The position numbers were made by a program, and so were the translations under genes. Under the pieces are notes generated by a model. It saw nothing but the letters and a program-made list of their open reading frames with translations. It searched no databases and was not told the DNA's origin. Below, piece after piece: positions 1-64,000 of a stretch of 64,000 nt of DNA. The stretch is from Podarcis gaigeae. Its lineage: Eukaryota. The stretch lies in assembly GCA_964106915.2 (NCBI GenBank), contig OZ066920.1; one strand, given 5' to 3'. The number at the start of each line of letters is the position of its first letter. Position 1 is the stretch's first letter.

Positions 1-315
1 TACCCCTTTTGCTGGGATGCTTGCCTAGAGCTTTTCCTCATGATACGGTTTATCTTCCATTACATTTAAGAATAAAAATCAGTCGAGTAAGAATATATTC
101 CCAAGGAATCCATGCAGCATATCTTTCCCCCTGTGCTAATTTATATCAGCTGTATTGCATACAATGCTCGCTCCACAACTGGTTCATTTTAATTTCTGTA
201 TTATTGTATTCAACGTTGCTTTCAATCCCCCCCACCAGAAAAAGTGAAAATAAAATAAACATTCTCACTGTCAGGAACAGATATTTTCTCTTAGGAAGGA
301 GGTAATGTCCTAGGG

Positions 316-443
316 CAGGTGTGGGGAAACATTGGCCCTCCAGATATTGCTGAACCACAACTCCCTTCAGCCTCAGCAAGCATGGTCAATAGCCAGAGAT
401 GATGGGAGTTGTAGTTCAGCAACATCTGGGCTCCCTACACCTG
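316..443. mobile_element. Short hAT-type MITE (ACTACAACTCCC family)
   Basis: CAGGTGT...ACACCTG termini, internal palindrome, 8-bp TSD TCCTAGGG/TCCTAGGA. Confidence 0.75.
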
Positions 444-2415
444 TCCTAGGATCAGAAGAGACCAGATTGCTGGTTGTTTTTGAAATCCTTATAAGAACAG
501 TGCTCAATTCCCTTTCGAATCCTGGTATATTTTCTTGTACGTGAATAGATTGACTCCAGTCCAGCTGAAGCTAATTGTGACAAAAGTTGAATCCTCTGCA
601 CACTTCCAATAAGTGAACAATTCCCACAAAAAAGATGGAAAAAAATACTTTCTTGCATTGATCTTATTGGGATATGATCTCAACAAACTTTAGTGAACTG
701 CAGCCATTGCCTTCTGTATAAAAATACAGGTAGAAAAGATGTACACAGAAGTCCTTTTCTATAGAGTAGCTGATCCTGGGTAATGCAAAGAAGAGGATCA
801 TGTTTTGCTTCAGTTTCACATTTCTCTCTCTCCTCCTCAATTTTTTGCAAGTGGAGATATAGTATAATAAGAGTAGTTGTTCAGGGCCTTGCCAAGTAGG
901 AGAGTTAGGTGGCCTTCTTCAGGAGGCACTGAGAGACGTAGGGGGTAGAGGAAGAAATAGCTTGGTATCTGAATGCTGCAGGAAGGCATTTTGGTGTTGG
1001 CCCCAGCTGGAGATGTGGGGGTGTGGGGAGGAATGAAGGCTCTGCTTCAAACAGAAAGATCTTTCAAGCGGAAAAATACACATATTTGCAGCATATTTAT
1101 TTGAAGTCCCCATACGGTTATTCTTTTCTTCTTAAACCATGAAGGTACTGGCTAATTTGCGATTTTCATTTAAGGCTATAAGGGCAAGTCTGAAGACCTA
1201 ACTATACTTACCTGAACTAAATAGCAAAACTCTCATCGATATGTTATGGTTCTCAGCTATAAACCATAGAATTACATCAACTATTCACAAAAATGTTTCC
1301 TTTTGAGCATAACTGCTTGATTCATTTGGCTTTCATCAATTTTTCAGTAGCTTGCTTCCATTTAACCTGGGTGGGGGAACCTGTGGTCCTCCAAACACTG
1401 TGGTCTCACATCACTTCTGATCACTGGCTATGGTTGCTGTGGCTGATGGGAAATAGACTCCATAAACATCTTGAGGGCCACAGGTTCTCCATCCCTGGCT
1501 TAAGTAGTCAACCTTTTATTTTTGACATCTAAGGAATGGAATAAGTAGAGGGTCTAGCATTTCAAACTAATATTCTTAGCAGGTGTAAATTTAATTTAAA
1601 AGGAATTATCAAGATGCTGTTTTGAAAAGCACTATCAATGATTCTATGATTTGGGAAGGTTAAACAAATAGTGTGCTTCCATTACAGCTTCATCATAATG
1701 AGGACAATACACTGTTCAGTCTTCCAATGACAGCTCATTGCTTTAGACTGATCTTAGTTAATAATCATAGCCCAGTATTTAATATCTGCGTGAGAGTCTT
1801 CATGTCAAAGCAGGCTAAGTGACTTCCAACAGCGCTGCCAACCACAGACAGTCATTATGTAATATAATGTTCCTTGTATTTTCTACAAAACACATGCAAC
1901 AGTGAATACAGAATGAACAGCCACATGAAGAAAGTTTTGACTTGAGGTAAATGGAACACAGAACATAAAAATAAATCTCTGTGATGGAGATCTGAACCAC
2001 TTTAAGAACCACAGGAGTAGTAGTAGTTACCGTAAAAAAAACCAAACCCCATTAAGCAAATCACAATTATTATCTGAATATGCTGGGAATTATCCTTGTC
2101 AGAATGATTCTATCTAAACAGCTGACTATCTGTGCCCATTCAGCTATATGAATGTATAATTTAAAAGTGCTTGTGGGAACATAATTATCTACAATTCACT
2201 CAGATGCTCTAGGGACTTAGAGAAGAAATCACTGGAATATCAGAAGCCTACTTCTTATTGATCTGATTTTGAACTGAGCAGTAAAGGAAGTCCAGAGCTT
2301 ACAATACATGCTGCTTCTTTTAAGCCAACTAAGCTTTTGAGCAGGCTTTTGAGGCTACAAAGTTATCCTCTCACAACTCTATAGTGGCAGAAGCTCCTCT
2401 GTGCATGCCTTAAGG

Positions 2416-2554
2416 CAGGAGTAGTCAATGTGGTTGTCCTTCAGAAGTTGTTGAACTACAACTTCCATCAGCCCCAGCAAGTGTGACAAATGGTCAAGGA
2501 TGCTGGAAGTTGTTGTTCAATAACATTTGGAGGGTACCACATTGGCTACCCCTG
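2416..2554. mobile_element. Short hAT-type MITE (same family)
   Basis: CAGG...CCTG termini, internal palindrome, degenerate 8-bp TSD. Confidence 0.7.
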
Positions 2555-3131
2555 CTTTAAAGCCATTTCCAAACACCATTTTTTGTTAAAGACTGTTTCC
2601 AAAGAGAGGTGAAAAATACATATCATAGGAGTTTGGAGTAACTGGTGCTGGGAAAATACACCAGTTGTTATGTACACAGAGATAGGAATGAAGATTCTGA
2701 TTGACATCTGAAGCAGCAGTGATTAGAATGTATATGGCTGCTGTTGGATCTCTAGCTTGCCAGATTCTAACATGCTGAATTAGCATGCCAGTCACCTATC
2801 ACAGAACCACAATCATAGAAATCAGAACTCCTGTCCTGCATATGGAGTGCTTCATGTAAATACTTTTATCAAGGTTGTTTTTATTCTGCATTCCTGGATA
2901 TCACCAGTATCTTCCTCAACTCCAGATACTTATTTCTCCGTTCCTGTGGGCCAACTTTGACAGGTAGGCAGGACTGTCTACCTGTCAAATCATCAGGTCT
3001 CCTAATGATAGCAGGTGACTGACACCTGTCCAAGTTCAGAGGAGGTTGCTAGAACTGCTGATCAACAGTTATAGGAAGGACCTTTGAAGTCTCTGAGAAA
3101 GCATTTTGAATTCAAAGCATTTCCTCTAGTG

Positions 3132-3269
3132 CAGTGGTTCTCAACCTGTGGGTCCCCAGATGCTGTTGGACTACAACTACCATCATTCCTGAGCTCTGGC
3201 CTTGCTAGCTAGGGGTGATGGGAATTGTAGTTCAACAACATCTGGGGACCCACAGGTTGAGAAAGGCTG
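3132..3269. mobile_element. Short hAT-type MITE (same family)
   Basis: Palindromic, with a perfect 8-bp TSD CTCTAGTG (3124-3131 / 3270-3277). Further decayed copies at about 1367-1497, 10205-10335, 28510-28640, 43260-43395, 54308-54441 and 57845-57915. Confidence 0.85.
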
Positions 3270-4337
3270 CTCTAGTGCTTTACATCCCATGGGAAACTCC
3301 TTAGGACAGCCCCAACTATCAGCTGACTGTCAACAATGCAGGGCTCTCTTGAAGCAGTAACAAACAGCTGATAGCCAGAGCTTCAAAGTGCCTTGCAAAT
3401 GGTTTTGCAGACACCATCAATCATCTGATCAGCAGTGCCTGAAAACTTTTTTTTTTGGCCCAGCCACTCTGATGTCATATATGATGTCAGATGCAGGGCC
3501 AGTGGGCAGGGCTTAGCCAAAATGGCCTAGTGGGTCTCATTAGGCCTAAGGACTAGAAATTTCTCACCCTTGACTTACAGGGTCCCTGAAAAGACTGCTG
3601 AGAGATGAACTTCCTACTTCTTCAAATGGCAATTTCTTTAATTTGTAGAAATGTAGCTTTCCTACATTTTTGACCGTGCTTCCCTACTTCTTAAAAGGAG
3701 CACATTGCAGCTGCCACATAATACATATCTAAGTTATGGAAAAATCAAGGCATGGCTATGTGAAACAGTTAAAGGAAACAATTCAAAGCACCTTTGTTCC
3801 ACCTTGTCTCACACAGGCTATCAGATTTCATAATTCATAACTGTAATTCCTGCAGGAAAGCATTGCCTTCGTGTGAACTGAGGCATGTATTTCAGAAAAT
3901 CTCAATTTTGAGAGAACTGGTAAGATAAATAATTTGAAATCTGCTTCCATATTGGAGCATGTCAATTTCTACTTTCCTTTCTTTACCTTTTAGATATTTA
4001 ACTGTTTCACTGGTCAAAACAGAGCAGAATCATTCAGCTCTAGCCTCCTGGTATACTGAAGACTCACTAAACTGAAATTTAAAAAAACACACACCAATAT
4101 TTCAGAATGCTATACTATGATGCTAAGCAAAAATGGAAAAAAGATCCAGCGTTTCCCATTACTTTTCAGTATCATGAAGCTACGTTATGCTTAAATCCAT
4201 AATACAATTGGATAGTTTAATAAGCAGCATTTCTAGAGAACACATGAAGAGGCCTCCCTCCATTTGCCTTCAAACCAGGATGAACAGTAGGTCACCAAGA
4301 ACAAAGGATATTATCTACAGAGCACACAAATACTTAC

Positions 4338-4462
4338 ACAATATGAGCCAAGTTTAGAGGTTTTTCAGGCTGGTCAGGGAACATTGGGTGCAAAGGTTCA
4401 CGGCTGGAAGCACAGCTTAAAGACTTGCTAAGTGCATTAGTTAGCTTCTTAGCAGGTGATTT
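4338..4462 (-). CDS. DTNA: DTNA coding exon 8 ([42 protein letters not shown]); gene continues past the left edge
   Basis: 125 nt, cctcccag| acceptor, |gtaagt donor; in frame after exon 7. Not present in the ORF track. Confidence 0.97.
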
Positions 4463-5468
4463 CTGGGAGGAACAAGGAAGGTAAAGGTAATTTGGACAGG
4501 TAAGGTTTAAATTGTTTTTGCAACCACAGAACTATGGGGAAACAAAGCAATGCTCTACTAGTTAAAGGCATCTCCCCCCACCAAAGACCCACTTATTCAG
4601 TGGCTCTGTATTATGTCCTGAGTTGCATCCTCATGAGGCCGGAGGAACATCGCCTGGCTATTGTTTTACTGTTTTATTGATTTAATATGCTGTATACTGC
4701 TTTGAGATTTTTTATTAAAAATATAAAGAGGTATAGAAATAAAATAAAATAATTAATTAAATAAAATCCTTTAAAGAGAGAGAAGCTGCAGAATCTCCCA
4801 GTTCATCTTTCTCCTTTCTCCCACAGTGAGAGGAGTGGGAGAGAGGACCCAAGACCTGCATCTGATCTCTCCACTGGCACAATCCCAGGTGAAAACTACA
4901 TCTGAAAAGCTGCTGATGACATAATTAGAAGTGGAAGAGAGCAAACATTTCTATGACTGAAAAGACCATGTTTGCCCTAAAAGGATTAGGGACAACAAAC
5001 AGATATGTATAGAGAACATACACTTCCTTTAGTAGCCTATCAAGGGTATAAATGAGGTTTTTTCCAGTAAAGGAACCAATACCTGAGTGTATGATCCCCA
5101 GGCAGAATTTTCTACCCATGAACAAAGGCAGGATCAGATACAGTTTGTTTTCTAATTGTGCAGACCTTTGCATAAACTGGGTTTCTAAGGTACACATCAT
5201 CAGTACAAAAGCTGTGTGATAAACATCAGCACAACACTCAATCAAACCAGACTCACACACAAAAAAAATCTAGATTGAAAAATAAAATAATTACGGTGAA
5301 TCATACTTCATTCAGGCCCTCTTTACTCAGTTCAGTCCTTAATAATTTAAACACTTAAAACATGGTGATCCATGCCAAAGAAGTGAGAGTTCAGAGGCCA
5401 TTACTAGAATAATATTTTCCATATTCCTGATTCACTACTTAACTCTGCACTACCTATCTTCATTTATT

Positions 5469-5635
5469 TAGGGCTGCCATATGTCTGGATTTTACTGGAC
5501 ATTATCAGGATGTCAAAGGTAGAATTGACGTCTGGGGGGGATTTCCAAAAGGCGGCACTTTATCCTAAAAAAGAAGAAGCTCTCAGCAACTTTCGGGGTG
5601 TCCTGGTTTTTACTTTTTGAAATATGGCAACCCTA
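5469..5635. mobile_element. MITE with TAGGG(C/T)TGCCATAT TIRs
   Basis: TAGGGCTGCCATAT ... ATATGGCAACCCTA inverted termini. Confidence 0.7.
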
Positions 5636-6213
5636 ATTTCTTAATCATTGCCAATTATATATCATTCTAATTTCAGAAGCACCAGCTTTATTATATAATG
5701 CTGTTTGTACTGCAATTGCTTAGTTTGCTTTCATTATCCTTATTGAACTTCCCTCCTTTCCAACCTTTGCAGGTAAGATATTCTTTGTATTCAGTGCTTT
5801 TTTCTGGGGGAAAGCAGGGGTACACATACCCCTAAACATTTTGTGAATCTAAAAGCATGTAACTTATTTTTTTATATATACAATCTGTTGCATAGACCCA
5901 AATGTGCATAGACTCACATATGATACGAGTTTAAGTCCCAGAAATTTATATTAACTGAGTTGTGGCTTAAGGGGGCCATACACTGGGACTCTTATAGAAA
6001 TAAGCTTATTAAATATTATTAATAATAGAATGCACATGCTACCTTTAATTTCAAAAAGAAGCTAAAATGTGGTTTACAAACAAATAAAACAAAACACACA
6101 AAATAAAAACAGTTCAATAAACAAAGTTAAAATATAAATTGCAGTAACCACCAATACCTGGCACTGGTATTGTGAACTGCCTCGTGATCTTCAGATGAAG
6201 GGTGGTATAAATT

Positions 6214-6256
6214 AATAATAATAATAATAATAATAATAGCAGCAACAATAATAATA
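6214..6256. repeat. (AAT)n microsatellite, probably a retroelement tail
   Basis: Directly visible; follows GGGTGGTATAAAT, a LINE/SINE-type end. Confidence 0.9.
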
Positions 6257-7223
6257 AGTCAGGGAAATGCCTGGGTAAACGCCTGGGTAAACAGGTATAC
6301 TTCCAGTTGTTGACATAAACATTCCATGGTTGCAGGCTGCCTGACCTTCGAGAGATCATTTCACTGCTCAGGAGCCACCATGGAGAAAACCCTCCTCTGC
6401 CCCACAGTAAGATGTATACCTGTGGACCATGGCATGCTAACAGGGTAACCAGTGCAGATTATGGAGACCTGGATGGTCTACACAGAAGGAGGCAATGTTT
6501 TAGAGAACTGGTTCCAAGCTGTTCACAGCCTTGTAAACTAGAACTAGAATGTTACACTTGACTCCGTAGCTAACTGGCAGCTACCAAAATGAGACAAGAT
6601 CACACATATGTTTCATCTGAGTACAATATAGAGTTCATGTTGTTAGAGATAGTCTGAAAAAGGTTAAGAAACTATGGTGGCTGAATGTTAATGAATATAT
6701 AGCATGCCTACACTTCTACTGACTTTATATAAACATATTTCATAAAGTAGCTGAATGGTAAATCAACATCTTCCATTGTTCTTTTTAGATCTAGATTTTT
6801 AAGATTCCATTTTAGATATAGATCACTTATCATATAAAGCAGCTAATATGAGAGAAAAGCCAACATATTTGACTATGTCCTACAAAAATGAACAACTTAC
6901 TGTGGAAATAGTTTTATATTCCAAGACCTTCCTGCAGCTCTCCTGACATCCAGAACAGTATTAACATGTTGGACTGCTCAAATCCACACTGAGGATAGCC
7001 ATACTGTTCAGTTCTTCCCATTTTTCATCTCAGAACTGACTGGGAACAAGGACCACAACTGGGGCTTCTCCATTACAGAGACGCTTAGCTAAACTGGCAA
7101 AGTTAGTTTCCTATATGTGGTTTTAAGGGAAAATGATTCGGTCAGTTCCAACTCCCATCCTTGAGATTTTCTCTGACTGGTGGAGTTCAAACAGTCTGCA
7201 GCAATTCATGAACCTTCCCTTAC

Positions 7224-7390
7224 CCATGACGTGTATTCTTTCATTTGGTGCTGGTTGCTATGGGAACCACTGGCATGTCCCCTCCAGAAGCAATCTTGAC
7301 AGAGCTGGTAATTGTGACACTGCTGGCATCGATAGCGAAATCCCATCATGCTCTCGCTATGGCAGTAGGAACACTCGACAGGGTGGAAGA
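7224..7390 (-). CDS. DTNA: DTNA coding exon 7, ZZ-type zinc finger ([55 protein letters not shown])
   Basis: 167 nt, cttgtag| acceptor, |gtaagg donor; CxxC pattern of the dystrophin-family ZZ domain. Confidence 0.98.
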
Positions 7391-8228
7391 CTACAAGGGG
7401 AGATGGATGTAAAAACAAAACAAAAGACAATCAGCGCAGCATTAAAACTGAAGCCACTAACAGGTCTTAGCAACCTGCTTTTGTGTCTGAAGTCATTTTC
7501 CACAGCAAATGTTATTCTTAAGGTTCCTGAAATTTAAAAGCTTCGCAGTTTTCTCTGAAGACAAACAAGCATCTGCTACTGTCTAAGAGAAAACCTCTTA
7601 TAGCAGCAGAAAACCAAAACAGGAAAATGTGGAAGCATGGAAGAAAGAATGAGGGGTTGGATTCAACTAACCCAGTGCACTAGCTGAAGCCAGCAGAAGG
7701 ACTCCCAGTAGCTCAGTGGGGTTTCCCCCCTCTCTTCCCCACACTACTCCCCCAAATCTGCTTTGGGGAGTCAGGAAAACCTCCATAATAACACATAGAG
7801 GGAGTCTTAAGGGAGACTGTTCTGTCTGGCAATCAGAAATACTGGTGCTGACGGAACAATTGTATTAATGCGGTGTTGAATTCCATCCTAGGACTAGTGT
7901 GGATGTGAAGAATCTACTGTGGTCAACTTGCAAAGGCAGAAGGAGAGATACTAAAGGTAGCAAGCATATCAGTTTATGCTGTGTATGATTTTGCAAGAGG
8001 GACAACACTAACTAGGTTTACAACTTGCAGCCTGAAACTATGCTGAGTTCAGTATGTCTGAGCACATTGAAATCAATGGACAAGGCAGACCTTATCATTA
8101 GGAATTGAAATTGGCACCACATTCTTAGCCATTCTTCCTTTTCAAGAACAATAACTTTTCCTGGGGAAAACACAATCATTGTGAACTGCATTGATATTCC
8201 ACATGCCCCTCATCCTTTGACTACATAC

Positions 8229-8334
8229 CATTCTCAACATTTGCCAATCGATGCAGAAGTGGTAACCAGACCAGGCATTGCGGTGGAGGATCAGACATGA
8301 GAGTGTCCAAAAAAGCATTCAGTGTGACTTTTTT
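8229..8334 (-). CDS. DTNA: DTNA coding exon 6 ([36 protein letters not shown])
   Basis: 106 nt, aaacag| acceptor, |gtatgt donor; lies within ORF 8221..8442. Confidence 0.98.
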
Positions 8335-8728
8335 CTGTTTACATGAACAAAGCAGAAACAATTTAGCATTGCAAGCTGAAAGGGGGATTTTACTTTCCTC
8401 ATGGGTCACACACACATGGGTGAAATAATTAAGCAGATACATTTCAATATCTTAAACAGGGGAAGGGAACTCTTTTCAGCCCAAGAGATGCATTCCTTTC
8501 CGGGCAACCATCTGAGGCAACCTTTAAGTGATAGGCAGGATCTGGAGCAAAAGTGAGCAAAGCAACAGATGTAATTTCATCTCTGTACAGTAGGCTAGCT
8601 TCTACACATACTTCCACAGCCCTCTCTGTTCTCCACCCAGACATTATCAGAGGTCAAGGACACAATTAAGGAGTAATGCAGAGCCAGTGAGGGGTATGGC
8701 CCAGGAAGAGTTCTGAGGGACACCAAGT

Positions 8729-8875
8729 CATGGGTGTAGCCAGGATTTTTTTGGGGGGGCAGGACTTTGTTAGGGGGGCAGAACCAATGTGATTGGTCAG
8801 TTAGTTAAGTATTTCTATTGTTTTACTTGATGGGGGTCAGCTGTCCCCCTTGCCTCCCCCTGGCTACGCCCATTG
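8729..8875. mobile_element. hAT-type MITE related to the 22.6-kb element
   Basis: CATGGGTGTAGCCAGG ... CCTGGCTACGCCCAT inverted termini; no TSD evident. Confidence 0.7.
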
Positions 8876-9350
8876 CTCATCTCTATAATGCTGAAGGCAA
8901 TAGTTTATTGGTCTATAAATCTAATATCATTGTTATCATAACCAGTGCTATTTTTCTAGAAAAAGATGTGCCAGAGCTCACCATGAACTTCTCCCAGTGG
9001 TGCCCACCTGAGAGCTGAGCCCTAATCATATTCCACACTTATGTAGGAGCATTTCGGAAAACAATACAGGGGCTCCTCCTGCTGCTGCTGCTGCGAACCA
9101 ATTCATAGCTACCCTACAACATTTGTTAGTATTTCTTCCAAATCGTATTAGGAGATTGTTCACACGTCTTCCCAAGTCATATCTAATTTGGCCCTTAAAC
9201 AAAATACAGTTCTCTTCTGGTTTACTATTGCCAAAGTGTCCAGTACACAATCTACAGTATAAACAAATAAAAAGCACATAACATTTTGTCACTGCATATC
9301 ATTAATGGGAAGGGCAAAAAGGAGGCAGTGAATGTTGCCATTTTATCTAC

Positions 9351-9505
9351 CTGTTGAGAAAAACAGGATTTTGCTGACTGCTCAGTGTATCCAAAAGAAG
9401 GACCTTCGAAGACCGCCGTGGGTAGTTTAAGGACTTCTCGCAGAAACATGTCATATTTACCATAAACCATTACACCGCTGGTGTCTGAAATCATTGAGAA
9501 AATAT
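9351..9505 (-). CDS. DTNA: DTNA coding exon 5 ([51 protein letters not shown])
   Basis: 155 nt, ccatcag| acceptor, |gtagat donor; lies within ORF 9252..9659. Confidence 0.98.
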
Positions 9506-9835
9506 CTGATGGAATAAAGGGGGGAAATATGAAATGGTTTATTTGGTTTAAGCCACTAGTTACAAATCTAACAGTATTTCTTTTCAAATGAAAGTAATAA
9601 TTAGAGTTATCCCCTTTTTTATATTGCAAAAGAACGGATATGCCTTTGTTAGGATTCACTAAAGGGAGTAAGCAAGCACTTTTCTAATACTCAAAATTCT
9701 TTTCCAGTTTTAGAAAAAAATGATGCAAATCAGGAAAAAAATGGTAATTTAGCATGATAAAAGAGATCCAAAGTACAAAATGCAAACTTCTTGCCCCTGG
9801 AGCAACATTCTGCTTCAAGCAATGATAATGGTGAC

Positions 9836-10180
9836 AATTTATTAAATTTTTATACCACCCTTTATCTGAAGATCACTGGGTAGCTTACAGTATAAAAATA
9901 CAAAATATATAACACAACAATAACCTTCCCCTCAACACATTTAAAAGGCCATGGATTGTTTGGTCAGTCAAAGGCCTGTGTGAAGAGGAATGTTCTCATC
10001 TGGCACCTAAAGTTATGTAAGGTGCCAGGTGAGCCTCCCTAGGGAGAGCATTCCACAAATAGGGAGCCCATTTTCATGCTGCCACCCTCTGAACCTCTTG
10101 TGGAGGAGGAACATGTAGAAGAGCCTCAAATTACTATCACAGGGTCTTGTTTGGTTCAAATGGGGAGAGGTGGTCCATGA
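9836..10180 (-). mobile_element. L2-like LINE 3' fragment
   Basis: TATACCACCC... tail and CCTAGGGAGAGCATTCCACAA segment; related pieces at about 6150-6590, 19930-20170 and 53600-54050. Confidence 0.55.
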
Positions 10181-10795
10181 CCTGGGAACTGAGTATTTAG
10201 ATATGGGTGGTTAACCTGTGGCCTACCAGAAATTGTTGGTCTCCAGTTACCATCATCCCTAACCTAACCATGCCAGCTGGGACAGATGAGAGTTGAAGTC
10301 CTACAACACCTGGAGGGCCACAGGTAGTCATCCTTGATTTGGATTATTGGAGAGCTGGGTATTTGTGTGCGCGCTTTAAAATATTCAATGCATTACAAAG
10401 GGTGATTTCACTTCAGACAATAAAGTTGTTTCTGTGCCTCTTGTGTGTTATGTGTTTGGATCTATGAATGGATTAATTTAATCCATATTGGTTTTAACTA
10501 GGGCTACAACCTGATTAAAGAAGCTTTAATTGATCAATCTTTCTAATACATATGCATGTTTCCCAAAGATTTTGCTAACTGCTTTTCTGCTCTTGCTATC
10601 GGAGTAAAAGAGCAATTCTTTAAAATTGTTAAATGCTTTACAGATGTTGACTATGCAAAACTTAAACAGAAATCTGCTTGTAGTAGAAAACACTGTTAGT
10701 TCTTTTCAAACTTGGGCCTGGCTGCCAATTCAGTAGTGTCCTGTTGTTTTAGTATAATAGAATCAAAGAACCGTAGAGCTGGAAGGGACCCCAAG

Positions 10796-11036
10796 AAGAA
10801 GAAGAGTTTGTATTTGATATCCCACTTTATCACTCTCCTAAGGAGTCTCAAAGCGGCTAACATTCTCCTTTCCCTTCCTCCCCCACAACAAACACTCTAA
10901 GTGTGGCTGAGAGACTTCAGAGAAGTATGACTAGCCCAAGGTCACCCAGCAGCTGCATGCGGAGGAGCGGAGACGCGAACCCGGTTCACCAGATTACGAG
11001 TCTACTGCTCTAAACCACTACACCACACTGGCTCTC
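10796..11036 (-). mobile_element. Squam3-type tRNA/CORE SINE with (CTT)n tail, nested in a Squam2/CR1-type tail
   Basis: GAGAGCCAGTGTGGTGTAGTGGTT head on the minus strand and CTT tail. The host fragment is split (about 10757-10795 and 11039-11080) with CCCAAG duplicated. Confidence 0.88.
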
Positions 11037-11441
11037 ATCCCAAGGGTCATCTAGTCCAATCCCCAACAATGCAGGAATCTCAGCACACAGTCTCCCATCT
11101 AATTTGAAACCGTACTGGACCCTGCTTAGCTTTGCAAATGTGCTAGCAGTTTTATTGCTGGGGGACTTTGTACTCTGTATTGTTTAGTAGAATAGCTCTT
11201 TGGGTCTTTAGTGGTGGTGGGGTGCAAAATATATTTCATTATGAAAACCATGAAAATGTTTATGCTGGACACTCAACACATTTGACCATGCATAAGAGGA
11301 ATCTTTCAGTACCAGAATTCTGGAAAGAAACCATGAATTGATTCATATCACTATTATCTAAACCAAATTCCGGTTCTATTTCATATTGAAAGGAAAGGAA
11401 CAACATTAATAAAATATAAACAATAGAGGACAAAGACTTAC

Positions 11442-11527
11442 ATCTCAATTTGTCCATGATCTTTCCTCCACAAAGTGTTGCCAAGGCCATTTTGACAGCA
11501 AAGACAGACATTTTTCCATGTCCTTCT
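11442..11527 (-). CDS. DTNA: DTNA coding exon 4 ([29 protein letters not shown])
   Basis: 86 nt, tgtatag| acceptor, |gtaagt donor; lies within ORF 11260..11583. Confidence 0.98.
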
Positions 11528-14500
11528 CTATACAGTAACAAGAAAACAAATATGATGACATCAATATGGCAATATTTTTGCACTGCTGTTGAATTATGCC
11601 GTACAAATATTCTTAGGCTTGGAAATTAAAATTTTGCAAACAACCATAAAACTTTTAAAAAGAATACAAGAGAAAACAAGTTATTTATTGTAGTTCTGAT
11701 TTGAACAGTGGTTATCTGAGTGTTGTACTCAGTGTTGTACTTTAAACTGTAAAAACAGTTTAAAAAGATAAAGCTAGAGAAATAAATCAAATATAACAAT
11801 TCTAGCACAACACTAAATTCCATCGAAACTAGAACACGAAACATTGCCCAATCTAGTCTGGTCAGGCTCTGGCAGGGAAGAAGGCTCTGGCCAGCATTTC
11901 TCTGCTTCCCCACCCCCCTTCTTTTCCTGGGCAGTTGTGTGTGTTCCCTGAAGATTTCCCCTCGTATCAATCCCAATGGAGAGAATATAAGTATACCTAA
12001 TGTACTTTCCCCCCATTATGGGTGTATGTCAGGAGCTTGGAAGGGGTTTTTGATCTGGGTGATCCATCCTTAATCTGTCTCCAGAATGGCTGCTCTTTTG
12101 CCATTATCACCACTGCAGCACCACCAGTACAGAGCAGAGGTTTCTGTGATAACAACAAGAGAGGCTTGAGAGAGTAGACCTTTTCCTCCAGCCTGCACAT
12201 CTCCCTCTCCGTGGGTAGAGAGAAGATCCACTCTGTCCTATGACTCTTGGGACCACAAGATTCTACCCTAAATGGTATTAAAATGCCACTAACTGTCAAA
12301 ATGTCATTTTTATGTTGTGAACCGCTCTGATATCTACAGATGGAGGGCAGTATACAGTTATTGTTGTTGCTGTTGCTGTTGTTCTTATGCCTGGGAATAC
12401 AACAAAGATGTCTGTCTAGTGCTGAATCAATATTAATGTGGGTCCACAGTAGGTCCCCTAAAATATCCAGCCATGTGTCTACATGCTGAATGCAGAAGTG
12501 GTAGTGATACAGACAAATTAAAAATGGTCAGTCTTATTTATTTCAGTTGGAGAGAGTAAAGCTTAGTTAAAAGGTGCATAGTTTGGCTTGATTGTGCCCT
12601 ATGCTTGCATAAAACAGGCAAGCAGCATACATATTTTAATTTCAAGTGTTTGCCATTTTAGTTTACCATATAAATAAATGGGAAATCATTGAATATAATT
12701 CAAAATCACAATTATTATCAACGAAGCTGGTCCAAGTAAAACTAACAGTTTTGAAACAAAGCTAAGCATTTATGCAAACATAGACAGCGATCATCCATCT
12801 TGTACATACAATACATTAAAAGCTAGTTGGTGGCTACTTGTGGCTTGAAGTACCTGTGTATGTTTAGGCAGTAATGTATTCTAGCTGCAGCAGTCATGTA
12901 CAGAAAGATATTGAGTGCCTTTTTAGGAATGTCATCACCTATTATCCCTAACAGAAAGGCCTCCAGTCTTTCGGGAAATGTGAGTTTTAGAATCTTTTTT
13001 TAATTCTGTGTGAATCCTTTCCCAGTACTCTCTAGTGTATTTACATGAACACCACATATGAATCAGGGTTTCCTCCACCTTCTGGCACTTTTAAAAAATG
13101 TATTAATGGTAAGGAGAAACAACTTTATTGTTTGAAGTCAATGGATTATTTTTTAAAAAAATAAATAAATGTGTGACGTATGGCAATTGTACAAATTTAA
13201 AGGGTCCTTCTTCAGTAAGGGGATGAATTGTGAATAGCAGATAAGTAAGTTTTCTCTGTATACCAAATGGAATAGCATTTTCCATAGCTGAATACTTCTG
13301 AGAAGAAAAAGTATGAAAGGAATATTTTCCATTTTAAATTTTTTTTTTGCAGTTTGACTTGATAGGTTTGGACACCATATTTCATCTGAGTCATTTATAT
13401 TCATACATCTCTACCTAGACTCAGCGTAAATTCAATTTCCCCATGAAAATATGTATTGACATGGCTTGTGACTAGGTGAGATAAACGGGCACCTTGGCAT
13501 TTAGGTGCCCCTAGGGTCTGGCAATTATCAAAGCTGCTCTGTTGTACAATGAAACTCCTTTATAGTAGTAGTTTTTAAAGTTTTCATGAGTAAAATATGG
13601 CTGCTTAAGAGCAAGTATTCTGCCTTGTGACAGCAGCTGATGAAGATGTTCAGTGAAGGGATTATTGTTGTAAAGCCATAAAGGGGGAGAGAATCTTCAG
13701 AGTGTGTTGAAACTAAAGGTGAAATGTTCCAGAAGGCCTAAAATGCCATCTTGGTAGTCAAGATAACTCCAAAACGAATTGGTAGTTGTTGCAAGAAGGA
13801 GCTTGCAACAGCTCATACATGTTTATATTCACTTGCTTTCATATATACTAATTGGCTTGCTTTGATGCTGTGCTTATCTGTAGACCCCGGGATGCTGGGC
13901 TCTTGGCCCAGAGAGGACAGCTATCTGTAAGCTTTGGATAGTAGCCATCTATGGCCTCACCGGTCAGGTGAATTGATGGGCCAAACTGAAGTACGCTGCT
14001 TTGTGTAGAAAGAATGCCTAAACATTTGCTTGGGTGTGGACAAGTAATGGTGACTTCCCACTCTTGCAGTGTTTGTCCTGCGTCTGCCAAGGCAGTGGGG
14101 CTCTGCTGGCTCTGCTGTGCGTTTACTATTTCTTATAAGCACTAGAATGAATCACTCTGGTATTTTTGACATCCCTGCACTAAACCACTCCCGCAAGCCC
14201 ATGGGCTAGTGGAGCAGGGCACAGAGGCAGAAAATAAATGAAGAAGTCAACTGCGTTACTTGTAGAGATGGAGAAAATATTTCTATTTAAATGTTACTCA
14301 GTTCTCTACAAGAATGAAGAACACTCAAAGAACCAACTGTGCCATCAGAGAAATGTATTGTGGTGCTCATCCAGTCAACAATTGTATATGCAGTTGGGTA
14401 GTAGACTGATCAACAACTTCACTTGTCAAAACATGATCACACTGACTTTAACAATCATAAGAGATGTGCTTATTACATGAACGGGCAGCATTCCTCTGTA

Positions 14501-17500
14501 CTGGCCATGGGCTATTGTAAAGGCATCAGAAGGACTTATGAAGTGAACAGAATAAAGGGCTGAGAATCCCCTTGTAATTCTCTTTCACGCTGTACTTGTC
14601 TGCAAAAGTGAGGGGGTAGGGAACTGGCCTTTGCTCTCCTGCCCCTAACGCATATGAAACATCAGTAAAAGACCTGAGGCCACAGGGTGCTCCAGCTGTC
14701 CAAAGCCAATAGTACTACTCTATACCATATTAGCTAGAGGCTATCACAAAACAAAATCTATAGCATATGACTAAAACCCTGTGTATGGTTTTGCATACTC
14801 TATCAGAGCCAATAACACTTCCAAGCTGATTTAACAAAACCTCATCTAGATTTCCCTCTGGAAATAAGCTGTATTATTCTCCATAAGAGTAGGTGAAAGT
14901 TTAAAAATAATGAAGCTTGAGCTCCCCCCCTTTTATTTGTATTGTATTTATACTATTCGGATAATATATTCTGAAAAATGTATTTTACTGAGCAGAGCGT
15001 GCGTGCCATGAACACAGAAATAGAGGTGTGTGTGTGTGTGTGTGTTTTAATGGCATGAATGCAGCAGATAATCAAAGCTGGAAGTGGGTTGTAACCAGTA
15101 GCAAAAAAGATGAGCAGGTGGCCTCCCCACTCCCTAGCATTACTTAATGTTGCCCTGTCCCATTTATAAAACAGTTTAATATATTTCAGGGCAAAAATAA
15201 GGAGTTTGGTTTGAAAGGAAGCAAGCAGAAATCCCTGTCTCTCTGCACATGCAATTGCTGTGATTGCTGATAAAAAGAACTGAGTGACAAGCTGCGTCAG
15301 GGAACCAAACTAGATGTGATCAGAAGAAAATGCCTTCATTTGCACCTCTTGGTAGAAATCAAAGACCCTATACTCTGACCTCGGAAAAGCCTTCCTTACA
15401 CACACCTTTGATTTGTGGGCCTTCACCAAATGTATTTCCAGTGAGTTCCCTGCAATTATGAGTACAGTTTGTCTATTTAAAAGATTTCCATCCTGCCTTG
15501 CAGAAAAAGACCCTTGGATATTTCCTTACAACTTGACTTTAAGGCTCTTGTTAAGATTGCTCACTCTTAATGCTCTGGGATAAAATGGCGGCCGCTACTA
15601 ATTTGCTGGCAGCCCATTGGGATAATATGATTAACATGATGACATTACAATGTCATATAACTAAGTATATCTATGATGCCAATTCACGGTGAGATCAGTG
15701 TTTCCTGCTCTCACTGTGAGTAGGCTACATGATAACTGTTGTTATTGGCATCCATCTGTCTTGGGAGACAATAGAGGAGTGTGCATTTGGGGGTAAAGTC
15801 AAACCATTGGAGAGTTACAGTGCCTGCTGTGGCTGTAGAGACCAATATGGGGAAGACATGCTTTGTTGCAGACGAAGGCATCCAGATGCAAATAACACAG
15901 GCAGTCATATTTAGCTAAGGGAGCTGCTTTGCTATATGTAATTCCCTGGGAAGAAGCCCCATTGAACTCAGTGGGGCCTAAGCATGAGTAGATAGGCACA
16001 GGCCTGCACTGTTAATATAACTCAAACCTTCAATCCAAAATTGCTAAGCTACATCTTAAGTAGCAACAAGAATGGAAACTCTGTTAACATTTCTATGGTC
16101 ATTCCACTTGACTGAGTCTTTAATATTTTGCCACACCAGGCGACATTAATAAAATGCATTTCCTGCCCAGAACTCCTGGGATTCTTCATCCATCCTATAT
16201 GGCTCATTGAGGCTCACATTTAGGATTTCTGATTACCCCTCTATTAATTCAATCACAAATTTCAAGCACTATGTCAGCATAGTGAGGACAGCTCTGATTT
16301 ACAGTACTTGAAATGAAAGCAGTTGCTATTTTAGAACAATTTGCATTTTTGGATATACTCCAGGTCCTACAATTACCTAGCTACCAAAAGTGTATAGAAT
16401 AGTTGTTGAGCACATTCTATGTGAGAGCAGTACTGTGTTAACATAGATCACCCCATCATTTAGGAAAGCAGTACTTTTTCATTCCTTCCTCTGTGGGATG
16501 GTGTTTTGTATGCATCTTCAAAGCCTTGCAGTGCTAAACTCCAGAAACAAAATGGGTATTACGAATGATCTCATTTTCACAGTGATGGTTTTGTTGGGAG
16601 GGAGGGAGACTTACAGGCAGTGGGCAGCAAAACATGTGCCCAGGCATTCTCAGCTGGTTTCTTCCCTGTTCTTGTGAAGAGTCAAGAATTCAGGGTTTAC
16701 TGTTACTTCATTTTTTAAAAGAGCTTCCGCCTTGTTGTGGAATCTTTTCCAAACACTGAAGGCCACAGTTTCACAGCCTACTGACAATTTCTCCTTGGAG
16801 AGGGCAAGAGAGCTGGCTGGATACAGGCACACAGTGCCTCTGCTACTTTGTCATGTGGAACGGTTGCTCCCTCCCACCTCACCCCAGGTGTTGCCATGGT
16901 GACTAAGCTGTACCAGTTGATCTGACTCTGGAAGGTACACAATGCCAAGCAAGAACTCCATCAAGTGTATGCTGGGGAGGAGGGCAAGAGGGGGGTGGGT
17001 AGGCAAGCGGGAACACAAGGCAACTTATTTTAATGGTACTTTAATAGTGTGAATTTCCAACCAGTGCATTTTCATAATAGAAAACAGTAATGAGGTAATA
17101 GATAATTTGCACCTGTCGAAGCACAAAGCTGATCCCAGTCAATCCAGTTTGTAATTTCAGGCTATTCAGATGCTTTTAAGAATGCCAATAACATGCTGAT
17201 GGATCCTATGCTCAATTACCGTAATTTACATATATACACAGAACGCTCATCTGTAACATGACATTAGGGATGTCTCTTTCCTATAAATTCACATTTGTTT
17301 GGTTGTCTCCACCTCCCCTAGGCCTTCAAATGCAAGGTTTCAGGCAGTAGTAATAACATGAATTCTATTGCCATTTTTTCTGTTGGAATCTCACAGTTTG
17401 CTACATTAACAAGGAAAAGGGGGGAAATTGCTCACAGCTGCCTAAGCTTGCAGCAAAAAGAGTTTCCTTCAAACAATAAGCCACTAACCCCATGCCACTG

Positions 17501-17649
17501 CTACAGAATAAACACTGCTGCAGATGTTTCCACCAGCAATAATAATACCCAAAGAATGGAACAATTTTGCATTTTGAAGTGTTCTGCTTGGGGCCAAACT
17601 CGACGTTACATGCACATTACTGCAATGGCCCTTTTGGTAAAGCTGTGCA

Positions 17650-17652
17650 TGT

Positions 17653-17714
<62 letters not shown>
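17650..17714. repeat. Compound (GT)n(GA)n microsatellite
   Basis: Directly visible. Confidence 0.97.
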
Positions 17715-17716
<2 letters not shown>

Positions 17717-17972
17717 AGACAGTGGTGGGGAGGGAAAGATTTAAGCATTCCCTCAAACTCCCACTTCTCCAATCCCTGAGGCAACAAGGTAATATTGCAC
17801 ACATCTACATGTGTAACATATAGCCTTTATAGTCATAATTAAGAAAGTTCTGAACAACAACAGTAATTCGGGAATTTCACTTTGTCCAAGGCCCAGCTCA
17901 AACCGATATTTCACTTTGGTACTCTTTTTCTGTGTAAACATTAAAATCAATAATATTAGAAGGAAAACTTAC

Positions 17973-18186
17973 GGATCAAAAGCTGCCAGCAGGAAGTTGA
18001 GTAGTAAGCTGATGGATTGCTCTATGTTGATCTGGTGGGTTGTTGGCATACGTTTGTTCAGTTGGTAAAAAACGGTGGACAGGACAGCTTCAATTCGAGC
18101 CACATTCAGTTCTATGTTCGGATCCAGGTTGTTCAATGAATTTTCCCGCAATGCTTCTATTACATTCCAAATATCCACTAAGTGCA
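17973..18186 (-). CDS. DTNA: DTNA coding exon 3 ([15 protein letters not shown]...LLAAFD-P), EF-hand-like region
   Basis: 214 nt, cctacatag| acceptor, |gtaagt donor; overlaps ORF 17969..18187. Confidence 0.98.
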
Positions 18187-19305
18187 CTATGTAGGATGCA
18201 AGATAGTACTAACAATCAGATAAATGCCCACAAAAGAGACAGAAAATAATCCTATCTTAGGTTATAGCATTTTTACAGATAGATAAAATATATACTTAGA
18301 TCTGCTTGAAATGACACATTTCCCCCACACTGCTCATTTTGTTTTTGTTTTTTTGCGGGGGTGTACAAAATTGTTTCAATGGAAATTGGTGGAGTGAAAC
18401 AATTTGGAGTGGCTTCCTTTTCCTTTTCCCATGATACCATGTTTACAGGTATAGTTTGGGTAAAAATCAAAATAGCAGCCCTGTGTCCACTGACAGGCAT
18501 GTGGGGGAAAGCAAAGGCTACACCCCCCAAAAAAGCTCACCCTTGCCATGGGATTTTGGGACAAACGGGTCCTCAGCATTGGATGGGTTTCCTCGTCCAA
18601 GCCGTTTTTGGAGGGATAGTCTTTCTCTGTTCCCTGAACCAATGCACAGTAAGGGAATCAGTGATGTCTTCTGTGCTTTCCATATGGAAGAAAGAAGGTG
18701 CACCCTGAAAATGGCTGGCTTAAGGGAAAAGCTCACCCCTTACCAATGACGCATGGGGGCCAGAGACTCCTTGATGGGGTTTTTTAGGGAGCCAGCAGCA
18801 GTAAGGGGAGGCAAGAGGAGGAGATGCAACAACTCTAAAAAATAAAATCGTTTGCCCACCAAAACATTGTCATTTTTATACACAAAGGAAACATAGGTCT
18901 CCTTTTCAGGTGCTCATTTCATTAGACCAGAATGGAATTAAAAAGAAAATACAACTACCGGTACAGGTGATTGGATACATATTTATAGAGAACTATAAGG
19001 CCAAATATATTTTATAAAGCAAAAAGAAGAAAAAGAAAGGCACAAGGAGGTTTTTGTTTTCAATTTTGAAGCTTTATGTAGCTTTTGGACCTAGAAGCTG
19101 ACAGTCTAGTCCTAACAGGCTCCTCCCGCACTGATTGGCTCTCTCCAACATTCCATTTAACACCCATCAACTTCCACACAAGCTACTTTGACATGTGGCA
19201 AACCCTTTGAGATGACCTGAATTCCAAGACATTTGGTGATTCAGGACTGCAGTATGCTAGAAGCCCTTTTGATCTCATGCATGAAATTAATAGAATCCGT
19301 ATATA

Positions 19306-19656
19306 AAAAGGTAAAGGACCCCTGACAGTTAAGTCAAGTCGCGAACGACTCTGGGGTTGCGGCGCTCATCTCGCTTTCTTGGCTGAGGGAGCCGGCGTAC
19401 AGCTTCCGGGTCATGTGGCCAATATGACTAAGCTGCTTCTGGCAAACCAGAGCAGTGCACGGAAACGCCGTTTACCTTCCCGCTGGAGTGGTACCTATTT
19501 ATCTACTTGGACTTTGACGTGCTTTAGAACTGCTAGGTTGGCAGGAGCAGGGACCGAGCAATGGGAGCTCACCCCGTCATGGGGATTCGAACCACCAACC
19601 TTCTGATCGGCAATCCCAAGGCTCAGTGGTTTAGACCACAGCGCCACCCATGTCTC
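19306..19656 (-). mobile_element. Sauria SINE (Squam1)
   Basis: tRNA-like head with GGTTCGAATCC B-box on the minus strand, ACCTTT tail, degenerate TSD (agaatcc..tatata); highly similar to the copies at 26.0 and 34.7 kb. Confidence 0.92.
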
Positions 19657-22268
19657 AGAATCCATTATATATATATCTATCTCCAAATACCATAAACCAC
19701 ACAGGGCAAGGAACCACAAACAAATTATGATACATAAATTATATGAAGAATCTCCTGACTTTTCATTTTATTTTAAAACAGTTTGGGGAAGGTGACATTG
19801 ACTGGAAGGGCTCTGCTAGGGAAGAGGTTTTTAACCTTCCACAGCATCATTTGTCTGACCTAATCACGCACACCCTGATTCTGTTAGTCACGCTGAGGTC
19901 GTGAGGGAAGGAGAAGAGGTCAAGTAACTGTATTTATTTCTAAAAACAGTTATATAGTGTTATATCAGAAGAAGAAGAAATATCAAAGCAATTTACAGCA
20001 ATAATACATAGAACATACAATAACAAATCATGTATTAAAAAGTTAAAAACAGACCTCAATAAACCATTGCGGAAAGATACATTCTTAATTGCCTGGCAGA
20101 ATAAAAAAGTTTTCAGCAGGCGTTTAAAATTTGACCCCGAAGGTGCCTGCTGGATCTCAATTGGCAAAAAAAATCCCATAAGCCTGGTGCCTGTGTTTTA
20201 CACCCCCACCCCACCCAGGAGTGCTAACAATGGCTTTGTGGAGGGAGATAATTTGTAAGGATGCATTAACATCACTGTGTTCAAGCTTAAAAACAATCAG
20301 GCTTTTGCAAACATTTCCTTTGGATACTCGACATCTCAAGGGTTTTTGCAAGTAATCAATAAAAAAAAATCTTGCAAAACCCAGATATGTCTATTGAAAT
20401 AAATGGAGACACAACAGAAAACCTTTGGGCCAATAGATGCCCCTCACCAGTCATTTTGGGCATGCAGCCTTTTAAAAATCTGTATACTGAATAAAAACAC
20501 GGAAGGCCTCCCTTAGTTCTCTCTTGCCCCAAGGGTTTCCAGTGGTGGATTGTATTTTGCTGCAGGCTCTTTAAACTCTGCTTACTGAATAAATAAACTG
20601 AGACTTCAAACTTGTTTTGTTCTCTCCCATCTTGTTAATGAGAACACTTTAAATGGTAAGGAAAACCCAACTGAATATGGCACAGCCTCTAAAGAAGCTC
20701 ACAAAAGTTACCAGCCTGTAAAAAGAATTGAGCGGCCTCTTTATGGACAGAACAGAATTGCAAATGGTTACTTAGCAGTTGGGTCTCTTTTTATTCACTG
20801 GGCCTAATCTCACTGCAGAACTGAAGCGGGGTGCTGCCTGCCCAGTCATCGCCATCTGCATCACAGCTGTTGCAAAGCATTATAAACAAGGGGGGTAGGC
20901 AGTCTGTCAGACCTTATTCTTGAAGCCCCCCCCCCCAATATTCTTGCCTGCATACAATTTCTTGTCACCATGGCTATGCTGTATGAACCTCTCCCAGACC
21001 TTTAGGCCATCACTGGTGGTCCTCTTCTGGGTACCCCCTCTGGCCAAGGTGCAGAGGGTGGTGGCGTTGGAGAGGGCAGCAGACACTGGAAGAGGAGGAG
21101 GAAGAGGCAGCTCCTGAGCCCAAGCCTAGCATAGGCTCACATCTTTACATTATGTCTAGATTTGGCCTATGCTTTTGTGACATGGGAGAAACTGAGGATC
21201 TCATAACATTTGGATTTTAAAAAACACTCTGCTTATATATTGGTTAGAAACATGTTTCTTCCCCAACTGCTTTTGGGTAAGGGAAACCAGTCAGATCTTG
21301 AAACGATCAGATAATTGATATAAAGAATTACTCATTAAGTCAGCATCTCACACTTTAGTATTATCCAAATCTCATGCTGCTTCTATTGAATCTCTTGTTG
21401 TAAATTGCTATCATCTGTGACTGCTGTAATGAAAACTAATTTTGGCTGGCTGAGCTCTTGCTCATTGTAACTATCTACAAATTGTGAGTTGTGTTGTCCA
21501 CCCCATTATGCATTGTGTTGTAACATTTTTTTCTTAGGATCTACGGCCAATATGGAACTCAAACTCAACTGAACTGTTCGCCTAACAGGAATTATATGGC
21601 ATAGTCTGGTTACCTTTGGGGTGGATTTTTCCTATTCATTTATCAAACAATGCCTCTAACTAAATATAAGATGAAGATACAATCCAAATGAATGAATGAA
21701 TAAGCTACTGCATTACTGTTTCATACACAATCCTCAAAGGATTTATGTCTGAAGAGATTACAAAGAATGAAAGAAGCTACAGAAACTTAGCAGTTATCTT
21801 TTACACACTTCCTGCAATCTCTCCACTGTACAGAAGAGGGCATATATTTGGTTAGAAAACAGTAATTACATCAGAAGAAGCAGAGATTATCAACACAACT
21901 TCCTTTATTCTCTTAAAAATTAATTCAACCCACCCACAACCTAATGCAGGGAATAAAAGGGGAGGGGAGAGACAATGAATATTGCCTGCCCTGTAGGTCG
22001 ATCTTTCCAGTTTGATTTAGAGTCTGCACAGCACAGACAAGATTCTGTGCAGTTGTTGCTCAGCTTCTAACCATTGGGCAGAGCCACACAGATCCTGCAC
22101 CCTGCAGAAAGCAAACCTTGCTGCTAGGAAAGACCAGCTGCAAGGAAAGACTGGCTTTATTTTTCACCATAGCAAGCTACTGGTTGCTAGGATGCCCTAC
22201 TATGATGCAATTCATACTATGATGTCTTTTCAGTCTCACTAGTATGTCACAAACATTCCTAAGTGTAA

Positions 22269-22270
<2 letters not shown>

Positions 22271-22346
<76 letters not shown>
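22271..22346. repeat. Compound (TC)n(TG)n(AG)n microsatellite
   Basis: Directly visible; the TC and AG arms are mutually complementary. Confidence 0.97.
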
Positions 22347-22616
22347 CTTCTTCAAACCCTAACCACTTTCTTCCTATATGAACTCTTAGCAGGTGGTCAA
22401 TAGGACCATGGTAGGACAGCAGAATGTGGTATAGAATTGTAGAGTTAGAAAGGACCCTGAGAACCATCTAGTCCAACCCCTTGCACTGTAAGAATACTTG
22501 GAGATGGGAAACCCAGTTGACATCGGGCCTTGCTTGATGAAAACCATCCCCTGAAATCTTTTTTCCAGGAGGTCTTGTAAACCTAGATTCAAGTGTTTTC
22601 CCTACTTGCTGGTGAC

Positions 22617-22733
22617 CATGGGAGTAGCCAAGGGGGGTGTAGCTGCCCCCAATCAATAAAAATACACGGCTAACTGAGGTTCTGACCCCCTAACAAAAGG
22701 CCTGCCCCCACCCTAATCCTGGCTACGCCTATG
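22617..22733. mobile_element. hAT-type MITE (CATGGG.GTAGCCA TIR)
   Basis: TIRs plus a perfect 8-bp TSD CTGGTGAC (22609-22616 / 22734-22741). Confidence 0.85.
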
Positions 22734-24598
22734 CTGGTGACAGGGGGTTGTGTTTCCCTGCTGCTGGAGCCACTTCCCCTTTAACATTTTTACCCATAAG
22801 ATAGCACAGTGAGGGCAGCTAGCATTGCACTTACCCCAAATCGGCTTTGTGAGATTTGACTAGGCAGTGAGATTTGACTAGGCAATGATGGTGGCCAAGC
22901 CCAAAGCTGAGAAAAGCAAATATTTCTGCCCTCACTCCAGGCTTATGTCTTAGGGGTAAATGTTACACAGCAGTAGAAACGTGTGCAAATGCACTATCAC
23001 CACCACCTCAAAGACCACAGAAGGGTGGGAAGGGCGGAGCGGCGGCTTTCATGAAACCTTGCCCCAGCTCCTATTCTGAGACAAAAGCCTGAGAATTTTG
23101 ATCTGAAATCAGTCCTAAGCCACAAAGCTCCCTAAATGGCTTTAACGAGGGTGTTATGAGCAGGATGAAGGAGAGAAGAATTATAAAAGCATTTTGGCTA
23201 GAACTCTACAAAGCTATGTGAGCCTCCTCTCAGCTTGAAGCACATGTGCAGCCAGAGGAATCTTGGATGTGTGTACTTCAGCTGCTCTTGTGAATGAACA
23301 GGAAATTACTTTTTGGTTTAAAACCACCTGTTCAGGAATGTAGATTAGTGCTGTACAAACGCCAAGGACATATCTATTTGTATCCAGGGCTGCATCAAGA
23401 GATGTTTTCTACCTGAGGAAAAGATAGCACCCACCGGCAATTCCTTGTACAGAATCCGCTGACAACACCCTCCCACTACACCTAAGAGCATCAGGCTAGT
23501 TTATGGGGCACAGGGCAGGCCACTTGGCCTCCTCCTGTAGCTCTTTCCTCCAGCCATTTGCCAAGATTCCCTGCTCCACACTCATCACCAGCCATCTGAG
23601 ACTGTCATCTTATCCTGCCTAACATTAGGGTAGACCCTTTGTGTTGTGGTGTGCACACATACCTCTGAAGGACTACATATTTAGGGCACTTAAGGAAGCT
23701 ATAGAAACTATAGACAATTATTTAAATACTCCAGAAGATAGAAACCAGCCAGAGAAGCAGTAGGACCATTAAGAGACAAGGTTGAAAACTGGGTGCACAA
23801 GAAAAGCATTTACTTTCTTTGTGCCAAGCCCTCACAAAGCACCTTATAAGACTTGCAGAATGAAGCTGGGAAGTCAAGCGAATTCCTTGTATTATTCTTT
23901 GCTTCACAACACAGGTCAGTGAATAACAAGCAAGAATGTTTTTCTTCTTCCTAAGAAAAGTTGCAATGGGTCTTCCATTACAACTCCCATACCCACAGTT
24001 GGCTTCCAGTGGCTCAGCTGAGATTGGCTTAAATTTAATAATAGCCCAATTTGTCTCCAGACTTCAGACAAAGGTGTGTGAGAGACAGCCACACATGAAC
24101 CAGCTTTTCAGTGAGCGCAGCTGAATAGCAGTCTAATACAGCCGGCAAGGAATACATGTGTGGTGTTCATTCACAAACTAAAACAACTACTGTAGTTAGT
24201 CATTAGGACCAGATGGCTTTCACTCAACATTTCTAAGAACTCAAAATAGTTTTTGTTTAAAACATATAAGCTTGCTAGGACTGGCATCCATGTCAGAGAA
24301 TTAGTAGACTACCATTGTTTAAGGGGATTTCAGACAATCCAGGAATTTACAGACCTGTTTCCCTAACTTCTGTCCAAAATAATTTGATGGAAAACATATT
24401 AAAGCAACAACACTCAATAAAATTAGCAAGCCTTGCTTGGGAAATACTGAAAGGTCAAGCAGTATTTAACCAGTAGCAGCTTGAGATTTCATATGAAAGA
24501 GGAAACACTTGCATTTTGTCAAGAACCTGCCTCAGATATTGAGTTCTATACCACTTCCTGAGGATGAGGTAATACAGATTAGAGAAAGCTACATTACT

Positions 24599-24616
24599 AG
24601 CCACTAGATGGCAGTG
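24599..24616 (+). promoter_or_regulatory. Candidate CTCF site
   Basis: AGCCACTAGATGGCAGTG fits the CCASYAGRKGGCRS core with no mismatch. Confidence 0.5.
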
Positions 24617-24989
24617 TGCATATTTTAGTAAATGCCACATATATGTGCTCTTACATATTAACCATATATTCGTATTGCATCAAATTAACAAAAACCAAGG
24701 CGTATGGATTTCTGCTGTTCCCTTAAGAAATCTGCTGTTTCAAAGGGGGGAAAATATATTTGTATTTGCACCAATGTCTGTATAGATTGGTTACAGAGTT
24801 AGCTTTCTCATTTTCTCAGCATGACTAAATAAGAAATTATGGAGGTGAAAGAAGAAAAAAAAAATGCTTTATTGAGAATTGTTATTATGGCAACTGACCT
24901 GTCAAATGCTGGTCATGATTTCACCCCATTTCTAATTTACAGTGTTACTGAGTCAGGCACACAGCAGTCCTAGCTAGTAAAGTCTGAAC

Positions 24990-25150
24990 TGTGAAATGAG
25001 CTGCCCACAGTTAAAATCTCATCTCATTCATAAACTTGCTAGGTGCCCTTAGGCTTTGCTCACTGCCCTTAATCCGACTTCTGTAATATGGGAATAATAA
25101 TACTAGCCTACCTTACAAAATTGTGATGATTACAAAGATAATGCATGAGT
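24990..25150 (+). mobile_element. Ancient MIR-like CORE SINE remnant
   Basis: CTGTAATATGGGAATAATAATACTAGCCTACCTTACA...GATAATGCATG resembles the MIR core and 3' region. Confidence 0.6.
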
Positions 25151-25419
25151 TCTGAACAGCCTAATGATACAAAAAGTGAAACATTAATATATAGGAAAGA
25201 CATGAATAATAGAACCAAGACACTAACTGACCAAGCAGAAATGAAAGAAGAGAAGTGCCATTCTGAACTTGAGTTAACCAGACATTAAGTTTCTGTAGCC
25301 CAACCAGTAAAACTGCATTCTGAAAAGTAACCAGCATTAGGGTCTGAAGAAGCAGTAAAAACTACAAGGTTACTGGGGGATTTGGTTGATGTTTTGTTTG
25401 CTACTAAACCAACTCAATA

Positions 25420-25661
25420 CAGTGGTACTTCAGGTTACATACGCTTCAGGTTACGTACGCTTCAGGTTACAGACTCCGCTAACCCAGAAATAATGCTTCA
25501 GGTTAAGAACTTTGCTTCAGGATGAGAACAGAATTCGTGCTTCCGCGGTGTGGCGGGAGCGGGAGGCCCCATTAGCTAAAGTGATGCTTCAGGTTAAGAA
25601 CAGTTTCAGGTTAAGAACGGACCTCCAGAACAAATTAAGTACTTAACCTGAGATACCACTG
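25420..25661 (+). mobile_element. Tc1/mariner-pogo-type MITE (TIR CAGTGGTACCTCGGGTTA, TA TSD)
   Basis: TA|CAGTGGTAC...TACCACTG|TA with internal GCTTCAGGTTA repeats; one of five related copies. Confidence 0.88.
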
Positions 25662-26014
25662 TATACTCAAATCACACTGTTCCACTGGGCTACATCTTTT
25701 TGGGTAGGGTCAGTCTTTTTGAAATTGACACCTGTCCATTATGGGTTGTAGACATCATTATGCTCAGCTGCATATATACCACTTAATTACTGTTACAGTA
25801 CATTATCAATAACATATTTAATTTTATCTGGCAAACCTAGCCAACCCACATTCAGAAAATGTATGTGATTTAAAGGAATATATTGAAGTAACTAGAATAA
25901 ATGTAAACTTGGCTGCAGATTATATGGTAGTCAAATAATGTTTGTAAAGCTGTAAGTCCCTAACAGTTCAATGCGAACCATGTTTTCTAAGAAGTTCAAC
26001 TGACTTTAAAGATA

Positions 26015-26366
26015 AAGTAAAGGTAAAGGGACCCCTGACCATTAGGTCCAGTCGTGACCGACTCTGGGGTTGTGGCGCTCATCTTGCTTTATTGGCTGAG
26101 GGAGCCGGCGTACAGCTACAGTCATGTGGCCAGAATGACTAAGCCGCTTCTGGCGAACCAGAGCAGCGCACGGAAACACCGTTTAGCTTTCCGCTGGAGC
26201 TGTACCTATTTATCTACTTGCACTTTGTGCTTTCGAACTGCTAGGTTGGCAGGAGCAGGGATCGAGCAATGGGAGCTCACCTCACCCCGTCGCGGGGATT
26301 CAAACCGCCGACCTTCTGATCAGCAAGTACTAGGCTCTGTGGTTTAACCCACAGCACCACCCGCGT
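26015..26366 (-). mobile_element. Sauria SINE (Squam1)
   Basis: Full length, ACCTTT tail, 11-bp TSD CTTTAAAGATA (26004-26014 / 26367-26377). Confidence 0.93.
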
Positions 26367-29111
26367 CTTTAAAGATACTTACTTCCAGATAAATATGTTT
26401 AGAGTTACACTGCATCATTCTCTACTGATACTTCACCCATCCATCCCCATTCCCTGACTAATACTAGAATCCAATGTTTATTGCCTCAGTAGCACCTCAG
26501 CAAAATTGTATGCTGCATCATCAAATGCACTGGATGACAGTAGCAAGCAATAGAATAGAGGAACAGTTTCGGTTAACACAAAATTATCTTGGGCTATCAG
26601 CAATAAATGGAAATAATATAAATTAGAAAAGCAAGAAATAAATGGGATTTGGGTAAAATATTATGCACACTGAAATTTATATATAAGTTTATACTCTGTT
26701 GGAACACGGCAACAGCAATTTTAGATGATGTTCCCTGAACCCCTAGGTGGAGTAAGAGTCTGGGTATCTTAAACAGATATTTTTAATCTTACACAATGTG
26801 AAGATGATTTGCAAATCCAAAACAAAGACATTTTCAGGGAAGAGAGGAAAATGAGATTATTTGATGGTCACAAAAACAGAGGCATAGTAAATAAATGAAA
26901 GAACTAGGTAATCAGAGAACAGGATGGCATTACACTCTGGTCCTAGTTAAAAGAAATTACTACTGATGTCATTATACTGTAAGGGTGACGCTAGATTATA
27001 ACTTTTAAAGTATGGTGGAACTTAGAACAGGAATGCCACAAATCCTCACCACCTGCCACACAACTTAGCCCCCATCGCCTTGGATTTATGCTCATTTAAT
27101 TTGACTGCATCTCTTTAGCAACAAAAGACAAAGAACTGATTTTGCAAGAAATGCGGGTAAATTGGAGAACAAGGATCCTGTCCTATCGTGAGCAGAGTGC
27201 AAGTGATGTAAATGTTATTTGCCTCAGAACTGCATAGGATTGAACCACACCTAGGAAACTGGTTTAAAAAGCATAGGCTGCAAATCCATATTGGAACTTC
27301 ATTTTTGCATCCTAGTCTAACACTCTGATTCTAGTTCCTTTGCTGCTGGCTTGCTGATATAATAGCCACTGATGTGAGGCTGGCCCAGAGCACGATGTGT
27401 TTAAAAATATCTGAAGTGAGTACATCTTTAATAGCACTTGCATTTAATTTACAGATGTGAATTATTGTTCATTAGACAGGGTGGGACACAAGGCTAACAT
27501 AAAGTGACAGGCAGAAGAGAAAGAGGCCCCGAGGTATGTAAGAAATTGAAGCTGACTAGCCTACATGCCTCTGAGGCCTAGCTACTATTTGAACTGAGCA
27601 GAAGAGTATGAGGAAGAGAAGGATTAGAGTTGGGGAAGGCGTGGAAGTTAACAAGGTCGCCTCCGCGGTCATCACACTACGCCATTCCCCATGAAAACAG
27701 CTGTATTGTTCTCCTGATGAGACACAGCAAAAAGTATTTCATTCAAAAGAGAACAGAGGAGAAAAATAACACTGAAACCCCCAAGGTGCCAAATTAAAAA
27801 CCATCAGGGATATGAACTCCCGGTTTGTCAGCTCTAATTAAACCCCATATTAGAATCATCAGCCTGGCTTTAAATCCAAGGTTTTCAACTGCCAACTGTT
27901 TATTCTGATCTAGGGAAATCAGCAGCCTTGCTTTTTCAACAGCCAGCACTGGAGAATAACTATGCAGCACAATGAGTAAGGCCCACCAAGGATGGTGGTT
28001 GTTTTTCCAGCCGTACAGTACTGTTTAATTGTATAATGGAGTTTTGATTATGGTATGTTGTTAGGCTCTGCCTCCGCTGCTGTGGTCCACAGAGAGATCA
28101 TATGTGTGCTTGAGATTTCATCATCCTAAATGCTTTTTAATAACTGCTACAAGTAATAAAATACGAAAAGCCGTAGTTTTCAGCAAATGAAACATTTTAT
28201 GCTGAGGAAGAAGGTATTTCTGGAAATCCAGAATTCTGGTGTTCATACAGTGCTTCAGGCTATAGAAGCTGACACTTCCCATTTTCAACTCAGTTCTGTT
28301 GTTCATGATCCTGCTATCTTAGCACCTACACTACTGAACCCTAACTGTTCTCTACTGAAGTTTTGACATGTGTTTCTATAACCATGGAATGGCATCTACG
28401 GCTTGCTTCAACTACCTATCCATTAAACCTAAGCTGCATGACCAACCTCAAATACTGCAGTAAAATTATATTGTGATGATTGTGTATTTCCTAGATTTGT
28501 TATATTTCACGTGTTGGGAACTTTGACACTCCAGATGTTGCTGAACTACAATTTCCATGAGCCTCAACAAGTATGGCCAATGGGCAGAGATGATGGCAGT
28601 TGTAGTTCAGCAACATCTGGAGGGCCAAAGATTAACCATACATGTTATATTTATACCAATGTATTAGCTGACATTGGCTCTCACTTTGCTCATCTCCTTG
28701 GATGTGCAGGAGCAACTAACCATGGCATAGTGGCATTTGATAATTGACCTAGTGGTACATTTCAACTGGACATTATGGTTGGTTTTGCTCACAGCAAATT
28801 ATGATGTCAAGTCAAGGCTTATTAGCTCTGGTTTGTCTGAGCAAAACAAACCATGATCCCTGGTTCAGACATAACATTGAACCAGTAAAGTGTGTGTCAT
28901 TTTAGGGGGTGAAACTTAATTTTTGCAGATTTCTTCAATGAGTGGTCTTTAAAATATGCTTTTGGGTGTGAGGAATTCAAATTTGCTGTTGTTTTTGTGA
29001 CTGGACAACTTAGCTTGCTAAGTCTAATTGATAAGGAAGCACATAAACTGCTTTTGGAAAACCAAAGAATTTTAAATTTACCTTCTGAAAAATGCAAGGC
29101 AATGTGATATT

Positions 29112-29157
<46 letters not shown>
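29112..29157. repeat. (TC)n(AC)n microsatellite
   Basis: Directly visible. Confidence 0.95.
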
Positions 29158-30281
29158 TGCAAGTACTAGGTGTTCATGAACAGTCAAAAGCTCTTTTAAA
29201 GCCACCCATCACCAAATCCTATGGCAGATAAGTTCTGTGCATTTGTCAGCAGTGTGCTGAGAATACTCTTCTAGAATCTTGGCGATATGTATGGAGTACA
29301 AGTTGTGGGTGAACCTGGATTTATAAAAAGTGGTTATAGTCTAGTAAAAGGAAGTAGCTAAGGAGCGGTGTGCGTTTTAGCTGCCTGCTGAGAATAAAAA
29401 ATTCTCAAATTGCTTTGAAGCAATGGAGTACAGCTGAATATGTTAGTACTTGGGCTGCAGTCCTGTGTCAAGGACTGAAAATGTGAAGCCCATTAAAAAA
29501 AAAAGGTACATAATCAGGCCATAGGACACTCTATATAATTATTGATGTGAGTTGTTTCACTGGCAAATGAGCTTGTAAATCCAGCACACAGACCACACAG
29601 CAACATTGCAAATTGTGGCATTTACTGATGAGGCAACGCAGACCAGGGCACTGACCTAGTGTTTAAGTACTATTGTGAATGATCATTGGATATAGTGTAA
29701 CTACATCAGTATAAAGCAACAGATGTGGCAGAGACATGGCTGGAGAAAGGCAGAAGGTTACTTGACTGGCAACAACTCACTAATAAAGGCATTTTGTCGA
29801 TTACACAACCACCCTAGATGCTGGATATACACATGCAACCTGTTAGAACAGAAATAGATACACATCGCAGGACAGACTTGCCCCATTTGCCTCCTATCAG
29901 CTATTGTTGTAGTTCTATTTACTTAAATAAATACACAACAGATCAGTACAGCTACACTCATGTATAGGACAACAGCAAAGGGGTTTACTGAGTTCAGCAG
30001 CTCTGATGAAGCAAGCAGGCTGGCTGGCTTCACCCTTTTTGTATCCTCCAATAATACCTAAAGAGATAAGTTCTGTTTTTGTTTTTTTAAAATAAGGCAA
30101 GCAGTCATGCAGAATATCACCAGATTCAGTCATATGCCAATATTAAGTACAGGGTATGCAGTGCAGGGAATCTTACTTATTAGGAAGTTCTCATATTCCA
30201 TTTGGGAAGCAGAGTCAATATAAGAGCTTTCCCTCTAGCAAATCCCAGAGACACATCCTTCAGATCTGCATAGTGACCATA

Positions 30282-30520
30282 ATTTATTTTATGTATTAAT
30301 TGCATTTATATCCCACCTTTTCCCCCAACGAGCTCAAGATGGCGCTCATGGTTCCCTCCTCCTCATTTAATCCCCACAACAACCCTGTGAGGTAGGTTAG
30401 GCTGAGAGACAGTAACTGGCCCAAGGTCACCCAGTGAGCTTCATAGCCAAATGGGGATTTGAACCCTGGGCGTCCCGAGTCCTAATCCAGAACCCTAACC
30501 ACTACACCACATTGGCTCTC
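30282..30520 (-). mobile_element. Older Squam3-type CORE SINE with A-rich tail
   Basis: tRNA-like head, CORE-like CTCAGCCTAACCTACCTCACAGGGTTGTTGTG, TSD ACCATA (30276-30281 / 30521-30526). Confidence 0.85.
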
Positions 30521-31141
30521 ACCATACATACACAAAAATAATCAGATGCCATCAACGCCATGTTAATTATTTCAGGAGCTGTTTTGGTCCTATAATAAAT
30601 ATTATATAAAAGCTGTAAATAATGGTATAAGGAGGATGTAGCATTCTTAAGAATGGCTTGTTATAATGACCTATTTACCACTTAAAATTTGCTTTGCATT
30701 CTAATAATGAAAATTCTGAAGGTAAAAATTAGTATCTATTGGGACTGTAGATGCTTAAAATAAGTTCCACCCAGCTGCACAAGGTAATCTTAGAGGTAAG
30801 ATGAACAAATCTAATCATGTTGAAAAGAAACAAAAAAAAAAGGGGGGGGGGGATTTTATTTATTTTATAGTTCATTTCATCATTTTGCTAAGGGAAAAGT
30901 AGATGTGCTTAAAAAGCTCCACCCACTCTCTCTTACCCTCATCCACATGCAAACATTTAAACTTTAAAGTATAATTAGCAGTAGTGTAATAACATGCTCT
31001 TCTGGAGAACCAGGTGTTCTTATTAGCATTTTGCGTATTAAAATAAATTCCTATTTGCATTTCAACTGGGGAACAAACACAACTCTAAAGTGGAAGATAA
31101 GATTAATGATGGTAATTCGAATTAACCAGTGGCATACTTAC

Positions 31142-31222
31142 AGTTGCATTTCTTCTGTACAAATCTAAGCTTGCATGCTGTTCTGTAGGTGGATAAACGG
31201 ATGCGATCCAGATCTTGAGCCC
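31142..31222 (-). CDS. DTNA: DTNA coding exon 2 ([28 protein letters not shown])
   Basis: 81 nt, ccactag| acceptor, |gtaagt donor, in frame with both neighbours; conserved dystrobrevin motif. Confidence 0.97.
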
Positions 31223-32964
31223 CTAGTGGCAGAAAATTATGCATATGCTATGATAGTTGCAATTTGTGCATGTACCTCACAGACAAAAGAGAGAAAACAA
31301 AGAAATGTTCCCTTCAGCATTTTCAAGGCTGTCTTTTCTAACTAGAGAGAATGGGAAGAATGCAGTGTTAAAAATAGTTTAGCAGTGGATAAAGAATAAA
31401 CCTTCTGTATCTGTCATTCAGAAAAAAAACACACAATCTGATCTAACCACAGGCTAAAAAAACAAAATGGCTGTGCTCCAATTCTAGGACAACACTGTGT
31501 AATTTTAATATTTAACTATGAAGTTTACAACAAATACCCACAACTGATGCGAATCAGTTCAGAATAAGATATCAGACATGCAAACTACTAATCTATTTTA
31601 GCTGCAAACCATATATTTAGGGGTAAGATTTGTACGAGGAGGTAGGAGTACAAAATAAAAAAAATTACGGGGCAAATGGGAAGGAGGGTCATGTAACAAC
31701 CTTTCTGGAAGCGTCTTGTATTTGGATAATTGAAAGTCAAAAGGTAGGCCTCTGCTACCTTTTCATTCAGCCAAATTTAGTGGTTTTTAAAGTGTTGCTG
31801 TTTATAAAGCTGCTTTGCATATGCATGTGAGAGAGGAGACTTCGGACAGCCAGTTTGAGCAATTGCAGCTGTGGGGAAAATATGCAAAGTCGAGCTGAAT
31901 GAAGCTGGGAAGCGTTATATTTAGCTGATTTGCATGACCCTACAAAAACACAAAAAGCCTTTCCAAGAAAACTTTTGTAAAACTAAAAAAGACAGGACAA
32001 ATTCTGAATGCACTAATGACATTTAACAAGTTCTGATTGATTGATACTCTCCTGAGAAAAAGATCACAGCATGTGCACATCACGATACTTCAGGGAACAG
32101 ATCATAATGAGAGATTGGAGACAAATCAAGGGGAAAGTTCTGTTTGTGTGTCAAGAAGAAATTGAAAGACTTATCAAAGGATCTAAAAAGTAAATAAAAA
32201 TGGTAAAATGAAAAAGCCCCCTCTATTTTGGCTTTATGATTATAGCCCAGGAAGCAAATATGTCCGGCCATGAAATTTCAAGTTTCCATGTCAGGAAAAA
32301 GAGAGAAAGAAGCACCATTATTTCTCCCCTCTCTCAGTTCTGCTCACTACACATTTTGCTTACTTTTCTCCTTTCTCTTCTCCATCTGCCAAGCATTCTC
32401 AACTAGATCCTTTTACCAATTGGCTGCTTGAATGCCATCTATCCCAGCCAGAAGTTTCCTTGAACTATTTACCGTCTCATCTTCAAAGTTTTTCATTTTC
32501 CCACAAGATGGTTTATCCTTGGTGGACTAAGACTTTGCTTGGAAGACCCCTTCTAGTGGTCCCAGCTGTTTCCCTCAGCTCAAGTGACAAACACAGCGCA
32601 ATACTCAAATTTACTTTCCTCCTTCCTCTTTTTTTTAAAAAAGAAACATTCCCATTCCTATCAAGAGTCATATATCCATTCCTCTCCCATCTGAGCTGCA
32701 AGAGTAAGTGGGAGGGTGGTAGCAGCAACTACCACAGAGTATGACCCACCGGCAGCAAGAAAGTGGGTGGTAGAAGCTTCTCTTGAGTGTTCCTCCATCA
32801 CAGGAGCAACTCCCTTGTGAAGAAAGGTCGCAGTGTTTGGGACATTTTAGTTGAGAGGAAAGGCGAGTAAGAAGTGACACGATGGAAGTTCTCCACGGTA
32901 TGGAGAAAATGAATAGAGAAAAGTCTTTCTCACACTCTCGTAACACTAGACCTAGTAGACATCT

Positions 32965-33330
32965 ACTGAAGATGAATGTTGGAAGATTCAGGACAGTTAA
33001 AGGAAAGTACTTCTGCATGCAGCACATGGTTAAACTATGGAACTTGCTCTCATGGCGTTGATCACCAACTTGGATGGCTTTAAAAGATTAGACAAATTCA
33101 TGGGAGACAAGGCTATTGACAGACACTAGCTATGATGGCCATGTTCTACCTCCACTGTCAAGAGTCAGTATACCTCCGAATATCAGTTGGTGCGAATCAC
33201 AGGTAGGCAGAGTGCTGTTGTCCTCAGGTCCTGCTTGTGGGTTTCCCACAGGCATCTGGCTGACCACTGTGAGACAGGACGCTGGACCAAATGGGCCATT
33301 GGCTTCATCAAGCAAACTCTTCTGTTCGTT
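32965..33330 (+). mobile_element. CR1 LINE 3' fragment
   Basis: Decayed CR1 ORF2 end (CTATGGAAC...GGATGGCTTTAAAAGATTAGACAAATTCATGG) plus 3' UTR; similar to the 38.4-kb copy. Confidence 0.75.
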
Positions 33331-34128
33331 ATCTGTCAGCCAGATACCCGATTCTGCCTAATGATTCTGTTTGCTTATCACTCAGTTGTATTACTGAATG
33401 AGAAACCCATGGTAAAAAAGCAGCTTTTGTTGGCATACATCCAGAAACAAAAAGGATTGTGATTTTTGCTTCTGTCCCAGATGAATGTAGTTTTGTTATC
33501 ATTGTTATTTGTATTTTGGCTACCGCTCAACATTTTTTCCTACAAATGAAATACTTCCGATCTGGATGCTGAAGAATAACGAAAAGCAAGTTATCAGATG
33601 AATAAGCAACAATGTAATTTTTTTAAATAAAAAAAAATGGTTTCATGTGCCATGATGATTAACAGTTTGTAGACAAAATACAGTAATACACTGTAAGAGC
33701 TGGCTGGTATTTTGTGTTCAGCAGAACTGTATTTCTAATAGATAGCATAAGCCAGCAGCAACTTAGAGTGGATATATTCACTTTTCAACATATGTATCAG
33801 GAAACATCTGTCTCTCCTATTATTATTAATTAGGTGCCAGCTCAATGGAAGGTGTTCTGTTTATTAGAACCCCTCATGGCCTTTGACCTTCGTGCCAATT
33901 ACAATCTTGTCTTTGTACATCAAATGGGGAACAGTGATGTGTAAAACGTAAGAGACTATTGTTGGCAGATTGAAGAGTGTCCTCTTTGCAGAAATAAAAG
34001 ATCAGCCATCATGGACTATCTTCACCAGTAACTTCTGCATCACATCTTAAACTCAGTTAAGTTAAGCTCATTCTGCTGAAACAGGGTTAGTCCCAACTGG
34101 CCAGGGTTCAAGCAGCAGTGTTCTAGCA

Positions 34129-34266
34129 GAGCCTGGATAGCTCAGTAGGTTAGAGCATGGTGCTGATAACACCAAAGTTACAGGTTTGATCCCTGTACGA
34201 GACAGCTGCATATTCCTGCATTGCAGGGCATTGGACTAGATGATCCTCAGGGTCTCTTCCAAATCT
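34129..34266 (+). mobile_element. Squam2-type SINE (tRNA-derived head plus CR1-like tail)
   Basis: TAGCTCAGTAGGTTAGAGC A-box, degenerate B-box, GGACTAGATGATCCTCAGGGTC tail. Tail-only fragments also occur at about 22430-22495 (-) and 41730-41790 (+). Confidence 0.8.
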
Positions 34267-34670
34267 GTGTGAAACTTGCTAAATCAAAGACAGTGGAAAC
34301 TGCCTTTTCCCATATCCATTCACATTCTATTAGGAGTAGATCTAGATCCTCTTCTACCTCAGGAGTTCCCAAACTGTGGTCTATGGTCCACCAGCGGTCC
34401 ATGAGGTTCTCTCAGGTGATCCGTGGCATGTCTGCATTAAATACTGATTTCAAATAGTATTTTTATTGCTTCTTTTATTGTATTACAATTTGAATTCAAC
34501 CAGAAACCATACAGCATTTAGCACAGAGCATTACCACAGCTACAACAGGCAGAGAAATCATTAAGTGGTCCACCAAAACCATAATCAATGTTCATGTGTT
34601 CCCTGGGGAACCATGGCTCTAGCTTATGTCAAGCTTTACACAGACCTAAGCTGTAAGTTAGTTGAAGTTA

Positions 34671-35034
34671 AAGGTAAAGGTAAAGGTAAAGGGACCCCTG
34701 ACCATTAGATCCAGTCATGACCGACTCTGGGGTTGCGGCGCTCATCTTGCTTTATTGGCTGAGGGAGCCGGTGTACAGCTTCCGGGTCATGTGGCCAGCA
34801 TGACTAAGCCGCTTCTGGCGAACCAGAGCAGTGCATGGAAACGCCGTTTTACCTTCCTGCCGGAGCAGTACCTATTTATCTAATTGCACTTTGAGGTGCT
34901 TTCGAACTGCTAGGTTGGCAGGAGCAGGGACAGAGCAATGGGAGCTCACCCCATCGCGGGGATTCGAACCGCCGACCTTCTGATCGGCAAGTCCTAGGCT
35001 CTGTGGTTTAACCCACAGCGCCACCCGCATCCCT
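34671..35034 (-). mobile_element. Sauria SINE (Squam1)
   Basis: Full length, (ACCTTT)n tail, 13-bp TSD TTAGTTGAAGTTA (34658-34670 / 35035-35047). Confidence 0.94.
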
Positions 35035-36301
35035 TTAGTTGAAGTTAGGTCCCATTTAATTCTAACCTCAGCCAACTTTGTCTGGATCCAACCCATTGCA
35101 ACATTTATTTAAACATAGTACTGTCAGCTTCAGGCCCTTGTGGTCCTTGTTCCTAGAAGGTAAAGGTAGCTTTACTCTGTAAAGCAACCAACATATTGGC
35201 ATCTAATCTGGCAAAAGAGGAGAGACCCCCTTGATTAGCAGTCAGCTCATCAAGAATCTCAGCTTCTGAAGCTCTCTACTTCTCGAGAGCTTCTTTGGTT
35301 AACTATAAAGCAGTTTTTTAATGTATGTTTATAATCACCAACATTTGCAATCACCCTAAATCCAACTTGTATTATCCAGTTTTATACATCATGGTTCTGT
35401 AAAGACCTGCTGGATTGAACTATATAGCCAAGGTTGCCTCACGCTCTCTGGTAGAGACCATTTTGAATGGAGAAAAAGTGATAAAGCTTCACTTTTCTCC
35501 TAATATAAGTGAGTACAATGAAGAGACTATTGGCTTTGACTTGAAAGACGTGCATATGACTTCCACAGTGGAAATATAGGCTAGGTTCTGACTTTTCACT
35601 ATATTTCAGCTTCAATTGCTCATTTGTGAAATGGAAATAATCATGATCAACTTCACACGTCTGATACAAAAACCAACACAAGGTTTACAAAACAGTTTAC
35701 ACACTAGGATGACAATGCTCAGCATATTTATTTGAAATTAAAGTTGCATCGAGGGGTTGGCACTTGTCATTCCTCAGTGGCAGAAAGCATTTCTAATCAG
35801 GACAGTGTTAACATACTTTAATTAAGAAAATGAAAACCGAGACACTTTAGTAAAGCTAGGAAGATTTCAGTCTAGGGCTCAAAAGTACAGGGCATCCACA
35901 GTAAAGAGGATCACCAAATATGCTTGACATTTGATGCTGTAAATGAGAGCCAGTGCTTATGATTGCTCACACTCCTTTTCCTCTCCAAGCCCTCTCCCCC
36001 CACCCTCTCAAATCTCCTCACCTTGGATCTCTTAGCAGTAACTGATATGGTAGAAAACCAGCTTTTAAATAATCCACAGAACTACAAAAAGACAGCATTA
36101 GGTCAATTAAGTACACATTCTTGCAACTTGCCTCACACTAAAAGCACTTTTAAAGCACTTTAAAGCCACTGTTTTGCAGAACAACTGCCTATTTGCCCAA
36201 GGCACAAATCCATACAATATTTACCAAAGTTACATTCTGTCTTGCTGGTCTTTTGCAAGAAAAAATTCATCTACTGGGGGAAAGAATGCCACAGTACTTA
36301 C

Positions 36302-36368
36302 GCATTTCTGCAAACAGCTGTCTCCTTTCTGCCATGGTGGTTCCTCTTTTCCCACAGTCTTCAATCAT
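36302..36368 (-). CDS. DTNA: Alpha-dystrobrevin, first coding exon (MIEDCGKRGTTMAERRQLFAEM-R); the exon is 36302-36369 including 1 nt of 5' UTR
   Basis: Translation matches the dystrobrevin-alpha N-terminus. Acceptor ttgtctag|A-ATG, donor |gtaagt; 67 coding nt, phase 1. Not present in the ORF track. Confidence 0.97.
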
Positions 36369-36772
36369 TCTAGACAACAAAAATATTAAACATATCTTCA
36401 GAATCATTCATAAGCTGAACACATTTGCAAAAATGTCTGAAATGTTCCAGTGTACTATTTCCCCCCTGTTATATATCCAAAGAACACTGGGGATATCTTT
36501 GTCAACAATGTATGATTTAGATTTTGCCCTCAAGCACCTCCTTTCTTCTAGCATTGTCTCTTCCAAAGAATAATGTTTGGTTCTGTTTGAAAGTATCAGT
36601 GCCAACTTTTAAACATACCATTTCATCATTTTCCTCAGGGTGCCTCTTGTTTTAAGATGAACTGCTAAACCCTTTTCACAGGCAGTCAATGTGAAATACT
36701 GCATTTGAGTTGTCCCTACTAGGCTTTTTACCATGGGTTGATGTCTATTTTAAACAGATAATATTTTTTCTA

Positions 36773-37012
36773 CAGTGGTACCTCGGGTTACAAACACTTT
36801 GGGTTACAAACACTTCGGTTACAAACTCCACTAATCCGGAAGTAGTACCTCGGGTTGGGATCTTTGGCCTAGGATGAGAATGGAAATCGCGTGCCAGTGG
36901 TGCGTCAACAGCAGAAGGCCCCATTAGCGAAAGCGCGCCTCAAATAAATAACAGTTTTGGGTTAAGGACAGACCTCCAGAACGAATTAAGTTCGTAACCT
37001 GAGGTATCACTG
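36773..37012 (+). mobile_element. Tc1/mariner-pogo-type MITE, related subfamily
   Basis: Same TIR and internal GGCCCCATTAGC segment; internal repeat unit differs (TTACAAACACTT). Confidence 0.85.
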
Positions 37013-38384
37013 TTTTATAAAAATGTGAGGAAATTTGAAAACCATACAGTCTTGAAAAAGGGCAAGCTTCCTTTGTGGTGACCATTATAGCAAGAATGAC
37101 TGGACAGAACACATTGCTGTATGTTGAAATTTGCTGACCACATGGACTTAAGACAGGGGTTGAGGAACCTCTGAGTCAAAGGCCAGTCTTGGCCTCCCCA
37201 ATTCTGGTAAGGATCTGGTTCACAGAGCCAAAAATGTTCCCCACTTGACTTAAGAAAACATGAACAGAAAATTATACTGCAGCTGGCTTCAGCTCTTGCA
37301 ACTATCTTATCTAGAAGAAACTCCAGAAGGATATTAAGGATGTAACATTTTTATGTTTATGCCTCCCAGTAGCAGATTGGTGCAGATAAAATAAATTCTG
37401 ATACAAATAGATGATGCTGTACTCATTTTAGCAAAGTCATGTCTCCTTATTTCTGACCTGAATACAAGCTGGTGAAGAGGAGGTTAAGTTACTGTGTTGG
37501 GTGAAACCACATTTGCAAAGTTACCAAGTTCAGCAATCCTTGAAGCTAATAGCTGAAATGGAGAAAGGTTATTGCAGAGCCCTACTCGCCTTAATGGATT
37601 TACAGCTGCATCGTGAATCCCTTGTTACATTTCTTCTAATAAAACATTTCTCTAGCAGCAGTACATTTCTCAGCTATACATTTCAGCATTTCAGCACTAA
37701 TCTTTGGCAATATCATAAAATTGCTGCCTGCTCTTTCCTAAGGCTACTTATAATTGCAATGCACTTATAGCATTTGTTTGCACTCATGTAGATGAACTAC
37801 CTATGGTTTTGTGAGGGGGGGAGAGCTGTTAATCCACACCAAGTATAACAACTCAGTAACTGACTCCTCATGTTTTGCCTTGTTTTTCAAATATCTACAT
37901 CTTACAAAAAATGAAATTTCATCTTCATGATTCATCTGTTCTATCAAAATAATATAGAGACAATCCCAGCAGGTTCTTTCCATTATACACACTCTTCCAG
38001 AGATTCTGTAAGATTTGAAGATTGGATTGAAAATAATGCTTTGACCTACTTGTGTTGCTGGTAATAAAAGCAGCATTTATTTTTATTTCACTATAAACTA
38101 TTTTATGTCAAATTCACATGTACCCAATCACAGGTCTATCACGTCCCATTTTAAGGTATTTTTTTTCTTTTACAGAAGGTCACACTGAAATTCTACACAT
38201 TTGATAGGCTTTTTACATACATTCTTAGTGTATTCCATGCATTTTCCTTAAAATAAGCATTTCTGTGCACATGTCTTAAACCTGAAACTGCACTGCAAAA
38301 TTCTGAGAAGTACATGATCCGATTGATTCTGATCTGCATCTGAAACTGGGACTGGTAAATAGGCCTATTCTCTTTGGACCAAGT

Positions 38385-38960
38385 AGAGCTGGAAACAGTT
38401 CAGGAAAGGGGCACAGGATCAAGGCGCTTGAGCAATTCCTGTATGTGGAAAGGTTACAACACTTGGGGCTTTTTAGTTTAGGAAAAAAGGTGAGAAAGTG
38501 AGCACATGGCAAAGGCATCTAAAAGTATGCATGGTGAGAAGGAATTGGATAGAGATAAGTTTTTCTCCCTCTCTAATAATACTTGACCCTGGGGGGGTGT
38601 CATCCAATGAAGCTAAACATTGGAATATTCAAGATAGACAAAATGAAGTACTTCTTCACACAGCACGTAGTTAAACCATGGAATTGGCTACCACAAGAGC
38701 CAGTGATGGCCTCCTTTAAAATGAGGTTAGATAAATTAATGGAGGATGAGACTGTCAAAAGTTACTAGCCATGATAGTTGTGTGCTACCTCGAACACCAG
38801 AGGTACTGTGCATCTGCATATAAGGGAAAGTGCTGATGTGCTCATGCCCTGCTTGGTATAGGCTTCTCATAGGAATCTGGCTAGTCACTGTGAGAAAAGG
38901 ATATTGTACTACATAGAACTTTGATCTGATCCAGAAGGACTCTTGAGGTGTTCTTATGAG
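38385..38960 (+). mobile_element. CR1 LINE 3' fragment
   Basis: ORF 38583..38768 (KYFFTQHVVKPWNWLPQEPVMASFKMRLDKLM) is the CR1 ORF2 C-terminal motif; followed by 3' UTR. Confidence 0.85.
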
Positions 38961-40824
38961 ACCACCTAGAATGGAAACCACCAGCATTCATTCATTCTGC
39001 CCTTATGCTTAGAGAAATGACATGATAAAAATGTAGCAGTCACTAAATCCCATTCTAAATCAAGAAGGATGTATCAAATGGCAATCCTAATCCACATACA
39101 TTGACAAACAGCCAGCTGTACGAACACCTCTAGAAATACTCCAGAAGTAACTGAAACCGCCCATTAGATGAGCTAGTGCTACCTTTCATTATAGGTCTCT
39201 AATGGCTCATGAATACAGTATATTCAATAACTAAAAATAACTTTAAAAAGCAACAACAAACAGGTAATATTGGTAATCATTCCCTCTAATAACAAACTCA
39301 GTTGGCTGAGTACCAACAAGACTGGAACTGAAGTAGTAGCTGAGAAACAAGATGGAGATACCAGCCTTCTCAGATGAAGCCAGAGGCATGGAGAACCACA
39401 ACACATTAAAAAAAAGAACAATTTCAAAAGTCAACACCCCATCAGCCCTATGAGAACTGTTCAGGGGCCTCGAAAACCCACAATGTGTTGAGCTTTGGCC
39501 TGCAAACACACCAAACTAGGGACAGGGAGCAGAAGAGATGGTCTGCATGAGCCCCTTATAATTTTTATCCTGGAGGCAGGTCCAGTTGGCGTGCTGCAAA
39601 CCTGAGCAAGAACACTCCTGTGTGTAGGGGCAATACATTCTCAGCATTACTTGCAGGTCCCATTGGTGTTCCCTGTTCTCAGCACATCATTAGAAAGCAA
39701 GCTAACATTGTTATGAGAAATATGGTAACTCTTACTTCCAAACGCTTAATGTTTTGAAATATAGCTATTTGCCCTGCCTGTTTTCTGTGTGTTTCAAAAC
39801 ATGTCAACATCAATCTGCCCTGCACCATATGCCAAGGGTACTGTTCACAGAGGTGTATTTAGAAATGTAACTCTCAGGATAATGGAAAAGTGTGGGTTTT
39901 GGTGTGTTTTTTAAAAAGCAGATTTGATCATAATGGCAGCAACATTTCATACCCTTTCATGGAAGGCCAGTTTTAAATGTTGTACTTGCTCAATGTGTCC
40001 TGTATAACAGGAGAAGCACATATGATAGCAGCTCAAGGTTCTGTATCTCCCTTGCCTTCAGGGTTCTTTTCATTTCATTTGACTAGGTCAGGGGAAAACA
40101 TGACATCTACCAAAGAAAGCCAGAGTGAAGCTGCAGGGAGAGGGAGTATGAAGTTCTGAAACAGAAGTATCATGAAGACAAAAGGCTCTTCCTCAAGACA
40201 ATGTGTGTTGACTTTTGCATTCTCTCATGTTGCTGATTTGGCCAGGCAGGGCTACAAGGCAGGCTGCAACATTTCACATGTCATTAAGCTCCTACTTAGT
40301 CAATAGGATCTCTTGAACTGCCTAGTGGTGGCATGATTAAAACCAAATTCACTTTAAAAGAAGTGATCAGTGACAGAATTAGGTTGGGTAGGATTGCTGG
40401 CCTTGTAATAATTCGGTGGTTCTGAGTCTGCAATGTGGTATATTAGAATATTATCATTACATTGTTTCGACTGGGGCACCATTTATAGTTTCTCTGCTGA
40501 CAGTTTCCATCATAACCAGCAGGGTAAGTAAAGGTGAAATTCTGACCCAAACATATGATATTTGTATAATAATAATGGGGGAGATTAAAATGTTTTCTCA
40601 TTGCTCCAAAAAATACAAAACTGCCTGAAACAGATCTTCAAATAACTGACTAGTGGGTATAAGAGCTGAAAACAATGCCAATGTACTTAACATCTGGCAA
40701 CCAATGTGCCCCTTTGATTTCTGATAGTGTGTGGGTAGACAAGTTTAAAAAGCCCAGAACACAAATTTTCATGGTCCTCCACCAGGCACCCACTTTAATG
40801 CCTTTTAGGGGCCAGGCCTTTTAG

Positions 40825-41186
40825 GGGACGCAGGTGGCACTGTGGGTTAAAGCCTCAGCGCCTAGGACTTGCCGATCGAAAGGTCGGCGGTTCGAATCCC
40901 TGCGGCGGGGTGCGCTCCCGCTGCTCGGTCCCAGCGCCTGCCAACCTAGCAGTTCGAAAGCACCTCCGGGTGCAAGTAGATAAATAGGGACCGCTTACCA
41001 GCGGGAAGGTAAACAGCGTTTCCGTGTGCGGCTCTGGCTCGCCAGATGCAGCTTTGTCACACTGGCCACGTGACCCAGAAGTGTCTCCAGACAGCGCTGC
41101 CCCCTGGCCTCTTGAGTGAGATGGGCGCACAACCCCAGAGTCTGTCAAGACTGGCCCATACGGGCAGGGGTACCTTTACCTTTACC
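40825..41186 (+). mobile_element. Sauria SINE (Squam1), a different subfamily
   Basis: GGGACGCAGGTGGCACTGTGGGTTAAA head, GGTTCGAATCC B-box, (ACCTTT)n tail, TSD TTTAGGGGCCAGGC (40804-40817 / 41187-41200); CpG-rich, suggesting a young copy. Confidence 0.93.
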
Positions 41187-44100
41187 TTTAGGGGCCAGGC
41201 AGTGACGTTTCTCTTCTCTGAGACCTTTTAGCATCCTTCTACTATATTTTAATGTTCGCTAAATTTTATTTAATATTAGTCTCTGCCACACAAACATCAA
41301 TTAGATGGATTCAGCTTATGTGTGGGTGTTTTAGCTCTTTCTAATTGCTGAATTGATTTTTTCCCCCTGGGGATGATATTTATTTCTATGGTAGGCTAGA
41401 TTGTTAGTGTGAACTGTGGTTTTTGTGTTTTGATGTGTTTTGATGTTTGTCTAATACTTGTGTAGTGCATTGCCTAGAGACAGTTGCCTAGAGATTTGCA
41501 GGAGGCGACTGACAAACGAACATGACAACTAAATAACAAATAAAATGAGCAATTAAAAAACTCCATTCACATAGCTCTCACTGAAGAGATTAATGAGGTG
41601 AAGCCACAAAAAAATAATTTTTTCTCCATAGTGATTAGTTCTAAGACTGCTCTTTAACACTGTAGACAGAGCCACATATCATAGCTCCAATGTTAATGGA
41701 AAACACACGTCAGTGATTCTATAGTTGTGATCCTTGCTTTGCAGGGAGCTAGACTAGATGATCCTTTGGGTCCCTTCCTACAATTCTGTGAAAACCTGCT
41801 TGAGCCAGAAGGTTGGTGGGCTACTACAACAGCTCAGACTGGAAGCCCTGGCTTATATTGAAGCAGAGTGCAAGTCCATTTTCCAATCTTGGAACTTTTC
41901 CAATCTTGGAACTTTCATCCACTCCACTGACACAATTCCTACCTTGTATTGGGGAATCAAGGGTCCTTGATGAAGATGACAGTGGCTTAGATCATGGATG
42001 GCAAAAGCTGCTTCCAGCCTCCCACCGGCCCTTCTCATGCCCCCAACTTCCTGCAAAGGGCCTCCAAATTTCATCTTGTTCTTCCAGTGCAAAGAGGTTG
42101 GATAGTGATGTATGGATTCTTGCAGTGACTGTACCAACAGAGCTCACAGTACTAGGATGTTGACCACTTAGGAAACCCATTTTTTTTTAAAGGGAGGGCA
42201 TACAGTTTCAGAAAGTTAAAAAGTTATCTTATAAACAGGCACTGTGTATTGAAAGAAAATCTAACCATCAAGTCTCTAATTCTTGTGAAGAAAGCTGGTT
42301 TTTTAAAAAATTGAGTGATGAATAGAAGCCAAAATTAGTATGTGGCTACTGAGGCATAATTTGATATTAATAAAAATGAATGTTGTGCACAGAATTCTGT
42401 TGGAACACAAGTACAAAGCAGAGAAACAAAGTGCTAAATTAATGCAATTTTTAAATCTCTTTCTTCTTCTCACCTACCTATGTGTTTGCTGAGCTATGTT
42501 GTACTTTAAACATTTCATCCTAGAACAGGAGTGGCTGACCCAGTGGGGCAGAGCCATAGCAACAGCCTCTTAGCAGCACAATTGCTGCCATTTACCAGAA
42601 GGCATGGGGCTACATCAGACTCAGAGTTGTACAGGTACATCAGTAAGAACTGGTGCTGGGGGTGGGGGCTATGCTGCAGCTCTGCCTCACACAGCGAGCC
42701 ACTCCTGCCCTAGAATATTCCATTAAATTAACTGAATAACTCTTCTTTATGCTCATCACATGATACTGGTTTATCTTCTCAACATATTCTACTACAGCAG
42801 GTTAATATAAACTCCTTCATTATAAAGCCAACTTTGATACAAACCTATGCTGTTTTTCGCCCCAGAGAAAATCCAGCTTGTTCGCTATCTAGCTGATAAA
42901 AAATACATCACCATAGATCAGACATTTAATTTGCTGTCCATGATTAATATAGAGCTGGAAACTTATTACAGGGAATATGCAAAAATAATTAACCAAGAAC
43001 ATATTTGACATCATTTATTTATTTTCTTACATTTATATCCCTCACAGAACCCAAGAAGGCACATGTGAGGTCTATAGGAGGCCTCCCATAATCTATGCTC
43101 ACTGGAACTCTCAAGGAGGTCAACAGCAGTGTGACACAATGCTCACTTTGCACATTAACCTTCTAGGTTAAGAGTAACTTGCCTGAAAGAAACCAAAATT
43201 TGGGTGCCAGAACTACTATGAGCTCCTCAAAAAGCTTGTGTGAAAACTATTTGCATTAGGGCACCCAGTTTGACCTGCAGATATTGCTGGACTGCTCCTC
43301 CCATCATCCACTGGTCACAGTGGTTGGAATGGAGGGGGACTGAAGGTCTGAAGGACTGAAGGTCCAACAATATCTGGAGGACCATAGGCTCCCTTCCTTT
43401 CTACACATTGTGTACTTTGATTTCCTGAGCTATTTTTCTTCTGCTCAGCAGTGCAGTGGGGAATTTGGATTGGGCTTTCAGTACAGGTCTTGAGTAACCC
43501 TTCCCTTCCAGCTGATTTTCCAAAGCAAGTCACCTCACATTGCTATGAGCAGTGGAGTGGAAAAAATACATGACACGGCCAGGATGAAAAGAGGTCAAAA
43601 CAGGCTGGTGGTTAAGTTCTGGAGTAGACAAATAAGGATCCAAAAGGTGGATGAAGTGGTCTGATAGGTCAGTAGTCAGGCCCCTTACCTCCATATTAAC
43701 CTGTTCTGATGCAGCTTGGGGCTCATAGAGGAAGCATAAGCAATAAAAAGGTGAAGCAGGTTAAGCTAGGTGCAGACAAAGGTCTCTAGTAGGCCCAGCT
43801 GTCTGTGCTTTGGAAGTTTCTATCTAAGCCAAGAGCTGAGGTCATATGAGGATTTATGTAGGCTGGCAAGGTCAATACTGCAGTTGGCTCAAAATGTCTA
43901 AACTGTGGATGGGATGAAGGTATTATTGAGGGCTCATCCTCTAAATCTGAGGAAGTCAGGAGAGGTATGTCTCAGGCCAGGAGGGTCTAGGAAGAGGTGC
44001 TGAGGGTATTCCCTTCAAGTGAAGCAGCCTGTATTTTCTTCTCATTTGTGTGTCCCTCAAGGTAGTATGAGGGGGTCGTTTTCCTCTCAGAGTCTTAACA

Positions 44101-45499
44101 GTAGCTCAGGGGTGGGGGAAGATATTGGCACTTAGGAACTGTGGCTGGATGAAAGGGTTAACCCTCTCATACACCTACTATGGGCCCAATTCAAATCACC
44201 ATCCCCCTTGCAGCTAGTTTTAGGAAAAGAAAATTATAAATTGGCAGATCTAATTGCATGTTTCCCACAAAATTATTGGCCCCTAGATTAGGGAGTTTTA
44301 GGTTCTCTGCTCTGAGGTGGCCTTGGGCAAAGCTTGCTCCACTAAACTGGAATTTAGCAGTGACCTATATATAGCTCTGGTAGATAAGGCTGGTAAAAAG
44401 TTTGCATCTTCAGTGCGATAGTAATTATTAATAAAGAAAAAGAAATTAGAATGATGGAAACCTAAATTAAACTAACTGGAGGTTTTTGTGTGGTTTTTTT
44501 GGTTACGTTCCTAAATTTCCCCCCAAAATGAACTCAGTTTATTACTTTTATTCTAATTAATTGTTATTCATTATTCAACATTATTCATTATTCATCATTA
44601 TTTTACAATAACACAAAGGGCAGAATGATGTACAGCATCATTAAACATAAAATTTATTTATACAAGGACACCAAGGAAATATAAGCATATAAAGCTCAAC
44701 ATCCAATAGTGCTAATCCACAGCTGAAACCAAAACACACTACTAGAGACTGACCCTATTCTTCTCTGATACCCTCACCTGCTAAGCTCACTTGGAAAAAT
44801 TATCAGTATGGTAGGCAGTACAAAGTGCAGTTGAAAAAGAACACTTCTAATAACCCAAAATTTATTAGTGTGAGGAGATTCTTTTCAGGAGCATTGAATG
44901 AGGGAAAGGGGGCAGTCATAGTTTTTTCATACAGTGCTCCTGGAAATAATGCTGTGTCTTCACATAATCATTCCCATTGTTTTATTAGCCCATTTTGAAA
45001 ACACACAGTGGGAGTCATACTACGTAGTCACTTGGGGTGGCTTTTACCCATAAAATAATGCTTTGAACTGAAGAAACAAACCCTACCGATTGCTTCTTCC
45101 CTCCCATCAAAAGTATGCGTCCTTCATTGGAACACCTGCTTCCTGCTCCTGCTAGTCAGATGAGCTCACCCCCCCCCCAGCACAACCTCCAGAATTTGGC
45201 TGGGCCAAGAAAGCAAATGGAGAATGATAATTGTGGAAGTCTATGAAAAGAAACTCAAAATCTCCCCCCCCCCCAATGTGAAGTATACATTTCTCTAGTG
45301 TGGCGAAACAGTCACATTTTGGGAACACATGCAATGGTAACTTCCCAGGTGGTGTTCAAGCATATACTTAATTGTTTGTGTGTGAGAGAGAAAACACAAT
45401 TTATAACAACGGCCCACAAAATGCAGTAGCAATGACAACCACACAGGTCTCTCTCTTCAGTAGCTTTTCAATGTGTTACTTGAAGTTGGCAAAGGCATA

Positions 45500-45715
45500 T
45501 CCTCTGGACTGTTTTAAAAGAGGGTTATTAGACCAATCGCTGGCACCTGTGCATTGCCTCCAGTACTTGAGGCAGTATCAGTTGCTGGGGAATGCAAATT
45601 GGGAGAGCGTTGTTGTACTCATGTCCTGCTTGTGGACCTCTGGTTGGTCACAGTGAGAACACAATGCTAGACTCAATGGATCTTTGGTCTAACCCAGATG
45701 GGTTCTCCCTATGTT
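45500..45715 (+). mobile_element. CR1 LINE 3' UTR remnant
   Basis: Similar to the 3' portions of the 33.0- and 38.4-kb copies. Confidence 0.55.
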
Positions 45716-46753
45716 ATAATGCGTATTGTATTGTGATGCAGACTACCATGCATATAGAAATATGGTGGAACTGAGTGCAGTAACAGAGTGGTGGGGCAGC
45801 AGCCCTCATGTGACCTTCTGACAGCTGAGCTGCTTCTGCTGTCTGGGAAGGAGAGGGGAGGAGGCAGTTGGTGCAGTGATAATGCACCAGTATAACAGAA
45901 GGACTGACTCTGCCTTTGAATCTGCACCACTGACTTCCCCTTCCCCTCCTGATAAGAAATAGTGACTCAGCTGTTGGGAGGTCAGGTGAGTGCTGCCACC
46001 AGCGTACAGCCCACTACTGATTAAATGTACATCTAAAGCCTTCCTTTCTTGCTCAGTATTGTTGGCAACAGGCTAGAAAAGATTAAGGGGAATATGTATT
46101 CCTATAAATCCTGCTCTCTTGGGATGATAAAGTAGGTATTTCTAAAACAAATCCAAAGCTGACATGAGCTTATATAGTCCCAATATTGTCACATTATTTT
46201 ACACCATTTGAGAATCTGTCTGGAAACCTCACAGTCATCTGAAGCTGTTTTAATGGCCATTGAACACATACATGTCTCTCATTCCAAGCATCTTCTCCCC
46301 TCCCCTCCTTCCTTGATCTTTCCCCCTCTTTTCTGTACTTTCTGTTTCTCTCTCATGTTGCCCCTTTCAACTGCTTTGTTCTTCCAGCCACACCTAGTTG
46401 TGCTGTGACAAATCATACTGCTTTCTGATGTCTTTCACTTCACAATTTGCTTTGTAGGTAAAGAACAAAGGAGCAAAATGGTGAACTCAGCTGGGCTCTA
46501 GACACCATGCCCTGATCACTTCTTTCATTGCTCAATGTGCCCCGCAGGCTGCAAACTGAAACTGACCAAAGAGGTAGTGAACTTGCAGTTCACAGGTGTT
46601 GCGAACAAACTGTTCAACACACCACTGAAAGATACCAGCAAGAAGATATGCAGCAGTCTCAGCAGTGAGCAACATCACTGGAAAAAGTCTAGAAAAAGGC
46701 AGCCATCTGAACAAACATCAGGTAGTAGTTTTCTTGGTCAGATTTAATAGTTA

Positions 46754-46984
46754 CAGTGGTACCTTGGGTTACATATGCTTCAGGTTACATACGCTTCAGG
46801 TTACAGAGTCCACTAACCTAAAGGGTTAAGAACTTTGCTTCAGGATGAGAACAGAAATCGTGCTTCGGCGGCACGGCAGCAACAGGAGGCCCCATTAGCT
46901 AAAGTGGTGCTTCAGCTTAGGAACAGTTTCAGGTTAAGAACGCATCTCCTGAATGAATTAAGTACTTAACCCGAGGTACCACTG
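46754..46984 (+). mobile_element. Tc1/mariner-pogo-type MITE
   Basis: TA-flanked TIRs CAGTGGTACCT..GGGTTA / TAACCCGAGGTACCACTG. Confidence 0.9.
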
Positions 46985-47189
46985 TATTTATTTATAAAAC
47001 TGGTTTTATAAAACTGGTTTTATACCTTTTTCCATAAAGAGCACCAAGATGGCGTGCACTAGATACAAAAACAATATAAGCAATACAAACACAAAAGGGT
47101 AATATTATGCAACAACAGAAACAATGCTATACTCATGGACAGCAGTAGGCAGCACTGTCTGTTAAGTTTTGCAGGAAAATGGCACACCC

Positions 47190-47382
47190 TGTGTGGTGTA
47201 GTGGTTAGTGTTTTGGACTAGGGCGTAAGAGGCCAGAGTTCAAATCCCCACTTGGCCATGAACCGCACTGTGTGGCTTTTGACCAGTTGCCAACTCTCAG
47301 CCTAACCTACCTCATGGGGTTGTTGTGACTTCATTGGTGGATACGTGGGATATAAATGCAATGATAAAATAATTATAAATAA
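47190..47382 (+). mobile_element. Older Squam3-type SINE, internally deleted
   Basis: GTGTGGTGTAGTGGTTAG head, GTTCAAATCC B-box, CORE segment, A-rich tail. Confidence 0.8.
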
Positions 47383-50300
47383 TCAGAGCTGTCGATTAGA
47401 TTTCCAAGCTGGAAGTGTTTGAGCAGCATTGTACAAATAGAGATCACTTTCTGGACCATGTAAAAGAGCTCTGAAATGCACCTGACTGCTCTGAACATTA
47501 TTGTATATGGGAATAAAAAATGGTAACTGGAGCATCAGCGTAGCATCTACTCACTTTAGTCACCCACATTTTGCATTCTCTCCGCTGATGGAGACAGTTG
47601 TCAAAAATTGCTGTGGCCTCCAAAACCTCCAGATTCTGGCAGAAGCGATCTCAACGTCCTAGGGGGAAATTAATTCTGCCGTTGTAAGCTGCAGCTGAGC
47701 ACAGGGCACTTCTTGCCTTTTCCCCTTCACTTTCTGTAGCATCAACGTGATGTTGTCAGAGAAACAGCTGCAGGGAAACATTTCTACTGCAGTGGAGCAC
47801 ATCACTGGGAGTATTCTACCTCCCGTATGCAAATCACAGGAAATTTGAAGAGGAATGTGGACAAGAATGGGAGATCCTGACACAAACCATTTGTATGGTC
47901 TTGATTCTAGGTGCACAAAGCTTCCTTTGACAGGAGGCGATGTTTACACAGATCATTTTAATTTTCAGCTTTTAAGCACTGAAGTCCGTCCCCTCCCCCA
48001 AATCTCACTGAGAAGCTTGAAATATGCCATTCTGGTGACAAGGCAATCCTTTTTTCCTTACATGTTACTTCCTACCCTTCTTCTTGCATAAAAGGCTGGA
48101 TCTAGACACATCAAAAAAGTGTTTGTTAAGGAAAGCGCATTGTAAACCTCATAAAGGGAAATCACGTTGGCAAAAGACAGAACTCCACAGCTCCACCTGG
48201 TGTCACAGTGTTATAACACACATAAAGCACTTTTCCTTTACCAATGTAGCTGAGTCCAAAGTCTCCACTATAGAGCTTTTAGCTTTCCTGAAAGTTTTAA
48301 CATAACCCTCAACTCAAAACACATGTAATTTGCAAGAAGATACTCTCATGGCCTAAATCCCAGCCAAGACAAGGAATATCCCAGGGAAGTGGGGTGGGGG
48401 GAGAGGATCAGTCCCTTAGCCAATTAAAATAAATCCACCCTGCCCACAATATAGACTGATCAGCTGAAGCAAAGTGTGATCCTCTGCCTCAGTGGGAATT
48501 CCCAACTGACTTTTAGACAGGAAATGGAACTTGATATCTGAAACCTCACAAATCATGAGGAATATACCTAAATGGCTTGCTCTTGCAAAATCCCTCTTTT
48601 TTGCTGGTCAAAGGAAGTCCCTTCTTTTTGTGTACAGTTCTCTAATAACACAGCAGAAAGATACTGTATTGCACATGACCATCTTTAAAGCACCCACATG
48701 CAGAACCTCTTACAGTTCAACTGGCATGGAAGTTCTTGTTTCTTAACTATCAGAATGACGCTTAAGGAAGAATACATTTTGAGGCTGTCAATGCAAAATG
48801 AGACATGTCCAATGCAAATATCCAGAGTTGCAGCCCAGGCTCTGAACTGCAGTTAATTAACAGAAGTACGTCTTCTGACACTGTTCCTTTCCTCTCTGTC
48901 CTAAAAAACCAGGCTGCAGTGCTGTTGTAGGTTTGTATGTGTGTAATATTACACAGATGCCAAAATGCATGCTCATTTCAACAGGGTATTGTTTGTTTTT
49001 TGTCTGATACAGTGCTACAAACATACATGCCTGGATTAAAGTAACCCTGAAATTAAGACAGCATGGTTATATATAGGAACAATGCGTTTTGTTATTGTCT
49101 CATGTGCCATATCTAAAGAGCAGTACTTAAGAGAACTTTCCCTAGGAGTATTATCAGCAAGTGAAGAATGTCACCCAGACTATACCTATTAATTTTATCT
49201 AGTGTCACTGGTGGTACTCAGAGAAGGCCCACTGAAATGAATGAACCTAACCTTTATAAGAAGACCAAAATCATTACTGGAATTTTCCGTCATTGGTGAA
49301 GTTTCGAAAAACCTCATGCAATAATAGAGGAGCAAGGCCTGAATATAAATATAAGTCTTGTAGATTTTCAGCAGAAATGTTTTCCAAAATCTCCGTTCAT
49401 CCTCCTACAACAGCTGTGGTGCAATCACTCTGGGGAGAATTCATGCATCATTATGTCAGCTCATTTTTATATATCTTTAGTCACGTCTGATAACTCAGGA
49501 TTGGAAATTACAGGCTGTTTTACAAAAAGAGGAAATTAACTGAATGGCCTTGATGTAGCCATTTGGGTTACTCATTCCAATAAATGTTATCTGTCTCTTA
49601 GCTCTGCTGAATTCTGAAGACAAACAGTATTAATAAATGTACAAAATGGAAAGAAAAAAAACTTGATATGGAGTATATTATCTCTTTGAATTGGGACCGA
49701 TGGCTATATTAATGTAGCAAACAAATCCTTGAGTTAACAAAAATGAAAGTGGGGAAAATCTACTGCTATCAGCAGTCAATTGTGGGTTTGGATTTGATGA
49801 AATTGCTTAAACTAAAGGTAGATTTTTCAAACCCACTCACTCCTGCAATCAAGGAGTTTTGCAACAGCACAAGAATTTTATCATTCCTAGGTTCATTGGT
49901 AATTTTTAAAATTTATTAGTCACCTAATACCAGCAAGTCACTAGGTGACAAGCAACAGATGTAAAACATACAGAAGCTTAAAACAACCAAAAGGCCAACT
50001 TTTTAGAAGCTTTTAAATGTAAAATGGTATAGGTTTTCACAGGTGAAAACCTACTTTATCAGATGATGAGTTGGAACTTCAGACTGAACAAAGTCTGATA
50101 AACTCTGCTTATAGCTGACCAAGAGCAGCCATTCTAAGACTAAAGTTATAGACTCAAGGAAAGTGTTCCTCCATCTACCAATCCATGCTTGAAACCAGTT
50201 GAAAACTCTTTAAAAAGAAATCAATTTAAGGTTATAATTAAAAGGCTGAGGCCCTGGGGAAATATATTCTTCAGGAGATAGCCTCAGATGATTGCTTCTT

Positions 50301-50419
50301 GGTATGAGAACTCTTATATCAGTGAAAGCTAATAGTTCAGCTAGTGGTTACAACATTTCCAAGGACTGTTAACCATGGTATTCTTCACAGGTAAGACATG
50401 CTATATTTGATTCCAAGTA

Positions 50420-50644
50420 CAGTGGTACCTCTGGTTACATACTTAATTTGTTCCGGAGGTCCGTTCTTAACCTGAAGCACCACTTTAGCTAATGGGGCCT
50501 CCTGCTGCTGCTGTGCTGCCAGAGCCCGATTTCTGTTCTCATCCTGAAGCAAAGTTCTTAACCCGAGGTACTATTTTGGGGTTAGCAGAGTCTGCAACCT
50601 GAAGCGTATGTAACCTGAGGCGTATGTAACCTGAGGTACCACTG
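50420..50644 (-). mobile_element. Tc1/mariner-pogo-type MITE (opposite orientation)
   Basis: TA-flanked TIRs; interior is the reverse complement of the 46.8-kb copy. Confidence 0.9.
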
Positions 50645-50914
50645 TATGTAAATGTTGCTTCTGTTTTAGAACCACCTTCCTGGTCTTTTTTTTGTTGTAT
50701 GACTAAGATTTTGCCTTTCTTTTCCATAGTGGTAAAATTTCAAAGTCCCATTTCCCAGTCTTCAAATCATATTTGAGAGATTGGGAACATGCTGTAGGCT
50801 CATTTGCATTGCCCTTCCTCCCCTCTTGCAAAACCTTCCCTTTTATCATTTGTGATAACTATAATTTGACATTAACATCTGAATCAGGTTAACTATGGTT
50901 AGGGACAATCAGGG

Positions 50915-51165
50915 TGTTGTTGAGGCGTTTAGTCGTGTCTGATTCTTTGTGACCCCATGGGCCAGAGCATACCAGGCACTCCTGTCTTCCACTGCCTCTG
51001 TAGCTTGGTCAAACTCATGTTTGTAGCTTCAAGAACACTGTCCAACCATCTCATTCTCTATTGTCCCCTTCTCCTTGTGCCCTCAATCTTTCCCAACATC
51101 AGGGTTTTTTCCAGGGAGACTTCTCTTCTCATGAGGTGGCCAAAGTATTGGAACCTCAGCTTCAG
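50915..51165 (-). mobile_element. BovB (RTE clade) LINE 3' fragment
   Basis: Reverse complement matches the characteristic BovB 3' end as I recall it (CTGAAGCTGAGG.TCCAATACTTTGGCCACCTCATGAGAAGAG...GACACGACTAAAC, CAA tail). Confidence 0.85.
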
Positions 51166-53599
51166 CTTCAAGCTTCAGCTGGAGCTGGGACAATCAGGAA
51201 TTGCCTCCTAATTATGACTGAAGCCTTAGTTTGAAGCTGTTTAGTGAGCCATAGTTTTGAGGCAATCCTGGTTTGCTCCAATGCAACCCAAACACATTTA
51301 CAAAATTATGGTCATTGCAAATTAAGAAAAAGGGGTGGGGGATTACAAATGGAAGAGTGGAGGATGGAGTGTTCCAACTATGGCATGTTCCAATCACTAC
51401 TCCCTAAACCTTCTGTGTGTTGGGGGCTGAATGTCATAATAATCAGCCCTTTCTACTTGTATACATTCCCTGCCTGATTTAGAATCCTGATACTTCAAGG
51501 TTCTGAGTTTCGCCCATCACATGTGGAGATGGTGATGGTGTTGCAATGGATTGCGGGGAGCGCAGTGTTGCCCCTCCCTCATGCAATGGTAAATTGCATT
51601 GGGGAGGGGAAGAAAACACCTGAAAAGGCTTTACGTCTTACCCATTACCTGGAGGCAATAGAAATCAATGGAATAAAGCCTACTGTATGGATGGTTATAT
51701 AAGCAGCCCTGAGCACTGGCACATATGTCTTCACTCATTGCAAATCTGGCTTTTGTCTGGAATGTACCCTGTAATTTTTGAAGAGCCTATTCTTTTTAAT
51801 TGGCTCAGGTACTCTGGATTATGTACACATGGTAGAAAGTTAGTGTGCATCCATTTCAGATGCTACTGAGTATAACACAAATTAATGTGGCAATGTGTCT
51901 GCTATATATTTGATGTGTAAGAGTCCACTACCTTCTCTATTTGAATGAGCCACATGCAATTTTGTCCTCCACCACTAAGGCTGCAATCCTAACCCCATGA
52001 CCCTCCTGGGAACGAACTCCACTAAATTCAGCAAGATTTACTTTGAACTAGATATGGTTAGGATTGCATTGTAAATATTACTGTTTCTCTCCCTTTAACA
52101 TAATGCAAATGTGTCTTGAAAACAAAGTAGGGACAAGTTCTGAGCATCTGTCGTAGTGATAGCAATCCTTCTAATTTGGGAACAGAATATCTTAATCATC
52201 AGTTTCATTTTCTAAATTGATCTTCCCTTTGAAATGCTAAGGAAGGAAGATATTCCAGAGTAAAGTAATACACCAAAGTTATTTCCCCACCTCTCAATCC
52301 CACTTTCAAAATATTAGACGTTAACCCATTTCCTAGGTAACTAGCAACTATGGCGTCACACACCATCACACTTTGAACATACTCGGGGGCAAAATATATA
52401 ATTTTGTCTCCATAAATTGACAGCATGCTGTATTTTTTATTGTATTTTTTACAATTACTCCAGAAATAGTTTTCTATGAGCATGGCTCAGTCAATATAAA
52501 AACAGCATATGAATAATTGATGCTCTTTTTTTAGTTGCTTTGATCTCTCACAGTAGACATTTCTAGGGGAAAACTTTGATGACGTAGAGATCTTTTTGGC
52601 AAAGCAGCTAAGGGAGAAAGCAGGAGTCATCTCAGCAAACGCATGCTTTGAAGTTGACATTTGCAAAGATAATAGGTTTTATCCAAGGTTGTACAAGTGG
52701 AAGACAGCTCAACACAACTGATTGTTCCTTTCCTTTCCTCGTTCTGCAGCCCCCTGTACCCCACCAAGCTTTTCCAGAGGGCACCTACCAAATATTATTG
52801 GCAGTGTCTTATTGGGCTGAAGTGGGAGGGGAATAGCACTCAAAATTAGTAACCTTGAGAGAGCAGTGCAAGATTCCTTGGCCTGTTTTCCAGCAATTCC
52901 ACCATCCCTCTGCAGCCCTGTAAGACACAGTCCATAGTGTTCGGTAGAATAAGCTGTTCAGTGGGTATGCGGGGGGGCAATAGAGGAGACGGAAAAGAGT
53001 TGTACAATGGATCCAGCTCAGTCTGAATACAGGGGTGAGGAGGACCCTTGCAGGAGATATATTGGTGGTTTGTAAAGGCTGAAGCACTCCCAATCCACAT
53101 GCCCTCCCTTCTACATTACAATGGAATCACAGGGTTTGAAATGCCTTATTTCACCCTGTGTCCAATAACTTTAATAGTTGTCCCAGATATAATATATATA
53201 AAGCTGCACAATGAAGATATAGTGGGAACAATATTAAACAACCCCCCCCGGAATGTTTTTACTGCTACTGTTGGATGCTTCTTGCTTTTTATTTTTATTG
53301 CTGGTCATCTCTGTTGTCTCTAAATTAATTTTTGTTTTATTGCTGTAAGAAAGCTTTGAAAGGCTATTTTGGCCAAAAAAAGAAGCTTATTGATTTAACA
53401 TAGGAGAGTTGGTGGTTGACTACCATCAGAATATAAATGAAACTGGTGACCCACTAACATGATGGTAGATTCTACATATTCAAAGAATCTCTACATACAC
53501 AGAAGCGTGGAAGTTTCCAAGTTAGAATATTAAAATACCAAAACGTCATGACAAGAACTTGTGAGCTTTCAAGATTTATCATCATCTTCTTCATCATCA

Positions 53600-54050
53600 T
53601 CCATGTTATTTTAATTAATTGCCCACCCTTCACCCTAAGGTCCCGGGGTGGGTTGTAACAATTTAAAATAAAGTTTAAAACAGTTTTAAAACCTACAGTT
53701 AAAAAATACAATCACAAAAAGGGTGGGTCCTGAAAGTGTACATGTCACATTTCAAAGGCGAGGGTATAGAGGTACGATAATGAAGTTGTCAGTTGCACCT
53801 CTGTGGGGAGGGACTTCCACAACTTAAGGGTTGCCTCAGATAATGCTCCCTCTCAGACCTCTACCACCTAAGCTTCAAGAGAGCCGTTTCTGCCAAATGT
53901 AGCATCCGAGAGGGTCTGCAAGCGAGGAGGCAGCTTTTCATATATTGGGGGCATAAGTCATTCAGGGCAATAAACTCTAATGTGAGTGCCTTGAATTAGG
54001 TATGGCAACCAATGCAGGTTTTTAGAACAGGGGTTATATTTGATCCAAAT
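53600..54050 (-). mobile_element. L2-like LINE 3' fragment
   Basis: Same architecture as the 9.8-kb fragment (GGGGAGGGACTTCCACAA). Confidence 0.55.
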
Positions 54051-56681
54051 GGAACCCTGGTACAAAGACCAAGCCATTTTTGTTCAAAAGAGGCTGGGAA
54101 AAGGAACTCCTATCAATTTAAGGAATTTTGATGGCGGTTAAGCCTACAGATATAAGAAAAGTTAAGCTTCCTGAGATGCAGATTCTAGATCCTGAATGAA
54201 TATCAAAGACAAAAACGCATGTCTTCACTTATTTTAATTGGGGAACACCACAGCATTATTTTATACAAGCGGCTCTCACTTCTGCCCCTGAAGAGGGTGG
54301 GAAAAACAGCATTTCCCAACCTTGGATCTCCAGATGTTGTCTGAGTATGACTCTCATTATACCCCACCTGCAAGGCCAACTGTCCGGATGGTAGAACTAG
54401 CAGCAGAACAATATCTGAGGACACAAGGTTGGGAAGGTCTGCTCTATAAAGCAGTCAGGTAGAATAGACGAGTTTATGAATTTAATCTATGGCTAAGAGT
54501 TGTTGAGACACAGAATGTTAGGGTGTTCAGAGGAAGAAAAATGGAAAGCACTAATGCAATAGGTGGATAATGAAGCTTAATTATATTGGAATGGATGGAA
54601 GATTTGGCTTAATTATCTGTGATTGATGGTGACACCATGATCACTGAAAAGCCATTCAACTTTCCACCTTGATATGGGGAGAACTTAAGAGCATGACAAT
54701 TCTCTTCTGTAGCTGCTTCCACTCTAGTTTTTGCAATATGGAGGTTTATCTATGTGAATACATATATACAGCTATATAATGGAAGCAAAAGCCGCTGTTC
54801 AACAATAACTGTTAGTGAAGTCCATTTCCTTGGATTGGGTTTACCCTGCAGTATTTTAACATAAAAGTTATTTCCCTGACTCTTTCAAGGAAAGTAAGGG
54901 TTTATCCACACTTACATTTTGCCCTGCTCTTTCCAGTCATAAATTCCCGCTTTTAACATTTTGTGTCTGAGCTTTTGTTGTTGTTGCCCCAAGCTTTCCC
55001 CATGAAAACCCACTCTTTAAAGCTCAGTTGGACCAAACATCCATCCATGGAAAATTGAAATTGGTGTTTGCTACGATTTGGCTTTAAAGAGCTGGTTTCT
55101 GCAGGGAAAATTGGGGCAACCCACCCCCACAAACACTTGGACATGCAGCGTTAAAGTGCAGACCTCTGCCTTGAAAGGGTGAGGCAAAAGTATGGATAAG
55201 CCCAAAGTCTGCAAAAAGTCTCTTCATTGCACTTGAACAATAGGTCTGATTAAACTATTTAATCCAATGTCATTAGCATTTTATACCTGCCTAACCTGAG
55301 ATGAATGGGTTAATACTGAAAACATTTTACTTTATAATTTGCTGTGCTTTTCTTTATATCTTTGTACCGCAGCAGCACAATTAGAACGGATGCTCAGTGC
55401 AGTTCAGGTTTATTTATTTTAAGTCAGACAAAAACATACAATAAGAAGCAGCTAATACATATCGGAGAATCTATTCCTAATACTAAAATCCTGGTAAATA
55501 TATATGCTCAGGGATAATCCAGATGACATTTAGCACATTAATCTTAACAGATTTTGCATGCTTTTTTAGACCTAAGGCAAAAGTAGTCATTACCCACAGG
55601 GCCCCCATTATTATTAACAAGCAAATCATATACATTTTGAGATAGACCAAAAATAATATTCTTGCCCCAATAAAGGAAGAAACTTTCCCCAAGAAACATC
55701 TGCCCTAATAGGCAATAAAACAAATAACATCTCAAATAGTCAGCTGTTTCAGAACTACATATACAAATCTTACAGATACATCATAAAGTACCTGTTGACA
55801 TCTTCCCTTGAGAACTGCAGAACACATTAAATTTAATTCAGAAAGGGCAAGGCTACAAAACATATGCAGACTTGGAATTAACCCCTTCTGAATACAATTA
55901 GAAACTCCTGAGCAAACATGACTAGTGGTTGTGCTGTACCTGTATTGAGTAATTGCTAGTGATGTCAGAAAGTACTCTAACGCATGCTGGTACTTAAATT
56001 TTGCAAGCCAAGGGGAAATCCTGGGACTTGCTCTCCAGGGACTGGTCTTTTCTGAATGTAAGTATCTCTTAATCATATTTTGATTATGACTGTCCAAGAA
56101 CTGGAAAAATAATCTGTCGAAAACTCATAGTAGGACTATCTGCCTAACCCTTTCCAGCCATGTTGTACTAAACCAACTGCTCTGAGAAACAATTTTCTGA
56201 AGTATACCATCACCACTAAACAATATTTTTAATCTAATAATTAAACAAGTGTCTGTCTGTATGTCAATTATAATGTATGTATAAAACAACAACATTTTTT
56301 TAAAAAAACTTATTTGCAAAACCAATATTGAATTCATATTGATAAACTCCTGCAAAGGTTAAAAGTGAAGCATTCATTTGGACCAGCAACATGGCAGCTG
56401 TTTTGAACCACTATTCAATAAGTTAGAATTTCAAAGAGTGTGAAGTACCTAGAAAACCTAGCAGAAGCTATAATAAAAGAAACCTGTTGCTTTGTGTGAT
56501 TCAGATTTTAAGATTCACTTAAAACTGGAACATCTGTCTTCATTTTCTGAAGCTTACAAACTTTATGAAATCAACAAATAAATACATCTGCAAAACACTA
56601 GAACCAAAATAGAGTCCTGTATTTTCACTAGGAAGAAGTAAAATTATGAGACAAAAATGATCAGTGTTTAGTTTAGCTTAC

Positions 56682-56930
56682 CTGAGCCTATTGTTTAAAA
56701 CAGCAACACAGCACTAATTCTGCTCTTTGGAGCTGGACCATTTGCCCATAAACATTTATAAGCAAGGAACTCCAAAGTAACCTTTAACTTTAGTGATCAT
56801 TCTCTCTCTTGTGCTCAGAGCAGAGCAATCTAATACACCTTATCATGTGGTGTGTTGCTATAGCAACAGTGAATCCAGCTGCTGCAATACAAAAGACTGA
56901 CAAAAACTTGTTTTCTCCCCTTCCGCCCAC
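56682..56930 (-). promoter_or_regulatory. Candidate DTNA alternative promoter / non-coding first exon
   Basis: Minus-strand CAG|GTAAGC donor at 56682/56681, TATAAA at 56760-56755, perfect palindrome TGTTGCTATAGCAACA (RFX X-box) at 56853-56868, CAGCTG E-box near 56877 and GC box near 56923, in repeat-free sequence. The ATG exon has only 1 nt of UTR and so needs an upstream exon. Confidence 0.5.
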
Positions 56931-57217
56931 CTAGTTAGAGTCAGGGTGCTTTCCTTATGCTTGCATAGCCTATCTGATCTCCATTTACTTCTAGTACCGA
57001 CTGATCTGGATTAATGTAGGCAGCAGAATGTAAAAAAAGTAAAATGGGCATTCAAGTGCTTTTAGCCAATACAGTTAAATGACATCTTATCATATAAAAT
57101 TGCCACTCATTGCTTAAAATCACTTAGATACAAGGAATCCAAAGATTATAAAGGGAAACAAACTATACCCTAAGATAGAATTCTCTGTATGTTCACTCTT
57201 ATCCCAGAATAAGCTAC

Positions 57218-57473
57218 AAGAAGAAGAAGAAGAGGAGTTTGGATTTGATATCCCGCCTTTCACTCCCTTTAAGGAGTCTCAAAGCGGCTAACATTCTCCT
57301 TTCCCTTCCTCTCCCACAACAAACACTCTGTGAGGTGAGTGGGCTGAGAGACTTCAAAGAAGTGTGACTGGCCCAAGGTCACCCAGCAGCTGCATGTGGA
57401 GGAGCAGAGACGGGAACCCGGTTCCCCAGATTATGAGTCTCCCGCTCTTAACCACTACACCACACTGGCTCTC
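57218..57473 (-). mobile_element. Squam3-type SINE with (CTT)n tail
   Basis: Near-identical to the 10.8-kb copy; same head and tail. Confidence 0.9.
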
Positions 57474-58480
57474 AAAACAGCCCTCTAGATGATGATCACG
57501 TCAAACAGTACAGTGGTAGATCAAATACAGTGGTAGATCAAATATAAATAACCATTGTAGCCAAGATGGCTACTCTATATTGTAACTACCAGAAGTTATA
57601 ATACAAGATTCTTTAAAAACGAACAAACACATGTTGAGATATATATTTTTTGGTATAGTCAAATGAAATGGTTTTTATGTTGTATAGCCAACAGAAAAAC
57701 CAACAGTGAAAAACAATTACAGAGCTCATGTCACATTATTTGCAAAGGACTGGGGTATGGGTGACCAGAAATAATCCAATTATGATCTGCCTTTGGTAAA
57801 GTAATACAAGATTCTTCCATAGCAACCTTAGCCCCTTCATTGCCCTCCATTTGCCCCAGCTGCTGGGAAGTGGTAGTCCAAAACATATGGAGGGCAATGG
57901 TTGTTCTACCCCCTCAGGGGTTGCCAACATTTTTGAGCCTGTGTGCACATTTGAAAACAGATGAGAACCACACATATACTGCAAACAAGCACACAACACA
58001 ACCTATTATAGTAACTACAAGAGGATGCTTCTTTCAAAGTCTAATTTCAGTGAGGCAAGGGGACACTGTGGGCACCAGGGGAGGCCTCTGCAGGGTCTTG
58101 TGCACCCGGGGGGGGGGCATATTGGCAGCCTCCTGTTTTATGGAGAATCCATAACGTAACATATAATTGGGCATGAGCCCCCCATGCTAAGAAAATAGAT
58201 AGGTGGCACAAATTCAATGTTAAAAAACAGAATTAATTGACAGTGATTATTGTCAGGGCTGAATTTCTGAAATAATATTCAGTTTTCAGACTGCTCATCT
58301 TCCAGATTTGGTTCCTATACTGAAGACACAAAAATGATGAGTCTAGGGGAGAAAATAAGGAGACCTCCCCTTGTGTGAGCCACTGGACTTGCTGAATTAG
58401 CATGTGTGGCAAGGGATACCTGCAAAACACTTTGCAATCAGTGCTCATATTCTGCAACAGATGGCTCACCAATTTTAACA

Positions 58481-58717
58481 TAAAAATTCCTTCCAGTAGC
58501 ACCTTAAAGACCAACTAAGTTAGTTCTTAGTATGAGCTTTCGTGTGCATGCACACTTCTTCAGATACACACTTCTTCATGACAGATTTACCCAAATCTGT
58601 GTGCATGCACACGAAAGCTCATACTAAGAACTAACTTAGTTGGTCTTTAAGGTGCTACTGGAAGGAATTTTTTTGTTTTGACTATGGCAGACCAACACGG
58701 CTACCTATCTGTAACTA
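58481..58717 (+). mobile_element. Penelope-like retroelement terminal fragment with 5' inversion (fold-back), copy 1
   Basis: Perfect 74-bp inverted arms (58482-58555 / 58599-58672), 3' tail ACTATGGCAGACCAACACGGCTACCTATCTGTAAC shared with copy 2, 11-bp TSD CAATTTTAACA (58470-58480 / 58718-58728), embedded hammerhead motif. Confidence 0.8.
58530..58567 (-). ncRNA. Minimal type I hammerhead ribozyme motif (DTNA sense strand)
   Basis: GUAU-CUGAAGA-A-GUGUGCAUGCACAC-GAAA-GC-UC^AUAC: both core boxes present, stem I GUAU/AUAC, hairpin stem II, palindromic AGCU in place of stem III. Confidence 0.7.
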
Positions 58718-60192
58718 CAATTTTAACAGCGCAGCTATAATTTCTTGGACAAAATAATCACTTTCTGATCCAAACAACTCAAATATTTACTTAACATTTC
58801 CATATCTACCTTTAACAACAATACACAATTGCAAGATGTATACAACTAATAGAATAAAGAACCTCCCAAAATAACAAAGCTTCCTCAGGCCAAGAAAACG
58901 TTGTACTGCAATCCATGTCTATCGTACAGAGTTCAGTATGGCTTACTCCCAAGTAAGTGGGTATAAGACTGCAGCCTACATGAATTCTGGCTCTCTTGTG
59001 AAAAGCTTATTCATAAATCCTTTGATTAAGACTGTCAGTGGACTTATACACACAAGTTGCAAGCAAAGTACATTTCCCAAGGAAGTCACATGATTAATTT
59101 TATTGCCTTTCATGTCTACATTTAATGAGGTCAAGAAAACAGAAAATGCAAATATAAAAATATTTTTAAAGCCTAGGAGAATATGAAAAGAAGGTCACCT
59201 GTGTCAACAGCAAAAAAAAAAGTCTACAGATGTTTTGCATAGCAGTATTTATTGTTGTTTTGCAAAACAAAGCATGGGGGTGCAGAATGAGACGTGTTTT
59301 GCAAATACTCAGTACAACACAAAACTTCCATATTTTGCAAATTAGGGTGCAGGGTGGCTATTCAAGGTAGAAGCAAAGCTCCAAATGTAGCACCTGCTAA
59401 CTCTCTACAGATGGTCTGATAAGGAAAAGATGAATAGAGCTACTGCTTGAATAATTTATGCCTATTCTAGTATGCAAGGAGTAAAAACTGACTTAGGTGT
59501 CTTTTATGGGAGTTTGGCAGGCCTTTCCCTTATCAAGACTGCATTTTAGTAAACCAAAATAGTAAGTATGTTGATCTAAATAATTCAACCTAATTCAATT
59601 CAGCCGTATTCAAGATGAAAATAATTTCCCCAATTTAAGGTAGAAGCATTCCTTGTTTGTTTGTTTTTTAAAAAAGAAAGCATGTCATTAACGTATCCTT
59701 AAAACAGTGAAGTTAAACTATATACAGTAACAATCTTAGAAAGGGTATTTGTTTCTTATGCAATGTTATTTGATGGTTTTGTGATGCAAAATACAGCAAG
59801 ATTAAGAAAACAGAGTTTTGTCTGCTGGCTGTCAGAATGTGACTCAATGGGCGTTTTATTCCTAATGATTAATTCTTAGCAACTTTGGAGCCTGCATATC
59901 CTTTCACCAATAGAGGTTGATCCAACAAAAGCTAGCAGCTTTTCTGGATCTAGAACCAACAAGCAAAATGTATCAAAAATAGCATTGCACTGTGCAAAGC
60001 ACAGTACATTCCTGGTCATAAAATGATGAACTGGCTTTGCAGTTAGCAATCTCTAATTAGAATAGAAATTTTGCTGCGGTGAGGTTATGCAAGAATACCT
60101 TGTAAGGCCACAGGGCAACTGGAATCCCAAAGTGATTAAAATATGGTGATCATTCCCTTATTTACATAACAAAGGGAAAATAAAAAGATGCT

Positions 60193-60452
60193 TTTCTAGG
60201 CTGCATTAACAGAAGTATAGGGTCCAGATCAAAGGAAGTAATGGTACTGCTCTATTCTGTCTTTGTCAGACCACAGCTGGAGTAGTGAGTCCAGTTCTGA
60301 GTGTCACAGTTTAAGAAGAACATTAACAGGCTGGAATGTGTGCAGAGGAGGGTGACCAAGATGATCTAGAGTCTGGAAACTAAGCTTTATGAGGAATGGT
60401 TCAGGAAGTTGGGTATGTTTCTGCAGAAAATGGAGGGCTCTGAGGCAGATGA
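60193..60452 (+). mobile_element. CR1 LINE ORF2 fragment adjoining fold-back copy 2
   Basis: Decayed LGCINRSI...LYS..VRP.LE..VQF...LECVQRRVTKMI motif typical of the CR1 ORF2 region downstream of the RT domain. Confidence 0.8.
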
Positions 60453-60525
60453 GTAACCCATAAGGGATAAAACAAAAAAAAAATCCTTCCAGTAGCACCT
60501 TAAAGACCAACTAAGTTAGTTCTTG

Positions 60526-60563
60526 GTATGAGCTTTCGTGTGCATGCACACTTCTTCAGATAC
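60526..60563 (-). ncRNA. Minimal type I hammerhead ribozyme motif (DTNA sense strand)
   Basis: Identical 38-nt motif in the left arm of fold-back copy 2. Confidence 0.7.
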
Positions 60564-60585
60564 ACAGTGTGTATCTGAAGTGTGT

Positions 60586-60623
60586 GTATCTGAAGAAGTG
60601 TGCATGCACACGAAAGCTCATAC
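60586..60623 (+). ncRNA. Minimal type I hammerhead ribozyme motif (plus strand)
   Basis: GTAT 60586-89, CTGAAGA 60590-96, stem II 60598-611, GAAA 60612-15, predicted cleavage after C60619, ATAC 60620-23. Confidence 0.7.
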
Positions 60624-61215
60624 CAAGAACTAACTTAGTTGGTCTTTAAGGTGCTACTGGAAGGAATTTTTTTTGTTTTGACTATGGCAGACCAACACGG
60701 CTACCTATCTGTAACCATAAGGGATAAGGTTTAGTGGTGACATAACCTAAATAAAGATTTTATAGTTTTATGAAGACTATAATGTGTGTGTGTGCAAAAA
60801 TCTCCACCCTTTCTTTTATTTGCCAGAAAATATAATCAATACATCAATAAAAAACCTTATTGATAAATATTTACATATTTATGTATTTAAATATAGCTTA
60901 TTATTATTAGTGCCTAGGGTAATTCATATATAAATCTGTCAACAACATTTCCCAGATAAAAAGTCACATAAGAGAAATGTAAAGCCTGCTATTAATCTTT
61001 TCCTGTGTAGCTTAAAATACATTAGAAACATATTTCATAGATCCAAATGCAAATGTGACAACAACTACATTGGATATGCTTCCCGTATACAATAATTATC
61101 CATTCCTTATTGGCATACTGCAGTGCTTATGGTGCCAAGTTAGATTAATCTGATTTCTGAAGACGTTCAATATTTTCCATTAGTTTTATTACGCTTTATA
61201 TAAAAAAAAGCCTTC

Positions 61216-61218
<3 letters not shown>

Positions 61219-61254
<36 letters not shown>
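61219..61254. repeat. (AC)n microsatellite
   Basis: Directly visible. Confidence 0.95.
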
Positions 61255-61257
<3 letters not shown>

Positions 61258-61614
61258 GTAGCATGAAATGACCTCTAATCCTGAAATAAAATATTGGAAT
61301 GTAACCAACATTTTAGCAAGCATTTTAACATAAATCTGAAAGGCCTGCTTCATTCTATTATTAACACTACTCAAGACAGAATTGGTAATGCAGAGTGTAG
61401 GTGGCCAAAGATGACTCCGAATGTCCAGTTTAAGTACCAAGCACCACTTGAGCCTCCCACCTAGGGTCCCCTGTTGGGCAATAGCTTGACCCGATGTGTG
61501 ATGATTCACAATATGTGATGAGTGATTCTGGTTATAAAGTGAGCTGTGCACTTCTTTTTAAAATGGAACTAGCAAAAGCAACTGGATTTTCTAAGGCAAA
61601 GCCCATTAGCACTA

Positions 61615-61840
61615 CAGTGGTACCTTGGGTTAAGTACTTAATTCGTTCCGGAGGTCCGTTCTTAACCTGAAACTGTTCTTAACCTGAAGCACCACTTTAG
61701 CTAATGGGGCCTCCTGCTGCTGCCACACCGCCGGAGCACAATTTCTGTTCTCATCCTGAAGCAAAGTTCTTAACCTGAAGCACTATTTCTGGGTTAGGGG
61801 CGTCTGTAACCTGAAGCGTATGTAACCCGAGGTACCAGTG
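61615..61840 (-). mobile_element. Tc1/mariner-pogo-type MITE (opposite orientation)
   Basis: TA-flanked TIRs; same family as above. Confidence 0.9.
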
Positions 61841-62630
61841 TAATTTAAAAATGATATGTGATTAATTACTCTCCTTTCCTTGTAATGCTGCTTTCTCAGT
61901 GTCTTCCTTTTCTTTCTTTTTCGATTTTTCTTTTGAGCACAGATACCACCACATAGGTGCCCTTCCAGATATTTTATACTCCTGGGTAGAATATATTCCT
62001 TTGTGCAGCCTTTCCATTAAGGTAATAAACTCGAAACAGGCAGAAAAAGTTTATATTAAGAAAATATAAGTCATTAATTACCTGTCCAAAAATCCCCTGC
62101 TTTATAAAACTGGAATTACTGAAATGCAGCGGATCCTCTCCTCATAAATATCTTTTGGTAATATGCATTTTAATTCATTCAATAAAAGTAAAATCTATTT
62201 TTGTACAATGCCAAAAGGAGAGACATAATGAAATATATGAGCCACTACTGGTCAATGATTAAAATGTGCTCTCATTACTGTGCCCTTCTGCTATTAGCAT
62301 GAGAAATGAGAATAAGATGGTGATGGGGGCATCATGATGAATATAATAATCTCACAAAAAGATTTGTGAGAAGTCTAACGATGGAGACTATGGATAATTA
62401 TAGGGGGTGCAATCCTGCTCAAGCTAAGAATGCTTATATCCTGCCCATTTCAATGGCAAGGTCAATCACATGTTTAACAATGCCTTCCATTCAGTAGGGC
62501 TTATATTTGCTTAACTTCGGTTGGCTTGTACCCAGTATAGAGGGAAGTAAAATACCCCATAACTCTTTTGAGGGTTTCCATTTCTCTCTGTCCCACTCCC
62601 TCTCTTTCTCTCTCTCTTCTCACACACATA

Positions 62631-63225
62631 TTCTTCTTCTTTGGTGATCACTTGTAGCCGAGTAAGATTGTCTTCCATAAACATGGTTTTAACAATGAGT
62701 TAAGTGACTGTGGAGGCCAATTCTGGATCCACACGTCCTTCCACAGTGGGGACATTGGATTCCGGGCGGGAGTTGATCACGGTGTGGATTTGTCAAGCGT
62801 GCCTTCCTCCTAGCCCATTTCTCCCTTGTGTCCTGAGTTCGAGTGTCTTCAAAGCCCATGACACCTTTGGTAAAGGCTGTACTCCAACTGGAGCACTCGC
62901 AGGCCAGTGTTTCCCAGTTGTCAGTGTATATACTACATTTTTAAAAGATTTGCCTTGAGACACTCTTTAAACCTCTTTTGTTGACCACCAGCATTACGCT
63001 TTCCATTTTTAAGTTCAGAATAGAGTAGTTACTTTGGAAGACAATCATCAGGCATCCGCACAATATGACCAGTCCAACAAAGTTGATGTTGAAGAATTAT
63101 TGCTTCAACACTGGCGATCTTTGCTTCTTCCAGTACACTGATATTAGTTCGCCTATCTTCCCAAGTCATGTGTAAAAAATTTTGGAGACACCGTTGATGG
63201 AATTTTTCGAGGCGTTGGAGATGGC
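62631..63225 (-). mobile_element. RTE-clade LINE 3' fragment with (GAA)n tail
   Basis: ORF 63029..63259 encodes LEKFHQRCL...WEDRRTN.SVL...QLCWTGHIVRM, a typical RTE ORF C-terminus; interrupted by a stop codon. Confidence 0.85.
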
Positions 63226-64000
63226 ACACACAGACACACACACAAAGTGCTCCCACCACATGTTGAAGTTTTTCATTGAAATGAAAAAAAAATTCATTGA
63301 ATTTTATTTCATTTCATTATTTCATTGAAAATGATGGTATTTTCTGTAAAGAAGTGCTTCCTCAAAACATTTCAAAACATTTTCACCTTACAGTCACATT
63401 TCCCTGTATAAATTGGGCACACTTGCTCAAACTCGCATGCAATTTAATACAAAGAGGTCCATTCCAATTCTCAATCAATGGCAAAAATGCAACTCTGAAT
63501 ATAGAAGTATTAATAATTACACAAGTCTTACTTCTGTGATAGTTAAAGTACAACTATCTGAAAATAGAAGCCTACAAAATTGATTAGTTGTTTTTTTTTT
63601 AAACAGTTCCCTTGAAAGGCACTCCAAAGTTTAATTACCCATATTTCTAGGAGGGCTGTCTCTGGCACTGAGCTACTCATTTATAAGGCAAATTCAATAT
63701 TATATTCATCCAGTTTTAGCTTCCAAGTAAATGCATCATGCAATGCCTCTATATTTCTGCAAGATGGATGAACTCACAATTTCCAGATATATTCACAATG
63801 TGTGATTATTACAGCTGGTAAACAATAATGTTAATAATTATTATGATTATTATTATTTTGTATCACACAAACATGATCCTAGAAATCGTTATACCCTTCA
63901 AAGCACTTCCAATCAATGGGTTTCTTTTCATTTCATTTTTGCCTTTTCCACCCCAAGGAACTTAGGGGTAAAATAATAAAGCCATACAGTTGTGAAACAG

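What the first reader, a model, noticed from the sequence alone, without database searches (positions are those of the whole stretch)
58530..60623. Three intact minimal hammerhead ribozyme motifs in a pair of Penelope-like fold-back insertions 5' of the DTNA coding exons
Seen: the same 38-mer GTAT-CTGAAGA-A-GTGTGCATGCACAC-GAAA-GC-TC-ATAC occurs at 58567-58530 (-), 60563-60526 (-) and 60586-60623 (+). It has the CUGANGA and GAAA boxes, a UC cleavage site, a 4-bp stem I and a hairpin stem II; stem III is replaced by the palindrome AGCU, and there is one extra A after A9. Established: Penelope-like elements carry minimal type I hammerheads with palindromic loop 3 that cleave as dimers, and an extra nucleotide after A9 is tolerated in a natural viroid hammerhead. 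Inference: two copies 2 kb apart on the DTNA sense strand could supply each other's dimer partner within one pre-mRNA started further upstream, giving an intronic self-cleavage device. The motif class is known; this locus arrangement is what merits testing.
Basis: partly seen in the sequence, partly recalled or inferred. Interest (0 to 1): 0.8.

Follow-up and report, generated by a model that had tools for sequence, protein, structure and literature searches.

The report
Hairpin Penelope insertions masking their hammerheads
Two young, broken copies of a very common lizard jumping gene landed 2 kb apart upstream of the dystrobrevin coding exons; they carry real self-cutting RNA motifs, but each motif is predicted to be locked up by its own mirror-image copy, so this is ordinary transposon debris rather than a cutting device for the host gene.

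Summary
The three identical 38-nt minimal hammerhead motifs are real. They lie in two separate fold-back insertions of a Penelope-like element end, each with its own target-site duplication (11 and 13 bp) and a 34-37 nt tail. This inverted layout is already described for Penelope-like elements. The family is very abundant (read depth 2-7 x 10^4 times the flanks, rough), and insertion 1 is absent at the orthologous site in a related species. The proposed 2-kb dimer device is not supported. On either strand the antisense arm is transcribed first and captures the motif in a 74-83 bp perfect duplex. The predicted chance that the motif's own stem II forms is below 1e-15, and forcing the double hammerhead costs about 125 kcal/mol. 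Transcription across the site is plausible but not shown. The scan noted this family before on other DNA of this genome (209 notes mention hammerheads), and a note on this window had already flagged the masking. Verdict: ordinary new copies of a known kind. The most plausible residual effect is an intronic dsRNA hairpin (ADAR or Dicer substrate), which was not tested.

The parts
58470..58480 (.). Insertion 1, left target-site duplication (11 bp)
   Evidence: identical to 58718-58728; only one copy is present in the species-E contig (record 1)
58482..58571 (-). Insertion 1, inverted arm of the Penelope-like element end, no tail
   Evidence: (I8, I13)
58530..58567 (-). Minimal hammerhead motif, DTNA sense; C17 at 58534; masked by its antisense arm
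58572..58598 (.). Insertion 1 centre: short re-copied piece of the hammerhead 5' region plus filler
   Evidence: sequence
58599..58680 (+). Insertion 1 direct arm, 5'-truncated exactly at the start of the stem II palindrome (no CUGAAGA box); it is the antisense mask on the - strand
58681..58717 (+). 37-nt Penelope-type tail; other genomic copies end at 58680 or 58716/58717
   Evidence: loose-end table
58718..58728 (.). Insertion 1, right target-site duplication
60180..60430 (+). Decayed CR1-like LINE fragment just left of insertion 2 (not part of the element; limits approximate)
   Evidence: translation with stops, high read depth; family name from my own knowledge
60458..60470 (.). Insertion 2, left target-site duplication (13 bp)
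   Evidence: identical to 60715-60727
60471..60566 (-). Insertion 2 inverted arm (perfectly complementary from 60484), no tail
   Evidence: (I7)
60526..60563 (-). Minimal hammerhead motif, DTNA sense; C17 at 60530; masked
60567..60582 (+). Insertion 2 centre, 16 nt, a re-copied piece of the hammerhead 5' region
60583..60680 (+). Insertion 2 direct arm
60586..60623 (+). Minimal hammerhead motif, antisense to DTNA; C17 at 60619; masked by the left arm on the + strand
60681..60714 (+). 34-nt tail of insertion 2
60715..60727 (.). Insertion 2, right target-site duplication
36301..36369 (-). First coding exon of DTNA (context; acceptor at 36371-36370, ATG at 36368; low coordinate approximate)
   Evidence: gene identity

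Best explanation
Two independent, recent, heavily 5'-truncated insertions of the 3' end (pLTR) of a very abundant squamate Penelope-like retroelement. Shown: each has a staggered-cut target duplication, a direct arm ending in the tail, and an inverted arm that stops where the tail begins. Inferred: the element's GIY-YIG endonuclease cut AT-rich DNA, reverse transcription started internally at the tail ends, ran about 120-135 nt to the hammerhead region, slipped or folded back there, and the inverted copy was joined to the other target end. The hammerheads are passengers that serve the parent element. In any transcript across these sites the antisense arm comes first and zips the motif into a long perfect duplex, so they are predicted to be catalytically silent. 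Their closeness to each other and to DTNA is chance.
For: TSDs of 11 and 13 bp. Tail of 34-37 nt on one arm only, with other genomic copies ending at the same two points, 58680 and 58716/58717; this matches PMC11167929, PMC8557442 and PMC3846280. Both arms of each insertion share a private T/C variant after the cleavage site, while the two insertions differ. Empty site for insertion 1 in species E, and probably species B. Element depth 2-7 x 10^4 times the flank. Fold-back MFE -164 and -187 kcal/mol. P(own stem II) below 1e-15 at full length and at most 4e-7 at every transcript length tested. Forced dimer +125 kcal/mol.
Against: All folding evidence is from a nearest-neighbour model without proteins, helicases, editing or tertiary/Mg2+ contributions. 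No autonomous partner ORF could be fetched (all blank), so the link to a Penelope-like reverse transcriptase rests on structure and motif, not on protein homology. The presence or absence of insertion 2 in other animals could not be read, because its left flank is repetitive.
Confidence: 0.88

Rival explanations
1. One reading: the two DTNA-sense hammerheads, 2 kb apart, form a double hammerhead through their AGCU palindromes in the pre-mRNA and cut the intron.
For: Both motifs are intact and in DTNA sense. The first coding exon has an acceptor and no promoter-like CpG island lies between 36 and 64 kb, so a transcript probably crosses the site. Dimer cleavage is known for this class (PMC4209133; PMC6765202).
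Against: Antisense arms are transcribed first and mask both motifs; +125 kcal/mol for the forced dimer. Even for free 38-mers the classical dimer (-11.1) is no better than two monomers (2 x -6.8) and far worse than pairing through the 14-nt stem II palindrome (-29 to -30.6). Insertion 1 is absent in a relative. The Anolis element's hammerhead needed protein, and no reads ended at its cut site (PMC11167929).
Confidence: 0.02
2. The insertions matter as RNA, but as 74-83 bp perfect double-stranded hairpins in DTNA pre-mRNA: substrates for ADAR editing or Dicer/Drosha (endogenous siRNAs against the family), with at most a small effect on DTNA processing. This is compatible with the best explanation and adds a consequence.
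For: Perfect arms of 74 and 83 bp; folding z-scores -21 and -23; sub-threshold resemblance to miRNA-hairpin models; family sequence is present in a run guessed to be RNA (X15). That long duplexes are edited or diced is established knowledge.
Against: No stranded, small-RNA or matched DNA/RNA reads were available; no listed holder is on record as RNA. Contigs cannot show editing at one locus of a very high-copy family. Introns are short-lived.
Confidence: 0.25
3. 58470-60727 is one composite unit in which 2 kb of host DNA was carried between element ends, as described for rotifer Penelope elements.
For: Such capture between pLTRs is known (PMC3846280). The outer arms are 99% complementary over 90 nt across 2 kb (I8).
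Against: Each insertion has its own TSD and its own variant. The 2-kb spacer is single-copy and continues into the flank without the element in species E; a single-copy contig in species B also spans 58718-60362.
Confidence: 0.01

Closest known systems
Minimal hammerheads (min-HHR) of metazoan Penelope-like elements (Cervera and de la Pena 2014, PMC4209133)
   Same: Type I core without helix III, extra nucleotide between 9 and 10.1, G10.1-C11.1 pair, palindromic 15/16 region, 4-bp helix I. Thousands of solo copies per genome. Pairs 100-700 bp apart on opposite strands are already reported there, as are motifs in reptiles.
   Different: Helix II is 5 bp here (7-8 bp in the Schistosoma families), and stem II plus its loop is a perfect 14-nt palindrome. 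The opposite-strand pair in insertion 2 is only 22 nt apart.
Truncated, inverted Penelope-like insertions with pLTR, tail and TSD (Arkhipova et al. 2013, PMC3846280; Craig et al. 2021, PMC8557442)
   Same: Inverted 5'-truncated copy next to the direct copy, 30-40 nt tail on one end only, target duplication of similar size (8-10 bp there), palindrome at the inversion junction.
   Different: These copies are reduced to about 240-250 bp with no ORF, so the whole insert is one hairpin.
PAc, the Poseidon element of Anolis carolinensis (Frangieh et al. 2024, PMC11167929)
   Same: Squamate Penelope-like element with a minimal hammerhead; two 3' end points that define the tail; AT-rich targets; templates copied past an uncut hammerhead.
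   Different: In PAc the ORF starts at stem II. Here the ATG in loop II is followed by a stop after 9 codons, so this is probably another family or clade (Neptune-like by my recollection, not tested).
Non-LTR retrozymes (bioRxiv 10.64898/2026.07.22.740005; PMC7229834)
   Same: Small, non-coding, hammerhead-bearing derivatives of Penelope-like elements.
   Different: Retrozymes are head-to-tail tandems whose hammerheads can dimerise. These insertions are inverted, which masks the motif.
Conserved intronic ribozymes of amniotes (CPEB3 HDV-like, PMC10919898; RECK and C10orf118 hammerheads, from my own knowledge)
   Same: Self-cleaving motif in sense orientation in a probable intron.
   Different: Those are single-copy, fast monomers conserved for long periods. 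These are lineage-restricted copies of a high-copy repeat, lacking stem III and masked.

Membership tests
PLE minimal hammerhead (min-HHR) | CUGANGA, GAAA and UH boxes with stems I and II | tested here: met
PLE minimal hammerhead (min-HHR) | Extra nucleotide between 9 and 10.1; G10.1-C11.1 pair; palindromic 15.1-16.1 region | tested here: met
   sequence against the features listed in PMC4209133
PLE minimal hammerhead (min-HHR) | Self-cleavage as a dimer | not testable with these tools
   needs in vitro cleavage; folding predicts no access in the native context
Rfam hammerhead families | Covariance-model hit | tested here: not met
   no hammerhead model among 32 hits up to E 10; expected, as helix III is missing
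Penelope-like element insertion (EN+) | Target-site duplication | tested here: met
   11 and 13 bp; empty site with one copy in species E
Penelope-like element insertion (EN+) | Inverted 5'-truncated copy adjacent to the direct copy | tested here: met
Penelope-like element insertion (EN+) | 30-40 nt tail at one end, two family-wide 3' end points | tested here: met
   37 and 34 nt; loose ends pile at 58680 and 58716/58717
Penelope-like element insertion (EN+) | Linked ORF with telomerase-like RT and GIY-YIG endonuclease; clade (Poseidon or Neptune) | not testable with these tools
   no ORF in these copies; no related contig in viral, metagenome or prokaryote collections
Non-LTR retrozyme | Head-to-tail tandem units each with a hammerhead | tested here: not met
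   copies are inverted or in separate insertions
Host-co-opted intronic ribozyme | Motif able to fold in the native transcript | tested here: not met
   predicted fully sequestered; computational only
Host-co-opted intronic ribozyme | Conserved at the orthologous site across species | tested here: not met
   insertion 1 absent in species E; insertion 2 unresolved
Host-co-opted intronic ribozyme | Transcribed within the host pre-mRNA | tested here: inconclusive
   acceptor before the first coding exon; one 270-nt contig from a run guessed to be RNA lies on 60746-61021; no holder on record as RNA

The most novel reading that the evidence does not exclude
A protein (the element's own ORF product, a helicase) or A-to-I editing opens the fold-back duplexes often enough that the two DTNA-sense hammerheads pair across 2 kb and cut the pre-mRNA. 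This would make hairpin Penelope insertions conditional, editing- or protein-gated cleavage switches in lizard introns.
Probability: 0.02. Interest if true: 0.7.

Novelty: new member of a known kind. Interest (0 to 1): 0.1.

Why it matters
The locus itself matters little: it is two of probably tens of thousands of copies. The analysis does give a general rule for this genome. In inverted Penelope insertions the hammerhead is always transcribed after its own antisense, so fold-back copies are predicted to be self-silencing and should not be read as intronic cleavage devices. Two family-level leads remain open. One is that these hairpins may be a large source of dsRNA in lizard pre-mRNAs. The other is that the palindromic stem II may be where reverse transcription folds back. 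If cleavage in the native RNA were shown, it would be a rare case of a transposon ribozyme acting on a host gene.

Tried and rejected
Rfam scan: no hammerhead model hit, only sub-threshold hits, mostly miRNA-hairpin models; miRNA identity rejected, since any long hairpin scores so. DNA pattern scans of viral, metagenome (two) and prokaryotic genome collections for the element or relatives were all blank, so no autonomous element was obtained and the clade is not assigned. Lunse et al. 2017 on dimer cleavage is not held and is cited only through the review PMC6765202. No paper giving the distance of DTNA 5' non-coding exons was found. A search for a link to crocodilian Chompy repeats gave nothing usable. 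A single composite insertion was rejected (separate TSDs, empty site). The joints cannot prove that fold-back centres cluster at the hammerhead 5' edge, because the reference itself ends there. Read depth is used only as an order-of-magnitude sign of abundance.

Full report
Observation. The 38-mer is present without mismatch at 58567-58530 (-), 60563-60526 (-) and 60586-60623 (+), and never in 100 shuffles. A relaxed minimal-hammerhead descriptor that I wrote finds only these three sites in the window, against a mean of 0.005 in 200 dinucleotide shuffles. The motif has every feature that Cervera and de la Pena list for metazoan Penelope-like minimal hammerheads: the extra base between 9 and 10.1, the G10.1-C11.1 pair and a palindromic 15/16 region (PMC4209133). 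That paper already reports thousands of solo copies per genome, pairs on opposite strands 100-700 bp apart, and motifs in reptiles. Rfam has no matching hammerhead model. The host gene call is right: minus-strand exons match dystrobrevin alpha. The first coding exon begins at 36369, one base before the ATG and after an AG acceptor. The insertions are thus 22-24 kb upstream of it, probably in a 5' intron; that last step is inferred.

Anatomy. There are two separate insertions. Insertion 1 (58481-58717) is flanked by an 11-bp duplication and insertion 2 (60471-60714) by a 13-bp duplication. Each has an inverted arm without the tail, a short centre made of re-copied bits of the hammerhead 5' region, and a direct arm that ends in a tail of 37 or 34 nt. 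The arms are perfectly complementary over 74 and 83 bp. The direct arm of insertion 1 is a fourth, broken copy that begins exactly at the 14-nt palindrome formed by stem II and its loop. One base after the motif is T in both arms of insertion 1 and C in both arms of insertion 2. Each pair of arms therefore came from one template, and the two events came from different templates (inference). An inverted truncated copy, a 30-40 nt one-sided tail, a short duplication and a palindrome at the junction are the described signature of Penelope-like integration (PMC8557442; PMC3846280). The tail marks two internal start points of reverse transcription (PMC11167929). In the public DNA contigs, dozens of other copies diverge from the reference at 58680 and at 58716/58717 in each run (loose ends), which are the two ends of the tail.

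Abundance and age. Summed contig depth over the element is about 2-7 x 10^4 times that of the unique flanks in three DNA runs from three species. The tool warns that this is not a copy number, so I take it only as a sign of very many copies. The scan holds 209 notes with the word hammerhead among 553 noted windows of this genome (unchecked notes, used as a lead only). Assuming a 1.4-Gb genome and random placement, 6-45 copies per Mb give roughly 100-5,000 neighbours within 2 kb, so a close pair needs no special cause. A contig from species E runs from 58469 straight into 58718, an empty site with one copy of the duplication. A species-B contig starts to align only at 58718, which suggests the same. 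A second sample of the source species has contigs entering insertion 1 from both sides. Insertion 2 could not be genotyped because its left flank is a decayed LINE.

Can the motifs work here? Predicted not. The arms point outwards from the centre, so a polymerase crossing either insertion in either direction makes the antisense arm first. The minus-strand RNAs fold into single long duplexes (-164 and -187 kcal/mol). The probability that a motif forms its own stem II is below 1e-15 in the full context, and at most 4e-7 at every transcript length tested from the moment stem II is complete. Freeing one motif costs 43-68 kcal/mol, against 6-13 without the antisense arm. Forcing the classical double hammerhead on the native 2.4-kb RNA costs about 125 kcal/mol, against about 26 when the two antisense arms are deleted. 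Cross-pairing between the two insertions does not help, since there is one antisense arm for each sense motif. Even for naked 38-mers the AGCU-paired dimer (-11.1) is no better than two monomers (-6.8 each) and far weaker than a duplex through the stem II palindrome (-29 to -30.6), which supplies no stem III. These are secondary-structure energies without proteins or tertiary contacts. The literature points the same way. Dimers of this class cleave weakly (PMC4209133). The Anolis element's hammerhead cut only with the element's protein, was not needed for insertion in vitro, and left no read ends at its site (PMC11167929).

Expression. No run that holds the stretch is on record as RNA. One run from another species, guessed to be RNA, holds many family contigs and a 270-nt contig on the flank at 60746-61021. 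This is weak and could be DNA. Transcription across the site is plausible but not shown.

Mechanism. Shown: two independent truncated and inverted insertions with duplications and tails, lineage-restricted in at least one case, from a very abundant family. Inferred: cutting by the element's endonuclease, internal priming at the tail, arrest and slippage or fold-back near the hammerhead (possibly helped by the palindrome, as proposed for rotifer elements in PMC3846280), then joining of the inverted copy. All four arms extend past C17, so the template was uncut or rejoined. Predicted: the motifs are silent in this context; the only likely RNA-level consequence is a double-stranded hairpin, which was not tested.

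Limits. No autonomous partner was found in the searchable collections, so membership rests on structure and motif, and the clade is unassigned.

Verdict. New members of a known kind, interest 0.1.

Noticed in passing
window 60598-60611 (also 58542-58555, 58599-58612, 60538-60551): Stem II plus loop II of the hammerhead is a perfect 14-nt palindrome. Two free copies are predicted to dimerise through it (-29 to -30.6 kcal/mol) rather than through AGCU, and the direct arm of insertion 1 starts exactly at it. It is a candidate self-priming or fold-back point for the family.
   Followed up: partly
window 60586-60633 (+): One frame is open through the whole hammerhead for 15 codons to a stop at 60631-60633, and the T/C difference between the two insertions is at a third codon position. 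This fits the end of the parent ORF overlapping the ribozyme, but it is one site only.
   Followed up: partly
window 58556-58598 and 60560-60597: The centres of both insertions contain 12-14 nt direct re-copies of the hammerhead 5' region at about 16-nt spacing, suggesting reverse transcriptase slippage at the inversion point. Insertion 1 also has a small filler with a 6-bp inverted repeat.
   Followed up: partly
window 60453-60457 versus 60711-60715: The target just left of the insertion 2 duplication reads GTAAC, the same as the end of the element's tail. This may be microhomology at priming, and it makes the duplication length (12-13 bp) ambiguous.
   Followed up: no
window 60180-60430 (+): Decayed CR1-like LINE fragment with several stops, immediately left of insertion 2.
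   Followed up: partly
window 60746-61021: A 270-nt contig from a run guessed to be RNA (another species) lies on this apparently low-copy flank; it could be pre-mRNA, an unannotated non-coding exon or DNA contamination.
   Followed up: no
window 19306-19654, 26019-26367, 34682-35031, 40845-41190; 25418-25671, 36771-37022, 46752-46994, 50415-50647, 61613-61842; 325-429, 3126-3275, 28516-28633: Three other dispersed repeat families: a Sauria-SINE-like repeat and two short inverted-repeat (MITE-like) families, typical of lacertid-like lizard genomes. Names are from my own knowledge and were not tested.
   Followed up: no
window 36001-64000: No CpG island (observed/expected at most 0.37 in 1-kb bins), so a CpG-type DTNA promoter would lie beyond the window end.
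   Followed up: partly
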